Virus record (IMG/VR): IMGVR_UViG_2541047870_000005
Source of the DNA: a virus
Taxonomy: Duplodnaviria > Heunggongvirae > Uroviricota > Caudoviricetes
Length of the DNA stretch: 55,336 nucleotides
Reading direction: 5' to 3' (one strand)
Shown here: one piece after another, positions 1-55,336 of the stretch
Position numbering within the stretch: position 1 is the first letter of the stretch
Layout of the letters: every line of letters begins with the position of its first letter
The notes under the pieces: model-generated
The model's database searches: none
Told to the model about the DNA's origin: nothing
The model's input: only the letters and a program-made list of their open reading frames with translations
Program-made: the position numbers and the translations under genes

Positions 1-867
1 ATGAAGTATGTCTTTATTGAAAAACATCAGGCTGAGTTCAGCATCAAAGCAATGTGCCGCGTGCTCCGGGTGGCCCGCAGCGGCTGGTATACGTGGTGTC
101 AGCGGCGGACAAGGATAAGCACGCGTCAGCAGTTCCGCCAACACTGCGACAGCGTTGTCCTCGCGGCTTTTACCCGGTCAAAACAGCGTTACGGTGCCCC
201 ACGCCTGACGGATGAACTGCGTGCTCAGGGTTACCCCTTTAACGTAAAAACCGTGGCGGCAAGCCTGCGCCGTCAGGGACTGAGGGCAAAGGCCTCCCGG
301 AAGTTCAGCCCGGTCAGCTACCGCGCACACGGCCTGCCTGTGTCAGAAAATCTGTTGGAGCAGGATTTTTACGCCAGTGGCCCGAACCAGAAGTGGGCAG
401 GAGACATCACGTACTTACGTACAGATGAAGGCTGGCTGTATCTGGCAGTGGTCATTGACCTGTGGTCACGTGCCGTTATTGGCTGGTCAATGTCGCCACG
501 CATGACGGCGCAACTGGCCTGCGATGCCCTGCAGATGGCGCTGTGGCGGCGTAAGAGGCCCCGGAACGTTATCGTTCACACGGACCGTGGAGGCCAGTAC
601 TGTTCAGCAGATTATCAGGCGCAACTGAAGCGGCATAATCTGCGTGGAAGTATGAGCGCAAAAGGTTGCTGCTACGATAATGCCTGCGTGGAAAGCTTCT
701 TTCATTCGCTGAAAGTGGAATGTATCCATGGAGAACACTTTATCAGCCGGGAAATAATGCGGGCAACGGTGTTTAATTATATCGAATGTGATTACAATCG
801 GTGGCGGCGGCACAGTTGGTGTGGCGGCCTCAGTCCGGAACAATTTGAAAACCAGAACCTCGCTTAG
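1..867 (+). CDS. IS3-family transposase OrfB (DDE catalytic domain)
   Basis: 288-aa ORF, identical to ORF 2238-3104 (-); upstream orfA lies outside the window. Confidence 0.85.
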
Positions 868-897
868 GCCTGTGTCCATATTACGTGGGTAGGATCA
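1..897 (+). mobile_element. IS3-family insertion sequence, copy 1 (partial; the window starts inside the element, only the orfB half and right terminal repeat are visible)
   Basis: ORF 1-867 is identical in translation to the orfB of the complete copy at 2238-3104; terminal sequence gtgggtaggatca ending at 897 is the reverse complement of the end of copy 2 at 2208. Confidence 0.8.
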
Positions 898-950
898 GTA
901 GGCTTTTATTCAACCTCGGGTGAAATACACATGCAGTTAAGATTTATGCA

Positions 951-2006
951 ATGTATAACAACAAAGGCGGTGTTGGAAAAACAACACTTGGTTTCAACAT
1001 TGCTGCACAGTATGCAGAAGAAAATCCCAGCACACAGGTACTAGTAATAGATTTGTGTCCGCAAGCAAACATTTCTCAATACCTGCTTGGAGGAGGTGAT
1101 CGTGGGTACAATACTAATCAAGAGCTACAATCTTCACGAACACGCAAAAATGTCGTAGGGTTTCTGGACTGGCTTTTAGATGGCCATTCAAATTTCACCA
1201 GTATTCGACGTTCTTTCAAAGTAGCAGTAAACCAATATAATGATGAAATCAGCGATAATTTGTTTCTCATCGCCGGTGATTCATTCCTCGAGTCCCTTAC
1301 TCTTGCACTGAACTATGCAGTTATCAGTCCAGCTAACAGGTTCGCATGGAAAGAGTATATGACAGCATTTCGTCGACTATGTACTCTAGAACATGATATT
1401 GATGATTACGATGATATGGTTGTCTTTATTGACTGTAATCCAAGTTTTTCTATCTACACCCAAATGGCTCTACTATCTTCAGATAGACTGGTCGTCCCTA
1501 TGATGGCTGATTACAGTTCATTAGAAGGGATGAAAGGAATAATGATGCTTCTTTATGGCCATTATCCCTCTTCTGCTGCACAAACCTATGCAGAAAAGTT
1601 TGTCACTTTTCATAGCCAAGTTGTGAATAATAATCTTACATTACCTAAGTTAGATCGCTTTGTTTTCAATAACTTTACGTCTAATCTTGGTGTTGCCAGA
1701 GCTTATGATTCAATCAAAGAATCCCTTTGTGCTTTTGCTTTTACACAATATCAGAACTTCCCAGAACTATTCACGGAGCGATATCGTGAAATCAATAACT
1801 TAAATGAATGGGAGGCGGCCTATCTTTCTGAAGTTAAAGATTTTCATACTTCAGGGAAAGTTTCTGCAAGTTTGGGAATTCCTCTTTTCAAACTTCCTGC
1901 TCAAACTCATTATGAAATGCCAAACGGTGAAATTATCAACGTTGTAAGAGAGCGTTATCGCGAGGCTAGAGAACATGTAAACGCTTTAGTAGAAACATTC
2001 TATTAA
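951..2006 (+). CDS. ParA/MinD-like P-loop ATPase (deviant Walker A KGGVGKTT), about 100-aa C-terminal extension; 5' end possibly abnormal
   Basis: N-terminus MYNNKGGVGKTT is the deviant Walker A box of the ParA/MinD/Soj superfamily; AT-rich gene; in-frame upstream codons (924-950) read KYHAVKIYA, resembling the beta-strand that normally precedes the P-loop, but no canonical start codon lies upstream. Confidence 0.65.
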   Translation: MYNNKGGVGKTTLGFNIAAQYAEENPSTQVLVIDLCPQANISQYLLGGGDRGYNTNQELQSSRTRKNVVGFLDWLLDGHSNFTSIRRSFKVAVNQYNDEISDNLFLIAGDSFLESLTLALNYAVISPANRFAWKEYMTAFRRLCTLEHDIDDYDDMVVFIDCNPSFSIYTQMALLSSDRLVVPMMADYSSLEGMKGIMMLLYGHYPSSAAQTYAEKFVTFHSQVVNNNLTLPKLDRFVFNNFTSNLGVARAYDSIKESLCAFAFTQYQNFPELFTERYREINNLNEWEAAYLSEVKDFHTSGKVSASLGIPLFKLPAQTHYEMPNGEIINVVRERYREAREHVNALVETFY

Positions 2007-2237
2007 GTGATTATATCGACCCTTGAACATAAAGTACGTTATTATTCAGTGTCTGATATTTTATATGTATTAATCATTATAAATAATGGCTGCATTTAAT
2101 TGTAGCCATTACTTTAAAACATTGTACAAATGGCAGGTGTAGTCTTTAACGCAACTCTAATGATAATCATCAATGTAAATATTCATTTATACTTTAAATG
2201 GGTAGGCTGATCCTACCCACGTAATATGGACACAGGC

Positions 2238-3104
2238 CTAAGCGAGGTTCTGGTTTTCAAATTGTTCCGGACTGAGGCCGCCACACCAACTGTGCCGCCG
2301 CCACCGATTGTAATCACATTCGATATAATTAAACACCGTTGCCCGCATTATTTCCCGGCTGATAAAGTGTTCTCCATGGATACATTCCACTTTCAGCGAA
2401 TGAAAGAAGCTTTCCACGCAGGCATTATCGTAGCAGCAACCTTTTGCGCTCATACTTCCACGCAGATTATGCCGCTTCAGTTGCGCCTGATAATCTGCTG
2501 AACAGTACTGGCCTCCACGGTCCGTGTGAACGATAACGTTCCGGGGCCTCTTACGCCGCCACAGCGCCATCTGCAGGGCATCGCAGGCCAGTTGCGCCGT
2601 CATGCGTGGCGACATTGACCAGCCAATAACGGCACGTGACCACAGGTCAATGACCACTGCCAGATACAGCCAGCCTTCATCTGTACGTAAGTACGTGATG
2701 TCTCCTGCCCACTTCTGGTTCGGGCCACTGGCGTAAAAATCCTGCTCCAACAGATTTTCTGACACAGGCAGGCCGTGTGCGCGGTAGCTGACCGGGCTGA
2801 ACTTCCGGGAGGCCTTTGCCCTCAGTCCCTGACGGCGCAGGCTTGCCGCCACGGTTTTTACGTTAAAGGGGTAACCCTGAGCACGCAGTTCATCCGTCAG
2901 GCGTGGGGCACCGTAACGCTGTTTTGACCGGGTAAAAGCCGCGAGGACAACGCTGTCGCAGTGTTGGCGGAACTGCTGACGCGTGCTTATCCTTGTCCGC
3001 CGCTGACACCACGTATACCAGCCGCTGCGGGCCACCCGGAGCACGCGGCACATTGCTTTGATGCTGAACTCAGCCTGATGTTTTTCAATAAAGACATACT
3101 TCAT
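2238..3104 (-). CDS. IS3-family transposase OrfB
   Basis: 288-aa ORF overlapping the 3' end of orfA in the -1 frame, as expected for the IS3 frameshift-fusion arrangement. Confidence 0.85.
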
Positions 3105-3406
3105 TTCAGACGATTCGCAAAGTATGTCGCGGCCTTTTGGAGGATAGCCAGTTCCTCTGCCTGCTCCGCCAGTTGCCGCTTCAGGCGGGCATTTTCAGCG
3201 GCCAGTTCACTTTCACGCTCTGACGAACTCATTTGTTGCTGCAGTTTGCTGCGCCACGCATAGAGCTGTGATTCATACAGGCTGAGTTCACGGGCTGCGG
3301 CAGCAACACCGATGCGTTCAGCAAGTTTCAGGGCTTCACTGAGAAATTCAGGCGAATGCTGTTTACGTTTTTTTACTGGTTGAAACTGTTTTGTCTTGTG
3401 AGTCAC
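3101..3406 (-). CDS. IS3-family transposase OrfA (HTH DNA-binding, leucine zipper); GTG start
   Basis: 101-aa ORF ...[38 protein letters not shown]...[16 protein letters not shown] closely resembles IS3 OrfA; the start codon at 3404-3406 is GTG on the minus strand. Confidence 0.8.
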
Positions 3407-3504
3407 CTCTGACTGAGAGTTTACTCACTTAGCCGCGTGTCCACTATTGCTGGGTAAGATCAGGCTTACAGAAAAATAAAACCTGCCGTAGCAGGTTCTC
3501 TTTC

Positions 3505-3720
3505 TTAAAAATTCATATGGCCCTGACCATCTGGCAATGGATGTGGAGGGGCTGTGGCAATCACTGCAGGTGTCACAATAAACCGGACCACTGTTTCATG
3601 GGTAACAAAAGTGCTCCCGCAGTTAATATTTTGGCACTGGCAGTAACGCTCTTTGGTGCTTTCCGTTACTTGAAAACTGCTCCTTGTGTGCGCCGCATGA
3701 CCACACTTTGGACAATTCAT
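3505..3720 (-). CDS. ogr: Ogr-type zinc-finger late-gene transcriptional activator
   Basis: CPKCGHAAHTRSS...KERYCQCQNINCGSTF matches the Ogr/Delta C2C2 zinc-finger pattern; start taken at the internal Met (MNCPKCG), the ORF track begins at 3768. Confidence 0.8.
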   Translation of the reverse strand: MNCPKCGHAAHTRSSFQVTESTKERYCQCQNINCGSTFVTHETVVRFIVTPAVIATAPPHPLPDGQGHMNF

Positions 3721-3791
3721 CATATCCAGATCCCTACCTTTGCTATCAGAATCAATGCAATGATACACAAAATATCGATATTGAGAACCAT

Positions 3792-4892
3792 TTATTCCAT
3801 TTCAAGATCATTAATTTTCACTTCAAGTTCAATACTGGTTGTAAAACCGTTATCCGGGCTGACGGTATGCGTCAGAGTCGTAATGGTCCATTCCGCATCA
3901 TCTATCGGCTGTTTAAAGCCACTGACTTTCACTGGCATTTCCGTGTAGAGATCTGCCCGCCCTTCTGCCAGTTGTAGCGAGAATGACGCAACGCCGCGTT
4001 GCAGGCGTTCCCACTGCATTTTCGCCGCTCGTTCGGCGTTGCTCCGGTTGGCATAAGTGCGATTAAGTACCAGCACGTTTTCATCCGTACCCACCAGGTA
4101 ATCGCCCTGCTTCGCTTCCGGCTCTTTCTTCTGCTTCTTAGTTCTGCGCTTACGCTTCACCGTGGTGCTTTCTTTCTTCGCAGGTTCGCGGGTATGCAAC
4201 CAGCTGGCAATTACGCCCGTGTAGGCTCCGCGATCTGCCAGGGTAAAGCGGTGACTGTCGCCGTCCTTGCGTGTGATAGTGATCACTGGCAGTGGTTTAC
4301 CAGTGGCGCTTTTGCCCTGCCCCTGCCGGATGAATAGCAGATTGCCATTTTTCACCGACGCGATGGCACCGTACTGTCGCGCCAGCCGCATCAGAAAACT
4401 GCCGTCACTCTCATTAGTCTGGTCTATATGTTCCACGGGCTTATCCGACAGGTCTTTACCCAGCGCCATCTTCAGCTTGTGACGCGCGGCTATTTCCTTT
4501 ACCACTTCCCCGACGGTGGTCTTGTGCCAAGATTTTTCACGGCGGGTATTCAGGGTTTCCCGAAAATCAGCACTTCGCGCCCGGATAGTCAGGCGGTCCG
4601 GTGCGCCAGTGTGTTCAATCTCGTCCACCGTGAATGCCCCTTTCGGGAAAAGCGGCTGCCCCTTCCAGCCCAGCGCCAGCGTAATGACCGCACCACGGCG
4701 CGGCAGCACGATTTTTCCATCGGCGTCGTCCAGCTCCAGATCAAGCTGGTCCGCTTCAAATCCCCGGTTATCCGTCAGCGTCAGCCCCATCAGGCGGTTG
4801 TCCAGCACAGTGGTGATATCCCTGCCTTCAATACTGATGCTGAATGCCGGAGTTTTGTTGCCTTTGTTAAGCAGTTCAGAGCTGAAATTCAC
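3792..4892 (-). CDS. D: P2 gpD-like tail protein (late control D)
   Basis: 366-aa ORF at the gpD position between ogr and U; size and synteny. Confidence 0.75.
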   Translation of the reverse strand: MNFSSELLNKGNKTPAFSISIEGRDITTVLDNRLMGLTLTDNRGFEADQLDLELDDADGKIVLPRRGAVITLALGWKGQPLFPKGAFTVDEIEHTGAPDRLTIRARSADFRETLNTRREKSWHKTTVGEVVKEIAARHKLKMALGKDLSDKPVEHIDQTNESDGSFLMRLARQYGAIASVKNGNLLFIRQGQGKSATGKPLPVITITRKDGDSHRFTLADRGAYTGVIASWLHTREPAKKESTTVKRKRRTKKQKKEPEAKQGDYLVGTDENVLVLNRTYANRSNAERAAKMQWERLQRGVASFSLQLAEGRADLYTEMPVKVSGFKQPIDDAEWTITTLTHTVSPDNGFTTSIELEVKINDLEME

Positions 4893-5374
4893 GACAGAAG
4901 CCCTCCCACCGTTTTACTGATATCGCTTAAGGCTGATGTTGCCGTTCCCTGCAGATTATTCAGCTGCGCACTGAGATCACCGAACATATCGGACAGGGAT
5001 TCATCCACCCGTTTGAGCGACAGGGTGAACTCAATCCGGCGCGGCATACCGTCGCGGAAAAACTCCGTTTTAGTCTGATTCAGTCCCTCAATCACATACA
5101 TGCCGTAAATCGTGCCGCTGCCTTCAATCAGAGGCCATGCTTTCCCCTGTTCTGCCATCTGCTCCAGTGCCAGCAACGACAGCCTGCCGCCTGTTATCTC
5201 CGGCATAAGAACACCGGAAAGCGTCAGCATGTCGTTGTCCGGTCCCAGAAACTGCGTGGACGGACGACGATTTACCCGGCTGTTAGCCGCATGTCGCCAG
5301 CTGCGCTGATACTGCAGTTCCTGATACGGCACGGTGCGCAGCATAAACACGTACAATCCCAGCACCATCATCAT
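4889..5374 (-). CDS. U: P2 gpU-like tail protein
   Basis: 161-aa ORF between tape-measure gene and D, 4-bp overlaps typical of a P2 late operon. Confidence 0.7.
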   Translation of the reverse strand: MMMVLGLYVFMLRTVPYQELQYQRSWRHAANSRVNRRPSTQFLGPDNDMLTLSGVLMPEITGGRLSLLALEQMAEQGKAWPLIEGSGTIYGMYVIEGLNQTKTEFFRDGMPRRIEFTLSLKRVDESLSDMFGDLSAQLNNLQGTATSALSDISKTVGGLLS

Positions 5375-8300
5375 GCGTCGTATCCCCCCTGATCGCTGTA
5401 GTTACTCCTGGCCTTTGCCTTCAGCCTGCGTTCACGTTCATCAAGCTGGCGGGCCACCTCCCGCGCAATATCCTGCGCACTTTGTCCTGGCTGCGTCTGG
5501 ATGATGATCTGCGTCGGTGCCTCAATCCTGTAAACGGGCGGCACAGTGGCTGCGCGACTCACAATTGCTTCTCCACCTTTCGCGGGAAGTGCCAAAGGGT
5601 GCAACGGTGGAAGCTCTGCTGGCGCGGCAGCAACTCCCATCATTCCGGTAACAACGGCAGCCAGTGCAGCTGTATTTTTCCGGCTGGTCACATTTGCCGG
5701 GCCGTTAACAATTTCCGGCCCGTTTTCACCGACGATGCCAAACTGCCCGCGCGGGATATACCCGCCGCTGTCATACATCCCCGCAAAGCCATATCCCCAT
5801 GATGGAAAACCACCCGATGGCATCATCACTTTACCGTCTGCATTCACCGTCGCAGGTTGCTGACGCGTCACGCTTTCCGGCAGTTTTGCCTTTGCGACCT
5901 CTTTACTGACAATGCCGAGCTTCTCCAGCAACCAGGAAACGCCGGATTTCAGGGAGTCCAGCGGATGCATGACCATATTTAGCCCTTCCGCCAGTGCCTC
6001 CCCGAATCGTCGCCCCATTGCCGCTGCACTCTGCAGTTCGGCAGAGGTCGACTTAACGGGCGTCAGCAGATCAGTAAACCAGCCCCACAGCGCCTGTACT
6101 TTGTCGCCAATCCACTGGAACACGGGCTTAAGCGGTTCGAATGCTTCACTGACGGGACCTGCCGCCGCTTTGAATCCCTCCACCACGCCACCAAGAAATG
6201 CGGTGATGGGTTGCCAGTATTTCCAGACAACCAGCGCCACGCCCACCAGTGCAGTAACCACAAGACCTATCGGACTGAGCAGAGCACCTAACAGACCAGA
6301 TACGGCATACAGGGCAACGCGCAGCATCGCCAGTGGACCAGATGCCAGTACTCGCAGCACCGTGCCTGCGGCGGCCAGTCCACCGCGCAGTACCGCCAGA
6401 GGATTCATAAACATCACAGCAACAGCACGTAAACCGGATAATCCAGACCGCAAAAGTGCAACCGGCGCACCTGCTACAGTTTTCAGGACATTTCCCGTCA
6501 GTAATGCCGTGCGGCGCAAAGACGACAACGGCGCAGTAAGTAAACCTGCGGCGTTGCCCGATGAAGCAAGCCCGCGTCGCAGCAGTGCCAGTGGTGCGCC
6601 AGCCAGCCAGGACAACGCGCTGCTGGTTCGGGTTACTGCTGCCGTAACGGAAGGTAACGTTTTGATACCCAGCACAGAGAATCCCAGACGAATCACTGCC
6701 AGCGGCCCCAGCACTGCAGCCAGCGCCACCGCTAAGGTTCCGAGGCCTACGGTAACCGCAGCCACCACAGCGGCTACTTTCATCAGTGTGCCTGTCAGTT
6801 CCGGGTTAGCTTCCACCCAGCGGCGCAACGCCCCCGTGATGCTTTTCACCGTGTACAGAATATCCATCAGCGGCTGGCGCAGCGTTTCGCCCAGGCTGCT
6901 GAAGGTGTTCTGCGCTCCGGTTTTGACCAGCAACCACTGCGCAGAAAGTGAGTCCTTGTTAATGTCGGATTCTTTCTGCATGGAGCCGAGCGCATCATTG
7001 CCCGCTGTCAGTTTTAGCTGGCGCTGCAGTTCCGGCAGGTTGTTTGCCAGTTTCGCCGCGTCATCGCCAAACTCTTTACCAAACAACATGGTCATGGCAG
7101 ACAGACGTTTATCCTGCGGCAGTGCGTTCACCTTCTCCAGTACGCGCTGGATAGTTCCCATCGCATCCTTCGTCATCTGCTTTTCAATCACTTCAGGATT
7201 GAGTTTCAGCAGATTCATCCCTTCAAAGAAACTCTTGCTTTGCATGGTGGCAATGGACAATTCACGCACCATCGCGTTTGCTGCACTGGCTGCAACCTCT
7301 GGCGCAGCGCCCAGTGTCAGAAAGGTGGAACCCAGCGCCGCCGCTTTACGATAATCCAGACGATCAGCCACACCGCCCAGGCGTTGCATGACATCAATGA
7401 TGTCTGCCCCTTTCGACATGGCGTTATCATCCAGATAGTTCAGCGCATCACCGAGCTGTTCAATATTGCGGGTAGGAATTTTGTAGAGCTGGGCGATTTT
7501 CCCCAGACTTTCTGACAGTTCATCCGCTGGCAGCTCAAAGGCTGTTGCCGCCTTTGCTGCCGTACTGGCGAAGGCCAGCAGGTCACGTTTCTGGTCCTCC
7601 CAGCTGTCGTCAGGGTTTGCGACGTTCATGCGCGCCCCACCTTCAACCAGTGCAGCGAAATCCACCGCACCGTTTTCCATCGGCAACTGTTCGCTGGCAG
7701 CCTTGATGGCATCCTGCATTTCATAAAAACGTGCAGTGCGGTTGCCATTATCGTCACGCAGACCATTGACCTGCTTTGCCACACCTTTCATGGCATCTTC
7801 CATGCTGGTATAGCTTTTTACTGCCGCCATCACTGGTGCGCCCATTGCCAGCCCTGCAGCCGTGGTGGTGGCTCCGGCACCTGCAATACGATCGCGCACC
7901 TCCAGCGAACGGGCATAACTGGCACGCGCTGCATTCATCCTGCGCTGAGCTTCCCCCAGTCGCTTCAGCCGCGCCTCCTGTTTCGAAAGTTCCTGGTTAT
8001 AACGTGATGTTTCACGGGCTAAACGGGCAGTTGCTCCCGCATCATCTTTCGCAGAAATTCCCGCCCGGTACAGTTCAGCACGCACAAGCGCCGTTTGCTT
8101 CTGCAAATATTTTTGTTGTTCTTCCAGGCGTTGGACTGCCAGCGTTTGCCGACCTAAAGCCACAAGATGCCTTTGTGATGGTTGCTCCATCGCCTCCAGC
8201 TCAGAGCTAAGCAAATTAGCCTTCTGTCTGGCATAGTTCAGCCTGTCGCCTAACTTCTTGTTATCAGCCTGCAGCTTGCGAAATTTTTCCAGGCTGTTAC

Positions 8301-8448
8301 CCACCTGATTGAGTTGCTTTAATGCGTCACGGGAGTTTCTGATTGCGCCAGCCAGCTCTTTCGAACTGGCCTGTGCAGCACGGAATGGGCGGGTGAGTTT
8401 GTCAACCGCATTAAGAATGACCTGCAGGCGCAGGTTGTTATCACTCAT
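5371..8448 (-). CDS. T: Tail tape measure protein (gpT-like)
   Basis: 1025-aa ORF, Ala/Gly-rich with coiled-coil N-terminus and hydrophobic repeats, directly downstream of the E/E' frameshift region. Confidence 0.85.
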   Translation of the reverse strand: MSDNNLRLQVILNAVDKLTRPFRAAQASSKELAGAIRNSRDALKQLNQVGNSLEKFRKLQADNKKLGDRLNYARQKANLLSSELEAMEQPSQRHLVALGRQTLAVQRLEEQQKYLQKQTALVRAELYRAGISAKDDAGATARLARETSRYNQELSKQEARLKRLGEAQRRMNAARASYARSLEVRDRIAGAGATTTAAGLAMGAPVMAAVKSYTSMEDAMKGVAKQVNGLRDDNGNRTARFYEMQDAIKAASEQLPMENGAVDFAALVEGGARMNVANPDDSWEDQKRDLLAFASTAAKAATAFELPADELSESLGKIAQLYKIPTRNIEQLGDALNYLDDNAMSKGADIIDVMQRLGGVADRLDYRKAAALGSTFLTLGAAPEVAASAANAMVRELSIATMQSKSFFEGMNLLKLNPEVIEKQMTKDAMGTIQRVLEKVNALPQDKRLSAMTMLFGKEFGDDAAKLANNLPELQRQLKLTAGNDALGSMQKESDINKDSLSAQWLLVKTGAQNTFSSLGETLRQPLMDILYTVKSITGALRRWVEANPELTGTLMKVAAVVAAVTVGLGTLAVALAAVLGPLAVIRLGFSVLGIKTLPSVTAAVTRTSSALSWLAGAPLALLRRGLASSGNAAGLLTAPLSSLRRTALLTGNVLKTVAGAPVALLRSGLSGLRAVAVMFMNPLAVLRGGLAAAGTVLRVLASGPLAMLRVALYAVSGLLGALLSPIGLVVTALVGVALVVWKYWQPITAFLGGVVEGFKAAAGPVSEAFEPLKPVFQWIGDKVQALWGWFTDLLTPVKSTSAELQSAAAMGRRFGEALAEGLNMVMHPLDSLKSGVSWLLEKLGIVSKEVAKAKLPESVTRQQPATVNADGKVMMPSGGFPSWGYGFAGMYDSGGYIPRGQFGIVGENGPEIVNGPANVTSRKNTAALAAVVTGMMGVAAAPAELPPLHPLALPAKGGEAIVSRAATVPPVYRIEAPTQIIIQTQPGQSAQDIAREVARQLDERERRLKAKARSNYSDQGGYDA

Positions 8449-8574
8449 CGTTGGCCCCGCATCTCTGAATCGCTTTATACCGCCATTCCAGCACTTCGGT
8501 CAGCGGCATAACGTCAGTAACGGATGGCGGCCAGTGAAAAATGGTGGCGATATCTGCCACCAGATCGTCAACCG

Positions 8575-8877
8575 TCAGGCTGTCGGTAAACCGGCAAGCA
8601 CCGACTTCTTCAACAAAAAAGTGACAACCTCAACCGACATGGCTGTGAGATCTGCCGGGTCCATCTCTGCGATTTCCTGTGCAGTCAGTGCCGGACTGGA
8701 GATGCGGGGGATCACGGTCATCATCGCGTTCACATCCATATCCATAATGGCCTGCAGGCGTGTGCCGCGCAGCGCACCAGACTGCGGTTTACGCAACACA
8801 ATTTCGGTAATTTCTGTTTTACCGCGCATGATGGGGGTATCCAGTTGAATGGTCTTTTCAGTCTGTTTATCGCTCAT
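8575..8877 (-). CDS. E: Tail assembly chaperone gpE (with predicted -1 frameshift product E+E')
   Basis: 100-aa ORF between FII and T; contains slippery TTTTTTG near its 3' end; a 126-bp gap before T would hold the E' extension. Confidence 0.7.
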   Translation of the reverse strand: MSDKQTEKTIQLDTPIMRGKTEITEIVLRKPQSGALRGTRLQAIMDMDVNAMMTVIPRISSPALTAQEIAEMDPADLTAMSVEVVTFLLKKSVLAGLPTA

Positions 8878-8931
8878 TTTGTTGTCCTGTAAATTAGGTT
8901 CTGGCGCGGCATTCCGCGCCGTTCAGATACA

Positions 8932-9447
8932 TCAGAGGCCGAGGGCGTTGCGGTGCGCTTCCATCAGGTCCACACCGTCCACAATTTCCACCATGTTGAT
9001 AAGGTCCACTTCATAGAGCACCTCACCATTGATGGTCAGCTTCGCGTAGCTGTTGGTACTGGTCACTTTGGTGGTGTTGCTTTCGCCCGTCTTCCACTCG
9101 CCGGAATCCACTTCTTTGTGACGTCCACGCACGACAAGCTCCACGGCCTGCACTTCCCCGGTATCGTCACGCTGGATAGAGCCGGTAAAGCGCAGCTGGA
9201 TGCCATCCACCGTGGATTTGCCCATCTGCTTAAACAGCAGTAGTTCAGTACCACCAATGGAAAATTCTGTATCCAGTGCACTGTCATCCAGTCCCAGATC
9301 CACATCCACCGCCCCCGGCATACCGCCGCCGCGATACTTCTCATATTTGCGGGTGAATTTCGGCAGCGTCAGCGACTCAACGATCCCCTGCCAGTTGTTC
9401 CCGTCGTTAAACAAGTTCAGATGTTTTAATTTACGTGGTAAAGCCAT
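8932..9447 (-). CDS. FII: Tail tube protein (gpFII-like)
   Basis: 171-aa ORF immediately downstream of the sheath gene; size and synteny. Confidence 0.8.
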   Translation of the reverse strand: MALPRKLKHLNLFNDGNNWQGIVESLTLPKFTRKYEKYRGGGMPGAVDVDLGLDDSALDTEFSIGGTELLLFKQMGKSTVDGIQLRFTGSIQRDDTGEVQAVELVVRGRHKEVDSGEWKTGESNTTKVTSTNSYAKLTINGEVLYEVDLINMVEIVDGVDLMEAHRNALGL

Positions 9448-9456
9448 GTTGTCCCC

Positions 9457-10629
9457 TTACGCGCTGACCTGGCTGGCGAAATTCACCAGGTACTGATCGG
9501 TGATGCGCTGGCGCAGCATCAGATTTTCAAGTGGCGGCACTGGCGTGTAGTCGTAGTCGATGGTGAGTTTTCCGGCTTTAAGCGTGTCTTTGTCGTTCAC
9601 CGACTCGTCCAGCCAGCAATCACCACCAATGAGATAGCCCTGACTGACCAGGTTGCGCATTTTGGCGCGGATACCTTCGATAATGTCGCGGGCCAGCGAC
9701 GGGTTAAGCGGTTTATCCACCGCCCACATGTGTGCTTCTGCCATCGTGTCCATCAGCACCTGCGCCGTGCGGGTGTAGTTTTCGAAGACAAAGAGCGGGT
9801 CATCACTCAGGCAGCGGGAACCCCAGAAGCGGAAACCGTCTTTACGCACAAGCGTGGTGACGTCGTTCTGGTTAAGCAGTCCCGCATCAGTTGCCGGGTC
9901 CTGCAGATCCCAGAACACATCAGCAGAAATTCCGGTGACACCGTTCACGCCCACGTTGGACAGGCTTTTGTGCCACCCTGTCTGCTCATCAATTTTGGCA
10001 CGCAGACCAAGCGCACGGGCGGTGGCATATGCCGTTGCGTCGGCATTCAGCACCGTCTCCCAGCCAGTAAAGTCAGGCCAAATCAGCATCCCTTCACGCT
10101 GACTGAAGTTTTCACGGTAAGTGATCGCCTCCTGCACCGTCTTGCAGCCATACGCTGACAGATAAGCAAACCCACGCAGGCTTTGCGCCACGCCCAGCAA
10201 CTCAGTAGCAACGGCTTTATTATCGTGCCCCGGCACGCCGAGAATGCGCGGTTTAACACCGAGCTGTGACTGGGCAGATAACAGGGCTTTCATACCAGTT
10301 TTTTTACCTTCAGCAGTCACTGCGCCGATGATATTGGTCGTGGTTTCTTCTTCCGTTTCACCCTGCGGCACACGCACAACAACGGTCACGGGTTTTGCCT
10401 GGTCAGCGATGGCATCCAGCGAGCGGGCCAGCGTACCGGATTCACCCGCCTTACCGCTGGCAGTAAGCACATCAGTGATCAGCACGGGTTTATTAAGAGG
10501 GAACATTTTTGCATCGGCATCATCGCCCGTGCAGACCATGCCCACGATGGCGGTGCTCACCGTGGTAATGGATCGAGTGCCTTCGTTGACTTCAACAACG
10601 CGCACTCCGTGGTGGTAATCCTGAGCCAT
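9457..10629 (-). CDS. FI: Contractile tail sheath protein (gpFI-like)
   Basis: 390-aa ORF, size and position of the P2 sheath gene. Confidence 0.85.
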
Positions 10630-10735
10630 AGTGGCGAACCTCCTGATTGGATTAGGCTTCGCCCTATGTTGAAGTGATTGTGTCTGACAAGCAGCTAAGC
10701 GCAGTTGTACCGTTATTCACACAAAATGACGGTAT

Positions 10736-11149
10736 TTATCTGCTTGCAGGGAAAACAGGCCAAATAATATCAGGTGCGGTGCTGGTATCTGTTGCCGTCA
10801 CAGCCTCGATATAATCCAGCACAACGTTAAGTCGGGTAGTTTCCTCTTGCGTCAGTTTGCGCCCGGCCTGCAGCTTTAACTGAATCACGCTGATATTGAC
10901 CATTGCTGCGTCTATCAACGACTGTTTTTTCTGTTCAGCGTCAGCTACCAGTTCATCATGAGAACGTTCCGGAGTGGGTGGTGCAGTAAATACCCCGTCT
11001 GAATACGCCCAGCCGATTCCGGGCTGCTCACTGATATCAGAAATATTAATGAGCTGCAGATTATCCGGCACAGTGAATTCATCCTCGCCATCCCAGACAA
11101 TGACATTCACAACCATCCCATTTTCAATAACTGCATATGACGCATTCAT
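10736..11149 (-). CDS. G: Tail fiber assembly protein (gpG-like)
   Basis: About 137-aa ORF immediately downstream of tail fiber gene H; start taken at the internal Met (MNASYAVIENG) abutting the H stop; the ORF track begins at 11173. Confidence 0.7.
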   Translation of the reverse strand: MNASYAVIENGMVVNVIVWDGEDEFTVPDNLQLINISDISEQPGIGWAYSDGVFTAPPTPERSHDELVADAEQKKQSLIDAAMVNISVIQLKLQAGRKLTQEETTRLNVVLDYIEAVTATDTSTAPDIIWPVFPASR

Positions 11150-13254
11150 TATGCAAACTCCTCGATAATACAAACCCCATCAGCACCTTTCCCGCCCGTC
11201 ATACTGGTTCCGCTATAACCTGCATCGTATGCACCACCTCCGCCTGAACCAAATGCCCTGCCTCTAACGCCACCGCCAGCGCCTGCGCGTCCACCGCCAC
11301 CCCAGTACGATGTTCCGCCTTCACCGCTGACGCTGATATTCCCGGACTGACCGTCGCCTCCATCTCCACCAGTGATGCGGATATCGCCAATATTCGGTAC
11401 GCCTCCGTTACCGCCGTTTGTGTTTGTGACTCCTACTTTTCCGCCGCCTTCACCACCAGGGGCTATTACCGATCCGAACGAGCTATCACCGCCCTTGAGG
11501 CCGTTCGTCGCACCAACGCCGCCGGCCCCACCTGCGCCGATAGTGACAGGATAACTATTCTGTATCGGGGTCAGTATGGTGATTACTGTCCCTCCGGCCC
11601 CACCGCCAGCACCGAAAAACGTTTCATTATTGGATATAGCCTTGCAGCCGCCCCCTCCGCCACCGCCGCCCGTTATTGTGACCCTGATCCGTTTTGTTCC
11701 TGGCGTCGGGGTGTACGTACCTGATGACGTGAAAACCCGGGTATTCACCAAGCGTCCCACGTATCCACTTGCATCGCTCAAGCCAAGGTCAGCAGCAGTA
11801 GGTTTAATATGTGAACTGTAAATTACATATACAGTTCCATCTGTCAGGCCTGTTGGTTTATTCGCTGTATAAGTTGGTGATGTATGAATCGTTACGCTGG
11901 CGTTACTGGTATAATCCCACTGAATATTAACACCTGTGGCGTAATTACCTATTTCAACATAAACATCATAGGTATCACCGGATGTATTCACCCATGCAAA
12001 ATTAGTAAATCCAACCGATGTCCGTCGCCATAACGCACCAGTAAGATCTTTTGGATTTCCATTTCCCGCACGAAGAACAAGTTCAGATATACCAGCCTGC
12101 ATAGGGGAGTTAACATTATATCCAGCACCACCAATCAGACTTATGTAAACCACGGAACTGGCCTGTGGCATAGTTACAGTTGCCAGCCTGAACCATCCTG
12201 TACCACCACTAAAAGACATGGTTGTTGAATTTGTTGCTCCAATATTGCGCAGGAATAATCTTTTATCAGGAATATCCGCGCCGTTCTGATCTTTCTGAAG
12301 ACGTTTTTCAGCATTGTCATAGGCAGACTTCACCGCTTTCGGTGTTGCGGCCAGCGTTTCAGAAGTGCTATTGGTGGCGCTACTGAGTTGCACGGTGCCT
12401 TTTACCGTCAGTGAAGCTGCAGGCACATCCGTTATCTGGCTCCACGGGTGCGTGTGACTGACAGGTGCCTTACCTGCTGCAAGGTCATATGCCGCCTTCA
12501 CTGCCTTTGGTGTGGCAGCCTGCGTTTCTGACGTGCTGTTAGTGGCGCTGCTAAGTTGCACAATTCCTTTTACCGTCAGCGAGGCTGCAGGCACACCTGT
12601 TATCTGATTCCACGGGTGTGTGTGACTGGCGGATGCTTTACCTGCTGCAAGATCATATGCAGCCTTCACAGCCTTCGGTGTTGCGGCCAGTATTTCGGAT
12701 TCACTGTTGGTCGCACTGCTTAACTGAGTAAAACCTTTTGCGGTCAGCGAGGCGTCCGGGTGACGTCGTGACTGTTCGTGCTCTGATATTTTGTCATCCA
12801 CATACTTGCGAGTTGCCAGTACTACAGCAGGGTCGATTTTCAGGGTGATATTGTCCGTGCTGCTGGTAATCAGCACCATGCGCACGGTCTGGGTGCGCCC
12901 GCTGCCTTCAGCCAGTTGCGGCTTATAGCTTTCCGGGCAGTTTCCCACGGCAATCAATGCCCCGGATTCATCAAACAGGCCCACTTCACGTATCCACCAA
13001 CCGCCCTCGTTTTCAGGGATCACCTGTTCAGCAATAATCTGGCTGCTGTTCTGTGGGTCGATATAGAGCATATTCAGCGCAGCCCGGCGTTTCTCATTTA
13101 CCAGTGCAGTCTGCTTTGAGTCTGGCGTTGGCAATACTCCGCCGCCATCGCCGACCGCCATATGGGTAATTTTTAGCGGCACACCGAGCGCGGCGGCGCT
13201 GGCAAGTTTCGCCGCGCCAATATCCGTCAGCAGGGTATAAAATTTTGTGCTCAT
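11149..13254 (-). CDS. H: Tail fiber protein (gpH-like) with three tandem repeats and a glycine-rich C-terminal domain
   Basis: 701-aa ORF; thrice-repeated motif ATPKAVK(A/S)AYDLAAGKA..SHTHPW; C-terminal poly-Gly tracts. Confidence 0.8.
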   Translation of the reverse strand: MSTKFYTLLTDIGAAKLASAAALGVPLKITHMAVGDGGGVLPTPDSKQTALVNEKRRAALNMLYIDPQNSSQIIAEQVIPENEGGWWIREVGLFDESGALIAVGNCPESYKPQLAEGSGRTQTVRMVLITSSTDNITLKIDPAVVLATRKYVDDKISEHEQSRRHPDASLTAKGFTQLSSATNSESEILAATPKAVKAAYDLAAGKASASHTHPWNQITGVPAASLTVKGIVQLSSATNSTSETQAATPKAVKAAYDLAAGKAPVSHTHPWSQITDVPAASLTVKGTVQLSSATNSTSETLAATPKAVKSAYDNAEKRLQKDQNGADIPDKRLFLRNIGATNSTTMSFSGGTGWFRLATVTMPQASSVVYISLIGGAGYNVNSPMQAGISELVLRAGNGNPKDLTGALWRRTSVGFTNFAWVNTSGDTYDVYVEIGNYATGVNIQWDYTSNASVTIHTSPTYTANKPTGLTDGTVYVIYSSHIKPTAADLGLSDASGYVGRLVNTRVFTSSGTYTPTPGTKRIRVTITGGGGGGGGCKAISNNETFFGAGGGAGGTVITILTPIQNSYPVTIGAGGAGGVGATNGLKGGDSSFGSVIAPGGEGGGKVGVTNTNGGNGGVPNIGDIRITGGDGGDGQSGNISVSGEGGTSYWGGGGRAGAGGGVRGRAFGSGGGGAYDAGYSGTSMTGGKGADGVCIIEEFA
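12300..12770. repeat. Three tandem coding repeats of about 150 bp inside tail fiber gene H
   Basis: Near-identical DNA units (e.g. gccttcactgcctttggtgtggcagcctgcgtttctgacgtgct...) repeated three times, matching the repeated peptide motif. Confidence 0.7.
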
Positions 13255-13856
13255 GGATTCACTCTCATTGTGTCAATAACATGGACCGCCCCGCCTTCAT
13301 GCGCGGTGCCGCCAGAAATAATTGTTTCGTTGATATACGGATAGATCGTGATTTCTTCGCCAAGATAGCTGGCGGCCCCCACCCAATGCGGACCGCTGGT
13401 CTGCAGATTGATGGACATGCCGATCATGTGACGGCTACATGGTTTGGCATCGCTTATCAGCCGCTCAAGTTCCAGATAGGTATCTTCAGTGATGCCCTGG
13501 TCCTGCACGCCGATATCCAGGCGAAACGTGCCCGGTGTCTCTCCGGTCTGCCACCACTCAATAATGCGGATCAGAAAGCCGAACGGCTCCACCACCCGCC
13601 GCACGGCACTGGTGGTCCCTTTATGCTGATGAATATAAAAAGCATCCTTCACCACCTGGCGCTTGACGCTTTCTGTCCAGCCCTCATCCCAGCGATCCAC
13701 AGAGAACGCCCAGGCGAGATAAGGCAGGAAACTGATCGGACAGGTTGCCGGATTCCACAAGTCACGCAGCGGCACCTGCAGATCAGTAATCCCGCTGCAG
13801 GTTTGCGCCAGTCGGCGCTCCAGTGGCGTTGAACCCGGTGGCAGCAGACTATTCAT
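13251..13856 (-). CDS. I: Baseplate protein gpI-like
   Basis: 201-aa ORF between J and H; synteny. Confidence 0.7.
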   Translation of the reverse strand: MNSLLPPGSTPLERRLAQTCSGITDLQVPLRDLWNPATCPISFLPYLAWAFSVDRWDEGWTESVKRQVVKDAFYIHQHKGTTSAVRRVVEPFGFLIRIIEWWQTGETPGTFRLDIGVQDQGITEDTYLELERLISDAKPCSRHMIGMSINLQTSGPHWVGAASYLGEEITIYPYINETIISGGTAHEGGAVHVIDTMRVNP

Positions 13857-14796
13857 CCGTTCCCCCGTTGGTCACGCTCCACTGCGTACATGATGCCGCC
13901 TGCGTTTTGTTCAGGACCACGTCCGCCTGCGGGGAAGCCAGTTCCACACGCTGAACACCCTCAACATGCAGCGCGGCAAAAATGGCGCTACGGCGAATAT
14001 CCCGACCAAGCCGCGTCTGACTGGCAATGTACCTCTGCAGGCTGGCTTTTGCCGCTGCCATTACCGGCTCTGCTTCCGGTCCCGGATAGAGAAAAATGGT
14101 GGCTTCCACGCGGTACGGGATGATTTTCGCGCTGCGAACCGTCAGACGGTCAGCCACCGGGCGGACATTCTCACTGTTCAGTGCTTTCTCCACCACATCC
14201 AGCAGGTCTTTTTCTGCTGTTCCGTCGCCTTCGCGGCTAAGGACTGTCAGCACCACCTCTGCAGGTGCCGGGCTGGTTGCACTGGCATCCGCCACCCGAC
14301 CGTCGGCGCTTCGGGCATGAAATTCATAAGCTGCTGTTGGCCCCGCAACAGAAAGCCCTTCAAAGGCTGCAGGCACACGCAGGCGTAACGCTTCATCGCT
14401 TTCCATCACAGCTGCAACGGGCGGCACAGCATCATTATCAGCAGGCGTCACCGTCAGGCGTGTAACGTTGTAGTTGGCAGCGAGCTGGTCAAGATCGCCG
14501 CCCATCGCGTAAGCCACCATCACCGCCTGCGCGGCTTCGTTAATGCGCTGGCGCAGAAGCAACTCACGGTAAGCGTTCTCCTGCAACAATTTAGTGACGG
14601 GTTCAGATTCCAGTTCCAGCGTGCGGATCACGGCTTCCTGCTCATCTTTCGGATGAAGCGCCACAAATTCTGCTTTGCGTTCGGCAAGCAGCGTCTCAAA
14701 GTCCGGCACATCCACAATCTGCGGTGCAGGCAACTGCGAAAGGTCAATCACTGCCATTCTCTGCTCCTGTTGATACGGAAAGGGACACAGGCACAC
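13849..14796 (-). CDS. J: Baseplate assembly protein gpJ-like
   Basis: 315-aa ORF between W and I; synteny and size. Confidence 0.75.
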   Translation of the reverse strand: MCLCPFPYQQEQRMAVIDLSQLPAPQIVDVPDFETLLAERKAEFVALHPKDEQEAVIRTLELESEPVTKLLQENAYRELLLRQRINEAAQAVMVAYAMGGDLDQLAANYNVTRLTVTPADNDAVPPVAAVMESDEALRLRVPAAFEGLSVAGPTAAYEFHARSADGRVADASATSPAPAEVVLTVLSREGDGTAEKDLLDVVEKALNSENVRPVADRLTVRSAKIIPYRVEATIFLYPGPEAEPVMAAAKASLQRYIASQTRLGRDIRRSAIFAALHVEGVQRVELASPQADVVLNKTQAASCTQWSVTNGGTDE

Positions 14797-15103
14797 CGTT
14801 ATTCCGCCGCCCGGTCAGCTCCATCACCATAGAACCGTCAAAGTTGCTGTTGATGGTGATGGAATCCAGCGTCAGCCGTGGCTCCCAGCGACTCAGCGCC
14901 ACATACACTGCCGACATGACCTGCAGGCGTAATGCCGGATTTTGTGGCTGATCTATTAAAACCGACAGGAGGGAACCATATTCCCGGCGGGCAATGCGGC
15001 TACCCTGCGGTGTCAGCAGAATGTCCCGCACCGACTGGCGCAGATGATCAATATCAGTAATGACTTTGCCGCTGGTATTGTTCATCCCGCTATAAAGCGT
15101 CAT
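14744..15103 (-). CDS. W: Baseplate protein gpW-like
   Basis: 119-aa ORF between V and J. Confidence 0.7.
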   Translation of the reverse strand: MTLYSGMNNTSGKVITDIDHLRQSVRDILLTPQGSRIARREYGSLLSVLIDQPQNPALRLQVMSAVYVALSRWEPRLTLDSITINSNFDGSMVMELTGRRNNGVPVSLSVSTGAENGSD

Positions 15104-15744
15104 ACCGGGCCTCCGGTTGTATCGCCGCCTTTCAGGACGCCAGTATGCTGATGCGCATCAACCACAATCCCGTTAGAACTCATCGCACCGCCGCCCTGGG
15201 TAACGCCACCATTGATCACCACTTCGCTGTTAATACGCGTGCGGTCAGCCTCCAGCACAAACTCACAGGTTTTCAGGGTGATGTTGTCGGCAGCCTCAAT
15301 GACCATGGATTTGATGCCCCTGACATACCAGCGCCCGGTGGTGGGCTCGTATTCAAACCAGCCGCCGTCAGGATGTTCTGTCACGCAGGCGTCTGCCGAC
15401 GTCGACGGTGGCGCGAACTGATTCGAATAGACAGCGGGCAACGCAAAGGCGGTTTCCAGATTTCCGCCCAGACTCAGCAGCACCACCTGCTCACCTTCCG
15501 ATGGTCGCCACCATGTGCGGGCATTCCCGGCACGCAGCGTCAGCCAGCTGATCCAGTTGGTTTCAAGGTCGCCCGTTTTCACCCGGCAAAGCCAGTTTGT
15601 CCTGTCCACTTCGGTGACTACCCCAGTGCGGATCAGGTTGGTGATAAGGCGCATGATTTCGGTTAATTGTGCGTTCATGCTGACAATATTGTTTCTTAAA
15701 CTGAGTGATTGCATCGAAGTGGTTTTGTATGATTGCAGGCACAA
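15100..15744 (-). CDS. V: Baseplate spike/assembly protein gpV-like
   Basis: 214-aa ORF upstream of W, 4-bp overlap. Confidence 0.7.
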   Translation of the reverse strand: MCLQSYKTTSMQSLSLRNNIVSMNAQLTEIMRLITNLIRTGVVTEVDRTNWLCRVKTGDLETNWISWLTLRAGNARTWWRPSEGEQVVLLSLGGNLETAFALPAVYSNQFAPPSTSADACVTEHPDGGWFEYEPTTGRWYVRGIKSMVIEAADNITLKTCEFVLEADRTRINSEVVINGGVTQGGGAMSSNGIVVDAHQHTGVLKGGDTTGGPV

Positions 15745-15766
15745 GTTGTAACTAAGGAGGCGATTG

Positions 15767-16204
15767 ATGAAGTCTTGGAAAAACCGAGGATTTAAAAAAA
15801 GGGTTCTTGAATATGTTTACTGTTTCTCCGCTGCTCCATTTTTAGCCATGTTCTACACGTTGTCAGAAAACCAGCTGACAATGTTTATAATTTTCTTCAC
15901 TGTGAGTTTTTATCTCACTCTGATGGTATCCGTTTTTTTAACAAAACGAGGATTTAACAAAGTATTCAAAGAATTCTTTAATTTATTATGGAACTATGAA
16001 ACGGCCTTCGTTTTTTGCTATGGCCTTTATACTTATCTTTATAGAATTGATGGGCAGAAAACTTTATCAAACGTCCTTACCATTATGTTTTCAGCTCACC
16101 CATGGACACTTATTTTCGGCATCGGACTCTTGGTTTTCACAGTAATTTTCAGGTTTGCTCTGAGTGTCGCTGACTTGCTAGTTGAAGTTAAGTCAGATAT
16201 ATAA
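15767..16204 (+). CDS. AT-rich moron: predicted four-helix integral membrane protein on the opposite strand to the tail genes
   Basis: Strong Shine-Dalgarno taaggagg 8-9 nt upstream of the ATG at 15767; four hydrophobic segments; markedly lower GC than flanking V and S. Confidence 0.6.
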   Translation: MKSWKNRGFKKRVLEYVYCFSAAPFLAMFYTLSENQLTMFIIFFTVSFYLTLMVSVFLTKRGFNKVFKEFFNLLWNYETAFVFCYGLYTYLYRIDGQKTLSNVLTIMFSAHPWTLIFGIGLLVFTVIFRFALSVADLLVEVKSDI

Positions 16205-16228
16205 TGAAACAATACAACCATAGAATTT

Positions 16229-16678
16229 TTAACTATTTACCAGCCAATCACATAATATATCCTTGGTGAAATCTAAAACATCTTTGTTGCTTCCTAACAA
16301 TTTCCGCTCTGCATAACGGACCTCAGGTCCTTTGCGACTGACGCGATCACGCAGGCCGTAATGGTGAACACGGGCAATACGCTGTACCTTACCTTCAAAC
16401 TGCACGCTGGCAGAATCGGCGCTGGCGGCAGTTTTCAGGTATTTTGTGGTGCGAAGCTTTGTAAACATCTGACGTTTGATGCGCCCCTTTTTACTACGTG
16501 CTGTTACCCTTCGCGGTTCATAGCTGCTGCCATCAGGATTACGCTGCATCCTGATGTTCTGCTGCTGTGTCCGGCGCAGTTCCTGCGCCAGCTGGCGCAT
16601 CATGCGGCTTCTTGCGGCTGGCTCCAGATTCGCCAGCAAGGCACTCAGCCAGTCGTCCACCTTCTGCAATTCAGCCAC
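16229..16678 (-). CDS. S: Tail completion protein gpS-like
   Basis: 149-aa ORF; synteny R-S. Confidence 0.7.
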   Translation of the reverse strand: MAELQKVDDWLSALLANLEPAARSRMMRQLAQELRRTQQQNIRMQRNPDGSSYEPRRVTARSKKGRIKRQMFTKLRTTKYLKTAASADSASVQFEGKVQRIARVHHYGLRDRVSRKGPEVRYAERKLLGSNKDVLDFTKDILCDWLVNS

Positions 16679-17123
16679 GTTTCACCGTCCACATTTCTTC
16701 AGGTTCATCGGGTTCCGCTACAGCTTCAACACTCGACACACTGCCGTCAGTGCTGACCAGCACACGCTCCGTCAGTTGCAGGTTAAGGCTGATATCACAG
16801 ACATCGTTGCGCAAAATATCCACCTCAAAGGTGAATAACTTTTCCCGTAACGCCGGGTTATTGATGGCATCAGGCTGGTTATCCCGCAGCCACAATAAAA
16901 CCGGGGCCATCAACAGATTCTGGTCGCCGCTGAAATCCTCAATCACCACGTTCAGGGTGTAACGGTACTCCCATGACATGGAGCTGGCCCCCGTAGCAAC
17001 CAGCGAACCGTTATCCACAAACAGATGCAGTTTGTCCGGGTTATTGCGGACATAAGGCACCGCTTTATTGAGGGCGTGGCGCAGGGATTGTGGTTTGTTC
17101 ACTGTTTCGCTCCTGACACGCAA
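16671..17123 (-). CDS. R: Tail completion protein gpR-like
   Basis: 150-aa ORF; synteny. Confidence 0.7.
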   Translation of the reverse strand: MRVRSETVNKPQSLRHALNKAVPYVRNNPDKLHLFVDNGSLVATGASSMSWEYRYTLNVVIEDFSGDQNLLMAPVLLWLRDNQPDAINNPALREKLFTFEVDILRNDVCDISLNLQLTERVLVSTDGSVSSVEAVAEPDEPEEMWTVKRG

Positions 17124-17355
17124 TAATCATGTCCACTTTGTCTGCACAGACCGCCCAGGCGGCCTCCGTTTCATCCAGCAATGCGTTCAGATCACCGTTA
17201 GTGCGCGGCGTTGCCTGATCCAGCCGACACGGCGTCACTCGCGGACAACCACTGACGGTAAGCTGCACCTCCGGTGAATGCCGGACGTTTCCGCAGCCGG
17301 ATAATGTCAGCAGGCAAAGGAGTATCAGCCCAGCGGCGTAAATCCTCGTTCTCAC
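17065..17355 (-). CDS. lysC: LysC-like outer-membrane lipoprotein spanin (o-spanin), embedded in/overlapping lysB
   Basis: 96-aa ORF with signal peptide and lipobox LTLSGC, in a different frame inside lysB and extending into R. Confidence 0.6.
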   Translation of the reverse strand: MRTRIYAAGLILLCLLTLSGCGNVRHSPEVQLTVSGCPRVTPCRLDQATPRTNGDLNALLDETEAAWAVCADKVDMIIACQERNSEQTTIPAPRPQ

Positions 17356-17626
17356 GTTTCAGTTCCTCAATCCGGCGTTGTCGTTGTCTCAGCAGTGCAC
17401 TGGTCTGTTCTGCTTCGGCGTAGAGCCGCGCCTGCTCCCGATTGTTGGTTTCAGCCAGAATGGACAGACTGATCAGCTGACTATTTTTCTTCGTTAGTTC
17501 GTGCGCTTTACTTTTCAGCGCCGCGCGCTGCGTTTCGATGGTGTGGCTGGCGCTGTTAAGCCGCCACGACTGCCAGCCCAGCGCAACGAGTGCCAGCGCC
17601 GCCACTACCGCCAGCGCACGTGTCAT
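17198..17626 (-). CDS. lysB: LysB-like inner-membrane spanin (i-spanin)
   Basis: 142-aa ORF, N-terminal transmembrane helix then charged coiled-coil region, downstream of the endolysin. Confidence 0.7.
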   Translation of the reverse strand: MTRALAVVAALALVALGWQSWRLNSASHTIETQRAALKSKAHELTKKNSQLISLSILAETNNREQARLYAEAEQTSALLRQRQRRIEELKRENEDLRRWADTPLPADIIRLRKRPAFTGGAAYRQWLSASDAVSAGSGNAAH

Positions 17627-18138
17627 AGTCCAGCTCCTTTAAGGCACCAGGCCATCTCCCGCGCACGGCGGTTATCCAGCCCCTGATTAAAAACACCTTT
17701 CACATAAACCCAGCGCGGCAACTGTCGGCACGCATCCGCCCAGCGCCGCTGATTGAGCAATTTCACCAGCGTGGAACTACAGGCATTGCCCGTCCCCACG
17801 TTGAAGGCAAACGACACCGTAGCGTCATACACCTTCTGTGGCGGCTGTTGCTTTACACACCTTTCCAGTGCCCGCTCCACACGCAGCACGTTGGAGATCA
17901 GCCCTTCTGCTGCCTGTCGTTCCGTGATTGTTTTGCCGGGAATGACGCCCGATGTATTACCAATGCCGTCGGTCCAGACACCCGCGCTGCACTGATACGG
18001 CTGCAGACGACAGCCTTCGTAATCGGCAATCAGTTTCACCCCCTCTACGGAGGTGTGAAGCTGCTGAAAACCCGGCAGAGTGGCAGCAATAGCCAGCACG
18101 GTCCCGACAAGGCAACGTTTAACGATTGATGGATTCAT
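17623..18138 (-). CDS. K: Phage endolysin (lysozyme family), with N-terminal hydrophobic segment
   Basis: 171-aa ORF in the P2 K position; N-terminal CLVGTVLAIAATLPGF looks like a signal-anchor; lysozyme assignment is by position and size. Confidence 0.7.
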   Translation of the reverse strand: MNPSIVKRCLVGTVLAIAATLPGFQQLHTSVEGVKLIADYEGCRLQPYQCSAGVWTDGIGNTSGVIPGKTITERQAAEGLISNVLRVERALERCVKQQPPQKVYDATVSFAFNVGTGNACSSTLVKLLNQRRWADACRQLPRWVYVKGVFNQGLDNRRAREMAWCLKGAGL

Positions 18139-18334
18139 AATCCTCCCGCGAGATCTGCCCGTCGCGCAGAAGCTGGTAGGCTTTGTGTTTGTAGTACCAG
18201 TTGATAGCCAGCATCAGCACACCAATCATCAGGCCGCCCAGCGTTGAGGCATCCTTGATGGACAAATCGCCCAGCCAGGCCAGCACGACGGCGATGCAAT
18301 ACGTGATAAAGGCGCTGATTCGCTCAAGCGTCAT
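18119..18334 (-). CDS. Y: Holin
   Basis: 71-aa ORF with two hydrophobic helices and a charged C-terminus, immediately upstream of the endolysin. Confidence 0.65.
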   Translation of the reverse strand: MTLERISAFITYCIAVVLAWLGDLSIKDASTLGGLMIGVLMLAINWYYKHKAYQLLRDGQISREDYESINR

Positions 18335-18337
18335 AAT

Positions 18338-18541
18338 TCAGTCCCATAGCTGGACGGTCTGCACGGTGGTGGTTGTCGGAATGTCCGGCAGCTCCACCTG
18401 CAGCCCGTGAGGTAAAAAGGGGCCGTATTCGGCAAGCCCCGGATTTGCCTTCAGTACCTGCTCCGTGACACCCTGCGTGCGCCCGTAATGACGCCAGCAA
18501 AGTGCGTCCACCGTGTCATACTGATGCGCACGCACTTTCAT
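18338..18541 (-). CDS. X: Tail protein gpX-like
   Basis: 67-aa ORF, same size and position as P2 X. Confidence 0.65.
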   Translation of the reverse strand: MKVRAHQYDTVDALCWRHYGRTQGVTEQVLKANPGLAEYGPFLPHGLQVELPDIPTTTTVQTVQLWD

Positions 18542-19068
18542 CAGATAAGCTCCACTGTGCAGTGCGGCGCATCCTGCACCCGGCTGATGGCCCAGCGGGC
18601 GTCACGCCATAAATCACCGCTTGCTTCCGCCAGTTCCTCGCCTCGCTTCGCACCGGATGCCGTGGCGTCATAGTCCTGGTAACGTTCGTTGAGCATGGCG
18701 CGTGCCCAGCAGTAAACCGCGTTGAAATAGTGCTGAATGCGCTCGCTTTTGCCGTCCAGTTGTTCCGCCGGGACTTCTGCCAGCGAGGCATACCCCAGCA
18801 TCTGCTGGCGTCTGCGAAACTCATACAGCTCTGCGTTGACCTCCGAAATTGCCGACAGCGCAACCTGCTTTAAACGCGGCTGCGTCACTGTGCCGTCAGT
18901 GCGCATGACACTGCGAAACTCCGACAGGTCCACATCAGGCCAGAACAGCGTATTTCTGATGATTTCCGCCTGTTCCGGTGCCTGTTCTGGCGCAACAAAC
19001 TTCATGCTGCTTTCTCCTGAAATAGAGGGCGGTGGACGGAGTTTTGATGTGGCTGTGCCTTTCGCCAC
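18541..19068 (-). CDS. L: Head completion/stabilisation protein gpL-like
   Basis: 175-aa ORF downstream of M. Confidence 0.7.
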   Translation of the reverse strand: MAKGTATSKLRPPPSISGESSMKFVAPEQAPEQAEIIRNTLFWPDVDLSEFRSVMRTDGTVTQPRLKQVALSAISEVNAELYEFRRRQQMLGYASLAEVPAEQLDGKSERIQHYFNAVYCWARAMLNERYQDYDATASGAKRGEELAEASGDLWRDARWAISRVQDAPHCTVELI

Positions 19069-19100
19069 CCCGTGCCGCCCGTGCGCGGGGGCACGTTCTG

Positions 19101-19751
19101 TCAGCGGCTGTCATTGCGCAGTCTGCGCTCCAGCTGCTGTTTGTCTTTTTTCACGCCACAGCGGGGATCGAGCTGTAACGCATGGTTGAGATGATTAAGG
19201 GCGGAAGCCGGATTGCTTTCACTCAGGACAGCTCCAATCGCTTTATGCAGACGCGCCCGTGACTGGTCCGGCATATCCAGACCGTCTGTCAGCTCCAGCG
19301 TCTGCAACAACAGATCGGCATCAAAGCCGGTGGCGGCAAGCATTGCGCTCTGCGCGGCGTCTGCCATTTCCTCTGCCAGCACGGTCTGCACGTTGCGGTT
19401 ACCCAGCGGCATCACCCAGCCATGACGCAGAGCATGACGCCCAATCTCCAGCGCCCCGGCATAATCTCCGGCATCAATGCGCCACAGCATCACGTACATC
19501 AGCACGTCATCCTGTTGAGCGCCTCCGGCAGCCAGGACACCCTCCGCCCAGGCGGCGTACTTCGGCAGCAGCTCCACTTTGATTTCCGCTTTTTTGACCG
19601 TGGACTGAACGCCCTTGAGACGGCGGCGGTCTTCCGCCAGTTGCAGCAGCATCAGGTCATAGCCCGACGCGTGGCGAACACTGCCACCCTCACGAGCGGC
19701 CTGTTCAGCCTGAACGCGCAGGCGATGCTGCCGTGCGGGACTCAGGCTCAT
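19101..19751 (-). CDS. M: Terminase endonuclease (small) subunit gpM-like
   Basis: 216-aa ORF between N and L. Confidence 0.7.
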   Translation of the reverse strand: MSLSPARQHRLRVQAEQAAREGGSVRHASGYDLMLLQLAEDRRRLKGVQSTVKKAEIKVELLPKYAAWAEGVLAAGGAQQDDVLMYVMLWRIDAGDYAGALEIGRHALRHGWVMPLGNRNVQTVLAEEMADAAQSAMLAATGFDADLLLQTLELTDGLDMPDQSRARLHKAIGAVLSESNPASALNHLNHALQLDPRCGVKKDKQQLERRLRNDSR

Positions 19752-19754
19752 GGG

Positions 19755-20813
19755 TTACGCTCCGGCTTCTGCTGCAGCGGCGCTAAAATCGCCAATCTGG
19801 ATGTTTTCCACCAGTGCTGCGCAGCGGTAGTCCTCAACCACATAGGCTTCGTTAACGGATTCAAAGTTTTCAATCCGGTCACGTTTCGGGTTGTCGATAA
19901 CTGAACGGCGGCGGGTGTCTTCCTGCCAGTAGATGGACAGGTTATCCAGACGGGTGATCAGCAGCGCATTCGGCGGGAAGAATGGCGCACGCACGGCCTG
20001 CAGGCCACCCATGCGTTTCTGGCTGATGATCATATCGGCAGCCAGTTTTTCACTGTTTTCCTGCTCTTTGTTGACCAGCGGGAAATACTTGTCAGACAGC
20101 AGTTCACGACCGCAAATCACCACCAGATCGTCATCGTCCTGGTAGACCACGTCGATAAGCTCATTGACCGCATCCATCACTACAGCGTCCAGGTTGGCAT
20201 ATTCGCCACCTTTGCCGACTTTCACTGCGCCCGGTGTGGTTTCACCGCCCGTGGTGGTGCTGCCCATGACGTGATCCGGTGCATCCTCACGGATTTTCTG
20301 CAGCCAGCCTTTGTTCACATCCTGCAGCAGCGGGTTTTCGCTACGGTTGGAGGTTTTCGCACGCTTCACGCCGTTAAAGCCGATCATGATGCGGTCCAGT
20401 GCCTGACGTTTCACGATGGCGTCACGGATACGCACCTGGAAATCCTGAAACTTCGCCCACAGGTCCAGCTTCGCGTAGGTCAGCACCGTGTCAAAGTTGG
20501 TCTGCTCGCATTTATATTCCACATCGACCATCAGCGTCGGATCGACAGGCTCACGCTCTTTTGCGGTGGTATCAGTGGTTCCGGCAATGGTGCTGCCAAC
20601 ACCCAGCCCCAGCAACTGACCGGACTGCTCAGTCACTGGCGTGACATTAATCAGCGTCAGGAATGCGGCGGATTGCTGGATCTGGTCTTCCAGCGTCTGC
20701 TGCACAGACGGCTCTACAGTGAACTTGCTGGACAGTTCTTCAACTGCCACACCGTTCAGACGCGCCAGCTGCTGCAGGTAAGCGTTAAAAGCAAAGCGGG
20801 TATTCTTCTTCAT
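19755..20813 (-). CDS. N: Major capsid protein gpN-like
   Basis: 352-aa ORF, size and position of P2 N. Confidence 0.85.
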   Translation of the reverse strand: MKKNTRFAFNAYLQQLARLNGVAVEELSSKFTVEPSVQQTLEDQIQQSAAFLTLINVTPVTEQSGQLLGLGVGSTIAGTTDTTAKEREPVDPTLMVDVEYKCEQTNFDTVLTYAKLDLWAKFQDFQVRIRDAIVKRQALDRIMIGFNGVKRAKTSNRSENPLLQDVNKGWLQKIREDAPDHVMGSTTTGGETTPGAVKVGKGGEYANLDAVVMDAVNELIDVVYQDDDDLVVICGRELLSDKYFPLVNKEQENSEKLAADMIISQKRMGGLQAVRAPFFPPNALLITRLDNLSIYWQEDTRRRSVIDNPKRDRIENFESVNEAYVVEDYRCAALVENIQIGDFSAAAAEAGA

Positions 20814-20829
20814 CAGGTTTTGTGCTCCA

Positions 20830-21663
20830 TCAGCAATTGGTCAGAGTGTCAGCGGTGGCGTTACCGCCTGTTGCACGCTGGCGGTAGTCCTGGCGGCTGT
20901 CTTCATGACTCAGCTTATTCACCAGTTCGTTAAAGGCGGTCTGCTGTGCCTGCAGGGCAGTCTCCAGCTCAGACAGACGTTCTTCCTGCTCAGACAGGGA
21001 TTTTTCGGTGCGTGCGCTCAGGTTTTGCTGCTCAGTGGCGACCAGCTCCACGGCCTTATGCACATCAGAGAACCGGGCATCGTCGGACTGCTCTTTTTTG
21101 GTAAACAGCGCCGTGACGCGGGCAAACAGGGACAGTTTGTCATCTTGGACTTCTTCCAGTTCGATCACCGTTTCCTCTGCAGCGGTAAAAAGATTGGCGG
21201 GATTCTGCTTGCGGTTTGCCAGCGGGTTATGGGCTGCACAGGCGCTGAATGTCAGCATTTCCGTACCCAGACTGGCTGGATCATCAGTGGCAGCCAGGCC
21301 AACCAGGTAGGCTTTGCCCGTATCAGCAAACTTCGGGCTGACTTCCATAGAGGTGAATAATTTCTGGCCTTTTTTCACCAGCTCCACCAGAGATTCTGTT
21401 GGCTCAACGTCGGCATACAGCGCCATCTTGCCTGCCAGCGGACCTTCCGTGATTTCTTCAGCAAACAGCGCCGTCACCTTGCCGTAGCGGTTAAAGGTGC
21501 TGTCCGGCAGATAAGACTTGATGTGCTCAAGGTTAATCAGCGCGGTATACATTGCCGGGTTGTAGCTGGCTGCCATCTGTTCCAGCCATTCACGCTGGAT
21601 TTCGCGTCCGTCGGTGGTGGCACCTTCCACCCCGATGCGAAAACGCTTTGCTTTCACTGTCAT
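20830..21663 (-). CDS. O: Capsid scaffolding protein gpO-like
   Basis: 277-aa ORF, divergent from the P/Q operon. Confidence 0.8.
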   Translation of the reverse strand: MTVKAKRFRIGVEGATTDGREIQREWLEQMAASYNPAMYTALINLEHIKSYLPDSTFNRYGKVTALFAEEITEGPLAGKMALYADVEPTESLVELVKKGQKLFTSMEVSPKFADTGKAYLVGLAATDDPASLGTEMLTFSACAAHNPLANRKQNPANLFTAAEETVIELEEVQDDKLSLFARVTALFTKKEQSDDARFSDVHKAVELVATEQQNLSARTEKSLSEQEERLSELETALQAQQTAFNELVNKLSHEDSRQDYRQRATGGNATADTLTNC

Positions 21664-21805
21664 GAGCCGTGCTCCGTTAGAAAAAACTTACTGGAGCCTT
21701 ATGGTTGCGGTGATGGGTGCAGTGAAACAATGCGCGGTATTTGTACCGACAACCACACAAACCGCAGGCGGGGAAAGCCTTCATTCAAGGCTGTAGGTTT
21801 GTGCC

Positions 21806-23572
21806 ATGAACACCACACTGACACCCGCAGATCTCGATCCCCGTCGGCAGGCCATGCTGCTGTACTTTCAGGGATACCGCGTAGCCCGCATTGCTGAAAT
21901 GCTGGGCGAGAAAGTTGCAACCGTTCACAGCTGGAAAAAACGCGACAAGTGGGGTGACTATGGGCCGCTGGATCAGATGCAGCTCACCACCGCCGCACGC
22001 TACTGCCAGCTCATTATGAAGGAGCACAAAGAAGGGAAAGATTTCAAAGAGATTGACCTGCTGGCGCGCCAGTCTGAGCGCCACGCGCGGATCGGCAAGT
22101 TTAACAATGGCGGCAACGAAGCCGACTTAAACCCTAACGTCGCCAACCGCAATAAAGGCCCACGCCGTCAGCCGGAAAAGAATGTTTTCACCGATGAGCA
22201 GATTGAGAAGCTGGAAGAAATCTTCCATTCTTCCATGTTCAACTACCAGCGCCACTGGTGGGAAGCAGGAAAAACCAACCGCATCCGCAACCTGCTGAAG
22301 TCACGCCAGATCGGCGCGACCTTTTACTTTGCCCGTGAAGCCCTGATTGACGCCCTGCTTACCGGACGTAACCAGATTTTCCTTTCTGCCAGTAAGGCAC
22401 AGGCCCATGTCTTCAAACAGTACATCATCGACTTTGCCAAAGAAGTGGAGGTGGAGCTGAAAGGCGATCCGATGGTGCTTCCTAACGGGGCCACGCTTTA
22501 CTTCCTCGGCACCAATGCCCGCACAGCCCAGAGTTATCACGGCAACCTGTATCTGGATGAATATTTCTGGATCCCAAAATTCCAGGAGTTGCGCAAAGTG
22601 GCTTCCGGTATGGCTATTCACAAGAAATGGCGACAGACCTATTTTTCCACGCCATCCAGCCTGACCCACAGTGCTTATCCGTTCTGGTCCGGTGCGCTGT
22701 TCAACCGTGGACGCAACAAAGCCGACAAGGTGGACATCGACCTGTCCCACAGCAATCTTGCCCCCGGCCTGCTGTGCGCAGACGGGCAATACCGCCAGAT
22801 AGTCACCGTGGAAGACGCGGTGCGCGGCGGCTGTAACCTGTTCGACCTTGACCAGTTGCGCATGGAGTACAGCCCGGATGAATACCAGAACCTGCTGATG
22901 TGCGAGTTCGTGGACGATCTCGCGTCCGTGTTTCCGCTCAGCGAACTGCAGGCGTGCATGGTGGACAGCTGGGAAGTCTGGACCGACTTTCATGCACTGG
23001 CCCTGCGCCCGTTTGGCTGGCGCGAAGTATGGATCGGTTATGACCCGGCGAAAGGTACGCAGAACGGCGACAGTGCCGGATGCGTGGTGGTGGCTCCGCC
23101 AGCCGTGCCGGGCGGTAAGTTCCGCATTCTTGAGCGTCACCAATGGCGCGGGATGGACTTCCGCGCCCAGGCGGACGCCATCAAAAAACTGACCGAACAG
23201 TACAACGTGACCTATATCGGCATCGACTCGACAGGTGTAGGTCACGGGGTTTATGAGAACGTGAAAGCGTTCTTTCCTGCCGTCCGGGAGTTTGTTTACA
23301 ACCCCAACGTTAAAAACGCCCTGGTACTCAAGGCCTACGACATTATCAGCCACCGCCGTCTGGAGTTTGACGCCGGGCACACCGACATTGCGCAGTCATT
23401 CATGGCAATCCGTCGCGCCACCACCGCCAGTGGCAACCGCCCAACCTATGAAGCCAGCCGCAGCGAAGAAGCCAGCCACGCCGATCTGGCCTGGGCAACA
23501 ATGCATGCACTGTTTAATGAACCGCTGCAGGGCGAATCCGCCAATACCAGCAATATTGTGGAGATTTTTTGA
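21806..23572 (+). CDS. P: Terminase ATPase (large) subunit gpP-like
   Basis: 588-aa ORF divergent from O, followed by the portal gene with a 4-bp overlap. Confidence 0.85.
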   Translation: MNTTLTPADLDPRRQAMLLYFQGYRVARIAEMLGEKVATVHSWKKRDKWGDYGPLDQMQLTTAARYCQLIMKEHKEGKDFKEIDLLARQSERHARIGKFNNGGNEADLNPNVANRNKGPRRQPEKNVFTDEQIEKLEEIFHSSMFNYQRHWWEAGKTNRIRNLLKSRQIGATFYFAREALIDALLTGRNQIFLSASKAQAHVFKQYIIDFAKEVEVELKGDPMVLPNGATLYFLGTNARTAQSYHGNLYLDEYFWIPKFQELRKVASGMAIHKKWRQTYFSTPSSLTHSAYPFWSGALFNRGRNKADKVDIDLSHSNLAPGLLCADGQYRQIVTVEDAVRGGCNLFDLDQLRMEYSPDEYQNLLMCEFVDDLASVFPLSELQACMVDSWEVWTDFHALALRPFGWREVWIGYDPAKGTQNGDSAGCVVVAPPAVPGGKFRILERHQWRGMDFRAQADAIKKLTEQYNVTYIGIDSTGVGHGVYENVKAFFPAVREFVYNPNVKNALVLKAYDIISHRRLEFDAGHTDIAQSFMAIRRATTASGNRPTYEASRSEEASHADLAWATMHALFNEPLQGESANTSNIVEIF

Positions 23573-24600
23573 TGGGAAAGAGTAAGAAAAACCGCGCTGC
23601 GGCGACGAATCAGCTCAAGCATAAAAGCCAGACTTCAGCCGAAGCATTCAGCTTCGGTGATCCCGTTCCTGTTCTGGACCGCCGCGAACTGCTGGACTAT
23701 GTGGAATGCGTACAAACAGATCGCTGGTATGAGCCTCCCGTCAGCTTTGACGGACTGGCGCGAACCTTCCGCGCCGCCGTGCATCACAGCTCACCGATTG
23801 CAGTGAAATGCAACATTCTGACCAGCACCTACATCCCTCACCCGCTGCTCAGCCAGCAGGCTTTTTCACGTTTTGTGCAGGACTATCTGGTATTTGGTAA
23901 CGCCTACCTGGAGAAACGCACGAACCGGTTCGGTGAAGTTATCGCCCTTGAGCCTGCTCTGGCAAAATACACCCGACGCGGGTTAGACCTGGATACCTAC
24001 TGGTTTGTGCAATACGGTATGACAACCCAGCCGTATCAGTTCACGAAAGGCAGCATTTTTCATCTGATGGAACCGGACATCAACCAAGAGATCTACGGCC
24101 TGCCAGGTTATCTTTCTGCCATCCCGTCAGCCCTGCTCAACGAGTCCGCCACACTGTTCCGCCGTAAGTATTACATCAACGGCAGCCATGCAGGTTTCAT
24201 CATGTACATGACCGATGCCGCGCAAAACCAGGAGGATGTGAACAACCTCCGCAATGCGATGAAAAGCGCCAAAGGTCCAGGCAACTTCCGCAACCTGTTT
24301 ATGTACTCGCCTAACGGCAAAAAGGACGGGCTTCAGATCATCCCATTGTCAGAAGTCGCGGCGAAGGATGAATTTCTTAATATCAAGAACGTGAGTCGGG
24401 ATGACATGATGGCAGCGCACCGCGTGCCGCCTCAGATGATGGGGATTATGCCTAATAATGTTGGGGGGTTTGGGGATGTGGAGAAGGCTAGTAAGGTTTT
24501 TGTCCGCAACGAGTTGATACCGCTGCAAAAGCGAATCAAAGAAATTAATGAATGGTTGAGTGATGAAATAATCTCTTTCCTACCATATGAATTACAATAA
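23569..24600 (+). CDS. Q: Portal protein gpQ-like
   Basis: 343-aa ORF, size and position of P2 Q. Confidence 0.85.
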   Translation: MMGKSKKNRAAATNQLKHKSQTSAEAFSFGDPVPVLDRRELLDYVECVQTDRWYEPPVSFDGLARTFRAAVHHSSPIAVKCNILTSTYIPHPLLSQQAFSRFVQDYLVFGNAYLEKRTNRFGEVIALEPALAKYTRRGLDLDTYWFVQYGMTTQPYQFTKGSIFHLMEPDINQEIYGLPGYLSAIPSALLNESATLFRRKYYINGSHAGFIMYMTDAAQNQEDVNNLRNAMKSAKGPGNFRNLFMYSPNGKKDGLQIIPLSEVAAKDEFLNIKNVSRDDMMAAHRVPPQMMGIMPNNVGGFGDVEKASKVFVRNELIPLQKRIKEINEWLSDEIISFLPYELQ

Positions 24601-24627
24601 AATAGGGCAGATACTGCCCTATTTTAA
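24601..24627. terminator. Bidirectional rho-independent terminator between convergent portal gene and cargo operon
   Basis: aaaa-tagggcag-atac-ctgccctat-tttt: 8-bp stem, 4-nt loop, A-tract on one side and T-tract on the other. Confidence 0.7.
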
Positions 24628-25476
24628 CCAAATATTATAATCCAATCTTTCTACGTATCTTGAAATAACGGCTAGAGCAATTGCTTGCCCTACACTTGTT
24701 AGTTCAATTCCTTGATAGTTGCTCTTTGAAAATTTTTCTAAAAATGCAGACACATGAGGGGCAACTAACTTAAGATTTGAAATATACGCACTCTTATCTT
24801 TTATATCAGTCGGATATTTATCCATGAAATAGTCTTCAACATCTATCCCTAAAAAAGTATTCCATGAACAAGCCCCTGCATATTGAATGTGATATATCTG
24901 GGCTTGAGACAAATTAAACCCATTAGTATACATTGGTTCAAGATTTCTAAAATTGCGCTCCAACAAATCCAATCGAACACCATTAACAGGATCTTTGATC
25001 TCAACATTCTTGAGAAGAAAAACTATCGTTATAAGTGATATTTGTTGCTGTGTTAACTTTGGAACTACAGTAACTGCCTCCGTTAAAACTATATCTCTAA
25101 AATCGTCATTGTTATTGGAGACTCGTTCAACTAACAACTGAGAAAGCACATCCATATTAGCTTTCTTTCCCTTCCTGGCTGATGACTTTAATGCCTCAGT
25201 CAATGTCGCCTGAACGTCCGGATCGCAAAATTTATCAATAATCAATCTATCAACGTTTTTTGTTAAATCCGAAACGACACGCTCTTCAAAATCTTTTGCA
25301 TTCTCTTGAGCTGCAGCATAAGCAACATCTTTCAATTTTGGGAACTGATTTTCGAAGAGAATGTTGAATAGTTCTCTAACCTCGGAAAACGACATCCCTG
25401 AAACATTTACATTATTTCCAGCTTGAATTGCATACGAATTATTACCTATTTGTTGCTTTTGTTTATCACTAAACAT
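24619..25476 (-). CDS. Hypothetical 285-aa protein, AT-rich cargo between portal gene and cos-like site; second gene of a two-gene operon
   Basis: Long AT-rich ORF 9 bp downstream of the small membrane-protein gene; no recognisable motifs. Confidence 0.7.
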   Translation of the reverse strand: MFSDKQKQQIGNNSYAIQAGNNVNVSGMSFSEVRELFNILFENQFPKLKDVAYAAAQENAKDFEERVVSDLTKNVDRLIIDKFCDPDVQATLTEALKSSARKGKKANMDVLSQLLVERVSNNNDDFRDIVLTEAVTVVPKLTQQQISLITIVFLLKNVEIKDPVNGVRLDLLERNFRNLEPMYTNGFNLSQAQIYHIQYAGACSWNTFLGIDVEDYFMDKYPTDIKDKSAYISNLKLVAPHVSAFLEKFSKSNYQGIELTSVGQAIALAVISRYVERLDYNIWLK

Positions 25477-25485
25477 ATATCCTCC

Positions 25486-25731
25486 TTATTTTTTATCACC
25501 TGTATTTATACAATCAATTTTAATATCACCGCCAGCCTGGACACCAATTGAATTATCACCAACTGATTGACTCATAGAATTATATTTATTTTTTGTAGTG
25601 ATAAGTAATCCAGCTAAAGCGCTAACTGCAGCCAAAAATGCAACAATAGAATCAAAACCAGGATCCATATAAAGCCATAATCCAGCAATCAATGCCAGTA
25701 TACATGTAATGACTATTGCAAAAATTTTCAT
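25486..25731 (-). CDS. Small membrane protein (81 aa, two predicted TM helices); first gene of the cargo operon
   Basis: Hydrophobic segments IFAIVITCILALIAGLWLY and IVAFLAAVSALAGLLIT; C-terminal motif resembles the N-terminus of the downstream protein. Confidence 0.6.
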   Translation of the reverse strand: MKIFAIVITCILALIAGLWLYMDPGFDSIVAFLAAVSALAGLLITTKNKYNSMSQSVGDNSIGVQAGGDIKIDCINTGDKK

Positions 25732-25785
25732 AAGTTCTCCTTCTAATGGAAGTGGTTATACCGAAAACAATTTCCTTTTACAACC

Positions 25786-25935
25786 ACGCTCAGCGCGCGC
25801 TCGTATCCCCGCCACGCCTGCCCGCTTTGTATAGCGGTTTTCATGCACTCGCATGGCATAAGGGAAACCTTGCCAGAACTGGCGACCCTCAGCGAAAACG
25901 ATCTTCAAACGATCATGCGGATTCATGCAGCATAG
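25786..25935. other. Putative prophage cos (packaging) region
   Basis: GC-rich non-coding segment homologous to 42890-43033; minus strand reads GGCGTGGCGGGGA, matching my recollection of the P2/186-family cohesive end. Confidence 0.5.
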
Positions 25936-26138
25936 ACAGGCACTACTGAGCAATAGCGCTTGAGTTCAGTCAGATATGAGTCCTCAATGTAATACTAATA
26001 CATCTTAACCGTTCATCATTATTCACATCGGGCTATGTAATTACAGAAAAACTTTTCACAATCAATTTTATACTGGATTATTTCAGTTTATTGTATAATT
26101 CATGACGCATGCAAATTGACATTAATTCAGGAGACAAA

Positions 26139-27050
26139 ATGACATTAATTGTAGCTGGTTTCGAAAAAGATGGAACAATTGTTTTTTGCGGGGACTCACT
26201 AATAACAACAAAAGCAAATGGAAGCACTGTAAAATTGACATCGTCCTTTAGAAAAATAATACCACTAGAAATTATTGTGCGAGTACCGGAAATCGATCCA
26301 AGTGGAAAAATCATAAATTACATTGAAAGCCTTTGCCAACATCGCTGCATGATTGCATTTGCAGGAAGCACGCTAGTTTCTCAACATATTATAAATTCTA
26401 TACAAGGTCATCTGAAACAAATAAAATACACATATGATTCTGGCACATATGACTATTCAGAAGGATGCATAAAGGGTGCTGGCTATAAGTTAATAATGGG
26501 TTGTGAAGATAACAAAAGCGTTGAGGAAACCTATTGGAACGAAGATATGTTTGTTGAGCCAGTAAAGAATGCGAACGAACTTATTAATAAAAATTTTCTA
26601 CGCAACGTCTTTAGCCACTGCATACAGAAAACCATGAATGAATTTTACATTAATATTAATGAGGAATTTAATCCAGAGTGGTTTGCAAGCGATTTCATTG
26701 TAGCTCTGTCTTGCTATGAGACTAAAAAAAACCATCTTTTTACCTTTAAAATGGAATTTAATGAGTCAGGGGTCAATCTTATAGAAAAAGAAATTAATAT
26801 CAATGAACTGGCAATAATTGGCATTTCAAGATATAGCGAAGAAATAATTCAAGCATATCAAACTCAAAAAGCGACCCTCAGTACATCTGAAATTCTCAGC
26901 CAAGAGATTACTAAAGCAATCATAGACAATGAAAGCATTGATCTTAGAGAAATAGGAGATCCTGTCGTATTAAAAAAATTCAATCAACATCGTGAATTAC
27001 GTGATGAGCAAAAACACTGGAGGTGCAATACTCCTCGAGAAAACCAATAA
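26139..27050 (+). CDS. HslV/proteasome beta-subunit-like (Ntn-hydrolase fold) protein, about 303 aa, AT-rich cargo gene
   Basis: SD aggag 5 nt upstream of ATG 26139 (ORF track starts at 26109); MTLIVAGFEKDGTIVFCGDSLIT...VKL...IAFAGST...LAIIGISRYSEEIIQAY parallels HslV [21 protein letters not shown]...KK...AGFAGGT...LIAIGSGGPYAQAAARAL (recalled from memory). Confidence 0.5.
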   Translation: MTLIVAGFEKDGTIVFCGDSLITTKANGSTVKLTSSFRKIIPLEIIVRVPEIDPSGKIINYIESLCQHRCMIAFAGSTLVSQHIINSIQGHLKQIKYTYDSGTYDYSEGCIKGAGYKLIMGCEDNKSVEETYWNEDMFVEPVKNANELINKNFLRNVFSHCIQKTMNEFYININEEFNPEWFASDFIVALSCYETKKNHLFTFKMEFNESGVNLIEKEININELAIIGISRYSEEIIQAYQTQKATLSTSEILSQEITKAIIDNESIDLREIGDPVVLKKFNQHRELRDEQKHWRCNTPRENQ

Positions 27051-27077
27051 ACGCCTCGCTATACTCGTTGTTCAACC

Positions 27078-27112
27078 TTGCTGACGCGAGAATAAAATTC
27101 TCACGTCAGCAA
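27078..27112. repeat. 13-bp inverted repeat (one mismatch) with 9-nt spacer between convergent genes
   Basis: ttgctgacgcgag-aataaaatt-ctcacgtcagcaa; no flanking T-tract, so terminator or protein-binding palindrome. Confidence 0.5.
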
Positions 27113-27123
27113 CGTTCCTGCTG

Positions 27124-27312
27124 CTAACCGAGAAGATCCATTGAGCGGTTGTATTCGTGGCTTCTGATTTTTGCCATGAGTTCATCAGTCAATTCAGAAA
27201 CCCACTGCAGAGCCAGCCCCTTCTCTTCATCATTACACTCACTAGCCGCTACAAGCTTAAGAAAAAAATCAATGCGCTGGAGCTTCAAAGACTCCAAAAA
27301 ATAGTCCTGCAT
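27124..27312 (-). CDS. Small hypothetical protein (62 aa) downstream of replication gene A
   Basis: Short AT-rich ORF; no motifs. Confidence 0.35.
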   Translation of the reverse strand: MQDYFLESLKLQRIDFFLKLVAASECNDEEKGLALQWVSELTDELMAKIRSHEYNRSMDLLG

Positions 27313-27464
27313 CTTTCCTCCTATGACACCAAAGCAATACTGTATATATAACTACTATTTATATTTACAGTATATAATAATCTTACTGATGTAAAACGTT
27401 TTTTTACGTTCATCAGCCTGATATGCCTGGTATTATTAAGAGCACAAATTGTTAACCCGCGTAA

Positions 27465-29879
27465 TTAATACAGATCCCGCCACTTATCATCTTCCTGCAA
27501 ACGCTGGTTCCGATAGAAGATACGCAGGCCTGCTCCTGACGGAATACTGCCGCCGCGAAGGAGTAAATCGACCTCTTTCTCGCTGCCATCAAATCCTCTG
27601 GACTTCAGTTCATAGACGAGCTGCTGTCGCTGATGGTCTGTAATTCGCTGTTTGTAGTCTTTACGCCGTTTCGGTTTCACCAGGCGTAACCTTGCAGCCA
27701 GTTCCCGGCGCTCTTTTTTGCTCATACTGTGCAGGTAATCGTGCAACTCCTTGTCATCCATGCGGGTAATGTCCGTTCTGGTATCCCCATCAGCTGATTT
27801 GTCTTTCCCTTGTTGGTTCAAATTTTCAGCAAGGGGACAGTTATTGCCACGAGTCCAAGGGGCGCAAGCGCCCTGGTCGGCTGCCGCCTCCTGAACGTCA
27901 ACGGCCTTACGAACCATTTTCCACTTCACCGCATGAGTGCAGATCTTGCCCTCTGCAATGGGTGACCAGATGCCATAAATACGAATACCGTGATCGCCAT
28001 AGGCGGTCGGTTCTTCGTTGATTTCATAAGCAGTTCTGATGAGGTGATATTTGCGGGGAACCAGTACGCCGCCCTGCTTCATGATGTAGGTGGCAAAACA
28101 ACCAGCATCAGCAGCAGCCAGGATTGCATCAAGGCGCGGGTTATCCAGTACCGGCGCACCTGCTTTTTTGTCCCCCTGTTGCCTTGCCGCCTGACCAGCC
28201 AGCAATCGCAGTTCACGGTAAGCCTGACGCCCCGGAATGCCAAAGAAGCGGAATTGCTGAACACGATGCAGAGACGCCCAGGCATTAACGTATTCAGCGT
28301 TATCACGCAGGGATTTACCCGTTTCCTTGCTGATCTCGCCAGCCAGACCACGCCCGTCAATGTTCTTACTGATGTATTTCGCGATGTAGCTTGTTGGCGT
28401 ACCTTTGCGCGGGTTTATCAGCTCAGACTTAAAGCGTGGTCCCGTGTTATTACCCAGCTCCTCGCGGTCTTCACGAATGGCAAACTTACGCAACAAAGCA
28501 GTAATGGTGCGGCGATCTTTTTTGCGCATAAAACACAACAGATGCCAGTGAACTGTACCGTCATGATGCGGCTCAGCCACCCGCACGCCATACCAGCGCA
28601 ATCCGGCTTTGTGCATCGCCTTACGAAATGCAGCAAACATGCCGACCAGATAATCACTGCTTTGTCTTACCGTCGCATTTGTCCAGGTCGGGTTGGGCCT
28701 GCCGTTATTTAGCGTGGAATGGAAACGTGACGGACAGGTGATGGTGTAGAAAACGGCGCAGTCACCGCGCATTTCCGCGATAAGCTCCAGACCTTTAACA
28801 CAGGCCATCATCTCATTGCGGCGATGCGCAGGGTTGCTGCTGCTGGCGTTTACCACATCCTCCATGTCCAGCGTGTCGCCGTCTTCGTTCACCAGTTCAT
28901 GAGAACGGAAAAACTCCAGTGACTTGCGGCGCTGCTCACGTTTATGCATCACGGCTTCATAGCTGACATAGGGAGATGCTTTTTTGCTGACCAGGCAAAC
29001 AGCACGCAACTGCTCTTCCCGCCATTCGCAACGCATCTTCCACAATTTCCGATACCACCAGTCGGCGCACAGCATACGCGCCAGCGACCCCGGAATGAGT
29101 TCATAGGGCACGGGTTTACGGCGGTTTCTTTTCCGGCGGAGTTGCTCAAACGCAGGCGGTATGACATCCAGTCGCAGGGTTTCTGCTGCCACCTTTTCCC
29201 ATGTCTTGCGGATTTCTTCTGGCTTAACATCATCGGTGGCATACAAATCGCCACAAGCAGCATCAAGGCACATGCTCATATGCGCAGCTACCAAGGTGGA
29301 CAGGCGTTTCACCTGATCCTGACTCATTTCAGGCAGAATCAGCAGGCCATCCAGCCCTTCATGGCTTGCCATAAAGCGAAAAGAAGTGGATAGCTGACTG
29401 TCGCGTACATGCTCCAGCCGTTCCAGACATGGCTTAATCGTCTCACGCAAATAGCGGGAATAAGCCTTTGGCCTGCCCAGGCTGCTGAAGTATTCAATAC
29501 GTTGCATCAGCGGCTTGCTGATATGGGAAGGCTGGGCGTTAACGTCCGCCAGAATGACCATGTCTGGATTAAAACGCTGCTGCTCATGCGCCAGCTTTGC
29601 CCAGCTAATGAGCTTATCCTGCTCCATTTCGCGTTGGACAGGATCACGGGATTCATTAAAGAAATAACGCTCCCAGACCTGAGCACTCAGTGCCTCGCGG
29701 CGCAGCTGTTCCTGCTCGTTATCGGCAGCGTACAGAGTGATCAGGTTTGAAAGCGCAGAAACCGGCGCGACTTCCGCCGGGTCCAGATAAGGGTTAATGG
29801 CCTTTTTCGGGCTGTTCCATGAGAATGCTGCGGCGGCCTCGTTAAAGCCGCTGCAGTTGTTCATATCAGCATGGCTCAT
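27465..29879 (-). CDS. A: Replication initiation protein gpA-like (rolling-circle endonuclease)
   Basis: 804-aa ORF in the position of P2/186 A; contains YIAKYISK-type tyrosine motif. Confidence 0.8.
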
Positions 29880-30733
29880 GCACGCACTCCGTTCACGGCA
29901 GAACTATCCACGCCACGCAAAGGATCAAATCCCACCCAGCAGCGCGCCCCGGAAACAGCGATGATTTCTGTTGCAGATTTACTCTCACCAGCTGCTACGC
30001 CGATGCTGCGTTTTGCCTTGATGTAGTGGTGAGTAAAATTGCGATACAGCGAACGGATCAGGGATGTGTCACTGTTAGAAACAATGACCGGATGTCCTTC
30101 AGATGCTCGATGTTCAAGAACGGATGCCAGGTGATACTGGTCATCTTCAGTGAAACCATCAGTGTGATAGCCGGAAAACGTACCGTCATACGGCGGATCG
30201 CAATACACCACATCCCCCGCCTTCAACATCGCCAGCGTTTCATCAAAGCTGGCGCAGATAAACGTTGCCCGCTGGGCTTTTTCTGCAAATGCGCGAATTT
30301 CTTTTTCAGGTAAATACGGATTTTTATAATTACCGTAGGGAATGTTGAAATGCCCGCTCTTGTTATAGCGATATAAACCACGGTAACCGTGACGATTGAG
30401 ATACAGGAAATATACCGCTTTCATGAAATCAGTAATTTCAGTTGAGTAATTAAACTCCTGCCTTATGTTGTAATAAGCTACCTCCCTGTTTGCGATCTCA
30501 AATAAAACTCTGGCGCGAGATATAAACGATTCACAATCAGCGGCAACCTTTTTATAGAGGTTGATTAAATCAGGATTAATATCCGCAACCAGATAGCTTG
30601 GATAATCCGTCTCCATCATCACCGCACAGGAACCCGCGAAAGGTTCAACCAGTCGCGGGCCAGCAGGAAGGTGTTTTTTCAGTTCGGACATAATTGCGGT
30701 TTTATTTCCCGCCCATTTCAGGATGGTGCTCAT
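29876..30733 (-). CDS. dam: Phage DNA adenine methyltransferase (Dam family)
   Basis: ILKWAGNK...LVEPFAGS...DIN.DLI.LY...DPPY motifs; start taken at the internal Met ([11 protein letters not shown]); the ORF track extends to 30793. Confidence 0.8.
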
Positions 30734-30957
30734 ACAGCACCTCCGTTGTAATGTTTGCCTTTCAGCTCTGCGATTTCCTGACAGGTAATGCAAAGCTGCA
30801 CACCCGGAATGGCACGACGGCGTGCTGGCGGAATTGGCGCTTCACACTCAACGCAAAGCACGCGGGACACGCCCGGTGTTTTGGCACGGGCAGCACGGAT
30901 ATGACGTTGGCGTTCTTCTTCAACTCGCTGCTGTACGAGATCCATTGCATCAGCCAT
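30730..30957 (-). CDS. TraR/DksA-family C4 zinc-finger protein
   Basis: 75-aa ORF with CVEC...CITC four-cysteine motif. Confidence 0.7.
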   Translation of the reverse strand: MADAMDLVQQRVEEERQRHIRAARAKTPGVSRVLCVECEAPIPPARRRAIPGVQLCITCQEIAELKGKHYNGGAV

Positions 30958-31196
30958 CAGTGGATCTCCTGCGCTTCGTTCTGGATTGCTTCAGCAGTCA
31001 CACGCAGCAGTTCTGCCGCTTCGACGTGGTTTAACTGGCGGGATGTGATATGACACGCCAGGCTATCAAGGCGGGCAGCCATTGCCTCAGCCCTTGCCCG
31101 ACGTTCTTCAAGACGGGCCTCTGTCAGTAAAAGATTAAGACCTGCATCATCCGGTCCGGTTTTAGTCGTGAGGGTTTCAATATTACGCATAATCAA
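30957..31196 (-). CDS. Hypothetical early-region protein (79 aa)
   Basis: ORF in operon context between dam and upstream early genes. Confidence 0.5.
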   Translation of the reverse strand: MIMRNIETLTTKTGPDDAGLNLLLTEARLEERRARAEAMAARLDSLACHITSRQLNHVEAAELLRVTAEAIQNEAQEIH

Positions 31197-31257
31197 TTCT
31201 CCTGAATTTAGATAAAGGGATGCCCGGCGGGTTTACGCCATTAATTTCATTAGTTGG

Positions 31258-31599
31258 TTAATTCGGCATGGTTAGCCGTCTGGGAAATAAGCTCACCACT
31301 GCACGAAAATGATTCATTGCTTTAATCAACTCCCGCTTTTCGTCAGTGGTCAGCTCATTAATGCTGATGCTATGACGTTCAGCTGGAATTTTTGCCATAA
31401 AGAATATGGCAGCCAGTGCCCGTTTATTTTGTTCGCTATTAATATCCCGTGAATCACGCATATCTTTAATAAACCGCTCAAGCTCTGACTCAATATTCAG
31501 GCCAAAAACTTTCGCCCTTAACTCCGCAATGTGATTAAGTCCATTCAGGCGTTCACCGGGGCTTAATGGAACAGTCGCCGCAGTGCCTTCAATAGCCAT
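31258..31599 (-). CDS. Hypothetical early-region protein (113 aa)
   Basis: ORF in the early operon. Confidence 0.5.
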   Translation of the reverse strand: MAIEGTAATVPLSPGERLNGLNHIAELRAKVFGLNIESELERFIKDMRDSRDINSEQNKRALAAIFFMAKIPAERHSISINELTTDEKRELIKAMNHFRAVVSLFPRRLTMPN

Positions 31600-31680
31600 T
31601 TATGCATCCCACAACACATCTACTAAAAAATTTTTGATATGATCCATTACCAACATATTGATAGCTAGAAGGAATCATCA

Positions 31681-31929
31681 ATGTTGAACCCGGTTGAAAG
31701 AGAGCGTATAGAGCAACTTGAAAACGAGATCTCCAGTCTTCGCGATGAGGTTGCTGTTCAACGAATTCTTGTTTCAGGTCTGATCCACTCCTTATTTCGA
31801 ACTGACTCAGCAAATCAATCAGCATTTTTTGAGCTCCTCCGCGAAGAATTAAACAAACTTCCTTTAGGTTCGGTTAAACAACAAGAATTCACTCATCTGA
31901 TACAGACACTGATAGATCGTTACCGATAA
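31681..31929 (+). CDS. Hypothetical coiled-coil protein (82 aa) on the strand opposite to the early operon
   Basis: SD-like aggaa upstream of the ATG; competes with minus-strand ORF 31589-31825. Confidence 0.35.
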   Translation: MLNPVERERIEQLENEISSLRDEVAVQRILVSGLIHSLFRTDSANQSAFFELLREELNKLPLGSVKQQEFTHLIQTLIDRYR

Positions 31930-32144
31930 ATATTTCGCCGATAACGTTCAAGAGGTGATGTCTTTATACGCATCACTTCTTGTACTTTTTCACCACGTAT
32001 AAAGGTTCCATCCTTTAGCGTGAAAAAGTAGCTACCATCGCCCGACAACGACGGATAACAACAGAGCAAATCATCTTCAGGTACTGAATAATTCTCCCCT
32101 CTGTAACGAAAGTGATAAACCACTTTATTTTCTGCCGCATACAT
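31920..32144 (-). CDS. Hypothetical early-region protein (74 aa)
   Basis: ORF downstream of cII; overlapping alternative frame 32015-32341 not excluded. Confidence 0.35.
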   Translation of the reverse strand: MYAAENKVVYHFRYRGENYSVPEDDLLCCYPSLSGDGSYFFTLKDGTFIRGEKVQEVMRIKTSPLERYRRNIYR

Positions 32145-32318
32145 TTGGACTTTCTCCGTTTCCTCGTGGTCAATTCAGACAGCAATTCATCTTGTGAACG
32201 GCACGGATGCCAGCGTTTACCATCCTCACCCATGATCCAGCCGTGACCGTAGTGCATTGCCGGGCTTTGTTTTACCAGCAGCGATGCAAATGATGGTTCT
32301 TTCGTCAGCATAAGCACC

Positions 32319-32828
32319 TCACAGCAAACCGAATGAAGCACCGAGGCCAGTCACGGTATCAACTGCACTCGCCATCGCAGGATTAGCCTGTAAACGGGCC
32401 TGCAATGAAACAGCCGCCAGCGCCATCAGTCGTGTTACAGAGTTAATGCTGCTGATAGCATCACGACGACCGGCACAGGTTTTTACATCGCCAGATACCG
32501 CACCTGCAGCAACACGCCCGATCTCTGCGGTTGCACTCATGACGTAATGTGGCAGTTTCTCTTTTGCCACCTCATTAATCGGTACACATGGCAGACAATG
32601 AATCTGAGCCAGAAAGCCATCGACCAGCGTTGAATCTTCAGTCAGATCGGTAAGCAACCAGATTTCTGACGGCGTGAGCTGATGTGATTGTTCCGGGTTA
32701 AGCTTGTTACGCAGCGTCTGGACGTTCATTCCCGCGCGTTCTGCCAGCTTCGCCATGTTGTGACGCAGTGCGAAAGCCCGACAGGCTTCATCAAAATGCG
32801 GATGTTTGGAAATCTTGTAATCAAACAT
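32319..32828 (-). CDS. cII: CII-like establishment regulator (186 type)
   Basis: 169-aa ORF downstream of apl, divergent from cI, same size as 186 CII; HTH-like NVQTLRNKLN. Confidence 0.65.
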   Translation of the reverse strand: MFDYKISKHPHFDEACRAFALRHNMAKLAERAGMNVQTLRNKLNPEQSHQLTPSEIWLLTDLTEDSTLVDGFLAQIHCLPCVPINEVAKEKLPHYVMSATAEIGRVAAGAVSGDVKTCAGRRDAISSINSVTRLMALAAVSLQARLQANPAMASAVDTVTGLGASFGLL

Positions 32829-32860
32829 GGTGCTCCCTTAGAAAGTTCCCATAATTGAAG

Positions 32861-33103
32861 TTACTTACCAACAATGACGCGGAAGTTGGAATGACCGAGG
32901 GATTCACGGACCTGATCAGTTTTGTACATCAGATAACGCAGGCTTACGCGGCCTTTGTTTTTTTCTTTCTTGACCATGTACTTAGCGAGTTGGCCATGGT
33001 GAATTTTTTGGTAAACAGACCCACGGGAAATACCTTCCCATTCAGCGAATTCAGCAGGCGTAGCCATCTCTTTTGGTACACGAATTGAAATATCTGTGCT
33101 CAT
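32861..33103 (-). CDS. apl: Apl/Cox-like excisionase-repressor
   Basis: 80-aa ORF, first gene of the rightward-type operon facing cI; HTH-like AEWEGISRGSVYQKI. Confidence 0.65.
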   Translation of the reverse strand: MSTDISIRVPKEMATPAEFAEWEGISRGSVYQKIHHGQLAKYMVKKEKNKGRVSLRYLMYKTDQVRESLGHSNFRVIVGK

Positions 33104-33210
33104 AGTGCAGTATCCTTAGATTTAAGTTAGTTTTATCTCGTTTTAGCTCACTTTTCGGGATTCCCCTTGCGGGATAATCGCGATACTACGATCACTTTAA
33201 GTGGTCGTCA
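33104..33210. promoter_or_regulatory. Lysis-lysogeny switch region (divergent promoters/operators between apl and cI)
   Basis: 107-bp intergenic region between divergent regulator genes; positional inference. Confidence 0.45.
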
Positions 33211-33855
33211 ATGGAGTATTTGATGATCAACATTCAGGCAGGTCCCAATACGGGAGGTAGAGAGGCGATCGAAAGATTGCTTAAGGCATATGGATTCAGC
33301 ACCAAACAAGCACTAGCTGACCATTTAAAAATTTCAAAAAGCACTATGGCAAACAGAAACTTACGAGATAGCTTTCCTGCTGAGTGGGTCATCCAGTGTG
33401 CACTTGAAACAGGGGTTTCGCTGCTATGGCTAGCCACAGGCCAGGGTGAAATGTTCACTTCAGAAGATCGAGAAAAAAATCCCGTAAACGAGTCAAACGT
33501 CACGCTTCGACCACTTTCCAAAATCGTTGCCCCCAGCATTAAGCAAGCCGAATTGAAGAATGGGGAGTTGAATAACGAAGGGGAAGTCTTGCTTGATAGC
33601 AGCTTACTGGACAGTGAGCCCGGCAATTCATTGTTTATAAAAACGTCTACTGACTGCTTTGTAGTGGATATATCTGTCAAACAGGTTAGCAATGGTTACT
33701 GGCTTGTCGATATTGATGGGGTGAAAAGCATCGTCAAGATTGCCCGAATACCAGGCAACAGAATTGTTGTTCACCAGGACGACTCATCCTTTGAGTGTTC
33801 TGTTGATGATGTGGAAGTTGTCGGGCGAGCCATTAAAGTAATCAAGAGTATTTAG
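33211..33855 (+). CDS. cI: CI-type immunity repressor (186-like, N-terminal HTH plus C-terminal domain)
   Basis: 214-aa ORF upstream of int, HTH motif STKQALADHLKISKSTMANR; true start may be the Met at 33223. Confidence 0.75.
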   Translation: MEYLMINIQAGPNTGGREAIERLLKAYGFSTKQALADHLKISKSTMANRNLRDSFPAEWVIQCALETGVSLLWLATGQGEMFTSEDREKNPVNESNVTLRPLSKIVAPSIKQAELKNGELNNEGEVLLDSSLLDSEPGNSLFIKTSTDCFVVDISVKQVSNGYWLVDIDGVKSIVKIARIPGNRIVVHQDDSSFECSVDDVEVVGRAIKVIKSI

Positions 33856-33857
33856 TC

Positions 33858-34877
33858 ATGACCATCAGGAAACAGCCGAACGGAAAATGGTTGTGTGAGT
33901 GCTACCCTAACGGGCGGGACGGCAAGCGCGTGCGCAAGCAATTTGCGACGAAAGGCGAAGCCGTAGCATTCGAAAACTTCACCATGGATGAAGTAAACAA
34001 AAAACCATGGCTGGGGGAAAAGGAAGATCGGCGGCATCTGTCAGAAGTGATAGAGCAATGGCACTCACTATACGGGCAGACGCTCGCAGACCCCAAACGC
34101 CTGATGGCGAAACTTAGAATTATCTGTAATGGCCTGGGCGACCCTATCGCCTCAGAGCTGACCGCCGGAGATTTTACGAAATACCGTGAAGCGCGATTAA
34201 AAGGTGAAGTGCGAAATGAAGATGGCGCGCTTATGTCGCCAGTTAAGCCCCGAACGGTAAACCTCGAACAACGCAACCTATCATCAGTTTTTGGGACTCT
34301 GAAAAAACTGGGCCACTGGTCAGCCCCTAACCCGCTCGCCGGTCTGCCAACATTCAAAATCGCAGAGGGTGAACTGGCATTCCTGACCCCAGAAGAAATT
34401 AAACGCCTGCTGGATGCCTGCGCGGATTCTCAAAGCCCCAGCCTGCTGATGATTGCAAAAATATGCCTAGCTACTGGTGCGCGGTGGAGTGAAGCAGAAA
34501 ACCTGCAGGGCCATCAGTTATCAAAATACCGCATCACTTATACCAAGACGAAGGGCAAGAAAAACCGTACCGTGCCGATATCTCAGGATCTGTATGACGA
34601 ACTCCCCAAGAACAGAGGGAAGTTATTCACCCCATGCAGAAAAGCTTTTGAGCGTGCAGTTAAACGAGCTGGTATCGACTTGCCAGAGGGACAATGTACC
34701 CACGTCTTGCGCCATACATTCGCCAGTTACTTTATGATGAATGGAGGGAATATTCTTGTACTAAGAGATATTTTAGGCCATTCAGATATAAAAATGACTA
34801 TGGTCTATTCTCATTTTTCACCTGAGCATCTTGAAGATGCTGTAACAAAAAACCCTTTATCATCACTAGCGATTTAA
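33858..34877 (+). CDS. int: Tyrosine integrase (P2/186 Int family)
   Basis: 339-aa ORF after cI; C-terminal catalytic-region motifs (HVLRHTFAS, LGHSDIKMTMVYSH). Confidence 0.85.
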   Translation: MTIRKQPNGKWLCECYPNGRDGKRVRKQFATKGEAVAFENFTMDEVNKKPWLGEKEDRRHLSEVIEQWHSLYGQTLADPKRLMAKLRIICNGLGDPIASELTAGDFTKYREARLKGEVRNEDGALMSPVKPRTVNLEQRNLSSVFGTLKKLGHWSAPNPLAGLPTFKIAEGELAFLTPEEIKRLLDACADSQSPSLLMIAKICLATGARWSEAENLQGHQLSKYRITYTKTKGKKNRTVPISQDLYDELPKNRGKLFTPCRKAFERAVKRAGIDLPEGQCTHVLRHTFASYFMMNGGNILVLRDILGHSDIKMTMVYSHFSPEHLEDAVTKNPLSSLAI

Positions 34878-34881
34878 CATA

Positions 34882-36093
34882 ATGAAAATTAATAAAATTA
34901 GTACCACAGATTATGTAGCAATGCTTAATGAAATATTATTCGAAATAGAGTCCAAACCACTATTACAAGCTCCTTATCTCGCGGGAAATAATATCATTAA
35001 AGATTTTAACAATAGGGTTAAATGTTACCTAGAAGTCATAAACAAGATTTACAGTAAAAACCCTCACAACCTTGTAATTCGTGAAATAAAATCAAAAATA
35101 AAAAGCACAAAAACACTCTCGGATAAAATTTCAGAAACACTTAGATTATATTTAAACGGTAAAATCAAAGAATCTTACCTAACATTTGATCACGCTATCA
35201 CCAAGACAAATATAAATGACCACATCTATAATATGTCCGTTCCATTAAGTGTATTTTGTCATCCTGGAAAACCTCTATTTCGCGTAAGAAAAAGCGATCA
35301 AATAATAAAAGAAAGGCGTGATATCTTTCATATTCCTTTTTCTAAACGTTATCTTGTGAATGCACAAAGATACTCAGTCTCAGGCCTTCCTTGTTTATAT
35401 TTAGGAACCTCTATTTTTGTATGTTGGCAAGAAATGGAAAAACCAGACTTTGATAAATTATATGTATCTTCATTCATCACAGAGTCTGGTTCATCACATA
35501 GAATACTTAACCTTGGTTATAATTTGAGATCAGCATTGAACATAAACACCTTAGCATGGCTGTTAGATAATGATACTGAAGGAACTATGAATAGGGTCAT
35601 TTCGAACTTAATTTCCTGGCCACTTGTGTTAGCCTGTAATTATACAAAACAACATAAAAACTCTAGTTTCAACCCTGAGTACATAATCCCCAACCTTCTT
35701 ATGCAATGGCTCAGCAGCAATGAAAATAAGGGCATAGCCGGTATCGCTTATCGCACGACTAAAATTCTCAATCAAAAAGATAGTGATATTGGTATTAATA
35801 TAATCATGCCACCTAAAATGGATAATATTTTGGATTCTGGTTATGATTACTGCCCACACTTACTAAATATATTTAAATTTACCAAACCTGTTTCATGGCA
35901 AGTATTTAGCACTTTAAACGTCAAGACCGATGGTATGGATGAAGATAGACTCATAATGGGAGGACCAACTCCAGCATCAGGTACAATTGAAGATTTTGAT
36001 GAATCGCTAGTGGAATATTACAATAATACCTCATTCAAAAAAGTTCAATTGTTAATTCATAAAATGATGAAGCATGATTATCTTGAGCCTTAA
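34882..36093 (+). CDS. RES-domain-like protein (403 aa) with about 150-aa N-terminal extension; AT-rich cargo
   Basis: Segment RYSVSGLPCLYLGTSIFVCWQE reproduces the spacing of the RES-domain core (R-W-N-x-P-G-x-P-x-L-Y-x-x-x-S...E) as I recall the consensus. Confidence 0.5.
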   Translation: MKINKISTTDYVAMLNEILFEIESKPLLQAPYLAGNNIIKDFNNRVKCYLEVINKIYSKNPHNLVIREIKSKIKSTKTLSDKISETLRLYLNGKIKESYLTFDHAITKTNINDHIYNMSVPLSVFCHPGKPLFRVRKSDQIIKERRDIFHIPFSKRYLVNAQRYSVSGLPCLYLGTSIFVCWQEMEKPDFDKLYVSSFITESGSSHRILNLGYNLRSALNINTLAWLLDNDTEGTMNRVISNLISWPLVLACNYTKQHKNSSFNPEYIIPNLLMQWLSSNENKGIAGIAYRTTKILNQKDSDIGINIIMPPKMDNILDSGYDYCPHLLNIFKFTKPVSWQVFSTLNVKTDGMDEDRLIMGGPTPASGTIEDFDESLVEYYNNTSFKKVQLLIHKMMKHDYLEP

Positions 36094-36126
36094 GTGGCGG
36101 CGTTTTGGCGGTAGAGTATTAAGAGG

Positions 36127-37080
36127 ATGCAGTTACAAAAAACCTCTAACTCCATTATAGAAATAGGAAGTGATCTGATGAATAACATCATCTATACAAA
36201 CGAACAATATGAAATCGAAAATCTAAGTATAGCCCTGTATGCAATTTTCGATAAAATAAAAGAAAGGATTTCCATCGCCGAAGAATCTAACATTTACACT
36301 ATCAGAGATGTTGGTCATAACTCGGAATCTCAAGTTTGCAAAAACACTTTTAATAAATTAACGCAATTTTTTGATTCAAACATTCTTTACATCCAAGACT
36401 GTGAAGTCTTAATTTCATATATAACAGAGTGTAGTTTGGAACTCTCTGTTATAGCGCAACAATTTTATGAAATACTCTGGAGCGATTTGTTAATAACCAC
36501 ACCAGACAAAGATTTTAAAGGGATTTTAGTAGCAAAATCGCCAAAAACAAGCTTGCTATTTTCTTTGTTAAGCATGCTATTTATAAAAATGAATAGTTTG
36601 TTTGACTACGTTACTAAAATCTCCTTTGAATTATTAAAGAGTAACTTCCCAATCTCTAAATACAAGAAATTAATATCCAAAAATAAATTATACGGCAACT
36701 ATAAAGAATTAGTTTTTTCGACAACAACGGATACCATATTTGAAAATAGCAATTTTATAAACACTGTAACATCATTACGAAATCATATAATTCACCACGG
36801 TTATATAGATGAGCACCCAAAGGTATATGTTGAAGTGGAAAATGGCATTGCATTTGGGAGATTTGTACTATTCCCCGATTTGAATGAGAGTGGAGGACTG
36901 GAAAATTGCATTAACAGAACTTTATTCTATTCAAAAGAAACAAAGATTGATGAAAAATTACCTGACTTAATTAAGGAATGCCAAATTAAAGTAATTAACT
37001 CGTTGAAGGTACTAATTAAAGATCATGAAGCATTAGAAGATTCAAGAAAGACTGGCGGCACTTTGGCGGCAGAGCATTAA
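36127..37080 (+). CDS. Hypothetical 317-aa protein with HEPN-like Rx4H motif (Abi-like candidate); AT-rich cargo
   Basis: Motif LRNHIIHHGY; gene lies 33 bp downstream of the RES-like gene on the same strand. Confidence 0.45.
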   Translation: MQLQKTSNSIIEIGSDLMNNIIYTNEQYEIENLSIALYAIFDKIKERISIAEESNIYTIRDVGHNSESQVCKNTFNKLTQFFDSNILYIQDCEVLISYITECSLELSVIAQQFYEILWSDLLITTPDKDFKGILVAKSPKTSLLFSLLSMLFIKMNSLFDYVTKISFELLKSNFPISKYKKLISKNKLYGNYKELVFSTTTDTIFENSNFINTVTSLRNHIIHHGYIDEHPKVYVEVENGIAFGRFVLFPDLNESGGLENCINRTLFYSKETKIDEKLPDLIKECQIKVINSLKVLIKDHEALEDSRKTGGTLAAEH

Positions 37081-37165
37081 AAACGAGTAAAATGAACAAA
37101 CACCGAGTAATACCAACCTACTGTTTTAAAAAGCAAATCATTGTTTTTGTTATAGTTAAGATAGT

Positions 37166-37210
37166 ATGTAGGAATTTCGGACGCGGGTTCAACTCCCGCC
37201 AGCTCCACCA
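37166..37210 (+). other. ssrA: 45-nt 3' terminal fragment of tmRNA gene ssrA ending in CCA (integration core / att copy), not a complete ssrA
   Basis: atgtaggaatttcggacgcgggttcaactcccgccagctccacca matches the E. coli ssrA 3' end; sequence upstream does not continue the ssrA match. Confidence 0.8.
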
Positions 37211-37245
37211 AATAATGATCCGGATACGTCCGGTGAAGTACAGAA

Positions 37246-37279
37246 AGCCCGCATGGCACAAGCCCTGCGGGCTTTTTTG
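37246..37279 (+). terminator. Rho-independent terminator downstream of the ssrA core
   Basis: agcccgca-tggcacaagccc-tgcgggct followed by tttttt. Confidence 0.7.
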
Positions 37280-37330
37280 TGTTTGTCGTTGTCCGAGAAC
37301 ATCCGGCTAAATCCGATGATTATTGGTATA

Positions 37331-37384
37331 CGTTTCGGTATACGGTAGGATGTATACCTAAAAGCGTATACCAATTCATGAAGG
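37331..37384. promoter_or_regulatory. Cluster of four GGTATAC/GTATACC sites upstream of the satellite integrase gene
   Basis: ttGGTATACgtttcGGTATACggtaggatGTATACCtaaaagcGTATACC; the first 23 bp recur at 49543-49565. Confidence 0.5.
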
Positions 37385-37394
37385 AGCGGCCACA

Positions 37395-38594
37395 GTGGCA
37401 CGGACAACACGCCCCCTGACCAACACCGAAGTTCTGCGCGCGAAAGCGTTAGAGAAGGATCTAACGCTGCATGATGGCGATGGGCTTTTCCTGATAGTGA
37501 AAACTAGCGGCAAGAAACTCTGGCGCTTTCGCTATCAACGCCCAGCAACAAAACAGCGGACTATGATGGGACTTGGTGCTTTTCCTGCCCTTTCTCTTGC
37601 TGATGCCCGAGGGTTAAGAGCAGATTACCTTGCCCTATTAGCCAACGGAATCGACCCGCAAATTCAAGCTGAAGTTGCAGAGGAACAGCAGCAAATCGCT
37701 CTGGACAGTATTTTTTCGACGGTCGCCGCTAACTGGTTCCAGCTCAAAAGCAAAAGCGTTACCCATGATTACGCTAAAGATATATGGCGTTCACTGGAAA
37801 AAGACGTATTCCCCACCATCGGGGAGATCCCTGTCCAGCAAATCAAAGCCCGAACACTGGTTGAAGCCCTTGAACCGATCAAAGCTCGTGGGGCGCTGGA
37901 GACGGTGCGCCGGTTGGTGCAGCGTGTTAACGAGATAATGATTTATGCCGTAAATACTGGTCTTATTGATGCCAATCCAGCATCAGGCATTGGAATGGCC
38001 TTTGAGAAGCCAAAAAAACAAAATATGCCTACGTTGCGCCCAGAAGAATTGCCTATGCTGATGCGTTCTCTCGTCATGTCAAATTTGTCTGTTCCGACTC
38101 GCTGCCTCATTGAGTGGCAACTCCTGACTCTAGTTCGTCCTTCTGAGGCTTCCGGTGCTAGGTGGGCTGAGCTCGATCTCGATGCAAAGCTCTGGACTAT
38201 CCCAGCTGAACGAATGAAGGCTAAGCGGGAACACATAGTCCCTCTATCTCCTCAGGCATTAGAGATTCTTGATGTGATGAAGCTAATCAGTGCCCATCGT
38301 GAACATGTTTTCCCGAGTCGGAATGACCCAAAGCAACCAATGAATAGCCAGACGGCAAATGCTGCTTTAAAAAGGATTGGATTTGGTGGTAGATTGGTTG
38401 CTCATGGATTGCGTTCAATTGCCAGCACCGCATTAAATGAAGCGGGTTTTAATGCAGATGTAATTGAGGCTGCTCTTGCACATAGTGATAAAAATGAAGT
38501 GCGCAGAGCATATAATCGTTCAACTTACCTTGAGCAACGAATAGGACTTATGAATTGGTGGGGCCAAAAAGTGTACGAGCGCAATCAATATTAG
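37395..38594 (+). CDS. P4-type tyrosine integrase (IntA-like); GTG start
   Basis: 399-aa ORF about 185 bp downstream of the ssrA core, as for intA next to ssrA in E. coli K-12; integrase-like N-terminal region. Confidence 0.85.
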   Translation: MARTTRPLTNTEVLRAKALEKDLTLHDGDGLFLIVKTSGKKLWRFRYQRPATKQRTMMGLGAFPALSLADARGLRADYLALLANGIDPQIQAEVAEEQQQIALDSIFSTVAANWFQLKSKSVTHDYAKDIWRSLEKDVFPTIGEIPVQQIKARTLVEALEPIKARGALETVRRLVQRVNEIMIYAVNTGLIDANPASGIGMAFEKPKKQNMPTLRPEELPMLMRSLVMSNLSVPTRCLIEWQLLTLVRPSEASGARWAELDLDAKLWTIPAERMKAKREHIVPLSPQALEILDVMKLISAHREHVFPSRNDPKQPMNSQTANAALKRIGFGGRLVAHGLRSIASTALNEAGFNADVIEAALAHSDKNEVRRAYNRSTYLEQRIGLMNWWGQKVYERNQY

Positions 38595-38623
38595 TTAACT
38601 TGTTATACATGGAGATATAGTTC

Positions 38624-39082
38624 ATGGAGAATAATCTAGATAATTTATGTTATGAATTCTTTAGAGAGTTTTCACGTTATGAATATTGCCTTAAGGCATG
38701 TGGACTTCATCATAAAATAAAAGATGCTAAAGCGAACTGGGATGAGTATGCAAAGCAAGTTTCTGAAATCATAAATAACACAACTGATCCAGAGCTAATT
38801 GCTGCTATCACCTACTTTAAAGAACACCCACCCAAAAAACAAATCATAGAAGATGACTCTTTAGTTTGGGATGATTCTTTACCACAAGAAAAAGATTTAG
38901 CAAAATTTCTTTTTTTGTTAATCCGCCGTGTAAGAAACAATCTTTTTCACGGAGGAAAATTTAACGGGAAATGGTTTGAACCTGAACGTAGTGAGGCGTT
39001 ACTGCAACATGGCCTTGTTATTTTGAGGCATTGCGGCACAAGGCATAGTGAAGTAAGCAAAGCCTATTCTGGAATAGCCTGA
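38624..39082 (+). CDS. Hypothetical 152-aa protein with HEPN-like Rx4H motif
   Basis: Motif RRVRNNLFHGG; AT-rich; first cargo gene after int. Confidence 0.45.
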   Translation: MENNLDNLCYEFFREFSRYEYCLKACGLHHKIKDAKANWDEYAKQVSEIINNTTDPELIAAITYFKEHPPKKQIIEDDSLVWDDSLPQEKDLAKFLFLLIRRVRNNLFHGGKFNGKWFEPERSEALLQHGLVILRHCGTRHSEVSKAYSGIA

Positions 39083-39096
39083 GCGGTGTTATAAAA

Positions 39097-39143
39097 GAGA
39101 AGTTTTTGTTACTGGAAGAATGATAAAATTCAAAAACTTCTCT
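39097..39143. terminator. Long inverted repeat between convergent genes (candidate bidirectional terminator)
   Basis: agagaagtttttg ... caaaaacttctct, 13-bp arms, 21-nt spacer. Confidence 0.4.
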
Positions 39144-39174
39144 ATTGATTGTTTAAAAAATCGTCTAAATAAGA

Positions 39175-41757
39175 CTATTGTACCCAAAAGTTACGAAATA
39201 TATTATGTATTTCGTTTTGAACTAATTGTGGCAGTTCTTCCATGTCAACTTTATTGTCCTTAATCCAATTAATGCATTCTTCCTCATCTAAACTATCATT
39301 AGGAATAAGCTCTGAAATCATTACAGCAGCAGTTCTTGAAAAGCCAAGCCCTATTAGTGAAATCTGAGTTTTTAAACTTACACCCAGTTCTAAATAAACA
39401 CCGATATCTTCAACATCTTTTGCTAAGTCTGTGCGATCTATCGAAAGATAAAAGCTTTTTAATAAATCATTATAACATCCTAAAAGCCTTGGAGCTTGAT
39501 AGCGAGCGATCTCTTCAACATCCTTCATAACCCCTCGTATTAAAGTCGCTTCTTTGAAAACAATATTTTTCTTTTTGTTATATCTTATTCTATCCGAGAT
39601 CAATCTTGCTAGGGGATAACCTTTCATCCACTTGGAAACTAACAAGGCCTGTACGTAAGCTCCTTTTGAATTATAACCTAGCTTCTTACTCAGAGTATCA
39701 CTAATTCTAGAGAATGCGGATACATATGAATCTAACGCATCATTACTACCAGGTTCAGAAAGCAGTAATCTCTCTACAGGTTTGTTTGTATCCCGCGAAA
39801 ATCTATCCCAAAGGTTTTGCATTAAAAGCGGGCTTATACCAGGATGCCGCACAACCAATTCGTGTGGAAAAGTTAAAGAATCAAAAACATCAAATATTGC
39901 TTCATTTAAAACATCGATATTTTTTATATTGTACTTTTCCATGTAAGGATTATTATCCAAGCCATTATAAAAATAAAATGATGAACATAAATAACTAAAT
40001 AGACTCTGGAGATTAGGATTCCGCTCAGACATACCAAAATGATGCTCTGAAAAAATATAGGAAACCAACTTATCCATGTCATGGGAAATAGCATCCGTGG
40101 CGCGAGTTATAAATATATTTTTTTTGGTTTTTGGAGGCTCTCCATTCCAAATTTTTTCATTGTCGCTATCGATGCAGATGACATTACCTTGGAATTCTTT
40201 TCCCCAACGACCAGCTCTGCCAGCAAGATTCCAAAAATCCTCTTCTCGCATCGGGGTTGAATTACCCTTTTTAGGGCCTCTTATAAAAATATTTTTACAA
40301 GCCATGTTTACGCCCTCAACTAAAGTTGAGGTACAAATTAAAAAATCAATCTTACCTTTACTAAACAATCGTTCAATCTCGCCCTTTATTATTAAAGGCA
40401 TGTTGCCATAATGAAAAGCGACTCTCTTTTTTAGAGTGCGATTTAATGCGAAATTTTTATGTATAATTGTCTCACTAAGCTCAACGAGAGCTAAAATTTC
40501 TTCATCCTCAGTCTCATTTTCTATACTTGCAGATATTAGCTTGGAAGTAGATTCTGCTTCAGCGGCTCCATTTACGTAAACTACGTTACCAGAAGCCCCC
40601 TTACCTAAACAAAGAGCTACAAAAGGCAATCTTTTACTTTCAGGAGATGGTGCATTTTCTAAAGAAAAGTTTCCTAACTCGCGTTTTTCACCGTTTGCAA
40701 AATAATACATCAACCAATCTTTGGTCTTGCGTGGTTTTTGTTCTACCCATATTAAATTTTGATTAACTGTAACATAGTCACTTTTTATAGTTCTTTTGTT
40801 TTTTAATATTGGAGCATCACTGAGCAATATTTCAGGATTTAAGGTGAAAGGACTTGCAAAGATAACTTTTGAATCAGGGTTATTTAGACAAGTCAGTTCA
40901 ATTACATGTTGAAGAATAACACCTCTTCCACCATCACCGATCTTGTGTGCTTCATCAACAACTAAGACGTCTATCTTTGGAATTTGTGAGAAATGATTGT
41001 AGAATAAATTTAATCTTTCCTGTGTAAATATGAAGACATTAGATTTTTCGCTCTGGTATACATTACTCAATGGTAGTGTCTGAATATTAACTATATTTGT
41101 TAAATTAGGATCCAAACGTTTTTGCAACTCAGAATATACTTCTGAAATCAATGCCCTTGTTGGTACGATATAAATAACTAAGCAATTCTTATTTCTTTTT
41201 ACAAACTGCTCCACCCAAGATTCCAGGATAAATGATTTTCCTACAGAGGTAGGAGCAGAGACACTAACCCATGAGTTTTCTTGTACCGCATCCCAAAACT
41301 CTGATTGAAACCTATTAGCATAAATATGCTTATCAGCATCTATTTCAATTGTATATAGAATTTTTCTTTTAGTTAGTTCTAACTGAGCCTTTAAGGGTAA
41401 TCTTTCTTCGAAATCAGGGTTAAGATACCCCCTATTTTCAGCAAGTTGTATTGCTGGATTATTAGATAATGAATCAAGAATTAATGCAGCACTATCTTTT
41501 CTTGCTTCACTTTTTTCATTCAATAAGCAATACTGTGCAATCCTTAAGGCTGCATCTTGGCATTTCTCATCACTTGAGAAAGCCAAAGAACTAGCACATG
41601 TTAAAAGATAGCCGACATCCTCAGAACTAATCTGTGGGATTACATCTGATTTTAACTCTGGAAATTGATCTTTTATCGAGTTAGCGACTAATGCCTGATA
41701 TTTTCTTAAGAATCCTTGATTCTTAATCAACCACCCAGATAAATCTCGCAACGACAT
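39175..41757 (-). CDS. hamB: SF2 DExH-box helicase, HamB-like (Hachiman-type defence helicase candidate)
   Basis: 860-aa AT-rich ORF; Walker A APTSVGKSF and motif II VLVVDEAHKIG; start overlaps the stop of the upstream gene. Confidence 0.55.
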   Translation of the reverse strand: MSLRDLSGWLIKNQGFLRKYQALVANSIKDQFPELKSDVIPQISSEDVGYLLTCASSLAFSSDEKCQDAALRIAQYCLLNEKSEARKDSAALILDSLSNNPAIQLAENRGYLNPDFEERLPLKAQLELTKRKILYTIEIDADKHIYANRFQSEFWDAVQENSWVSVSAPTSVGKSFILESWVEQFVKRNKNCLVIYIVPTRALISEVYSELQKRLDPNLTNIVNIQTLPLSNVYQSEKSNVFIFTQERLNLFYNHFSQIPKIDVLVVDEAHKIGDGGRGVILQHVIELTCLNNPDSKVIFASPFTLNPEILLSDAPILKNKRTIKSDYVTVNQNLIWVEQKPRKTKDWLMYYFANGEKRELGNFSLENAPSPESKRLPFVALCLGKGASGNVVYVNGAAEAESTSKLISASIENETEDEEILALVELSETIIHKNFALNRTLKKRVAFHYGNMPLIIKGEIERLFSKGKIDFLICTSTLVEGVNMACKNIFIRGPKKGNSTPMREEDFWNLAGRAGRWGKEFQGNVICIDSDNEKIWNGEPPKTKKNIFITRATDAISHDMDKLVSYIFSEHHFGMSERNPNLQSLFSYLCSSFYFYNGLDNNPYMEKYNIKNIDVLNEAIFDVFDSLTFPHELVVRHPGISPLLMQNLWDRFSRDTNKPVERLLLSEPGSNDALDSYVSAFSRISDTLSKKLGYNSKGAYVQALLVSKWMKGYPLARLISDRIRYNKKKNIVFKEATLIRGVMKDVEEIARYQAPRLLGCYNDLLKSFYLSIDRTDLAKDVEDIGVYLELGVSLKTQISLIGLGFSRTAAVMISELIPNDSLDEEECINWIKDNKVDMEELPQLVQNEIHNIFRNFWVQ

Positions 41758-41758
41758 T

Positions 41759-42700
41759 TCAACTCTCCAATGCTTTAATTAAACTAGCCCTAAATGCTTT
41801 TACTGAAGGAAAAGGAAGAATAAAAACATGCATAGCAAAGCGATCAAGTTTTTTATTAACTATACCACCTTGCACACTAGTTGACCATTTCCCGACTTTA
41901 GTATTAATCAAAGCAACTAGTTCACTGATATCAATTGAACTGGGCCCTTGTGGATAATCTTTAAGATCAAACCCAACTAAGCATATTCCTCTGTATTCCA
42001 ATTTATTAAAATCCGGGCTATCAGGATCTAAGAATCTTTTCAACGCTTGTTCTAGTTCTATATCATCAACATTTAAGTGCGACTCCAGCAACTGCATATC
42101 ACGTGTCTCAGCGCCTTCTATTCCCATAGAACTTTGAAGTAATGGAGCTATACTATCCATACACTCAGAAATACCTTTGCTCAGATTGGAATAGAGTTTA
42201 GACTCGCCCCAGTATAAACATAATTTTTTATTATCTTTATCTACGCCTATATGTATTCCATCTGCACCATGGTAATGCATTTGAGAACTCGTTTTCAGGC
42301 TCATTTTGCAAATAATTTGTGGAAATCTAAGGAATTGCTCTGCAAATAAAAAAAGAATAAATTCACCGCCTTCGCCACTATTTGCAAGCCTAGTAAATAA
42401 TTTTTTTGCTTGATTTGCTAATTTTGTTATTTTCGCTGTTGATTGTGTTTCATTAAAATATTGCACTGCCTCATTGATTTTTTTCCTTGGAATAGCATAA
42501 TCAACTACTTTATCGTTCAAGAATTGGATTAACGCGTCTACCCGAGGACGTCCATTGCCATCAAGATTAAGGCAATGAAAATGACAAGTTGCATTTGTAT
42601 TTTCAATCAATGAATTAACTTTAACTTCACTAAAATAACTATTTAGTGTTTGACCATCATCTCTAATCAGATTTTCAAGCGCGACATGCAGTGCATCCAT
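41759..42700 (-). CDS. hamA: HamA-like protein with PD-(D/E)xK-type motif (Hachiman-type effector candidate)
   Basis: 313-aa AT-rich ORF immediately upstream of the helicase; GIHIGVD ... LYWGESK resembles a PD-(D/E)xK nuclease signature. Confidence 0.5.
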   Translation of the reverse strand: MDALHVALENLIRDDGQTLNSYFSEVKVNSLIENTNATCHFHCLNLDGNGRPRVDALIQFLNDKVVDYAIPRKKINEAVQYFNETQSTAKITKLANQAKKLFTRLANSGEGGEFILFLFAEQFLRFPQIICKMSLKTSSQMHYHGADGIHIGVDKDNKKLCLYWGESKLYSNLSKGISECMDSIAPLLQSSMGIEGAETRDMQLLESHLNVDDIELEQALKRFLDPDSPDFNKLEYRGICLVGFDLKDYPQGPSSIDISELVALINTKVGKWSTSVQGGIVNKKLDRFAMHVFILPFPSVKAFRASLIKALES

Positions 42701-42889
42701 GAGTAGGTCCTTGCATATTTTATTTTCCTCATCATTTGCAATATATACTTATTTCAATAGCTTGCAACATTTTTACTCGACAATGATACTTACACCACAC
42801 TCGCTGCTTAAAATCATTGTTATCGCTTTAACGTGATAAACGATTCTTTCAATCAGGTACTCATTGAAAGTTAAAAGTTACTTTGACCA

Positions 42890-43033
42890 TACACAGCGTG
42901 CGCTGCCCCGCCCGCCTGCCCGCTTCGCTTAACAGACTGGTTTTCATGCACCCCGTAAATCGTCTCAGAAGCCACCACACAAGGGCTTTCGCGTCAAAAA
43001 TGGCGCATGAGACTCATGCGTTTTCATGCGCTA
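42890..43033. other. Putative satellite cos (packaging) region
   Basis: GC-rich non-coding segment homologous to 25786-25935; minus strand reads GGCGGGCGGGGCAGCGCACGCTG, resembling the P2/P4 cohesive end as I recall it. Confidence 0.45.
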
Positions 43034-43125
43034 TAGATATGCACTCATACGCCTTCAGGCCAGCCAGGGAAAAGGCGTAAAAAATCCCGGTACTGGACCG
43101 GGACTACGTGGGCGTATTTTGCTAA

Positions 43126-43398
43126 TCAGACAGGAATTAGCTGACGGCTTGACAGCTTTGACGCGGAGCCATAGCGGTTGAGAGTTTGCTGTTGTTTTTC
43201 TGGCATTTGTTCTTTGTCTGATTCCTGTTCATTGCGCCAAGGCTTCATAATTATCGTATCCACGCTTTCCAGAGCGGTAAATGTGCAGGAACATTCCAGA
43301 TTCTGGCACTGATACCATGAGCGTTTAACCGATGGAGCTTCATAGGCGCTGGTTCTGGCGTGAGCGACCGTCCCACATTCAGGACACTTCAGGGCCAT
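43126..43398 (-). CDS. Delta/Ogr-like zinc-finger transactivator of helper late genes
   Basis: MALKCPECGTVAHARTS...YQCQNLECSCTF matches the Ogr/Delta zinc-finger pattern; start taken at the internal Met; the ORF track begins at 43500. Confidence 0.7.
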   Translation of the reverse strand: MALKCPECGTVAHARTSAYEAPSVKRSWYQCQNLECSCTFTALESVDTIIMKPWRNEQESDKEQMPEKQQQTLNRYGSASKLSSRQLIPV

Positions 43399-43399
43399 A

Positions 43400-43954
43400 T
43401 CAGTACCCTCCTTTTTCATTAAGTCGGTTAAGGCGGGCCAGGAAAACTTTATGTTGTGCCGGGGTGAAACTGGTTGAAGCATCAGCGTACATTGATGCAT
43501 CCACCGTTAATCCGGTTTCGTCGATAATGCTCTTGTATGCTGCTGAAATTACCGGAGTACGCACTTCCGTTTGTCGGGCTACAGCGGTTCGTAATATTTT
43601 CATTGCCGCCTCAAGCCCGTATGGAGCGCAAAGAAAAGGAGCCAGTGCGTCAGTGAGTGCATCACCATGCTCGCTCATGAAGTTTTCCGTTGCGCTTGTA
43701 ACACAACTCTCCAGCACAATCTGGTGAGCATAAAGACCATCCCGTGCAGCACAGTTAATCTGCCATTCGAGGACAGCAAGACGCTCACGAAGCTCCTCAA
43801 GCTGGCTGGCATATGCTGCCGGTTTTTCTTCAGTATTCAGCAGAGCCGCCAGACGAAGCTGGTAGGTACTTTGCGTATTACGTAGTGTCAGCCAGCTTTT
43901 TATCGCCGAGCGGTAATCGTTGAGAGCTTCCTGAGTAATGGTTCCGGCATTCAT
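43400..43954 (-). CDS. psu: Psu-like protein (polarity suppression / capsid decoration)
   Basis: 184-aa ORF in the sid-psu-delta block; segments FMSEHGDALTDALAPF and SFTPAQHKVF resemble P4 Psu as I recall it. Confidence 0.55.
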   Translation of the reverse strand: MNAGTITQEALNDYRSAIKSWLTLRNTQSTYQLRLAALLNTEEKPAAYASQLEELRERLAVLEWQINCAARDGLYAHQIVLESCVTSATENFMSEHGDALTDALAPFLCAPYGLEAAMKILRTAVARQTEVRTPVISAAYKSIIDETGLTVDASMYADASTSFTPAQHKVFLARLNRLNEKGGY

Positions 43955-44736
43955 TTCTTCTCGCCCCCTTTAACCATGTCACGCTGTTTAAGCATCCGTG
44001 AACGCGCTGCAGGGCTGGGGGATTGTCTGGCATCCTGGATGGCTTTATCGTCCGCATAAATGCTGATCCCCGGCAGGGTAATATCATCCGTTGAAGATAC
44101 GTTACAGGACAGTGCCGGAGTGGTGAGGTGCTCGCTGATAAATTGCTTCAGCACACTTTCGGGGTCGTTTACGGTATGAACTACACCGATAACAGCAGAA
44201 GCGCTTCGGCCCAGAGTCATTTTCAACAGTCCAAGGATCTGAATAAGTTTCTGGCCGTGTTCCTTCATAAACTCATTCCAGAGCCACACTGCATGAGTTT
44301 CAATCAGGCGATTATGTTCGCTGATGTAGTGGTTTGCAGCATCCGCAGTTTTCCAGGGCAGGAATTCATTTTCTGCCACCTGAGCTGCCAGCAAATCTTC
44401 GAACTCATCCAGTGTTTCGCGTCCGAGGGCGATTTCTGCCCGCAGTTTTTTCATGCGTGGTGTCATATTTCCCTGATTCTCACGAAACAGGTTTCGCCAT
44501 TCATCATTAAGCGCCTGCGTTTCCGTTTTTGTATCTTCCTGACGTTTACGGATAGTTTCAATCATTGCAGCAGCTTCAGTTTGTTTTCGCCGTTCTTCCT
44601 GCCAGACAGCTTTTGCTGCCTTAACTTTTTCCACCGCTTCGCGAATTTTCGGCGGGAGGGAGGATGTAATGTTTGCATCAGAGATCTGGTTAACAGTAGT
44701 CATGAATGCTCCGGTAGTGTTTTGTTGTCGTGTCAA
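43951..44736 (-). CDS. sid: Sid-like capsid size-determination protein
   Basis: 261-aa coiled-coil-rich ORF first in the operon upstream of psu; assignment by position and size. Confidence 0.45.
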   Translation of the reverse strand: MTRQQNTTGAFMTTVNQISDANITSSLPPKIREAVEKVKAAKAVWQEERRKQTEAAAMIETIRKRQEDTKTETQALNDEWRNLFRENQGNMTPRMKKLRAEIALGRETLDEFEDLLAAQVAENEFLPWKTADAANHYISEHNRLIETHAVWLWNEFMKEHGQKLIQILGLLKMTLGRSASAVIGVVHTVNDPESVLKQFISEHLTTPALSCNVSSTDDITLPGISIYADDKAIQDARQSPSPAARSRMLKQRDMVKGGEKK

Positions 44737-44860
44737 TTGTGCCGATGCCCATACAAGCGCACTACCGAGGGGGATTGTGTCAGTGACAGAACAATGACCT
44801 TGTTCTGGCTAGCCAGAGAAATGTGTCATGTCTGATCTTCAACTTTCCTTTAATAAATAC

Positions 44861-45066
44861 TATTCACTACTGTTCACTTTGATAAAAAAATTGATAATAC
44901 AGCTAGTTAAGAGGTGAAGGGTTGACAAGGCAGTATTCAGTGACTGTTCATGAGTGTTCATCGGAAGGTAGCGTGATTTATGATTTTTTTTCATCAAAAG
45001 TGAAATTTTTATTCCGAATGATTATTTCATTATTGTTCCTCACAACTATTCACCACTCTTCAGTAG
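44861..45066. repeat. Cluster of TGTTCAC(C)-like iterons (P4-type ori/crr candidate) in an AT-rich intergenic region
   Basis: tattcactacTGTTCACttt, gtgacTGTTCAtgagTGTTCAtcgg, ctaTTCACCactcTTCAg. Confidence 0.5.
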
Positions 45067-45616
45067 TATTCAACAGATGATGAAATAGACGATTTTTCTT
45101 TGCCGGGAAATAACATGATTCCCCCCTTTCCCTGGTGTTGCATTTCAATCTGATTTTTATAAAACTAGAACTGCTCGGTCTTTTATGAATTTATTTGGAT
45201 ATATTTTTAGGTTAAGAATGCGTGGTTATTGATTTTATGCGGTTCTAATTCTTCTGAGCTTGATGCAATTCATGAGTATATCCTGAAGTTAGGTTTGCAA
45301 TGTAAAGCCATATGTAGAAATTGTGCATCCCTGCTGAATGGGTTGCGGTTTCAGTACCATTAAGTTCTATGACTTATGGGGTAGTAACCCCTGGATGAAA
45401 GTTAGTTCCTATTAATGTCCCTGTATTTATAGTTCGCAGACATAATATCTATCATGCCATTTTATGTGGTTTGATATAGTTTTAAATTCCATTAAATCAA
45501 TATGTGACGCTAAATAAATAATGGGTGCGTAAGCGAGAAATATATACATAATAAGGAACTACCTGAATCCGGGGGGATTTATCCGGACTGATGAAGGAAT
45601 TAAAGAGGGTAGATAA

Positions 45617-45877
45617 ATGCATGATATTTCTGTTTCTGCGCCAGCTCCGGCTGCGCCATTATTTCCTGTGCTGAACCAGCATGAGCGATTTTTACGTCTT
45701 CCCGAGGTGATGCATTTATGCGGCTTGTCCCGCTCAACTATATACGACCTGATAAGCCGCGATGCTTTCCCGAAGCAGATCCCGCTTGGTGGTAAAAATG
45801 TTGCCTGGGCACAGTCAGAGGTAAGCGCATGGATGGCGGATCGTATAAGTGCCCGCGGACGGGGATGTGATGCATAA
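45617..45877 (+). CDS. alpA: AlpA/Vis-family transcriptional regulator
   Basis: [48 protein letters not shown] is the typical AlpA-family HTH signature. Confidence 0.8.
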
Positions 45878-46428
45878 TGATGCCTGAACGCATTAATCCC
45901 CATTTTTCTGGCTTGCATCCTGCAGTCATTTCCAGGTATAGTTTTTCCGCTGCCGCAAAATCGGCAGCCGGAATTGGCGTTCCGCGAAACTCAATGGCGA
46001 CACCAGACGCGCCAAGCGTCTTTTTTTTCGTCGAAGCTCTGGCACACCCATTTTCCAGGCTGTGGTGTTTATGCGTACACCGTGGTTCTTTCGAGATAAT
46101 GGCAGTCCGGGCGGGGCAGCCTTCGGGCTGGCCGGTATCCATTGAGGCCGGTTACGCCAACCCCGTTCGGGCTGCCACCAGTGAAATTGGCGTTTCCGGT
46201 GGTAGCAATAACCGCTACTCAATGGAGGCTGCCATCATGGCTACAACCCTCACCCCGTTTTACCCGCAATATGTCTTTGTGCTTGCCGCAATCCGCCGTG
46301 CTGACACTCAACCCCGCATCTGTATGCTTCGCACCGTGGCCTGCGATGAGCGCTTTGCACGCCTTTCGCTGGTCCGTGATTATGTGCTCTCCCTTTCTGC
46401 ACGGCTGCCTGCCGGGGAGGTGATGTGA
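45877..46428 (+). CDS. Hypothetical protein (start uncertain), translationally coupled to downstream genes
   Basis: GC-rich ORF whose stop overlaps the next start (ATGA); several overlapping alternative ORFs on both strands make the 5' end unreliable. Confidence 0.35.
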
Positions 46429-46652
46429 TGAATCACGCCGCAATTTCTTATGACGATATTGTCCGCCTCAAGCATCTTCGTAACGTGGGGGAATTTGTCA
46501 CCGGAATGGCTGTTCTTCAGGACTGCTATGAAAAACCTGCAGGTGCTCAATGTGAGCAACTGGTTTCCCTGATTTATCTGATGACAGAACAGCTTGATGG
46601 CGTGGTACAGCGTTGCCAGGATGACCTGATGAACAAGGAGGTGGTGCAATGA
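46425..46652 (+). CDS. Hypothetical small protein (75 aa)
   Basis: 4-bp start/stop overlaps with flanking genes (operon coupling). Confidence 0.5.
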
Positions 46653-46972
46653 AATCACGCACTCTTCCCCTCTCACTTCGGCTGGCGTTATATCGCCGCG
46701 CGGTTGCCTGCGCCTGGCTGAGTATCTGCCATCAGCACAACCGCCACCTGCAGCTCACTCTGGATGAAATTGAAACCGCCATTGCCCGTGAGCTTGAAGG
46801 TTTTTATCTGCGACAGCACGGGCAAACAAAAGGCATGGAAATCGCCTGCGCCCTGCTTTCAGACCTGATGGAATCCGGTCCTCTAATGTCCTGCCCCGCA
46901 CTCTCCCAGCTCGGAATAGCCGTAATGGATGAGTTATGCGTCCGTCACATTATAAAGCCGGTTTTACACTGA
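46649..46972 (+). CDS. Hypothetical protein (107 aa)
   Basis: Coupled ORF immediately upstream of the primase gene. Confidence 0.5.
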
Positions 46973-46986
46973 GGGAGAACTGCATC

Positions 46987-55336: not shown

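Follow-up and report, generated by a model that had tools for sequence, protein, structure and literature searches.

An orphan Dam-family adenine methyltransferase gene directly upstream of replication gene A in a Fels-2/RE-2010-type prophage of Escherichia coli

A prophage gene for a Dam-type adenine methyltransferase, carried by a host that already methylates GATC, raises the question of whether the second enzyme acts on the same site, when it would be made, and whether it serves the phage or changes the methylation-dependent regulation of the host. We analysed such a gene, here dam, in a window of 55,336 nt (the whole stretch of DNA studied, to which all coordinates refer). In the reading that we hold to be highly probable, judging from sequence comparison, dam would be part of the early lytic operon in a Fels-2/RE-2010-type prophage and encode an active, GATC-specific orphan Dam that methylates phage DNA. 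The steps that lead to this reading, and the other readings that were weighed, are given below.

The gene occupies positions 29876..30733 on the minus strand and encodes an orphan N6-adenine DNA methyltransferase of 285 aa that belongs to the Dam family (D12 class, alpha-type), as assigned from profiles, structures and an exact database match. The open reading frame has 285 codons and runs from an ATG at 30733 to a TGA at 29878..29876, so that the coordinates given in the initial annotation for a prophage-borne Dam-family gene were exact. The protein matches Pfam PF02086 (MethyltransfD12) over profile positions 1-253 of 253 (E=2e-75, 254.3 bits, cutoff 22), the NCBIfam model TIGR00571 'dam' (320.8 bits, cutoff 114.85), PHROG 56 'DNA methyltransferase' (E=7e-121) and the E. 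coli Dam (EcoDam) structures 2g1p/4gol (E=6e-71). An identical protein is present in NCBI, under the name 'DNA adenine methylase', and in UniRef, on 67 contigs, and the best 120 protein-search matches all carry generic 'DNA adenine methylase' names. A longer frame of 305 aa, starting from a TTG at 30793, was rejected in favor of the ATG at 30733 because GGAGG is located 7 nt upstream of this ATG and all database homologues agree with it; the dam genes of Fels-2 and RE-2010 are annotated with the same start. The score against the equivalog model for the housekeeping Dam (NF008152 / PRK10904) was 279.6 bits, which is below the cutoff of 441. Together with the location in a prophage early operon, this makes the gene a phage paralogue rather than the host dam. 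The gene is of an already known type, real but ordinary.

We compared the enzyme to EcoDam (PDB 2G1P, 4GOL), with which it shares family and fold and 45% identity over 269 aligned residues, and to 104 Dam relatives having 70-97% identity to it. The protein is collinear with EcoDam across residues 4-260. Motif I, the AdoMet-binding element of the FxGxG type (F32-A-G-S35; 30629..30640, minus strand), was assigned from sequence and from the alignment to EcoDam F35-x-G37, and the cofactor-binding acidic residue D51 aligns with EcoDam D54; F32, G34 and D51 are invariant in the 104 relatives. The catalytic motif IV, DPPY, which the initial annotation had reported, is present at residues 179-182 (30188..30199, minus strand; reverse complement GAT CCG CCG TAT) and aligns with EcoDam D181-P-P-Y184, so that the motif and HMM check proposed there was run and passed. 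Among the 104 relatives, D179, P180 and Y182 are each conserved in 103 and P181 in 102. The target-recognition hairpin region (residues 114-137, corresponding to EcoDam 116-139; 30323..30394, minus strand) was located from the alignment and falls between motif I and DPPY, in the linear order of the alpha type. The phosphate contacts R95, N126 and N132 of EcoDam are conserved along with motif I and DPPY. Differences from EcoDam include the loss of 5 residues following DPPY and a poorly conserved C-terminal tail of 25 aa, as well as the gene context, which is aroK-aroB-damX-dam-rpe for EcoDam and a phage lytic operon here.

The dN/dS of dam is 0.11 in the comparison with RE-2010 and 0.125 in that with Fels-2, and the gene is under purifying selection. 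These values bear on the reading in which dam is a decayed remnant, annotated as a methylase with its function lost. The left end of the prophage adjoins an IS3-family element and the window holds one att copy, which would suit a defective prophage. However, the full-length reading frame is identical to the protein found on the 67 contigs, all motifs are intact, and dN/dS is ~0.11; we regard decay as exceedingly improbable.

We then compared the residues that determine the target site. In EcoDam, K9 and Y138 read the first base pair of GATC, L122 and P134 the third, and R124 the fourth, with Y119 intercalating and N120 making a base contact (PMC4417163). Six of the seven GATC-reading residues listed are kept, as K6 (for K9), Y117 (Y119), L120 (L122), R122 (R124), P132 (P134) and Y136 (Y138), and all six are invariant or nearly so in the 104 relatives. 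From this conservation we infer that the enzyme is GATC-specific. EcoDam N120 is replaced with R118, which is invariant in the relatives, and EcoDam R137 with N135, a position fixed as N or H among them; these two substitutions could make the fidelity or the flanking-sequence preference differ from that of EcoDam. In a broader reading, the clade-wide N120R and R137N/H changes would shift the site itself or its flanks (for example to GATN or NATC) and provide a wider protection from restriction. The fixation of both residues in the clade agrees with such a shift, as do the recognition of the first base pair, known to be lax and to vary within the Dam family (PMC4417163), and the very relaxed specificity of some prophage adenine methyltransferases (PMC7556043). 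On the other hand, the enzyme keeps R122, the counterpart of the residue that chiefly discriminates the fourth base pair, along with L120 and P132 for the third and with K6 and Y136 for the first. By alignment, the N120 position is occupied by a third kind of residue in the GATC-specific T4 Dam, so that this position does not determine the site, and the title of the publication on the retron-Ec67 prophage homologue attributes 'Dam methylase functions' to it. An altered or relaxed specificity is quite unlikely in our estimate.

The neighbors of dam bear on both its status as an orphan and its probable mode of expression. Directly upstream is a TraR/DksA-type C4 zinc-finger gene (30730..30957, minus strand; PF01258 E=4e-11; TIGR02419 67.1 bits, cutoff 59.7; PHROG 54), and directly downstream is replication gene A, which encodes a rolling-circle nickase of 804 aa (27465..29879, minus strand; PF05840 E=1e-127; PHROG 91 'nicking at origin of replication'). 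No cognate nuclease was found in the flanking genes, and two unannotated cargo ORFs located 3-5 kb away gave no nuclease or defence match in Pfam and PADLOC; the cargo genes of the prophage vary among relatives that all keep dam. The best PADLOC model for the protein is 'oMTase' (orphan methyltransferase; PDLC03729, 360 bits). Hence the gene is, as initially described, an orphan methyltransferase without a cognate restriction endonuclease alongside. Its reported position next to A was also borne out, with dam directly upstream and on the same strand. Its stop overlaps the start of A in an ATGA (29876..29879, minus strand), and A has its Shine-Dalgarno, GGAG, within dam at a distance of 9 nt; another ATGA (30730..30733, minus strand) joins the stop of the TraR/DksA-like ORF to the start of dam. 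A consensus scan revealed neither promoter-like nor terminator-like signals above chance in the interval from TraR to A (2 promoter-like sites vs 8.2 expected; 8 terminator-like sites vs 6.4 expected). In the record of phage 186, the homologous operon is driven by pR, repressed by CI and translationally coupled into A. The order here is pR - apl - cII - small ORFs - DUF5347 - DUF2732 - TraR/DksA - dam - A, with a small convergent ORF (31681..31929) within the operon. Altogether, these features strongly suggest that dam and A are co-transcribed.

The prophage itself is, on sequence evidence, an element of the Fels-2/RE-2010 type (Felsduovirus) of the P2 family, integrated at E. coli ssrA. Its attR (37166..37212, plus strand) is the 47-bp 3' end of ssrA, matching the joined attP halves of Fels-2 at 47 of 47 positions and the 3' end of ssrA at 45 of 45; the rest of the prophage carries P2-family structural genes. 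RE-2010 (F361_gp10) has the closer Dam, with 97.5% amino acid and 97.2% nucleotide identity, while that of Fels-2 (STM2730) is 73.5% identical. Both phages share with the present prophage the order cII, fil, DUF5347, DUF2732, DksA-like, dam, A and the attachment at the 3' end of ssrA; they differ from it in having a Salmonella rather than an E. coli host and in their cargo genes, and the small convergent ORF inside its early operon sets the present prophage apart as well. In addition, RE-2010 has a short repressor where the present prophage has an immunity region of the 186/Fels-2 CI type. The dam-A arrangement had been likened to that of some 186/Fels-2-like phages. This is correct for Fels-2 and RE-2010 but not for 186 (Eganvirus), which has no dam and carries an exonuclease-like ORF, a DUF5405 ORF and the PAPS-reductase-like orf84 in the slot. 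PsP3 and P2 also have other genes in place of dam. Since P2, 186 and PsP3 grow without it, dam is an accessory gene.

The probable source of the early transcript that includes dam is a pR-like sigma-70 promoter (TTGACG, 17 nt, TAGTAT) predicted by the consensus scan at 33183..33211 on the minus strand, ~2.4 kb upstream of dam. It is placed relative to cI and apl as in 186, and Fels-2 shares it down to a GATC in the spacer. It faces a 186-type CI repressor gene (33211..33855, plus strand), which matches PHROG 4 and PHROG 34054 'transcriptional repressor' and has a homologue named 'phage repressor protein CI' by PGAP. By analogy with 186, CI is expected to keep pR off in the lysogen and, probably, dam with it, and an extrapolation from 186 would limit dam expression to the lytic phase.

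This arrangement bears on the proposal of lysogenic conversion, in which the prophage Dam would be on in the lysogen and would alter host GATC methylation and what depends on it, such as phase variation, mismatch repair and replication timing. The host has a small number of GATC sites that normally escape its Dam and that could become methylated by an extra enzyme; transient dam expression could also come from spontaneous induction in part of the population. Overexpressed Dam has strong effects on the host, for example triggering a retron toxin-antitoxin through methylation of msDNA (bioRxiv 10.1101/2020.06.22.160242). Against this, dam is deep in the operon of a pR-like promoter opposite a 186-type cI, the 186 counterpart of which is repressed by CI, and in the part of the operon that precedes dam the consensus scan gave no promoter-like hit on the coding strand. 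Moreover, GATC is methylated in this host anyway, and the prophage enzyme is predicted from its recognition residues to act at that very site. Lysogenic conversion is quite improbable. The statement in the initial annotation that the enzyme can alter methylation-dependent regulation of the host is not supported by this context, that of a probably CI-repressed operon of the 186 type in a host having its own GATC-specific Dam, and a lasting change of host methylation in the lysogen is unlikely. For a lytic-phase GATC-specific enzyme in a dam+ host, the comparison of methylomes between a lysogen and a cured strain is predicted to give a null difference, the host Dam masking the prophage enzyme, and would therefore be uninformative.

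A further reading gives dam a regulatory or structural role, in which the gene chiefly brings ribosomes to the start of A, or GATC methylation times phage expression or replication. The ATGA overlap and the Shine-Dalgarno of A inside dam are consistent with the first form, and the 186 record states that translation of A requires translation through the end of the ORF upstream of it. The unrelated genes that fill the slot in P2, 186 and PsP3 suggest that the slot itself matters. However, coupling alone would not hold the catalytic and recognition residues invariant, nor keep dN/dS at ~0.1 over 285 codons. The second form would draw on the pR-spacer GATC common to the present prophage and Fels-2, but this GATC is known from two independent sequences only and may belong to an operator. 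With respect to replication, the predicted ori (nick region) is inside gene A at 27830..27880 on the minus strand, located through homology with the ori annotated in P2 and in 186. In both phages the rep_origin position corresponds to A residue 675, at about 27857 of the window, and the predicted ori motif ...GTGGCAATAACTGT is common with TGTCAATAACTGT of P2 and 186. GATC is absent from the predicted ori, the nearest sites being at 27945 and 27995; Dam control of the origin was rejected, since the predicted ori has no GATC within ~90 bp. We consider the regulatory or structural reading very unlikely.

The role of dam that we prefer, an active GATC-specific orphan Dam acting on phage DNA in the lytic phase, could be realized as follows. 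When CI repression is lifted, or upon infection, dam would be transcribed from the pR-like promoter, and the ATGA overlaps would link its translation to that of its neighbors in such a way that the methylase is produced alongside the rolling-circle initiator A. The phage Dam would methylate the ~116 GATC sites of the phage fast and fully, where replication outruns the scarce host Dam, and both packaged and replicating phage DNA would be fully methylated instead of hemimethylated or unmethylated. In the current host, full methylation may then keep the DNA from being nicked by MutH and bound by SeqA; in the next, it may shield the DNA from GATC-cutting, methylation-sensitive nucleases. High-copy DNA makes the host enzyme limiting, and an anti-restriction function has been ascribed to phage Dam (bioRxiv 10.1101/2020.06.22.160242). 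On the other hand, the known hosts of Felsduovirus-type phages are all dam+ enterobacteria, which leaves the selective benefit of a second GATC methylase a matter of argument. The prophage has 116 GATC sites (3.4 per kb), with an observed/expected ratio of 0.76 that is mid-range for 4-base palindromes and close to the 0.64 found outside it in the window; the sites are neither purged nor enriched by this comparison, and their frequency is uninformative.

Other phages also encode orphan GATC methylases, namely T4/T2 Dam, P1 Dmt/Dam, HP1 Dam and VT-2/933W Dam (PMC7556043). Like the present enzyme as we read it, these N6-adenine methyltransferases are encoded by phages, act at GATC and are made in lytic growth, and roles in anti-restriction and, for P1, in packaging have been proposed for them. 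P1 dam sets off the retron as host dam does (bioRxiv 10.1101/2020.06.22.160242). The relationship in sequence is distant, with T4 Dam 22.5% identical to the prophage Dam and P1 ~35% over the Dam domain, and the genomic contexts differ. A pac-type GATC cluster is unexpected for a cos-packaging phage of the P2 family. What phage Dam enzymes do 'is still not well understood', according to PMC7556043. A case closer to ours, to the extent that an annotation note and paper titles tell, is retron Ec67, where a Dam homologue is likewise on an E. coli prophage of the P2/186 family. In the Fels-2 record, the annotation of STM2730 refers to similarity with 'retron EC67 DNA adenine methylase', the title of Hsu, Inouye and Inouye (1990) assigns 'Dam methylase functions' to the retron-Ec67 element, and that of Dodd and Egan (1996) identifies the element as a 186-related prophage. 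The prophage cargo slots examined within the window contained neither a retron nor a reverse transcriptase. The retron Ec67 Dam has 285 residues and is ~44% identical to the E. coli enzyme; this would fit the 285 aa and 45% found here.

The dam gene is present in 1239 of 5426 complete E. coli genomes, flanked by TraR/DksA and A in every E. coli match listed. About 23% of the complete genomes would thus have a second, inducible GATC methylase, which bears on the phenotypes of dam mutants, on Dam-sensing defence systems such as retrons, and on the methylation state of phage DNA in phage therapy or cloning. Otherwise the gene is a routine accessory of a very common prophage family of E. coli, Salmonella and Klebsiella, and matters little past its correct annotation. 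An unlikely extension is that the phage Dam clade, having Arg at N120 and Asn or His at R137, is a kinetically distinct GATC methylase that is faster or less sensitive to flanks. If so, induction would methylate host GATC sites that are normally unmethylated and erase epigenetic states of the host such as those of phase variation, and the phage Dam could be a signal sensed by retron-type abortive-infection systems. Finally, the slot upstream of A may possibly be an exchange point for DNA-modification genes coupled to A, occupied by Dam here and by the PAPS-reductase-like ORF in 186.

The dam gene, whose position was given exactly in the initial annotation, lies on the minus strand at 29876..30733 and runs from an ATG at 30733 through 285 codons to a TGA at 29878..29876. 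The profile check of its product agreed with the proposed Dam-family membership. The product covers the whole of the D12-class N6-adenine methyltransferase profile of Pfam (PF02086, E=2e-75), scores 320.8 bits for TIGR00571 (NCBIfam 'dam' subfamily; cutoff 114.85), and matches both PHROG 56 'DNA methyltransferase' (E=7e-121) and solved structures of E. coli Dam (E=6e-71). The reported DPPY motif is present at residues 179-182 (30188..30199, minus strand; reverse complement GAT CCG CCG TAT), and motif I (F-A-G-S) was read in the same frame at residues 32-35. Since the product misses the equivalog cutoff (279.6 vs 441 bits) and the damX-dam-rpe context is absent around the gene, the prophage dam is not the housekeeping orthologue.

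The prophage Dam is 45% identical to EcoDam, the housekeeping E. coli enzyme, and the two are collinear from residue 4 to 260. In EcoDam, R124 is the main discriminator and contacts the guanine of the fourth GATC base pair, with Y119 intercalated between A and T. Contacts to the third base pair come from L122 and P134, recognition of the first from K9 and Y138, and a hydrogen bond to a base from N120 (PMC4417163). In the alignment, R124, Y119, L122, P134, K9 and Y138 correspond to R122, Y117, L120, P132, K6 and Y136 of the prophage protein, and the one change among these GATC-reading positions is R118 in place of N120. Among 104 aligned family members (relatives at 70-97% identity), all seven of these prophage residues show no or almost no variation, as do DPPY, F32, G34 and D51. 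The clade as a whole differs from EcoDam by substitutions (N120 to R; R137 to N or H), by the loss of five residues after DPPY and by a 25-residue C-terminal tail that is poorly conserved. The N120 change is no argument against GATC, because T4 Dam, which is likewise GATC-specific, aligns yet another residue there. Comparison with RE-2010 and Fels-2 (both Salmonella phages of the genus Felsduovirus) gave dN/dS values of 0.11 and 0.125 respectively, which shows purifying selection on dam. Homology thus points to a product that would be an active GATC methylase.

The prophage origin of the gene and its location beside replication gene A were both confirmed: a P2-family prophage surrounds dam, and the 804-aa P2-type replication protein A (27465..29879, minus strand; PF05840, E=1e-127) is encoded directly downstream, as gene 8 of an early operon. 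A consensus scan placed a pR-like promoter (TTGACG, 17 nt, TAGTAT) at 33183..33211 on the minus strand. It is followed on that strand by an apl/cox-like excisionase gene (32861..33103), cII (32319..32828), a 74-aa ORF (PHROG-4312), DUF5347 and DUF2732 genes in that order, and a TraR/DksA C4 zinc-finger gene (30730..30957), the sixth of the operon and directly before dam. The 186-type cI (33211..33855) and int (33858..34877) are on the plus strand, divergent from the operon as in phage 186. The gene order is the same as in RE-2010 and Fels-2; dam is 97.2% identical to that of RE-2010 in DNA, and its product shares 97.5% identity with RE-2010 Dam and 73.5% with Fels-2 STM2730.

The TGA of the TraR/DksA gene and the ATG of dam overlap as ATGA, with GGAGG 7 nt upstream of dam; the TGA of dam and the ATG of A overlap in the same manner, with GGAG 9 nt upstream of A. 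The consensus scan found no coding-strand promoter between the TraR/DksA gene and A, where its sole terminator-like site was one weak hairpin with a 5-bp stem, and hits of this kind in the scanned region were at chance (8 terminator-like sites vs 6.4 expected; 2 promoter-like sites vs 8.2 expected). In the phage 186 record, the homologous operon is pR-driven and CI-repressed, and translating the ORF upstream of A to its end 'appears necessary for translation of A protein'. From the ATGA overlaps, the scan result and the 186 record we infer that the pR transcript would carry dam together with A, that dam would be silent in a stable lysogen, and that its translation would feed ribosomes into A. 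The spacer of this pR-like promoter contains a GATC (33190..33193) within a block (AAAGTGATC) that is conserved with Fels-2 and has diverged flanks. The GATC could belong to a CI operator or make up a promoter element sensitive to Dam, and is no more than a lead because just two independent sequences are compared.

The likeness of the dam-A arrangement to 186/Fels-2-like phages held for Fels-2-type phages and failed for phage 186, which has no dam. We compared the slot between the TraR/DksA gene and A in the window (29876..30957), 186 (L004, 4667..6748), PsP3 (L008, 5930..6890) and P2 (L009, 2549..3045). In 186 the interval from the DksA-like gene to A holds an exonuclease-like ORF, a DUF5405 ORF and the PAPS-reductase-like orf84; the PsP3 slot contains gp35, which is unrelated and 174 aa long, and that of P2 only Orf83/DUF5405. 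A published comparison also describes P2 as having no methylase of its own (PMC3091744). The slot is a variable cassette site among P2-family phages, occupied by Dam in the window, Fels-2 and RE-2010. The last slot ORF overlaps the start of A in the window prophage, 186 and P2, those checked; gp35 of PsP3 ends ~220 bp before A.

On high-copy DNA host Dam is limiting, and an anti-restriction function is attributed to phage Dam enzymes (bioRxiv 10.1101/2020.06.22.160242). Dam, made alongside the rolling-circle initiator A, would keep fast-replicating phage DNA fully methylated, and this is the most economical explanation of its role. Full GATC methylation would shield DNA from GATC nucleases that are sensitive to methylation, from nicking by MutH and from binding by SeqA. 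The prophage has 116 GATC sites (3.4 per kb), with an observed/expected ratio of 0.76 vs 0.64 in the rest of the window, neither purged nor enriched. A link of Dam to the replication origin was rejected: the annotations of P2 and 186 put the origin at ~27857, and no GATC occurs closer to it than ~90 bp. Expression of Dam is a known liability, as the Retron-Sen2 toxin is triggered by overexpressed host Dam or plasmid-borne P1 dam via msDNA GATC methylation (bioRxiv 10.1101/2020.06.22.160242). The initial annotation also held that the enzyme can alter methylation-dependent regulation of the host, which is unsupported since dam lies in the lytic operon and host Dam has the same predicted specificity. 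For the same reasons, comparing the methylomes of a lysogen and a cured strain is not decisive, and a null is expected even with a fully active enzyme.

The description of dam as an orphan methyltransferase stands, with no nuclease gene adjoining it and PDLC03729 'orphan methyltransferase' as its best PADLOC model (360 bits). Two low-GC (~0.40) cargo ORFs of unknown function, 285 aa (24619..25476, minus strand; PHROG 19542) and 313 aa (26109..27050, plus strand; PHROG 25719), lie 3-5 kb from dam and had no significant Pfam or PADLOC match. The content of this cargo slot (24619..27050) varies in RE-2010, Fels-2 and E. coli strain 504237, and dam is kept in all three. The two ORFs occupy a hotspot, bounded by the portal gene on one side and the A region on the other, that carries old/tin in P2 and an AIPR protein in RE-2010. 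They could be defence or superinfection-exclusion genes not yet characterised.

NCBI and UniRef already contain the exact 285-aa sequence, named 'DNA adenine methylase [Escherichia coli]' and seen on 67 contigs. Of 5426 complete E. coli genomes, 1232 carry the gene at >=80% coverage (1239 with any match). Every record listed has 'DNA adenine methylase' between 'TraR/DksA family transcriptional regulator' and 'replication endonuclease'. Relatives at 70-97% identity occur in Salmonella, Klebsiella, Enterobacter, Citrobacter, Cronobacter and others, and 56 deposited phage genomes carry close ones. The gene is thus a known, very common accessory gene of Felsduovirus-type prophages, with nothing unusual in its sequence, context or distribution. 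The Fels-2 record annotates its own dam by similarity to 'retron EC67 DNA adenine methylase'; the EC67 element was reportedly later recognised as a 186-related prophage. The 90%-identity cluster holding Dam (protein of window 29879..30733) also takes in 804-aa replication endonucleases, one being its representative. Some public ORFs fuse Dam to A (P0072, P0074: PF02086 + PF05840) or to late control D (P0023, P0024, P0092: PF02086 + PF05954). These fusions are probably frameshifts, assembly errors or deleted prophage remnants; in clustering, they link families that are unrelated.

An 82-aa plus-strand ORF of unknown function (31681..31929, PHROG 26925) lies opposite the operon in the cII-DUF5347 interval and is followed by a terminator-like hairpin with a 13-bp stem (31949..31982). 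RE-2010 lacks this insert, and in strain 504237 the fil gene adjoining its position is annotated as a pseudogene. The ORF may be a moron transcribing against pR. Between int and attR are two plus-strand cargo ORFs with only PHROG matches of unknown function: 403 aa (34882..36093, PHROG 7835; homologue of RE-2010 gp01) and 317 aa (36127..37080, PHROG 31026).

The flanking chromosome is the E. coli ssrA locus, and a 47-bp match at 37166..37212 to the Fels-2 attP core, the 3' end of ssrA, marks attR. The window contains neither a second 47-bp ssrA att core nor a tmRNA gene. The left end of the prophage, beside an ogr-like gene (3505..3768), abuts an IS3-family element (orfA 3101..3406, orfB 2238..3104), past which come genes for a ParA-like ATPase (951..2006) and a further rve-type transposase (1..867). 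Rearrangement may have affected the attL side, and the prophage may have lost the ability to excise. Directly past attR is a P4-like satellite (37395..49320) with integrase, ogr/delta-like, psu-like, icd-like and primase-helicase genes. As cargo it carries a complete Hachiman defence system (PADLOC; HamB 1135 bits, HamA 450 bits), with minus-strand ORFs in this region at 39175..41757 and 41759..42700. Helper-type prophage and satellite thus form a tandem at ssrA; in strain 789 the satellite alone lies beside ssrA.

Follow-up and report, generated by a model that had tools for sequence, protein, structure and literature searches.

The window, that is, the whole stretch of 55,336 nucleotides that we analysed, carries between 29.8 and 34.9 kb the control and early region of a 186-like (Peduoviridae) prophage, whose genes and features are collected in Table 1. 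The sequence-only reading had placed ORF82 in a prophage early region that is otherwise on the minus strand, and this is what the gene content shows: cII, fil and the DUF5347 gene, together with the further early genes (those for DUF2732, a TraR/DksA zinc-finger protein, Dam and the replication endonuclease), are all minus-strand genes, and ORF82 lies on the strand opposite this early lytic (pR-type) operon and shares its direction with cI and int. The gene order in the window is cII-fil-orf74-ORF82-DUF5347, and the start codon and ribosome-binding site of the DUF5347 gene adjoin the region upstream of the ORF82 promoter.

Table 1. Features of the ORF82 locus and of the surrounding prophage control and early region (window coordinates).
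Feature	Position	Strand	Remarks
ORF82	31681-31929	+	ATG start; 82 aa; acidic product (pI 5.3)
ORF82 ribosome-binding site	31668-31673	+	GAAGGA, 7 nt 5' of the ATG
Putative ORF82 promoter	31635-31643	+	Extended -10 element TGATATGAT; TG at 31635-31636, hexamer TATGAT at 31638-31643
Terminator-like hairpin	31949-31992	+	Stem-loop 31949-31982 (13-pair stem, 8-nt loop), followed by TACTTTTTCA
ORF82 cassette (promoter and ORF)	31600-31938		~0.34 kb; missing from close phage relatives
Competing ORF (ORF78)	31589-31825	-	78 aa; not a gene, frame broken in relatives
orf74	31920-32144	-	74 aa; phrog_4312; early lytic operon; convergent partner of ORF82
DUF5347 gene	31258-31599	-	PF17282 (E 1.8e-33); next after the cassette in the lytic direction
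fil ORF	32015-32311	-	PF10893, N-terminal part only
cII	32319-32828	-	PF06892
Apl/Cox-like gene	32861-33103	-	Early lytic operon
cI	33211-33855	+	
int	33858-34877	+	

An open frame of 82 codons means little by itself in this region, since ORFs of this size are common there by chance (38 ORFs of at least 30 aa lie in 4 kb); what raises ORF82 above chance is the conservation of its frame. Among five diverged lineages with 68-74% nucleotide identity (about 70%), the plus frame of ORF82 contains no stop codon, and each of the other five frames contains between 2 and 10 stops in every sequence compared. Substitutions at codon positions 1, 2 and 3 number 190, 130 and 420, respectively, over these five lineages, and pN/pS is 0.25; synonymous sites are nearly saturated (pS 0.73). 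The same plus frame is kept in at least nine lineages and in 21 viral contigs. The competing minus-strand ORF78, which the sequence-only reading had correctly seen to overlap ORF82, is interrupted by two to four stops in each relative and has a pN/pS of 1.63; it has no Pfam match and was left uncalled by PGAP. The low pN/pS (0.36) of the mirror frame (-1) of ORF82 arises only because the third positions of the two frames fall together; this frame contains three to five stops.

The sequence-only reading had allowed that only the minus frame might be conserved in relatives; we found the opposite, the plus frame being kept and the minus frame broken in all of them. An explanation in which ORF82 is spurious, and either ORF78 or no gene at all is the true feature, could appeal to the frequency of ORFs of such size in the region and to the lack of a Pfam or NCBIfam family for ORF82, but with the minus frame interrupted everywhere and the plus frame conserved it retains hardly any probability, and the frame comparison effectively refutes it. 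We regard ORF82 as almost certainly a genuine protein-coding gene under purifying selection, which settles the ambiguity of strand: of the two overlapping ORFs, only the one on the plus strand is a real gene. The ribosome-binding site (Table 1), rightly described as plausible at the outset, is replaced at the corresponding place in relatives by GGGGAT, GAGGAT or GGGAGA. The earlier reading had overlooked that the 3' end of ORF82 overlaps by 10 nt (31920-31929) a second minus-strand gene, the real one, orf74.

RefSeq, UniProt and PHROGs already contain ORF82, uncharacterised, and its recognition here is a confirmation and not a surprise. It is identical to RefSeq WP_000934004.1 (hypothetical protein; UniProt A0A1Y2ZLQ3), and its residues 1-82 align with positions 1-82 of the 82-position profile of phrog_26925 (function unknown; E 1.6e-57). 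PGAP calls the gene in identical E. coli prophages as well as in diverged prophages; for example, the version annotated by PGAP in E. coli E7476 is 70% identical to ORF82. The exact protein occurs on at least 1000 contigs, and homologues in Lelliottia, Klebsiella and metagenomic contigs, which share 65-71% amino acid identity with it, are each 82 aa long and keep the place and orientation of the gene. All 21 IMG/VR viral contigs have an ORF82 of 82 codons, and the sole changes among the E. coli-type variants on these contigs are I10L, V24L and F39Y, which are conservative.

The family is small. A profile search of 1.84 billion representative proteins returned only 15 clusters, the full-length ones being 79-86 aa long, and a second profile search returned 23 clusters at 90% identity, whose organism-named members come from Lelliottia, Klebsiella, Pseudescherichia, Pantoea and Pectobacterium, in addition to an Escherichia-type cluster. 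ORF82 has no match in Pfam, NCBIfam or PADLOC, and the PADLOC-DB HMMs, compared with ORF82, orf74 and DUF5347, gave no family at E <= 1. By tblastn against 50,697 phage records we obtained only chance matches to mycobacteriophage tail proteins (E >= 0.05), and no phage isolate in this collection carries ORF82; the GTDB representative genomes, scanned with ORF82 family patterns, yielded no confirmed relative. As far as these sequence searches reach, the ORF82 family is confined to 186-like prophages of Enterobacterales. We found no paper that names WP_000934004, and a single paper that mentions DUF5347 in passing.

The promoter and coding sequence of ORF82 together form an accessory cassette, inserted between the adjacent core genes orf74 and DUF5347 as a moron would be. 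Escherichia phage vB_EcoM-813R9 and Klebsiella phage 4LV2017 are 94-95% identical to the window in the flanks, which match in two pieces: about 31600 to 31938 is missing from both, and the phage matches begin only at window position 31939. In the alignment these phage isolates (L001 and L002), which have orf74 and lack ORF82, show a clean gap at the cassette, with the orf74 stop codon about 16 nt from the DUF5347 start. Other relatives, ST437-OXA245phi4.2 among them, have neither orf74 nor ORF82, and there fil overlaps DUF5347. The cassette is present in 66 of 5426 complete E. coli genomes, and a 551-nt query that also spans orf74 matches 595 of the same genomes, about 530 of them without the ORF82 cassette. 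The association between the two genes is therefore one-sided, orf74 being far commoner without ORF82 (in these roughly 530 E. coli genomes, and in L001 and L002). Among the strains that carry the cassette are strain 504237 and KO11FL (NC_017660, 4123581-4123921), a derivative of E. coli W and a common and convenient host in which ORF82 could be tested. Two assemblies labelled 'DH5alpha' (CP026085 and CM135829) contain the cassette at 99.4% identity; it is unexpected in a K-12 strain, so these records suggest mislabelled strains.

The sequence-only reading had described the product as a coiled coil, and structure prediction agrees. A heptad pattern runs through residues 10-38 (I10, L13, I17, L20, V24, V31, L34 and L38), and the AlphaFold2 model (mean pLDDT 78) has a long helix at residues 4-40, followed by helices at 43-58 and 63-81, so that ORF82 is predicted to consist of three helices, the N-terminal one a coiled coil. 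In all lineages the protein is acidic (pI 4.8-5.7), and no signal peptide or membrane segment was found in its sequence. Foldseek found nothing similar to the model in PDB or BFVD at E <= 0.001.

The convergent partner, orf74, belongs, like ORF82, to a PHROG family without assigned function (phrog_4312); it is a small early gene that is widespread in 186-like phages, one cluster having 484 members. Its product contains the invariant motif CYPSxSGDGSYFF and is confidently predicted to fold into a small five-strand beta domain with a C-terminal helix; no Pfam, NCBIfam or PADLOC match was found for it, nor any structural (fold) match. The gene is annotated in some records and left unannotated in others, and some truncated copies are named 'regulator' by NCBI, on a basis that is not visible. 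The annotation of fil, which overlaps it, varies as well: PGAP describes the 98-aa fil ORF as 'Fil family protein' in one genome and as 'pseudogene, missing C-terminus' in an identical one. The Fil domain corresponds to the first ~54 codons of this ORF (32150-32311), and the remainder is an out-of-frame tail over orf74; the frame of the tail is unconstrained (pN/pS 1.46), whereas the orf74 frame is under purifying selection (0.29). We considered whether Fil and orf74 could make one protein, by programmed frameshift or by fusion, and rejected this, the rare fused forms (P0055 and P0058) being deletion chimeras and the tail showing no constraint. In the Klebsiella-type locus L008, fil (at about 4590) has an in-frame stop within the Fil domain (…LLVK*SPG…) with orf74 and ORF82 intact, indicating that fil is dispensable or decaying there.

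In all the lineages that we examined (Escherichia, Klebsiella, Lelliottia, Pantoea, Pectobacterium and the 21 viral contigs), ORF82 lies tail-to-tail with orf74, the two ends falling within -10 to +7 nt of each other. The genes are adjacent and convergent in nine of nine diverged lineages, including Pantoea, Pectobacterium and L023, and this holds in different gene orders: the order is cII-orf74-ORF82-fil-DUF5347 in Pantoea (L015 and L016) and in L023, in which fil can be recognised, and the orf74-ORF82 pair comes directly after cII in Pectobacterium (L017 and L018) and in L021. Over nine lineages the pairwise identities of ORF82 and of Orf74 are correlated (r = 0.92), and both proteins evolve faster (58-76% identity) than those of the flanking genes cII and DUF5347 (73-91%). 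This convergent pairing, a comparative observation, appears to be undescribed so far, and its constancy hints at a functional or regulatory tie between the two genes; linkage alone can explain both the constant adjacency and the correlated divergence.

The only ORF82 homologue without an intact orf74 was found in a decayed 186-like remnant in Pantoea (L019 and L020, 3000-5500), in which ORF83, the ORF82 homologue, is intact, and cII, orf74, fil, DUF5347 and DUF2732 are truncated; with about 99% identity between them, L019 and L020 count as one data point, not two. The remnant adjoins a retron Ec48-like reverse-transcriptase pair and another reverse transcriptase.

Upstream of ORF82 we identified a putative extended -10 promoter (Table 1), preceded by an A/T-rich tract. 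The pattern TGnTAnnnT is found 44-46 nt before the ORF82 start codon in 6 of 10 diverged lineages (the window, L007, L008, L012, L014 and L023) and in all 21 IMG/VR loci, and in more distant members CATAAT or TATGAT lies about as far from the start; apart from this element, the intergenic sequence before ORF82 has diverged and is poorly conserved. There is no recognisable -35 element, and a strict scan for the two-hexamer consensus reports no promoter. Transcription would start near 31650. No LexA-box-like sequence (CTG-N10-CAG) was seen by eye in the promoter, and we found neither repeats linking the pR/pL region with the ORF82 region nor an operator shared by the pR/pL region and the ORF82 promoter; for example, the palindrome ATCACTTTAAGTGGT (33191-33205) has no copy near ORF82.

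Downstream, 20 nt past the ORF82 stop codon and within the 3' coding end of orf74, lies a hairpin followed by a T-run, which is the sole terminator-like site between 31300 and 32400 (folding energy -21.5 kcal/mol, z = -4.5). Across 10 sequences 88.5% of the stem cells are paired, and one pair shows GC<->AU covariation; in Orf74 these substitutions alter the amino acid on each arm (Met/Thr to Ile/Ile in Pantoea), so that the stem is maintained by paired non-synonymous changes. Several relatives have a weak T-run. L001 and L002, both without ORF82, have the hairpin as well, so it did not evolve only as the terminator of ORF82; it belongs to the 3' end of orf74, and ORF82 may simply make use of it. 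A second, perfect 11-nt inverted repeat (31983-31993 with 32020-32030) uses the T-run of the first hairpin, so that alternative structures are possible.

With a putative promoter of its own and a hairpin behind it, ORF82 probably has a self-transcribed, moron-like architecture. A phage moron, as Hendrix and colleagues use the term, is an added gene that brings its own promoter and terminator, lies between core genes and is expressed from the prophage. ORF82 resembles such a gene in being accessory, lying between tightly packed operon genes, and having a putative -10 element of its own and a T-run hairpin downstream; it differs in lying antisense within the early lytic operon rather than in the late region, in being coupled to orf74, and in that its expression in a lysogen is something we infer. 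The suggestion of the sequence-only reading, that ORF82, if real, would be a small, independently regulated moron, is supported: the accessory cassette, the extended -10 element and the hairpin all fit. Independent transcription is what the sequence suggests, and the gene is not free-standing, being always tail-to-tail with orf74.

The account that we prefer, tentatively and at something near an even balance, is that ORF82 is a lysogen-expressed, moron-like gene linked to Orf74. ORF82 would be transcribed from its own sigma-70 extended -10 promoter, with transcription ending at the T-run hairpin inside orf74, and would be made in the lysogen as long as pR remains repressed. The pR transcript has to cross the cassette in the antisense direction before it arrives at DUF5347 and the replication genes; after induction, this convergent transcription would occlude the ORF82 promoter, and the early transcript would pair with the ORF82 mRNA, to which it is fully complementary. 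ORF82 would thereby be shut down, which would make it a product of the lysogenic phase. The acidic, coiled-coil, three-helix protein would bind another protein, the likeliest target being Orf74, and might in this way buffer the lysogen against leaky or incoming Orf74. That ORF82 acts by protein binding, with Orf74 as its most likely target, is our best guess, and one that could easily prove wrong.

A possible alternative, in our view rather doubtful, is that ORF82 is a free-standing moron, expressed in the lysogen and acting on the host or on other phages (in superinfection exclusion, defence or fitness) with no tie to orf74, behind which it would lie as the result of one old insertion. The promoter-gene-terminator layout and the patchy occurrence of the cassette among near-identical prophages are what such a gene would show, and orf74 is commonly found without ORF82; moreover, in the Pantoea remnant ORF83 is intact with orf74, cII, fil and DUF5347 broken, which fits a role independent of orf74 better. 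ORF82 also evolves fast in comparison with the core early genes, as genes in an arms race often do. Set against this, ORF82 was found solely tail-to-tail with orf74, down to 27% identity and in other gene orders too, it has no match in PADLOC, and it has neither signal peptide nor membrane segment, unlike many exclusion proteins.

A stronger form of the tie to Orf74 would be a convergent module in which orf74 encodes an early host-takeover or toxic protein and ORF82 a coiled-coil antidote that is switched off on induction. If so, the module would act as a safety catch against leaky lytic expression, or would exclude related superinfecting phages. We consider this unlikely. We know of no toxicity of Orf74, and orf74 is common without ORF82, so that no antidote is required for carrying it; both points also count against the link to Orf74 in the account that we prefer. 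The pair does resemble a type II toxin-antitoxin system in consisting of two small, fast-evolving and co-inherited neighbours, one of them acidic and helical. It differs in that ORF82 and orf74 converge and are not co-transcribed, and in that the putative 'toxin' gene, orf74, is common without its 'antidote' (about 530 genomes, and L001 and L002); no toxin-antitoxin or defence domain was found in ORF82 or Orf74 with Pfam, NCBIfam or PADLOC. We therefore rejected a type II toxin-antitoxin pair, the genes not being bicistronic, orf74 occurring alone, and a toxin or antitoxin domain being absent from both.

It is also conceivable that the cassette acts in cis or through its RNA, with convergent transcription and antisense RNA damping leaky pR read-through into DUF5347 and the replication genes and the peptide being secondary. 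Immediately upstream of DUF5347, the ORF82 promoter is directed against the early operon; the ORF82 mRNA would be fully complementary to the early polycistronic transcript and would overlap the 3' end of orf74, and the equivalent position in phage 186, after dhr, is occupied by the regulatory terminator tR1. An antisense device, however, needs no protein constraint, and ORF82 shows a pN/pS of 0.25, a length held at 79-86 aa and only conservative substitutions; its synonymous sites diverge freely (pS 0.73), and Rfam has no match at the locus. These points make a primary role in cis improbable. They also led us to reject a non-coding cis-antisense RNA or a known Rfam family, both being ruled out by the constraint at the protein level together with the lack of an Rfam match.

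Phage lambda has in OOP a short non-coding antisense RNA, and in phage 186 pR and pL are an example of interference between convergent promoters. ORF82 is similar to both in that its putative promoter opposes the early transcript and that the overlap falls at the 3' end of an early gene; it is different from OOP in encoding a protein under purifying selection, and interference at ORF82 is a possibility suggested by the sequence.

The gene order in phage 186 (NC_001317) is cII-fil-dhr-tR1-DUF2732, and dhr encodes an inhibitor of host replication. In the window orf74 occupies the dhr slot, with cII and fil before it and DUF2732 and the replication genes after it, and it overlaps the 3' end of fil as dhr does; the segment of 186 differs in having no opposite-strand gene. 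We compared the two proteins and rejected Orf74 as a homologue of 186 Dhr, there being no BLASTP alignment and an hhalign probability of 0.3%. The lysis-lysogeny region of 186-type phages can thus carry, at the dhr-tR1 control point, an antisense small gene that is probably expressed in the lysogen; a classic genetic switch would gain a new level of control if Orf74 or early transcription is modulated by ORF82. As an annotated hypothetical protein that offers no hint of its function, ORF82 is of modest immediate importance.

Related prophages carry differing cargo between cI and int or adjoining cI (L021, 4985-7199; L008, 6127-7578; L006/L007, 1-8; L005, 5028-5552). This cargo includes an AAA_15/AAA_21 ATPase with a DUF4435 protein (a PARIS-like pair), a KAP NTPase and another AAA-family ATPase, and the region adjoining cI looks like a hotspot of defence genes in these prophages. 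An SMC_N/OLD-like TOPRIM ATPase lies at the far (replication-gene) edge in L006/L007. Elsewhere in the window, about 11 kb beyond the prophage integrase, two Rfam families match above their gathering scores, isrK (45949-46026, plus strand, 76.7 bits) and C4 antisense RNA (46095-46182, plus strand, 84.6 bits), which suggests a second phage-derived immunity region in the window.

Follow-up and report, generated by a model that had tools for sequence, protein, structure and literature searches.

The window analysed here, the whole stretch of 55,336 nucleotides of IMG/VR record IMGVR_UViG_2541047870_000005, contains at positions 34,882 to 37,080 the cargo slot of an Escherichia coli Fels-2/186-like (Peduoviridae) prophage integrated at ssrA. 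The left border of the slot is the tyrosine integrase gene int (33858..34877, + strand), with matches to Pfam Int_N (1.3e-27) and Phage_integrase (5.4e-23). Ahead of it, the CI repressor gene (33211..33855, +) opens the rightward transcription unit cI-int; its annotation in E. coli D3 is phage repressor protein CI, and in homologous loci there are Pfam matches to Phage_CI_repr and Phage_CI_C. The att core (37166..37210, +) is 45 nt long and has the same sequence as the ssrA (tmRNA) 3' end; this match is unique within the window, and the core is kept in all compared loci. A complete tmRNA gene, ssrA or attL was not found in the window, the left 3.5 kb of which hold IS3-family elements.

Between the end of int and the ssrA core are two co-directional AT-rich ORFs, as described in the initial annotation: gene 1 (34882..36093, +; WP_021552396, phrog_7835), which starts 4 nt past the int stop, and gene 2 (36178..37080, +; WP_021552397, phrog_31026). 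Their GC contents are 0.323 and 0.310, while int has 0.485 and the window as a whole 0.479. The size first given for gene 1, 403 aa, stands, while the 317 aa given for gene 2 correspond to its longest ORF (36127-37080, +), the ATG of which (36127) is spurious and falls within a remnant of an integrase 3' end at 36122..36150. The start of gene 2 was therefore corrected to 36178, giving 300 aa, and this start is backed by homologues, the PGAP annotation and a Shine-Dalgarno sequence (AGGAAG); residue numbers of gene 2 below follow the 317-aa numbering. Counts of promoters and terminators that could separate the genes were no higher than in shuffled sequence, and no terminator-like site was found between cI-int and the cargo or between gene 1 and gene 2.

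The right border of the slot corresponds to tandem TGGCGGCA repeats, 11 bp apart (37053..37072, +), predicted to be arm-type Int sites of the att P arm. One such arm element is present per related locus, regardless of the cargo, and its spacing to the ssrA core is a constant 133 nt in every locus where both were found; the attL of E. coli D3 has the same tandem repeat plus an inverted copy about 50 nt past ssrA. The repeats are considered putative Int-binding sites, and the slot extends from the int stop codon to the outermost arm-type Int site of attP, as predicted here. The last 9 codons of gene 2 translate the arm element. A C-terminal GGTLAAEH tail, found in gene 2 and in several gene 1 homologues, was rejected as a functional peptide because it is the arm element translated where different cargo ORFs run into it.

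Predicted RES-like and HEPN-like products of the two cargo genes

In hmmscan searches of both proteins against Pfam, NCBIfam and PADLOC nothing was obtained at E<=1 and no curated threshold was reached. The PHROGs matches of both are only to families of 'unknown function' (5e-181 for gene 1 to phrog_7835), and profile searches of PDB sequences, including those with YopC, gave noise only. The profile similarity expected for the two proteins was thus absent from the window sequences themselves and present, below threshold, in their relatives, to the Pfam families RES (PF08808) and HEPN_Cthe2314 (PF18730), respectively.

Gene 1 has a RES/ADP-ribosyltransferase-like fold, in agreement with the RES-like core proposed for it initially, and no match of its own to Pfam RES at E<=1. 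Weak, below-threshold matches to this family were found in 38 of the 66 gene 1 relatives (best E 0.0045), with RES positions 10-51 mapping onto the segment of the putative NAD site. YopC of Bacillus phage SPbeta, which has a Pfam RES match of 1.4e-4 (22.4 bits, cut-off 23.2), is matched by gene 1 in tblastn (8e-32) and bridges it to the family, and CARTA_33 of Escherichia phage Cartapus is matched at 8e-79. The codons of the putative NAD site (35281..35433, +) are those of R134/R136 (35281-35289), R163 (35368-35370), Y173 (35398-35400) and E184 (35431-35433), all five residues being invariant in 66/66 sequences, down to 36% identity. The spacing R163-10-Y173-11-E184 parallels R47-11-Y58-11-E69 of the RES toxin MbcT, in which R27, R47 and Y58 are essential, the E is partly needed and the S of the R-E-S triad is dispensable (PMC6436930). 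Gene 1 would accordingly hold counterparts of the MbcT NAD-site residues R27, R47, Y58 and E69, the one-to-one equivalence being drawn from the spacing and a partial HMM alignment, not from superposition. The dN/dS of gene 1 is 0.089.

The N-terminal extension of gene 1 (residues 1-117; 34882..35232, +) is helical, having helices at residues 8-117 in the AF2 secondary structure, and includes the motif LxGxIxxAYxxF (residues 91-102), in which L91 and G93 are invariant and I95, A98, Y99 and F102 nearly invariant. This extension may act as a sensor or auto-inhibitor. No HTH or DUF2384 match was found in gene 1 or its relatives, and the position directly upstream, where an Xre-type antitoxin gene would be found, is taken by int; downstream is the att arm element and, in the window, also gene 2. 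A hidden antitoxin ORF was ruled out, since gene 1 is flanked by gaps of 4 nt and 1 nt, and ORFs antisense to it are not kept across cargo relatives. Gene 1 is predicted to encode a solo, YopC-like enzyme of the RES type, whose R...R...Y...E NAD site is intact and which lacks an Xre antitoxin.

The RES-Xre type II toxins (MbcT, P. putida Res, ParT, NatT and VPA0770) differ from gene 1 in having an Xre/COG5642 antitoxin and in being encoded in chromosomal or plasmid toxin-antitoxin loci, whereas gene 1 is prophage cargo at att. Gene 1 is also two to three times as long, with the N-terminal helical extension, insertions and a C-terminal extension, and unlike these toxins it stays below the Pfam RES threshold. 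YopC and CARTA_33, phage 'RES domain' proteins of phrog_7835, are direct homologues of gene 1. CARTA_33 occupies the same int-attP slot; YopC has the N-terminal motif (L-x-G-x-h-x-x-A-Y-x-x-F) but, unlike gene 1, its gene is not beside att and is preceded by yopB, a 75-aa Cro/C1 HTH gene. In contrast to both, gene 1 is followed in the window by a second cargo gene. No functional study of yopC in SPbeta, of a RES domain in Fels-2 or of RES in anti-phage defence was found in the literature.

Gene 2 carries the Rx4H motif noted at the outset in LRNHIIHHGY (R218-N-H-I-I-H223; 36778..36795, +), at the end of helix 209-224, with R218 and H223 each conserved in 82/82 sequences and N (59), D (11) or H (9) as the residue after R. 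Upstream is the acidic/basic motif D160-x3-K164 (36604..36618, +), with D160 in 82/82 and K164 in 81/82 sequences, both within the long helix 139-171. An Rx4-6H motif with a polar residue after R is a criterion for HEPN domains, and D160-x3-K164 fits the Ex3[KR]-type motif described for them (PMC3710099), so that gene 2 has both features. D160, R218 and H223 are invariant down to about 20-25% identity. Gene 2 had no match to HEPN_Cthe2314 in hmmscan, while 19 of its 82 relatives match the family below threshold (best E 2.8e-5, 24.6 bits vs a cut-off of 27.1), over a stretch corresponding to gene 2 residues 146-227. The proposal of a HEPN-like protein was upheld by these matches together with the invariant motifs. 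For the gene 2 model, no significant PDB match was obtained with Foldseek.

A helical region of about 130 aa precedes the HEPN core of gene 2, and a beta-hairpin region (residues 233-270) is conserved, with R264 and F267 invariant; the searches gave no link between this hairpin region and known HEPN proteins. The number of homologues depended on the search: a word-indexed search gave 4 clusters, with a profile 7 were obtained, and an exhaustive search of representatives gave 240 relatives, while gene 2 matched none of the phage records in tblastn. One distant homologue adjoins a type III R-M system. Gene 2 is predicted to encode a solo, RNase-like HEPN protein with a distant relationship to the Cthe_2314 family. 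It resembles the Cthe_2314-like HEPN (PF18730) and single-protein HEPN effectors of abortive infection (AbiD/AbiF-type, ApeA) in its R-[NDH]-x3-H motif and upstream D-x3-K, and differs in that its own sequence misses the PF18730 and PADLOC models and in the helical region before the core. The Cthe_2314 family is listed as stand-alone, without conserved partners (PMC3710099), and the same applies to gene 2.

Contents of the slot and origin of the gene pair

The survey included 80 integrase-anchored loci, 70 of them informative, the anchors of all compared loci being int relatives with 92-100% identity. Seven cargo families and the empty state were found between int and the arm element. The RES-like gene alone was the commonest cargo (27 of the 70 informative loci), a TM protein family occupied 13-14 loci, and the pair was found in a single locus; the remaining occupants belong to four further families of single genes, one of them a known defence gene, for a dCTP deaminase (PADLOC dCTPase, 5.3e-141). 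The statement that int normally abuts attP applies to the 19 of 70 informative loci with an empty slot, and fails for the others, which carry cargo. One Salmonella variant of the RES-like gene is indexed in 6108 collection blocks.

The slot has the conserved flanks, variable cargo and known defence gene among its alternatives that characterise a P2-like int-att hotspot, and this interval of P2-like phages has been described as a minor defence hotspot (10.64898/2026.02.27.708500). Compared with other hotspots of P2-like phages, the slot likewise has fixed flanks and variable, AT-rich, mostly single-gene cargo; its right border is set here at the nucleotide level, an empty state and a stacking event are documented, and its RES-like and HEPN-like occupants are absent from PADLOC v2. 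The tin/old and Z/fun loci of P2-like phages were reportedly identified as defence hotspots by Rousset et al. in 2022.

Each of the two genes occurs without the other. Gene 2 is absent from 27 of the 28 survey loci with gene 1, and separately fetched loci of Salmonella, Klebsiella and Escherichia have gene 1 homologues alone in the same slot. Conversely, the three other gene 2 homologue clusters, from prophages of Klebsiella and Enterobacter, all have the gene as the sole one between int and att. The nearest relative of gene 1 (locus L023, 95% aa identity) is likewise the only cargo gene of its locus, where the att is normal. Co-occurrence of the two genes is not conserved across lineages: both were found together in 11 of 5426 genomes, with intact ORFs in all copies, and these 11 are near-identical copies of one lineage, the 2.7 kb with both genes being 100% identical in 7 complete E. 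coli genomes.

The two genes are separated by a recombination scar. One nucleotide past the gene 1 stop is an additional, degenerate att P-arm element (TGGCGGCGtttTGGCGGTAGAGTATTAA; 36095..36121, +), recognised by pattern match with 2 mismatches; gene-1-only relatives have an intact arm element at exactly the same position, with the ssrA core 133 nt on. It is directly followed by the integrase 3'-end remnant (GAGGATGCAGTTACAAAAAACCTCTAA, encoding EDAVTKNL*; 36122..36150, +), which aligns with the int 3' ends of the window and of the gene-2-only prophages L004, L008 and L009. Because an arm-site copy and an int remnant separate the genes, their juxtaposition is taken as a recent recombination accident. 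In the proposed course of events, the ancestral prophage would have had int, gene 1 and att, as in L023, and a related phage with int, gene 2 and att would then have been the donor in an unequal crossover that fused the end of the arm element with the 3' end of the donor int at a shared GAGCAT(T/C)TA(A/G) microhomology, leaving the degenerate arm element and the int remnant between the genes. The sequence evidence supports gene 1 and gene 2 as independent single-gene cassettes, apparently stacked via unequal recombination in a known variable hotspot.

Proposed functions of the cargo genes and alternatives

Here it is proposed that the slot probably holds two stacked solo cassettes, each an independent, self-restrained effector of abortive infection or superinfection defence; for either gene, a stand-alone, self-restrained abortive-infection effector is inferred to be the most likely product. 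In the lysogen, both genes would share the transcription of cI-int, at low levels, and the non-catalytic extensions of the two proteins would serve as sensors or auto-inhibitors. A phage cue would set off RNA cleavage by gene 2 and NAD+ consumption by gene 1, the latter through phosphorolysis, hydrolysis or ADP-ribosyl transfer. A broader version of this proposal, which is plausible with somewhat less than even chances, is that the YopC-like solo RES proteins constitute an unrecognised, widespread single-gene anti-phage system, in which a fused N-terminal helical domain takes the place of the Xre antitoxin, as both sensor and auto-inhibitor of an NAD+-consuming toxin, that the Cthe_2314-like HEPN is a second such single-gene effector of abortive infection, and that the stacking reflects the accumulation of independent defences by prophages at a site bounded by the arm sites.

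The initial annotation had instead read the RES-like and HEPN-like genes as a paired abortive-infection module. As a single two-component abortive-infection or toxin-antitoxin-like unit, one protein would sense or neutralise the other, and this is suggested by two adjacent, co-directional genes with 84 nt between the stop of gene 1 and the start of gene 2 as corrected, by the lack of a terminator-like site between them, by toxin-type domains in both, and by the complete conservation of the pair in the 7 complete genomes and its presence in 11. However, the solitary occurrence of each gene elsewhere, including L023 and all three other gene 2 clusters, the scar between them and the single lineage of the 11 genomes largely refute this module, which is now very improbable. 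Less probable still is that one or both proteins are catalytically inactive folds, serving in binding or structure or undergoing decay, with motif matches that are remnants or chance. The missing curated HMM matches and the non-significant Foldseek result for gene 2 would fit this idea, and the RES motifs are loose criteria because in MbcT the S is dispensable and the E only partly needed; against it are the invariant residues of gene 1 (R134, R136, R163, Y173 and E184 in 66 sequences) and of gene 2 (R218, H223 and D160 in 82), the low dN/dS and the intact ORFs in all copies.

Real RES and HEPN enzymes could also, though this is unlikely, have a role other than defence: prophage maintenance or addiction (post-segregational killing), host dormancy or persistence, or the own lytic cycle or counter-defence of the phage. 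This could take the form of persistence of the kind reported for NatT, consumption of NAD-derived immune signals or ParT-like modification of a host protein. The characterised RES toxins act in toxin-antitoxin-type growth control and in persistence, and not in proven phage defence (PMC6436930, PMC11535050). Moreover, yopC in SPbeta lies away from att, in a block with the HTH regulator gene yopB and other phage genes, and in lysogens the homologue of Cartapus shows no notable expression. The bona fide defence gene among the slot alternatives and the location of the slot in a reported defence hotspot argue for defence, and the addiction version needs a labile antitoxin, for which there is no room because the gap from int to gene 1 is 4 nt and that from gene 1 to the arm element 1 nt.

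A two-gene RES+HEPN system very probably does not exist, and the finding is therefore reduced from a new system to two ordinary, uncharacterised cargo genes. To our knowledge, RES toxins are known only as Xre-neutralised toxins of toxin-antitoxin pairs, and a large antitoxin-less, phage-borne RES subfamily with a fused extension would represent a different regulatory solution. The gene 1 family, which has no PADLOC match, would also be a candidate for an NAD-depleting defence that present catalogues do not list. Both candidates are single genes and easily cloned, from a hotspot whose untested genes have often turned out to protect, and the scar offers a concrete mechanism for the stacking of defences. 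With the slot delimited by the int stop on the left and by the tandem TGGCGGCA element, 133 nt short of the ssrA core, on the right, more candidates can be harvested in a simple way, and at least three further unannotated cargo families turned up in it.

Cargo between int and the ssrA core

The CI repressor (33211-33855), the prophage integrase int (33858-34877), two cargo genes and a 45-nt copy of the ssrA 3' end (37166-37210) form the layout of a Fels-2/186-like P2-family prophage. The two AT-rich ORFs that the initial annotation placed between int and the ssrA core are present: gene 1 (34882-36093 (+), 403 aa; GC 0.323) and gene 2 (longest ORF 36127-37080, 317 aa; GC 0.310); int itself has a GC of 0.485 and the window as a whole 0.479. 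This stretch belongs to an E. coli chromosome, and positions 34700-37400 are 100% identical in seven complete genomes, e.g., strain D3 (NZ_CP010140.1); both cargo genes occur together in 11 of 5426 complete genomes.

A 20-nt element, TGGCGGCAnnnTGGCGGCAG, precedes the ssrA core by 133 nt wherever element and core were both detected, and the distance from the int stop codon to it is the variable part among the surveyed loci. It is made of TGGCGGCA repeated in tandem at an 11-bp spacing; this tandem repeat recurs, together with an inverted copy, about 50 nt past ssrA in the attL of E. coli D3. Arm-type integrase sites are classically arranged in this way, so here it is proposed that TGGCGGCAnnnTGGCGGCAG corresponds to putative arm-type sites at the outer edge of the functional attP. 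The C-terminal GGTLAAEH of gene 2 was set aside as a protein feature, being the arm element read in frame; it also occurs on some gene 1 homologues and on other cargo proteins. At the D3 attL, TGGCGRCA tandem and inverted repeats (L003 8586-8633) separate ssrA from a 160-aa moron on the other side of attP (Cartapus CARTA_32, L104 3748-4230), which is annotated as "putative exonuclease" and has a weak BRCT-like Pfam match (9e-4) and an expression 15-fold above background in LF82.

The slot from the int stop codon to the 20-nt element was surveyed in 80 IMG/VR loci anchored on the integrase (94-100% int identity). The RES-like gene alone occupies it in 27 loci, and in 19 the slot is empty, with the element 20 nt past int. 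The remaining contents include a 343-377-aa membrane protein family (13-14 loci), a 477-527-aa family (4), a 308-aa family (2), a dCTP deaminase (2; PADLOC dCTPase, 5.3e-141) and a 216-aa membrane protein (1-2), while 10 loci were uninformative. Only one locus carries the RES + HEPN pair, as a copy of the window arrangement with 99-100% aa identity. Gene 1 homologues are found solo in the slot in Salmonella, Klebsiella and Escherichia (one Salmonella variant is indexed in 6108 collection blocks), and the three other gene 2 clusters, the only ones retrieved by a word-indexed search (49-53% identity), all stand alone in the int-att interval of related prophages from Klebsiella, Enterobacter and one metagenome assembly. 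The initial annotation had read both genes as one abortive-infection module; with each gene solo in relatives and the pair in 1/80 loci, they are not one system.

The four further unannotated single-gene families, of 343-377 aa (L026, L040, L068), 477-527 aa (L043, L097), 308 aa (L049) and 216 aa (L099), gave no significant Pfam match and no PADLOC match. One 308-aa protein matches ArAE_1_C weakly and below threshold (E 8.5e-4), and N-terminal transmembrane segments occur in two of the four families. All are candidates for further prophage cargo functions.

In a related locus (L023), with int at 99% identity and gene 1 at 95% aa identity, the intact element and core come directly after gene 1. 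Downstream of its own gene 1 stop codon, the window has, in order, a degenerate element copy with 2 mismatches (36095-36121), an int 3'-end remnant of about 29 nt (36122-36150; GAGGATGCAGTTACAAAAAACCTCTAA, encoding EDAVTKNL*), which aligns with integrase gene 3' ends, and gene 2. A short homology at the junction is common to the element end (GAGCATTAA) and the int 3' region (GAGCATCTAGAGGATGC). The simplest reading is that an unequal crossover of a gene-1 phage with a gene-2 phage would have created the pair. The ATG at 36127 therefore falls inside the remnant and is not the true start of gene 2, which is placed at 36178 because the Shine-Dalgarno sequence AGGAAG, the homologue starts and the PGAP annotation agree.

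RES-like and HEPN-like proteins

Direct profile scans of gene 1 (Pfam, NCBIfam, PADLOC) gave no match. Its family (phrog_7835) has >315 clusters across Enterobacteriaceae, some named "RES domain-containing protein" in UniRef. When 66 members sharing 36-68% identity with the query are aligned, R134, R136, R163, S165, G168, P170-G175 (PCLYLG), S177 and E184 are invariant, and 38/66 members weakly match Pfam RES around residues 141-183 (profile positions 10-51), any other family being matched by <=9. The NAD+ phosphorolysis of MbcT requires R27, R47 and Y58, and partly E69 (PMC6436930); gene 1 has the invariant R136 (or R134), R163, Y173 and E184 in the same order with nearly the same spacing. 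Homologues include CARTA_33 of phage Cartapus, which lies at the same int-attP position and for which its authors give the annotation "putative RES protein, NAD+ binding domain", and YopC of Bacillus phage SPbeta (tblastn 8e-32), which matches Pfam RES at 1.4e-4 (22.4 bits; cut-off 23.2). AlphaFold gives a confident model of the protein (pLDDT 83.9, pTM 0.86). On this fold and motif evidence, which bears out the earlier RES assignment, gene 1 is predicted to encode a divergent RES-domain protein, a putative NAD-utilising enzyme.

A helical extension (residues 1-117) carries the conserved motif L-x-G-x-I-x-x-A-Y-x-x-F, which YopC also has. Gene 1 has no antitoxin gene beside it: the gene begins 4 nt after int and, in relatives, is followed at 1-2 nt by the att arm element. 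Unlike gene 1, yopC is away from the att site and downstream of a small HTH gene, yopB (yopB-yopC, L105 2249-3912). YopB is a 75-aa Cro/C1-type HTH protein (Pfam HTH_26, 3.6e-17) that recalls the Xre antitoxins of RES toxins but is far shorter; it may serve as a regulator or as a minimal antitoxin, one that the enterobacterial phages no longer have.

An exhaustive profile search with gene 2 retrieved 240 distant relatives. Across 82 aligned sequences, G63, D160, R218, H223, R264 and F267 never vary; R218 is followed by N, D or H in 79 of them, and D160-x3-K164 is kept in 81-82. The R218-x4-H223 and D160-x3-K164 patterns correspond to the two motifs by which catalytic HEPN domains are defined (PMC3710099). 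Pfam HEPN_Cthe2314 is matched sub-threshold by 19/82 relatives (best 2.8e-5, 24.6 bits vs 27.1), the best match spanning residues 146-227 with both motifs, and other families by <=3 of 82 each. The structure model is very confident (pLDDT 92.3); Foldseek against PDB gave nothing significant. Mainly from the motifs and transitive profile matches, gene 2 is probably HEPN-like and a putative RNase, in line with the initial suggestion. One distant homologue adjoins a type III R-M system. The distant homologue P0125 (metagenome contigs L020, L021) lies downstream of a VapBC-like pair (a 77-aa protein and a PIN domain) and a 142-161-aa protein, a context unlike the prophage slot.

Possible function

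Gene 1 is under purifying selection (dN/dS 0.089 against a 95%-identical homologue), and its variable slot also houses a known defence gene, the dCTP deaminase. For P2-like phages, a published report describes the interval between int and att as a minor defence hotspot (10.64898/2026.02.27.708500). No terminator-like site was found between cI-int and the cargo genes, and both genes may be co-transcribed with cI-int. Judged from sequence, each protein could be a self-restrained abortive-infection or superinfection-defence effector, with the non-catalytic extensions possibly acting as sensor or auto-inhibitor; known RES toxins act in toxin-antitoxin-type growth control, rather than proven defence (PMC6436930). 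The hotspot, RES and HEPN as effector kinds and the RES annotation of the Cartapus homologue are already known. New here are the N-terminally extended RES architecture without antitoxin as the dominant slot cargo, the remote Cthe_2314-like HEPN family as alternative cargo, and the nucleotide-level slot definition with its stacking scar.

Prophage surroundings

The left end of the window (1-3500) contains IS3-family transposase sequences, and no searched complete genome covers >=80% of 1-4200. The complete ssrA/attL of the strain D3 type is absent there, and thus the left junction is unlike all complete genomes searched. Downstream, a P4-like satellite (37395 to about 47000; integrase 37395-38594) adjoins the prophage, a helper-type prophage and satellite being in tandem at one ssrA att site. 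Its int-psu hotspot carries Hachiman (39175-41757 (-) and upstream), with HamB (PADLOC E=0) and a HamA C-terminal domain protein; further on are Psu, ogr/Delta, a C4 antisense RNA (46095-46182) and isrK (45949-46026). Between the satellite integrase and HamB, a small ORF (38624-39082 (+), 152 aa; phrog_19013, WP_016809720) gave no Pfam or NCBIfam match and only noise-level PADLOC hits (Cas8c, E about 0.01). It has an Rx4H-type motif (RNNLFHGG) and, next to Hachiman, could be a mini-HEPN accessory or separate cargo.

Follow-up and report, generated by a model that had tools for sequence, protein, structure and literature searches.

The window, i.e., the complete stretch of 55,336 nt analyzed here, contains two mobile elements that meet at a 45-nt segment at positions 37166–37210. 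The left-hand element is a P2-like prophage of the Fels-2/Cartapus type (~898–37165), whose attR core is the 45-nt segment; the right-hand element is a P4-like satellite of 12.4 kb (37211–49637). The segment lies on the plus strand, reads ATGTAGGAATTTCGGACGCGGGTTCAACTCCCGCCAGCTCCACCA, and is identical to the final 45 nt of the annotated tmRNA genes (ssrA) of E. coli D3, MS1665, SCU-172, Eco_23-2667, 789, and K-12. Base 37165 is a T where ssrA has a G, so that the identity begins exactly at 37166. The 32-nt 3′ part of the fragment occurs once in the window and in none of 100 shuffled sequences. ARAGORN detected neither a tmRNA nor a tRNA gene in the whole window, and no tmRNA reached the Rfam gathering score over the same length. 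At a relaxed threshold, the tmRNA model RF00023 scored 29.7 bits compared to a gathering score of 47, and the 3′ end alone was aligned confidently, with high posterior probability. The feature set of RF00023, i.e., a full-length tRNA-like domain with its two acceptor strands, the pseudoknots, and the reading frame of the tag, is not present in the window.

On the 3′ side of the fragment, a terminator scan revealed a terminator-like hairpin with a T-run (~37244–37280) that nearly matches the terminator behind ssrA of K-12. The distance from the CCA end of the fragment to the start of a P4-type integrase gene (37395) is 184 nt, compared to 203 nt between ssrA and intA in K-12. The first-pass annotation had described exactly the last 45 nt of ssrA through CCA, an ssrA-like terminator behind them, a P4-type integrase at K-12-like spacing, and unrelated DNA upstream. 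All four statements were confirmed; the unrelated DNA upstream (37081–37165) represents the phage arm of an attP site (see below). A partial Rfam match to IsrM at 37201–37278 does not represent an IsrM gene, as it covers the ends of the model and the terminator only and scores 39 bits versus a gathering score of 376.

The body of the prophage (3463–33210, minus strand) is collinear with the PGAP-annotated prophage of E. coli D3, to which it is 92–99.6% identical; the collinearity continues up to position 37165. It comprises, in this order, ogr (3505–3723), D, U, T, and the tail genes, followed by the baseplate, lysis, capsid, terminase, and portal genes, a cos-like region (~25783–25944), a cargo hotspot, the replication gene A, Dam, and the cII/apl switch. 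The cI repressor gene (33211–33855) and a tyrosine integrase gene (33858–34877; Pfam Int_N and Phage_integrase) follow on the plus strand. Thus, the element combines a P2-type set of structural, lysis, and replication genes with a cI/cII/apl switch of the 186 type. At the amino acid level, the integrase shares 93.5% identity with its Cartapus counterpart and 95% with the SEN8 enzyme, and the int/cI DNA is ~83% identical to that of Fels-2, Escherichia phage Cartapus, and the Salmonella phages RE2010 and SEN8. The best-matching other genomes showed 97.5% identity over 86% of the prophage query. The prophage body is a mosaic in comparison with each of the complete genomes searched, and no identical prophage was found among the complete E. 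coli genomes searched.

In the free phage genomes of Cartapus and SEN8, these 45 nt (positions 5531–5575 of L005 and 4279–4323 of L006, respectively) are situated between int, with its cargo, and ogr, likewise with cargo on its side. Their attP sites consist of a P arm that aligns with window positions 37081–37165 (plus strand), the identical 45-nt core, and a P′ arm, AATAAATCAAGGGGTTACGTGAAAGCGTAGCCCCTTTTT.... The 85-nt P arm of the window is, moreover, identical in strain GF47. The P′ arm with its terminator (AATAAATCAAGGGG...) corresponds to the DNA located behind the intact ssrA gene in D3, MS1665, SCU-172, and Eco_23-2667. Because P arm, core, and P′ arm recur in the same arrangement in Cartapus and SEN8, we assign the 45 nt as the attP core of a Fels-2/Cartapus-type phage and positions 37166–37210 as the attR of the prophage. 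The earlier proposal that the int and ogr arms flank attP in the circular phage genome is directly visible in these two free phages. Salmonella phages of this kind offer a precedent, as Fels-2 and SopEPhi integrate into ssrA according to PMC3448106, which cites Pelludat 2003.

The fragment might, in principle, be something other than an attachment site, namely a decayed tmRNA pseudogene truncated by a deletion, or a product of chance or misassembly. Just 45 nt are present and no likeness to ssrA extends upstream, as such an origin would predict. The identity starts, however, precisely where the attP core of the free phages starts, and the 85 nt upstream are the conserved phage P arm. An identical junction occurs in seven independent complete assemblies, and the absence of the sequence from all 100 shuffles excludes a chance match. 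We regard a pseudogene or artifact as practically negligible and dropped this explanation on account of the attP alignment, which identifies the upstream DNA as the P arm.

Additional genes are located on both sides of the attachment site. Two plus-strand genes for proteins of 403 and 317 amino acids lie between int and attP (34882–37080) and match PHROGs without assigned function. Neither protein produced a match in Pfam (even with E values up to 10), NCBIfam, PADLOC, or the PDB sequences. The 403-residue protein shares 41% identity with the 'putative RES' protein of the Cartapus annotation, which itself reaches the RES profile at only E = 0.23, and the 317-residue protein contains an RNHIIHH motif at residue 218. 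No significant match of either gene to the RES (PF08808) or a HEPN-family profile was obtained. The ogr arm contains a cargo segment (898–2207, plus strand) with a gene for a ParA-family ATPase (951–2006; Pfam AAA_31/CbiA, PHROG ParA-like). This segment is 99.7% identical to the DNA that separates ssrA from ogr in MS1665, SCU-172, and 1002W03. The order ssrA, ParA, ogr in MS1665 and SCU-172 indicates that the ParA gene is ogr-arm cargo adjoining attP. The first-pass annotation had placed a RES/HEPN pair in the int arm and ParA in the ogr arm, on either side of attP; the positions hold, but the RES and HEPN labels found no support in the profile searches, and only the RNHIIHH motif and the similarity to the Cartapus protein argue in their favor.

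The ogr arm is interrupted by two copies of IS3, both outside known essential genes; the first-pass annotation had not mentioned this interruption. Copy 1 (1–897, plus strand) is cut by the start of the window; its right inverted repeat ends at 897 and is followed by GTA. Copy 2 (2208–3462, minus strand) is complete, has a length of 1255 nt, and separates ParA from ogr. The two copies are identical in sequence, with 0 mismatches between copy 1 and the corresponding 897 nt of copy 2, and are inverted relative to each other. Copy 2 represents a simple insertion flanked by a GGC target duplication (2205–2207 and 3463–3465), and MS1665 has the uninterrupted sequence ...GGATAGGC|TTACAG... at this site. 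The right junction of copy 1 maps to positions 4001/4002 of the MS1665 locus L002, 264–267 nt past ssrA. A simple insertion can be demonstrated for copy 2 only, as the left flank and the target duplication of copy 1 are situated beyond the window. The intact GGC duplication and the unchanged orientation of ParA relative to MS1665 rule out an inversion between the two copies. The arrangement IS3–ParA–IS3 is absent from the complete E. coli genomes searched, and the IS3/ParA junction gave 0 matches in collections of genome and metagenome contigs.

An intact ssrA gene is expected at the ogr end of the prophage, as predicted in the first-pass annotation. This arrangement is seen in strain D3, and in the genome from which the window derives, the gene probably lies on the far side of IS3 copy 1, ~0.6–1.0 kb outside the left end of the window. 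If copy 1 is a simple insertion, the CCA of ssrA is predicted ~0.63 kb to the left of base 1. The array could, alternatively, be organized as described here while IS3 copy 1 has recombined with another IS3 element. The intact ssrA would then no longer be contiguous with the prophage, which would have lost its attL and would be locked in. The window starts inside copy 1, so that its left flank and duplication are out of view, E. coli genomes are rich in IS3 (a median of six matching places per genome), and the two copies present here are identical and inverted. Against such an event speak the intact GGC duplication of copy 2 and the ParA-to-ogr orientation, which is the same as in MS1665; furthermore, insertion sequences by default produce simple insertions. 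We thus consider an IS3-mediated rearrangement of the left end to be unlikely.

The satellite begins directly behind the CCA end of the fragment. Its genes were assigned by means of PHROGs, Rfam, and Pfam and the annotation of strains D3 and 789. The left arm (37211–37394, plus strand) provides a terminator for the tmRNA gene that it normally abuts (~37244–37280) and includes the arm-type repeat TATTGGTATACGTTTCGGTATAC (TATTGGTATACG..GGTATAC) at 37321–37343, which is found again at 49543–49565. This arm is identical to the DNA behind the intact ssrA gene of strain 789. The integrase gene follows at 37395–38594 on the plus strand (Pfam Arm-DNA-bind_3, Phage_int_M, and Phage_integrase; NCBIfam PRK09692 with 587 bits), and its product is 61% identical to IntA of the K-12 element CP4-57. 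Over the catalytic domain, the integrases of prophage and satellite are only 25% identical. They belong to different subfamilies of the tyrosine integrases and are unrelated beyond the catalytic fold.

The hotspot of the satellite is occupied by a Hachiman defense pair (39175–42700), with the genes for the HamB helicase (39175–41757, minus strand; PADLOC 1135 bits) and HamA (41759–42700, minus strand; PADLOC 450 bits, Pfam HamA). A cos-like region of 160 nt (42886–43045), detected by a local BLAST comparison with the cos region of the prophage, is weakly similar (65–78%) to positions 25783–25944 and occupies a syntenic position. A 19-mer of the P2 cos site had no match with up to three mismatches. 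The genes delta (ogr/Delta-like; 43126–43398), psu (43400–43954), and a sid-like gene (43951–44736) follow on the minus strand, and two Psu-like PHROG families matched the satellite with E values of 1e-73 and 6e-95. Rfam revealed an isrK-like RNA (45949–46026) and a C4/CI-type RNA (46095–46182; C4 antisense RNA with 84.6 bits at a gathering score of 45). The alpha primase-helicase gene (46936–49320, plus strand) encodes Zn_Ribbon_Prim, Toprim_3, D5_N, and Pox_D5 domains. With Sid/Psu/Delta, alpha, and a P4-type integrase assembled within 12.4 kb and an immunity RNA of the CI type, the element has the composition of a P4-like satellite.

The right end of the satellite is marked by its own attR (49543–49637, plus strand). 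It is composed of the arm-type repeat (49543–49565), a P arm ending in ...AATTCAGACT, and an eroded core, CCGCCAGCTC, at 49628–49637. Positions 49615–49637 read ACAAATTCAGACTCCGCCAGCTC and abut the chromosomal flank ATGATTGGACGG. This attR is a homologue of psaA, the attR of CP4-57 in K-12, and lacks the whole CACCA end. Compared to the unoccupied site of strain GF47, the attR is 8 nt shorter, and the attR of D3, 789, and 190 exceeds it by 3 nt; these three strains share the same derived 5-nt deletion relative to GF47. The sequence identity used by the phage thus extends over 45 nt, and the core of the satellite is confined to ~10–15 nt at the extreme 3′ end of ssrA; the two cores are nested. 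At the junction, the core of the satellite attL corresponds to the last 10–15 nt of the fragment (37196–37210). Since the cores do not differ anywhere in the block, the sequence does not reveal where either integrase crosses over. The graded loss of attR core sequence, with 1 nt in K-12, 5 nt in 789, D3, and 190, and 8 nt in the window, might conceivably represent scars of abortive integrase action.

Further to the right, the window contains an older island remnant that is shared with K-12 (49638–53779, minus strand; Pfam AIDA and the annotation of D3, 789, and K-12). It includes a disrupted autotransporter gene of the ypjA type (49795–53179, minus strand) as well as a fragment of the pinH recombinase gene together with a remnant of an IS3-family end (~53460–53712), and it is conserved in at least 3029 genomes. 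The remnant is followed by the oldest att remnant of the window (53780–53868, plus strand), which lies in the pinH–ypjC backbone. Here, a P arm of the P4 type, 92% identical to that of the satellite attR, and a decayed core (ACCAATTCAGACACCGCCAGCTCAACA, 53793–53806) are fused to a P′ arm of the Fels-2 type with terminator. The Fels-2-type part encompasses ~60 nt (AATAAATCAAGGGGTTACGTGAAAGCGTAGCCCCTTTTT...GCAAAATGG), and the segment matches positions 14523–14599 of the D3 locus L001, directly past the intact ssrA gene. The satellite attR at 49628–49637 and the older remnant at 53780–53868 demonstrate that the array is deeper than two layers. Two readings are available for the remnant. It records still older integration rounds of the same traffic according to one of them, and according to the other, its terminator block is the ancestral ssrA terminator, which has been copied by the phages.

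Complete genomes revealed the same site in four different states of occupation. Seven complete E. coli genomes, D3 and six others, have the identical junction of phage, fragment, and satellite. The order in D3 is smpB, intact ssrA, ogr, the remainder of the P2-like prophage up to cI and int, the two cargo genes, the 45-nt fragment, and the P4-type integrase gene. In strain 789, the intact ssrA gene is joined directly to the same satellite, and window positions 37163–55336 are 99.967% identical to this strain. The same int arm of the phage and the 45-nt fragment also occur in GF47, where they are followed by CCACCAATCATGATTGGACGG...ypjA; the satellite is absent. Strain 190 has the same satellite behind a lambdoid prophage, whose integrase is of a third kind and whose fragment, ~36 nt long, is imperfect. 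SCU-172 carries an independent array with ssrA, ParA, and ogr at one end and int, a different cargo gene, the fragment, a P4-type integrase gene, and a NACHT gene at the other. Altogether, the junction type was found in 19 of the 5426 complete genomes, and the 45-nt core occurs at 5695 places in these genomes, corresponding to ~270 extra copies.

These observations bear on the order of events. The structure alone cannot settle the order of integration, because the fragment holds the entire core of the satellite. A Fels-2-like phage might therefore have arrived first, with the satellite inserting later into the displaced 45-nt fragment, which contains the complete 10–15-nt satellite core; the outcome would be structurally the same, and in GF47, the phage does occur at this site without the satellite. 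The comparison of strains, however, points in the other direction. The satellite has the same 5-nt deletion in attR in strain 789, which lacks an upstream element, in D3, which has the phage, and in 190 with its lambdoid prophage. The right half of attR, to which the deleted bases belong, is derived from the target, so that a single old integration of the satellite followed by separate upstream arrivals is far more parsimonious than three identical re-integrations. Moreover, the prophages of the window and D3 are 92–97% identical over most of their length, reaching 99.6% only in the replication–int arm, whereas the satellite and its flank are 99.96% identical. Unlike prophages upstream of a near-identical satellite and flank lend support to a satellite that was already resident. 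On this reading, the old ssrA end had already been joined to the satellite when the phage integrated, so that the fragment is followed by the satellite terminator and integrase at K-12-like spacing. We consider the phage-first order to be very unlikely and favor, on the basis of these sequence comparisons, the integration of the satellite first and of the phage later. The order proposed in the first-pass annotation is thus retained; its assumption of one common core is replaced by two nested cores.

The array can be accounted for by the following sequence of steps. The satellite would have integrated earlier by means of its own P4-type integrase and a short core, CCGCCAGCTC[CACCA], corresponding to the last 10–15 nt of ssrA. 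In the attP brought by the phage, the core would have duplicated the final 45 nt of ssrA exactly, with the P arm on one side and, on the other, a P′ arm that supplied the phage's own terminator. The prophage integrase (33858–34877) would have recombined this attP with the ssrA 3′ end. The phage copy would thereby complete an intact ssrA gene at the ogr end, forming attL, and the former ssrA 3′ end would be displaced to the int end and persist there as attR at 37166–37210. Each incoming element would thus restore ssrA from its own copy and push the previous end outwards, in keeping with the usual scheme for islands at tRNA and tmRNA genes (PMC4383910). We conclude, with a probability of roughly 0.9, that the 45-nt fragment is a displaced piece of the tmRNA gene that marks the boundary between a Fels-2/P2-type prophage and a P4-type satellite integrated in tandem at ssrA. 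The fragment serves simultaneously as attR of the phage and attL of the satellite.

The prophage resembles Fels-2, SopEPhi, Cartapus, and SEN8 (Peduoviridae) with regard to the P2-like virion module, the 186-type cI/cII/apl switch, and the 45-nt attP core with its phage-borne terminator. It differs from them in the cargo genes on both sides of attP and in the two IS3 copies in the ogr arm. The satellite, in turn, is organized like P4-like satellites with defense hotspots, with int, hotspot (here Hachiman), cos, delta/psu/sid, CI RNA, and alpha within ~12 kb (Rousset et al., 2022, PMC9122126; PMC13586616). Its integration site is different from that of P4 in that the window satellite uses the tmRNA gene. 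P4 itself integrates at a leucine tRNA gene.

The closest relative with respect to the location is CP4-57, which sits at ssrA of K-12 (PMC10107115) in the order intA ... psaA, ypjA, pinH, ypjC. Both elements have a P4-type integrase gene ~200 nt past the ssrA end, a near-identical terminator, and an attR at the same chromosomal flank, ATGATTGGACGG ... ypjA, and they share the ypjA–pinH–ypjC backbone. In contrast to the 22-kb CP4-57, the element in the window is a 12.4-kb P4-like satellite with sid, psu, delta, alpha, and Hachiman. Its attR is eroded by 8 nt, compared to 1 nt (delta-T357) in K-12. Furthermore, CP4-57 is located at the live gene, whereas the window satellite adjoins a dead ssrA fragment. 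In K-12, excision of CP4-57 deletes T357 (delta-U357), which inactivates the tmRNA and abolishes trans-translation (PMC10107115). Excision of the satellite from the window, by contrast, would presumably rejoin no more than the dead fragment, and the live tmRNA gene would be spared. As its attR lacks the CACCA end, the satellite would, on leaving a live gene such as that of strain 789, be expected to truncate the acceptor stem and the CCA of the tmRNA and to do at least as much damage as CP4-57. Both elements in the window may still be able to excise, although the attR core of the satellite is eroded. It is conceivable, although rather improbable, that the helper-type prophage between ssrA and the satellite insulates the tmRNA gene and that stacking has been selected for this reason. 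If this were true, helper and satellite would be kept genetically linked, and the cost that satellite mobilization imposes on the host would be removed.

Tandem arrays at tRNA and tmRNA genes have been described as carrying one displaced 3′ fragment, in the orientation of the gene, and one integrase per island, and the tmRNA gene is the most enriched island target (PMC4383910). The window contains a 3′ fragment for each element (37166–37210 for the phage, 49628–49637 for the satellite, and 53793–53806 for the older layer) and an integrase gene for both the phage (33858–34877) and the satellite (37395–38594). The intact proximal target gene is seen in D3 and SCU-172 and, in the case of the window, would belong to the region beyond its left end. 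There is no difference of substance between these Islander arrays and the one described here; the neighbors in the present case are a helper-type phage and a satellite. Integration into ssrA by Fels-2-type phages and P4-type islands and the formation of tandem arrays are well established, and the junction belongs to this already known kind. It reveals no new mechanism, and its use lies mainly in annotation. The fragment defines precisely where the prophage ends on the right (37210) and where the satellite starts on the left, and it locates the two int-arm genes of unassigned function and ParA in the cargo positions on either side of the phage attP. Together with the remnants at 49628–49637 and 53780–53868, it allows the 55-kb window to be parsed into dated layers of mobile DNA. 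The junction also shows physical linkage, at a single locus, of a P2-type helper to a satellite of the P4 type, both of them with defense cargo. Compared to the known arrays, the only mildly new angle is that helper and satellite are linked at the same tmRNA gene, with an insulating effect as a possible consequence.

The prophage proved to be a mosaic relative to its counterpart in E. coli D3. Its late genes (3463-27135) were 92-97% identical to those of D3, whereas the replication-int arm together with the junction (27136-37891) reached 99.6% identity. This regional difference suggests recombination with a related phage, either before or after integration.

Two att-proximal cargo genes of the prophage, encoding proteins of 403 and 317 amino acids (34882-37080), have a GC content of ~31-33%. 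Searches of Pfam, NCBIfam, PADLOC and PDB sequences matched neither protein, and the 317-aa product of the second gene carries a HEPN-like RNHIIHH motif. In the P2-like phage Cartapus and in E. coli SCU-172, the same slot is filled by different genes. Given their location in a variable cargo slot, we consider both genes candidates for unknown defence or toxin genes. Low-GC cargo was also found in the portal-gene A interval (24619-27050), where it flanks the cos-like region of the prophage on both sides. An LPO_1073/Vpar_1526-family protein is encoded at 24619-25476, accompanied by an 81-aa ORF and a 313-aa protein that matched no family. The interval corresponds to an old/tin-type hotspot.

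At the ogr arm (1-3465), an IS3 copy lies on each side of the ParA cargo gene. The two copies are identical in sequence and inverted relative to each other, a layout that resembles a composite transposon. The second IS3 copy is associated with a clean GGC target duplication. This IS3-ParA-IS3 arrangement was absent from every complete E. coli genome searched. Furthermore, a 1-nt deletion was observed at the annotated ParA start (931-951; ATGCAG versus ATGGCAG in strain MS1665). The start of the ORF is shifted seven codons downstream to the ATG at 951, which immediately precedes the Walker A motif KGGVGKTT.

In E. coli strain 190 (locus L007, 5990-6040), a lambdoid prophage resides between ssrA and the same P4-like satellite. 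Its ssrA fragment is imperfect and comprises ~36 nt (GGACATGGG versus GGACGCGGG in ssrA). As the integrase of this prophage represents a third type, at least three integrase types use the ssrA end in E. coli. Adjacent to the ssrA fragment of the window, a partial match to the Rfam model of the Salmonella island sRNA IsrM was detected at 37201-37278, with 39 bits compared to a gathering score of 376. Because the match is limited to the first bases and the terminator of the model, we rejected an IsrM gene at this position. The same restriction suggests that IsrM arose in the equivalent left arm of an island, beside an ssrA fragment.

In the attR core of the satellite (49628-49640 in the window; 30457, 22664 and 7697 in the comparison loci L009, L010 and L008, respectively), the very site of recombination has been eroded in steps. 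The unoccupied site in strain GF47 is full length; one nucleotide is lost in K-12, five in 789, D3 and 190, and eight in the window. This erosion is one of only ~5 differences between the window and strain 789 across 18 kb.

Within the conserved pinH-ypjC backbone, a Fels-2-type P' arm with its terminator is joined to a decayed P4-type attR (53780-53868). Two readings fit this fused remnant: it was left by integrations of far greater age, or it reflects the copying of the ancestral ssrA terminator by the phages. A search of K-12 with the motifs CCGCCAGC and CAAGGGGTTACG yielded no match at the position of the remnant.

Satellite and prophage share ~160 nt of weak similarity (65-78%) at syntenic positions (42886-43045 and 25783-25944, respectively). 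Both stretches probably represent cos regions, one of each element, as would be in keeping with a helper-satellite pairing. The int-proximal hotspot of the satellite harbors a complete Hachiman defence pair, HamA/HamB (39175-42700), whereas the SCU-172 satellite carries a NACHT gene and CP4-57 of K-12 carries abpAB at this place.

Follow-up and report, generated by a model that had tools for sequence, protein, structure and literature searches.

A probable type I-A Hachiman operon in the cargo slot of a P4-like satellite at ssrA

The stretch of viral DNA analysed here (the window, 55,336 nucleotides) contains two adjacent genes, hamA and hamB, which we assign with high confidence to an intact type I (I-A) Hachiman system residing in the int-cos cargo slot of a P4-like satellite of ~12.5 kb at the 3' end of ssrA. 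The system is placed in type I, or I-A in the scheme of Cui et al., because HamC is missing and HamA carries no extra effector domain. The pair is an ordinary copy of an already known system with nothing new in it, and RefSeq already labels identical DNA as HamA/Hachiman. The locus represents a textbook phage satellite with a broad-spectrum defence system in a dedicated cargo slot; its importance beyond correct annotation is small, and this very allele occurs widely across Enterobacteriaceae and already has a name in databases and literature.

Genes and proteins of the pair

The two genes, the signals around them and the small gene adjoining hamB are as follows:
38624 to 39082, plus strand: orf152, 152 aa, HEPN-like; co-resident cargo in the same slot, no component of Hachiman
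39096 to 39143: perfect 13-bp inverted repeat between the convergent genes orf152 and hamB
39175 to 41757, minus strand: hamB, 860 aa, open reading frame matching PADLOC HamB1
41755 to 41772, minus strand: hamA/hamB junction, read directly as GGAGAG Shine-Dalgarno sequence, TGA, 1-nt spacer and ATG
41759 to 42700, minus strand: hamA, 313 aa, open reading frame with DUF1837 match
42740 to 42767, minus strand: candidate sigma-70 promoter of hamAB, TTGCAA-16-TATATT, ~40 nt upstream of the hamA ATG, from a consensus scan

A preliminary description of this DNA had reported an overlapping, AT-rich pair coding for a 313-aa PD-(D/E)xK-like protein and an 860-aa DExH helicase. Both open reading frames were found in place together with their motifs, and open frames of the lengths of hamA and hamB would arise by chance with probabilities of ~7.5e-12 and ~2.7e-31, respectively, at the local base composition. 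The pair is indeed AT-rich, with a GC content of 34.7% vs. 48.7% in the satellite core and 48.4% in int. However, the genes do not overlap but abut on the same strand, the hamA stop codon TGA at 41761-41759 being followed by one base and the hamB ATG at 41757. The GGAG Shine-Dalgarno sequence of hamB sits within the 3' end of hamA, and this layout of the junction suggests translational coupling of the two genes. The promoter stays a candidate because the consensus scan for promoters and terminators recorded 12 sites vs. 16.6 in shuffled sequence, i.e. fewer than by chance. The inverted repeat between orf152 and hamB folds with -16.6 kcal/mol on one strand and -14.2 kcal/mol on the other (RNAfold) and possibly represents a bidirectional terminator; the consensus terminator scan made no call at this repeat.

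HamA matches the Pfam family PF08878 (DUF1837) with an E value of 2.9e-61 and a score of 207.7 bits vs. the curated cut-off of 25, with residues 56-297 aligned to positions 2-230 of the 230-position model. This was the single Pfam family on the protein, Pfam and PADLOC revealed neither a Cap4 nor a trypsin domain, and no NCBIfam model matched. Direct reading of the motif gave D147 followed by E166-S-K168; D147, E166, S167 and K168 were invariant across 30 HamA homologues of 43-84% identity, and D147, E166 and K168 are the predicted catalytic residues. A search of the PDB with the AlphaFold2 model of HamA (pLDDT 87, pTM 0.88) by Foldseek returned 8zue_A (E 7.8e-06) and 8vx9_A (E 1.3e-05) on top, both with a probability of 1.00, followed after the HamA chains by type II restriction endonucleases, e.g. 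EcoO109I; the TM-scores of these matches were low at about 0.5, and sequence identity to the solved HamA chains is just ~13-14%. Because a phmmer search of PDB sequences gave no match for HamA even at E values up to 10, and a profile of 30 HamA sequences produced marginal matches (9wh1_A, E 0.066; 8zue_A, E 0.55), HamA is tied to the solved structures via its fold. HamA is a DUF1837 protein with a PD-(D/E)xK fold that has kept the D...ExK signature, and by analogy with characterised relatives it is predicted to be the nuclease effector of the pair.

HamB aligns with the PADLOC model HamB1 (PDLC00186) at 1135 bits over residues 1-856 vs. positions 1-860 of 864 and matches the Pfam families DEAD (E 1.7e-19) and Helicase_C (E 1.1e-08). 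Of the helicase motifs, I (Walker A) reads GKS at residue 173, II reads DEAH at 268 and VI reads GRAGR at 513. The best match among PDB sequences is 9wh1_B, the HamB of the trypsin-HamAB system (E 3.9e-58, residues 115-815), followed by Brr2, Hel308, Ski2 and the HamB chain 8vx9_B. Judged by its sequence, HamB is a full-length Ski2/Hel308-like SF2 DEAH helicase, for which the role of the sensor is predicted from its relatives. RefSeq/PGAP starts the gene at a TTG 27 nt downstream of the ATG, yielding 851 aa; we favour the 860-aa start because the alignment to the PADLOC HamB model begins at residue 1.

Class assignment and alternative readings

The preliminary description had likened the pair to type I Hachiman and named a DUF1837 search and a PADLOC run as checks. 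The former gave the score stated above, far over the cut-off; in the latter, HamA matched the model HamA1 (PDLC00163) with an E value of 9.5e-136 (residues 2-312 vs. 3-312 of 314 positions), and no other defence family scored better than HamA1 and HamB1, both of which are covered end to end. The type I reading thus holds, and we add the subtype I-A. An intact D...ExK in DUF1837 separates Hachiman I-A from I-B, I-C and I-D (PMC11914072), and type II is defined by a gene for HamC (DUF3223) (PMC8565338). DUF3223/HamC was absent from orf152 and the other neighbours of hamAB according to Pfam and PADLOC, and no MBL open reading frame lies between int and delta. The arrangement in which hamB directly follows a co-oriented hamA recurs in Raoultella/Klebsiella, Acinetobacter and Brevibacillus; the pairs of the latter two code for proteins of 313-325 and 858-861 aa and occur in unrelated neighbourhoods.

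It appears very improbable that the pair belongs to another helicase-nuclease system, an alternative already raised in the preliminary description, be it Hachiman type II, AbpAB/type I-B, Hachiman-trypsin-MBL, Gabija or PDC-M23, a candidate defence system of PADLOC. Such a reading could draw on the second-best PADLOC models, HamA2 (E 7.2e-107) and HamB2 (943 bits), on a match of the model PDC-M23B to the helicase core of HamB (E 6.6e-38) and on the fact that the closest solved HamB, 9wh1_B, is part of the trypsin-HamAB system. However, the 313 residues of HamA fit the 314-position HamA1 model end to end and leave no space for a Cap4 or trypsin domain, while the PDC-M23B match spans part of the helicase core only. 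The neighbouring open reading frames yielded no match to DUF3223/HamC or to any other PADLOC model, an MBL gene was not found near hamAB, and HamA has kept the D...ExK signature that is missing from types I-B, I-C and I-D and from trypsin-HamA. Even less credible, to the point of being negligible, is the view that HamB is a housekeeping or repair helicase (Hel308/Lhr-like) beside an unrelated neighbour, or that the locus is a decayed, non-functional remnant. NCBIfam returned just Hel308-type matches for HamB, all below threshold, and none for HamA, and the locus is interrupted by IS elements or truncated in some strains, which therefore indicates that it can be lost. Yet hamAB is located within a mobile element, and of 5426 complete E. 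coli genomes just 20 contain identical DNA; the pair is therefore not housekeeping, which contradicts this second alternative of the preliminary description. Moreover, both open reading frames are full length against the HMMs with every catalytic motif intact, and hundreds of contigs carry the exact HamA and HamB sequences (823 across Enterobacteriaceae for HamA).

Relation to characterised systems and expected mode of action

As a type I-A Hachiman system, the pair shares its two-gene hamA-hamB operon with those of E. coli DEC14B (Cui et al. 2025, PMC11914072) and ECOR31 (Tuck et al. 2024, PMC12278908; PDB 8VX9). In all three, HamA has no domain besides DUF1837, in which the D...ExK motif is intact, and HamB belongs to the Ski2-like SF2 helicases; the fold predicted for our HamA agrees with that of 8vx9_A from ECOR31, and here too a non-specific DNase would be expected to be activated by ATP and DNA, ending in abortive infection. 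In contrast, the proteins studied here belong to another sequence subfamily, with HamA ~14% identical to that of ECOR31 and the catalytic positions at E166/K168 instead of E138/K140 (ECOR31) and E150/K152 (DEC14B). HamB is also much shorter, with 860 aa vs. 1174 aa in 8vx9_B, and its Walker A motif is at residue 173 vs. about 272 in DEC14B. The closest solved relative of HamB is the 853-aa HamB of trypsin-HamAB (PDB 9WH1), whose N-terminal helical region binds DUF1837 and acts as a sensor of DNA with 3' overhangs (bioRxiv 10.1101/2025.09.03.673762). The HamA of that system differs, however, in having 528 aa with an N-terminal trypsin domain and no nuclease catalytic residues and in acting via a separate MBL DNase, whereas the HamA studied here has 313 aa and an intact D...ExK and is not accompanied by an MBL gene; profile alignment between the two is marginal (E 0.066). 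AbpAB (type I-B) of E. coli K-12 (PDB 8ZUE; PMC11914072, PMC10732053) likewise combines a DUF1837 protein with an SF2 helicase, and the fold of our HamA matches 8zue_A, but AbpA carries an N-terminal Cap4 nuclease and a catalytically dead DUF1837 domain (PMC11914072), whereas here the DUF1837 domain bears the active site.

The expected mechanism is derived from the HamAB systems of ECOR31 (PMC12278908) and DEC14B (type I-A; PMC11914072) and is transferred across a large distance because of the ~13-14% identity and the lack of a PDB sequence match for HamA. HamA and HamB would form a heterodimer in which HamA is held by the N-terminal helical region of HamB, and this complex would survey intact dsDNA. 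Single-stranded 3' DNA exposed by phage replication or DNA damage would then lead to HamB binding and ATP hydrolysis, a step that would license HamA for DNA degradation without sequence specificity, so that host and phage DNA would both be destroyed, resulting in abortive infection. In the model of Tuck et al., HamA is released from HamB (PMC12278908); in that of Cui et al. (PMC11914072) and Tian et al., the HamAB complex itself is the nuclease and is stimulated by ATP binding. In the quiescent satellite, hamAB would probably be expressed constitutively from its own promoter and would shield not only its host but also the satellite and the P2-like helper prophage next to it against unrelated phages. 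Leaving aside the ECOR04 and ECOR28 loci tested by Tuck et al., we found no anti-phage test of this allele in the Hachiman papers examined. As a compact natural type I-A system with a short HamB of 860 aa, the pair may be of use for comparative biochemistry, and the satellite with its adjacent P2-like helper provides a natural setting for asking how an abortive-infection system that senses DNA damage tolerates helper induction.

The satellite, its cargo slot and orf152

The backbone and boundaries of the satellite comprise the following features:
37163 to 37210, plus strand: attL, the 3'-terminal ~48 nt of ssrA (tmRNA)
37395 to 38594, plus strand: P4-type tyrosine integrase gene (int); Pfam Arm-DNA-bind_3, Phage_int_M and Phage_integrase, NCBIfam NF007246 (E 1.7e-176)
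42886 to 42951: cos-like sequence, by similarity to the co-resident P2-like prophage only
43126 to 44736, minus strand: late genes delta, psu and sid-like, from Pfam
43126 to 43500, minus strand: delta, Pfam Ogr_Delta (E 3.1e-16)
43400 to 43954, minus strand: psu, Pfam Psu (E 2e-35)
43951 to 44736, minus strand: sid-like gene, Pfam Psu (E 3e-07)
45617 to 49320, plus strand: regulatory and replication module with AlpA-like HTH gene, Icd/Ash-like gene, isrK, C4 RNA, DUF5375 gene and alpha-type primase-helicase gene
45949 to 46026, plus strand: isrK, Rfam RF01394 (76.7 bits)
46095 to 46182, plus strand: C4 RNA, Rfam RF01695 (84.6 bits vs. gathering score 45)
46936 to 49320, plus strand: alpha-type primase-helicase gene, from RefSeq annotation and Pfam families on identical DNA
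49618 to 49637, plus strand: degenerate attR, a tentative boundary; TTCAGACTCCGCCAGCTCAT vs. TTCAACTCCCGCCAGCTCCA in attL

The P4-like core set was recovered with a P4-type integrase, psu, delta, a sid-like gene, an alpA-like regulator and the alpha primase-helicase, based on Pfam matches, RefSeq annotation of identical DNA and Pfam families on identical loci (including Zn_Ribbon_Prim, Toprim_3 and D5_N). The late genes are ordered sid-like, psu and delta, and a match to PHROG 6165 (Psu-like) falls among them. The 66 nt of the cos-like sequence are 73% identical over 71 columns (E 2.5e-5) to positions 25783-25848 of the co-resident P2-like prophage, near its portal gene; the intergenic region containing it gave no match in a distant-mode search of a phage collection. 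The ssrA fragment of attL matches once in the window, where ARAGORN and Rfam detected no tRNA or tmRNA, the complete ssrA falling outside. A 32-nt attL probe had no second copy in the window at up to 3 mismatches, and attR was located via the 10-mer CCGCCAGCTC shared with attL and subsequent reading of the sequence. E. coli strain 789 carries the same satellite directly behind an intact ssrA. We take the cryptic element CP4-57, which is of the P4-integrase type, to occupy this ssrA site as well and to contain abpAB (yfjL/yfjK).

The position of hamAB between the satellite int and the putative cos, as previously proposed, agrees with the coordinates listed above, and the proposal of an exchangeable cargo slot is borne out by other defence genes in the same slot of related satellites. 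Satellites that are 89-97% identical in the delta-psu-sid region hold different cargo between int and cos, i.e. an ATP-dependent nuclease with a UvrD helicase (Gabija-like), SIR2 with an ATPase, or MltR with a hypothetical gene and IS66. Hachiman has already been named among P4 cargo in a 2026 preprint (bioRxiv 10.64898/2026.02.27.708500), which cites earlier work for a single P4 defence hotspot near cos, and the tmRNA locus is known as defence hotspot #9, which hosts P4-like satellites (PMC10121019). Our satellite likewise carries its cargo between int and cos/delta-psu, with other systems in the same slot of its relatives; it lies in tandem to a P2-like prophage and shows no substantive difference from the known hotspot.

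Besides hamA and hamB, which the preliminary description had placed in the slot, it also contains the unrelated small gene orf152. Its product has an invariant R104-x4-H109 motif and a HEPN-like fold, belongs to no Pfam, PADLOC or NCBIfam family and has no visible antitoxin partner; the gene is found repeatedly in satellites, prophages and resolvase islets, at the end next to the recombinase. We consider it possible, at rather low confidence, that orf152 is an undescribed defence or toxin gene that might complement or tune Hachiman in the satellite. A three-gene system with orf152 as an extra effector or modulator of HamAB seems improbable to us, even though accessory genes such as PezAT or AbiJ are documented beside some Hachiman systems (PMC13064477). 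The gene adjoins hamB, is equally AT-rich (35.9% GC), has the HEPN-like Rx4H motif and fold and accompanies hamAB in 10 of 10 sampled loci with the exact HamA, and a diverged locus keeps both as well (orf152 67%, HamA 84% identical). However, orf152 is convergent to hamB with the inverted repeat in between and is therefore outside the hamAB operon, and every co-occurring locus has the identical order int-orf152-hamB-hamA, so that linkage by descent explains the co-occurrence. Homologues of orf152 with 52-66% identity also occur without HamAB in four other mobile-element contexts, and the HamAB pairs of Acinetobacter and Brevibacillus lack orf152. A role of orf152 as HamC or as an obligate third component was ruled out by Pfam, PADLOC and gene context.

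Upstream of the satellite, the P2-like prophage occupies the same att site in tandem and carries several unannotated AT-rich cargo genes of its own.

The hamA and hamB genes and their products

The preliminary description had proposed a Hachiman-like pair consisting of a nuclease gene, hamA, and a helicase gene, hamB, and both open reading frames were present with exactly the coordinates and lengths it gave:

41759-42700, minus strand: hamA, ORF of 313 aa
39175-41757, minus strand: hamB, ORF of 860 aa

With a stop expectation of 0.079 per codon at the local composition, the chance probability of open frames this long is about 7.5e-12 for hamA and 2.7e-31 for hamB. The genes were also AT-rich as described, with a GC content of 34.7% vs. 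48.7% in the rest of the satellite and 48.4% in the integrase gene. Contrary to the earlier claim, they do not overlap: one base separates the hamA TGA (41761-41759) from the hamB ATG (41757), and a GGAG Shine-Dalgarno sequence for hamB sits within the 3' end of hamA. The start of hamB is annotated inconsistently, since RefSeq PGAP uses a TTG at 41730, 27 nt downstream of this ATG, which yields a protein of 851 aa. The alignment to the PADLOC HamB model begins at residue 1 of the 860-aa form, which other gene callers also use; both support the ATG, which has a good Shine-Dalgarno sequence, as the start codon.

The assignment of HamA to its family was borne out by a match to the DUF1837 model (Pfam PF08878) with an E-value of 2.9e-61 and 207.7 bits (gathering score 25), and the PADLOC model HamA1 (PDLC00163) matched from end to end (E 9.5e-136). 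A search covering 5.8 billion proteins yielded 973 homologues; PF08878 was found in 120 of the 120 matches listed. The proposed D...E-x-K signature corresponds to D147, E166 and K168, which were invariant, together with S167, in an alignment of 30 HamA homologues of 43-84% identity. The same motif has been shown to be catalytic in HamA of ECOR31 (E138/K140; Tuck et al., PMC12278908) and of DEC14B (E150/K152; Cui et al., PMC11914072). A sequence search of the PDB with HamA gave zero matches, and a profile gave marginal ones only. An AlphaFold2 model was obtained with a pLDDT of 87 and a pTM of 0.88, and its only significant Foldseek matches were the solved HamA chains 8zue_A and 8vx9_A (probability 1.00), followed in the ranking by type II restriction endonucleases.

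HamB likewise proved to belong to the expected family, matching the PADLOC model HamB1 (PDLC00186) with 1135 bits over the whole protein length. It contains the Pfam domains DEAD and Helicase_C and the helicase motifs I (GKS at 173), II (DEAH at 268) and VI (GRAGR at 513). The closest solved chain in a PDB sequence search was 9wh1_B, the HamB subunit of the trypsin-HamAB complex (E 3.9e-58), followed by Brr2, Hel308, Ski2 and ECOR31 HamB.

A Hachiman pair on a satellite is a correct finding, and an ordinary, already known one. Both proteins were already covered by full-length models with very high scores in PADLOC and PHROG, the family is textbook knowledge, and the RefSeq naming of both proteins predates our analysis. 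The occurrence of Hachiman in P4 satellites was stated by a 2026 preprint (bioRxiv 10.64898/2026.02.27.708500), and published work describes the tmRNA locus as a defence hotspot hosting P4-like satellites (PMC10121019).

Subtype and predicted mode of action

Type II Hachiman is defined in PADLOC by an adjoining DUF3223 gene, hamC (PMC8565338). Searches of the ORFs neighbouring hamAB with Pfam and PADLOC matched neither DUF3223 nor any PADLOC model, which argues against this type. Among the type I systems classified by Cui et al. (PMC11914072), types I-B, I-C and I-D carry an added N-terminal domain and a dead DUF1837 domain, whereas HamA of type I-A consists of DUF1837 only and keeps its active-site residues. 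Because HamA is a single-domain protein of 313 aa with an intact motif, its sequence places the system in type I-A. The Hachiman-trypsin-MBL variant was excluded because HamA has no trypsin domain and the locus no MBL gene. The same two-gene hamA-hamB module, encoding proteins of the same sizes as here, also occurs in Acinetobacter, beside a type I restriction-modification system, and in Brevibacillus, beside a WYL regulator; therefore, the pair is a self-contained unit.

In ECOR31, HamA is paired with HamB in a heterodimer, and HamB keeps it in check while the dsDNA is intact. Once 3' single-stranded DNA or DNA damage sets off the HamB ATPase/helicase, HamA becomes active, and degradation of all DNA leads to abortive infection (PMC12278908). 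The HamAB complexes of DEC14B (type I-A; PMC11914072) and of S. thermophilus are themselves ATP-stimulated non-specific nucleases. In the 9WH1 complex, the DUF1837 domain is held by N-terminal helices of HamB, and the helicase channel takes in a threaded 3' overhang (bioRxiv 10.1101/2025.09.03.673762). As judged from the sequence, every feature for this scheme is present at the hamAB locus. By analogy, HamB would restrain HamA until 3' ssDNA or DNA damage is encountered, and DNA degradation and abortive infection would follow.

The P4-like satellite and its cargo slot

The hamAB genes are carried by a P4-like satellite about 12.5 kb long, which is arranged as follows:

37163-37210: attL, the last ~48 nt of ssrA
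between attL and orf152: P4-type integrase gene (int)
between int and the cos-like site, in window order: orf152 (38624-39082, plus strand), hamB, hamA
42886-42951: cos-like sequence similar to the P2-like prophage
beyond the cos-like sequence, in window order: delta, psu, sid-like gene
after the sid-like gene: AlpA-like regulator, Icd/Ash-like gene, isrK RNA, C4 RNA
beyond C4 RNA, before attR: alpha-type primase-helicase gene
near 49618-49637: degenerate attR

The ssrA gene itself is not within the window; strain 789 of E. coli has the identical satellite immediately 3' of an intact ssrA. Repeats containing GGTATAC occur at 37320-37375, adjoining attL upstream of int, and at 49545-49567, just inside attR, and are plausibly arm-type integrase binding sites. 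The cos-like stretch aligned with part of the P2-like prophage immediately upstream in the window, near its portal gene (73% identity over 71 columns, E 2.5e-5). Because the satellite cos region had no match in the phage collection and the assignment rests on this single alignment, we regard it as the probable cos.

The proposal that this slot holds exchangeable cargo was upheld by satellites that are 89-97% identical in delta-psu-sid and carry other genes between int and delta, namely an ATP-dependent nuclease with a UvrD helicase (Gabija-like), a SIR2 protein with an ATPase, or an MltR-family regulator with a hypothetical gene and an IS66 element.

The slot also contains orf152, a 152-aa HEPN-like gene that is convergent to hamB and separated from it by a perfect 13-bp inverted repeat. 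It matched no family in Pfam, PADLOC or NCBIfam. Its structure model is confident (pLDDT 89), close relatives are labelled 'Apea-like HEPN' in UniRef, and an R-x-R-N-N-L-F-H-G-G-K-F-N block (R104-x4-H109) is invariant among 25 homologues. HamAB is absent from four further settings where homologues of 52-66% identity are located: a Pantoea resolvase islet, next to a lambdoid integrase in E. coli, next to a serine recombinase in Enterobacter, and downstream of an Ogr/Delta-family gene in Lelliottia. Therefore, we rejected orf152 as a Hachiman component and treated it as independent co-resident cargo.

A survey of 5426 complete E. coli genomes found identical DNA (at least 99% identity) in 20, chromosomal every time, with the RefSeq labels 'DEAD/DEAH box helicase' and 'HamA C-terminal domain-containing protein'; one genome additionally bears the label 'Hachiman antiphage defense system protein HamA'. 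The exact sequences of HamA and HamB occur in 823 and 682 contigs, respectively, and near-identical copies in Salmonella, Klebsiella, Enterobacter, Cronobacter and one Vibrio record. The locus decays in places by differing routes: an ISKpn26-family IS5-like element lies within it in strains AH02, AH04 and CT01, strain D3 has hamA annotated as a truncated gene of 227 aa, a diverged copy has it split between two ORFs, and E. coli CX08 (CP073718.1) retains only int-orf152-hamB-hamA of the satellite, adjoining an autotransporter gene.

The adjacent P2-like prophage and the window flank

A P2-like prophage (window ~3450-37160) shares the ssrA-derived att site with the satellite and immediately precedes it in a tandem arrangement. 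It carries ogr, D, tail, capsid and portal genes, replication endonuclease A, CI and int, and its cos-like region at 25783-25848 resembles that of the satellite. The tandem is common to 7 complete E. coli genomes, and the prophage is a potential helper adjoining its satellite. Several of its ORFs are AT-rich or unannotated:

34882-36093, plus strand: AT-rich ORF of 403 aa, in the interval from the P2-like integrase to the att site
36127-37080, plus strand: AT-rich ORF of 317 aa, same interval (31-33% GC for the pair)
24619-25476 (minus), 25486-25731 (minus) and 26109-27050 (plus): unannotated low-GC ORFs flanking the P2-like cos region, from portal to replication gene A

The first two had no Pfam, PADLOC or NCBIfam match; their only matches were phrog_7835 and phrog_31026, PHROGs of unknown function, and the pair is a candidate for an uncharacterised cargo or defence module of two genes. 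The three ORFs around cos had no Pfam or PADLOC match. From the portal gene to cos, strain D3 has a different set of genes, one of which encodes a STAS-like domain protein, and this interval therefore represents a second variable cargo slot.

At the other flank, window 1-3406 contains inverted copies of an IS3-family transposase gene (1-867, plus strand; 2238-3406, minus strand) on either side of a gene for a ParA-like AAA_31 ATPase (951-2006). The segment resembles a composite transposon in its layout and borders directly on the ogr end of the prophage.

Follow-up and report, generated by a model that had tools for sequence, protein, structure and literature searches.

A variant cos allele of a P4-like satellite in Escherichia coli with a predicted cohesive-end region distinct from those of the P2-type helpers examined

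The cos site is where the helper terminase recognises and nicks satellite DNA and begins to package it. P4 is usually held to be packaged because it carries the core cos signal of its helper (PMC9122126), and papers on P4-like satellites and their hotspots treat cos as a mere landmark (PMC8628076, PMC9122126, PMC13586616). In the window (the whole stretch of 55,336 nucleotides analysed here, which is E. coli DNA), an earlier note had marked a putative satellite cos at 42890-43033 and a partner with a different overhang region at 25786-25935. This raises the question of whether the satellite is packaged by the neighbouring prophage or by a different P2-type helper. The literature searched contained no description of satellite-specific cos alleles, which is not proof of their absence.

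The satellite and its neighbours

A P2/186-like prophage, reversed relative to P2, occupies ~3500-34900. Its products include homologues of the tested P2 head and tail proteins (Q through D) and of ogr at 37-67% amino acid identity, and it has a 186-type cI/apl/cII/int module. Its integrase is followed by two cargo ORFs without a family match (34882-37080) and by an ssrA 3' fragment (37121-37210; sub-threshold tmRNA match, E = 3e-8), ssrA being annotated at this junction in other genomes. The satellite comes next, bounded by a 23-nt direct repeat (37321..37343 on the plus strand at the left, 49543-49565 with 91% identity at the right). These candidate att-region repeats bound 12,222 bp, a P4-sized interval.

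The satellite integrase (37395..38594, plus strand) has Pfam integrase domains and is 36% identical to P4 Int. Between it and a Hachiman pair lies a small ORF. The pair (39175..42700, minus strand) consists of HamB (39175-41757) and HamA (41759-42700), supported by Pfam matches to HamA (3e-61) and DEAD helicase and by PADLOC matches to HamB1 (E = 0) and HamA1 (9.5e-136). Three minus-strand genes form the late operon: delta (43126..43398; 90 aa; Pfam Ogr_Delta, 3e-16; 34% to P4 Delta; annotated by RefSeq in strain 190), psu (43400..43954; Pfam Psu, 2e-35; 29% identical to P4 Psu) and a sid-like gene (43951..44736; BLASTP to P4 Sid at E = 4e-6 and 24% identity, with a weak Psu-family Pfam match). 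The satellite Delta has a single Ogr/Delta zinc finger, whereas P4 Delta has two. Sp2, a P4-like element of O157 Sakai, has been noted for an ogr-like gene (PMC2669165). The early and replication region (45617..49320, plus strand) comprises a vis/alpA-like gene, an Ash-family ORF, an orf106-like gene and the alpha primase-helicase gene (46936-49320, plus strand), identified by Pfam and by tblastn to P4 proteins at 67-74% identity. A C4/CI RNA of the kind that marks P4-type RNA immunity lies inside the Ash-family ORF (46095-46182, plus strand; Rfam C4 84.6 bits, isrK 76.7 bits), and a c4-a1b1 target at 45936-45988 scored 45.9 bits, just below the 46.7-bit gathering score.

Moura de Sousa and Rocha describe the P4-like core set as psu, sid, delta, alpha, an integrase, alpA and an epsilon/ash-type gene within ~10-13 kb, with no structural genes (PMC8628076). 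The element has Psu, Ogr_Delta, Sid-like, alpha, Int, Vis/AlpA-like and Phage_ASH proteins within its 12,222 bp; P4 epsilon itself gave no tblastn match in it.

Layout of the satellite and prophage cos sites

Read on the minus strand, the satellite and the prophage each present the same series of blocks: GTGCATNTCTAT-N3-GCATGA-N3-CGCATGA boxes, ~60 nt of unconserved spacer, TGCATGAAAACC, 8 nt, AAGCG, a GC-rich stretch and CGC(G/A)CGCTG. The same series flanks the annotated cohesive ends of P2, P4 and 186. In the satellite, three GCAT(G) boxes (GTGCATATCTATAGCGCATGAAAACGCATGA, 43014..43044, minus strand) stand at positions equivalent to those in P2, P4, 186, helpers and other satellites, and are presumably terminase recognition elements. 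A hairpin, CGCATGAGTCTCATGCG, followed by a T-run overlaps the third box (43004..43020, minus strand). The 55-bp core (42896..42950, minus strand), whose allele we call T1, matches the P2, P4 and 186 cores in length and block order. It consists of the TGCATGAAAACC block (42939..42950), 17 nt, 19 nt and the right flank CGCACGC (42896..42902; YGCGCGC in helpers), which contributes the last conserved bases bordering the variable hotspot. Position 6 of the TGCATGAAAACC block is G, as in the resident helper group, and T in P2, P4 and 186. The arrangement TGCATKAAAACC + 17 + 19 + YGCGCGC adds up to 55 nt and fits the "55-bp core" of Ziermann and Calendar (1990), as cited in later papers (PMC5694545, PMC3931495, PMC5247547); T1 has TGCATKAAAACC, AAGYG, the GC-rich 19-mer and the last block at identical offsets, the last block reading CGCACGC.

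The partner proposed in the earlier note, found close to where the note had put it and likewise on the minus strand, is the cos of the P2/186-like prophage (25793..25943). Its parts are the right flank CGCGCGC (25793-25799), the 19-mer GGCGTGGCGGGGATACGAG (25800-25818), the TGCATGAAAACC block (25836-25847) and the boxes (25913-25943). From the 17-nt part through the 19 nt to the right flank, the prophage core reads ...GCTATACAAAGCGGGCA, GGCGTGGCGGGGATACGAG and CGCGCGC, and the satellite core ...AGTCTGTTAAGCGAAGC, GGGCAGGCGGGCGGGGCAG and CGCACGC.

The position of the satellite site is that of a P2/P4-family cos, with the late operon on one side and the Hachiman cargo, then int, on the other. 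It lies 200 nt past the delta stop, its boxes facing the late operon and its other end the hotspot, as in P4 (NC_001609), where cos lies between the late operon and the non-essential or hotspot region and likewise combines three GCAT boxes with a 55-bp core whose blocks come in the same order. The earlier note had placed the site just downstream of delta/psu/sid as in P4; the position agrees, but the gene order is sid-psu-delta here and sid-delta-psu in P4, so that the adjacent gene is delta here and psu in P4. Rousset et al. placed a variable hotspot next to cos (PMC9122126), and in the satellite such a hotspot starts exactly at the right edge of T1, homology to other E. coli satellites setting in from 42895-42905. 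Between delta and the boxes, a stem-loop and T-run, CCCGGTCCAGTACCGGGATTTTTT (43079..43102, minus strand), drew no call from a consensus terminator scan; read directly from the sequence and lying 3' of delta, it is likely the late-operon terminator. Given this layout, the P4-like position and the border with the hotspot, which bear out the putative satellite cos of the earlier note, we concluded that 42896-43044 (minus strand) is very probably the cos of a P4-like satellite.

The direct resemblance between the two copies in the window is weak. Their best local BLAST hit has E = 4.4 and their ungapped identity over 175 nt is 39%, which is not significant; homology was therefore argued from the common block layout and from comparison with over 200 related cos regions. 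A blastn search of 42700-43200 against 50,697 phage records, P4 included, also gave no match, and anchored alignments were used because the P4 cos is too diverged for BLAST. The lack of a significant pairwise match, together with the terminator-like hairpin over the third box, would suit an unrelated shared repeat or a regulatory element (terminator or promoter) with no role in packaging. We give that explanation almost no credence: the same blocks recur with the same spacing around the experimentally defined ends of P2, P4 and 186, and the composite motifs occur in the window only at the two expected positions. The pattern TGCATKAAAACC-N8-AAGYG, which also fits P2, P4 and 186, was found exactly twice in the 55-kb window, at the two cos sites, with 0 occurrences expected from shuffled sequences; TCTAT-N3-GCATGAA-N2-CGCATGA, a pattern built from these very sequences, likewise occurs exactly twice, at the two cos sites, against 0 expected. 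The shared unrelated repeat family that the earlier note had named as a possible refutation is not what these counts indicate.

Alignment of the two segments with each other and with the P4 cos returned the same layout, with 36/55 core positions of T1 identical to P4 and 35/55 to the prophage. T1 stands apart from the known cores in general: it is identical to the P2, P4, 186 and resident-type cores at 33-37 of 55 positions, and those share 41-53 among themselves (52/55 for P4 and P2; 53/55 for CTACGAG-type satellites and the helper consensus). Over the whole cassette of ~190 nt, T1 is ~50% identical to every other type. In the nick region, it agrees with helper 19-mers at 10-13 of 19 positions. 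The boxes lie 94 nt from TGCATGAAAACC in T1 and 96 nt from it in all other types.

The AAGCG block, single in helpers and in other satellite alleles, is doubled in T1 as a tandem 5-nt duplication (AAGCGAAGCG, 42921..42930, minus strand). This duplication shifts by 5 nt the GCGGGCA motif, which in 186-type cos stands 5' of the top-strand nick and in T1 lies 5 nt hotspot-ward (42917..42923, minus strand), in the GC-rich nick region at 42903-42923. The satellite and prophage cores nevertheless agree in length (55 nt) and in the offset at which the right flank begins (48). In a gapped alignment, five gaps in the GC-rich stretch of the satellite core (1 + 3 + 1 bases) are balanced by five in the left flank of the prophage, where the five extra bases of the satellite are the tandem AAGCG|AAGCG. 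A first MAFFT alignment that suggested an indel in the overhang was dropped as a full account once the two cores proved equally long and the duplication was seen to compensate. The "extra atacg" that the earlier note saw in the prophage copy is real in that five bases are absent from the satellite core, but the difference is no simple deletion. Its statement that the flanking blocks agree and the overhang differs likewise holds in part: the blocks are shared and only 10 of the 19 overhang positions match, but the divergence extends over the whole ~190-nt cassette.

Read from the sequence, T1 is a spacing-preserving rearrangement. An AAGCG duplication would have shifted the nick motif GCGGGCA|GGCG rightwards by 5 nt, and five deleted nucleotides would have restored the distance to the right flank. 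The related loci L010 and L135 read GGCGTGCGGGG and so keep the canonical T at position 5, which supports descent of T1 from a 186-like GGCGTGGCGGGG by duplication and compensating deletions. The exactness of the compensation argues that the distance from the left block to the right flank is under selection.

The canonical P2/P4-family cohesive end consists of GGCGWGGCGGGG followed by 7 variable nucleotides and preceded directly by GCGGGCR. The GGCGWGGCGGGG consensus is conserved even in phages of Ralstonia, Stenotrophomonas and Burkholderia (PMC5694545, PMC3931495, PMC5247547). T1 agrees with it at only 8-9 of 12 positions in either of two cutting registers, its GCGGGCA stands 5 nt away from the canonical position and an 11-mer takes the place of the 12-mer. 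T1 is therefore a variant and not a canonical cos of this family, although it has the overall architecture of the P2, 186, ATACGAG-type and CTACGAG-type sites and its conserved block ends at the same offset beside the hotspot.

Distribution of T1 among satellites and helpers

A Psu-based scan of species-representative genomes gave 7 loci only, too few for a survey, so pattern scans of IMG/VR and metagenome collections were used instead. A degenerate T1 pattern found 22 loci in IMG/VR and 41 in metagenomes, 37 of the latter genuine. Wherever enough flank was present in these 22 and 37 loci, the T1 core lay beside a satellite delta; in metagenome loci with a delta match, delta was 207-208 nt from the core in 28 of 33. 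None of the 22 IMG/VR and 37 metagenome loci had a terminase gene near the core. A portal-like gene was present in a few T1 loci, and there it lay past cos on the delta-bearing element.

We also drew a sample of 118 loci with a type-neutral pattern of cos architecture. The ATACGAG core was found 33 times in helper context and never in satellite context, the P2/P4-type core 21 times in helpers and 4 times in satellites, the CTACGAG core 15 and 3 times, and the 186-type core 10 and 0 times. T1 was seen in satellite context 3 times and in helper context not at all. The other satellite alleles have identical helper counterparts (P4 matches P2, with the same 19-mer in both, and CTACGAG satellites match CTACGAG helpers); as the own cos of a helper, beside terminase or portal genes, T1 was absent from the 118-locus sample and from the 22 IMG/VR and 37 metagenome loci. 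Within the sampled collections, T1 is a widespread allele, seen in satellites only. By the sample surveyed, its carriers make up roughly a third of E. coli P4-like elements. Of 5,426 complete E. coli genomes, 859 (16%), O157:H7 included, have a homologue of 42880-43125 at 80% identity or more. A very common satellite lineage of E. coli thus has a nick and cohesive-end region without a helper counterpart among the phages examined, with boxes that are helper-like. The 55-bp core offers a practical marker by which cos sites in genomes can be assigned to satellite and helper alleles.

The T1 core is near-invariant among 43 distinct copies. Conservation spans the boxes to the right flank and ends 6-7 nt past the 19-mer at 42903-42921, at the same offset in the 43 distinct T1 and 90 distinct helper cos sites, and the sequences beyond are unrelated. 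The delta genes linked to T1 are mostly 80-100% identical, with psu, sid and alpha on the same elements down to 35-48%; psu, sid, alpha and int on T1 elements range from 27% to 100% identity. T1 could in principle be the decayed relic of an immobile satellite, given that the canonical nick context is disrupted at its canonical position and that 24 full-length contigs had no terminal repeats, hence no circular or cos-terminated forms among them. Such decay is highly improbable, since the core stays near-invariant on elements whose other genes have strongly diverged. The sharp conservation boundary at the hotspot, the exactly compensated indels and the spread of T1 over 16% of the complete E. 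coli genomes, on elements that differ in integrase and cargo, argue against it as well. A functional satellite cos is, on these grounds, the probable state of T1.

Satellites with Psu 89-100% identical to that of the window carry two alleles. T1, GGGCAGGCGGGCGGGGC[A/T]G, goes with Psu 93-100% identical. The second, T2 (loci L024-L032), reads GGCGTGGCGGGGCTACGAG with a CTACGAG core and goes with Psu at 89-91% and, in all but one locus, Sid at ~93%. The T2 satellites have the gene order of the window satellite, but their delta is only 74% identical, their cos lies ~1 kb from delta and their core matches the helper consensus at 53 of 55 positions. Over ~190 nt, T1 and T2 are ~51% identical. Cos regions so different on otherwise close satellites indicate that the delta-cos module was swapped. 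A recent origin of T1 from T2 by a few indels was ruled out by the same ~190-nt identity.

Predicted cuts and the candidate helper

Three registers for the cutting of T1 were compared, all predicted from nick context and spacing. In register A, placed by ungapped alignment to P2, P4 and 186, whose ends are annotated in their records, the nicks keep the conserved spacing and the 19-nt cohesive end would be 5'-GGGCAGGCGGGCGGGGCAG-3' (42903..42921, minus strand). The central GGCGGG is then in place, the right nick context is kept and 6-7 conserved bases follow the nick as in helpers. In register B the nicks track the displaced GCGGGCA and give GGCGGGCGGGGCAGCGCAC (42898-42916); the left nick context is kept and the right nick falls at the edge of conservation. 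In register C the two nicks are placed independently, each by the GCGSGCR^ context on its own strand, which requires no shared 19-nt geometry and would leave a 14-nt end (42903-42916). The symmetry of the nick contexts does not discriminate among these, as the two nicks fall in different registers when GCGSGCR^ is applied to both strands. We hold register A tentatively, at somewhat less than even confidence; register B is a possible but doubtful reading, and register C with its 14-nt overhang is unlikely. The literature searched contained no experimentally determined ends for the Burkholderia phiE52237/phiX216-type phage, whose core (L209) is similarly ambiguous.

In registers A and B alike, only 10 of 19 positions match the resident prophage, so the ends of satellite and helper would not be mutually cohesive. 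This bears on the exchange of cos-adjacent defence hotspots between phages and satellites: the cohesive-end recombination proposed by Rousset et al. needs compatible ends, which T1 elements and helpers would lack.

The boxes point to a helper group. The 31-nt box region of T1 is identical to ATACGAG and CTACGAG cos at a median of 25 of 31 positions and to the resident prophage at 24, compared with 18 for P2 and P4 and 16 for 186. T1 also has in common with this group, which comprises P2-like phages of E. coli and Klebsiella including the resident one, the G in TGCATGAAAACC and the TCTAT-N3-GCATGA-N3-CGCATGA boxes. The helper-identical CTACGAG core is that of the sister satellites, with Psu and Sid 89-93% identical. 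Both proteins act on the capsid of the helper, and the close relationship suggests that T1 satellites use the same capsid and hence the same helper group. In 7 complete genomes, for example those of E. coli D3, 4012 and 1-62, and in 4 IMG/VR contigs among the matches listed, the satellite and a prophage of this group form a tandem at ssrA whose two cos sites point the same way, 17.1 kb apart; also among the matches listed, satellite and helper overlapped (by IMG genome ids and E. coli accessions) only in the tandem cases and in strain C2. From these comparisons we lean, with modest confidence, towards the resident-type helper group (ATACGAG/CTACGAG) as the one that cuts T1.

A terminase of this group, to which the neighbouring prophage belongs, would bind the GCATG boxes ~95 nt upstream of the core and make staggered nicks, most likely at the positions with conserved spacing. 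The resulting ends, 5'-GGGCAGGCGGGCGGGGCAG, would anneal with each other after injection and never with helper ends. Several observations count against this assignment. Register A has GCGAAGC where the canonical left nick context is GCGGGCA. Helper 19-mers hardly vary at all among 90 distinct copies, and GGCGTGGCGGGGATACGA(G/T) was present in all 63 locatable cos from the 80 IMG/VR loci examined, out of at least 600, whose portal is 93% or more identical to that of the prophage; with a 19-mer so nearly invariant, the terminase may need bases that T1 does not have. The boxes of T1 are 2 nt nearer the core than in other types, and the resident cos is itself atypical: its top listed match among complete E. 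coli genomes is 87% identical, two further records reach 90-95%, and its first box reads TGCCT.

Alternatively, T1 would be matched to some other, unsampled P2-type helper with the same nick region, and the resident prophage could not package the satellite. The match to the resident at only 10/19 overhang and 35/55 core positions fits that idea, as does the rule that the cores of other satellite alleles equal a helper core; moreover, many T1 carriers, O157:H7 for example, are reported to be without an intact P2-like helper (PMC2669165). Yet no helper with T1 as its own cos was present among the 22 IMG/VR and 37 metagenome loci or in the 118-locus sample, the boxes and TGCATGAAAACC fit the resident helper group and not P2 or 186, and the close Psu/Sid relatives use the helper-identical CTACGAG core. 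We regard an unsampled helper as rather unlikely.

PICIs offer another precedent for a satellite signal that departs from that of the helper. There it is the binding site that departs from that of the helper, and the small terminase is redirected by a protein devoted to this; Fillol-Salom and colleagues are said to have described in 2019 that E. coli PICIs use Rpp in this way. P4 itself is not known to need such a factor. In E. coli PICIs such as EcCICFT073 (for the topic, see PMC9026076) the satellite packaging signal is likewise unlike that of the helper, but these elements belong with the lambdoid phages, whereas T1 has helper-like boxes and a divergent nick region. By analogy, a satellite-encoded factor might redirect the helper terminase to a private cos. 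The confinement of T1 to satellites, unlike all helper cores, and its movement as a tight module with one delta type would be in line with this; domain scans gave no candidate factor, and the helper-like box region makes ordinary recognition by the terminase plausible. Such a factor seems very unlikely here.

Our preferred reading, to which we assign a probability of about 0.7, is a working T1 satellite cos used with the resident-type helper group and endowed with private cohesive ends. A bolder version, which we consider improbable, takes T1 as a private packaging signal evolved away from the helper cos, either cut at a rearranged nick site with non-annealing ends (perhaps of 14 nt) or dependent on a satellite specificity factor. 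If it were true, cos would not simply copy the helper signal but would itself be a point at which P4-like satellites and P2-like phages conflict or are insulated from one another. If T1 elements are mobile, either P2-type terminases accept cut sites much more varied than the near-invariant helper 19-mer would lead one to expect, or the satellites have a means of enforcing their own site; both cases bear on the helper range of P4-like satellites and on the design of P4-based transducing particles.

Tandem insertion at ssrA and mosaicism of the resident prophage

The cos site of the resident prophage (25800) and that of the satellite (42903) lie 17.1 kb apart in equal orientation, and the two elements form a tandem insertion at the tmRNA gene ssrA. 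The satellite is also found with other neighbors: in strain 190 a satellite 100% identical over 2.1 kb adjoins a lambdoid prophage instead, and in other strains an identical satellite directly adjoins ssrA.

The resident prophage cos region (25793-25943) is an outlier within its own cos group. Among the matches in a spread listing from 5,426 complete E. coli genomes, the top-ranked one is 87% identical; two further records that do not appear in this listing reach 90-95% identity. The resident cos has TGCCT at its first GCAT box, and GCTATACAAAGCGGGCA stands in place of ACTACATAAAGCGGGCA as its 17-mer. Genomes with an identical int/ssrA/satellite junction (e.g., strain 1-62) carry a helper cos that is just 82% identical, and the resident prophage is therefore a mosaic.

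Just outside the prophage, at its ogr end, a ParA/AAA_31-like gene (951-2006, GC 0.39) is located between two inverted IS copies encoding an rve-family transposase (1-898 and 2207-3104; 898 nt each, 100% complementary), an arrangement resembling a composite transposon. No intact tmRNA gene was detectable at this end.

The satellite cos allele in probable chimeras, and a core with similar register ambiguity in a Burkholderia phage

A near full-length portal gene is present in three satellites that carry T1, the cos allele of the satellite in the window (core 42896-42950, minus strand): L132 and L133 from IMG/VR and L146 from a metagenome. These portal genes are 85-86% identical to Q, the portal gene of the resident prophage, and that of L133, which is followed by an IS, has a Pfam Phage_portal match. 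In all three the gene is located on the hotspot side, 1.8-2.2 kb beyond cos, in the cos-to-Q orientation of P2, and no terminase gene accompanies it. The three elements look like satellite/helper chimeras with a junction at or near cos.

The register ambiguity of T1, a nick motif displaced by 5 nt with the right flank kept, is common to T1 and the core of L209, an autonomous Burkholderia P2-like phage in IMG/VR that is 96% identical to phages phiE52237/phiE202. The L209 core runs ...AAGCGAGGC-CCGCAGGCGAGGAGGAGAC-TGCGCAA; the canonical GGCGAGG motif begins 5 nt late and the position of the right flank is kept. We found no experimentally determined ends in the literature for the phiE52237/phiE202-type group.

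Cargo genes, RNA immunity and the outer flank

The hotspot cargo of the satellite, immediately adjacent to cos, is a complete Hachiman system (39175-42700) made up of HamB (860 aa) and HamA (313 aa). In sister satellites whose backbones are 99.4% identical, the cargo differs from position 42896 onward. Low-GC cargo ORFs lie between the prophage Q and cos (285 and 81 aa; 24619-25731), on the opposite side of cos (313 aa; 26109-27050), and between the prophage integrase gene and the ssrA fragment (403 and 317 aa; 34882-37080). None of these five ORFs gave a Pfam or PADLOC match; because they occupy the positions of defence hotspots in P2-like phages, they are candidate unknown defence genes.

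Within or adjoining an Ash-family ORF of the satellite, Rfam detected isrK (45949-46026), C4 antisense RNA (46095-46182), and a c4-a1b1 target match (45936-45988) that at 45.9 bits falls just below the 46.7-bit gathering score. The segment 45936-46182 is a P4-type RNA immunity module. It is well conserved, although the late genes share only 24-34% identity with those of P4.

Just past the alpha end of the satellite lies a large AIDA-type autotransporter gene (YpjA/EhaD-like, with 12 stalk repeats; 50150-53179); the annotation of strain 190 lists it as a truncated pseudogene.
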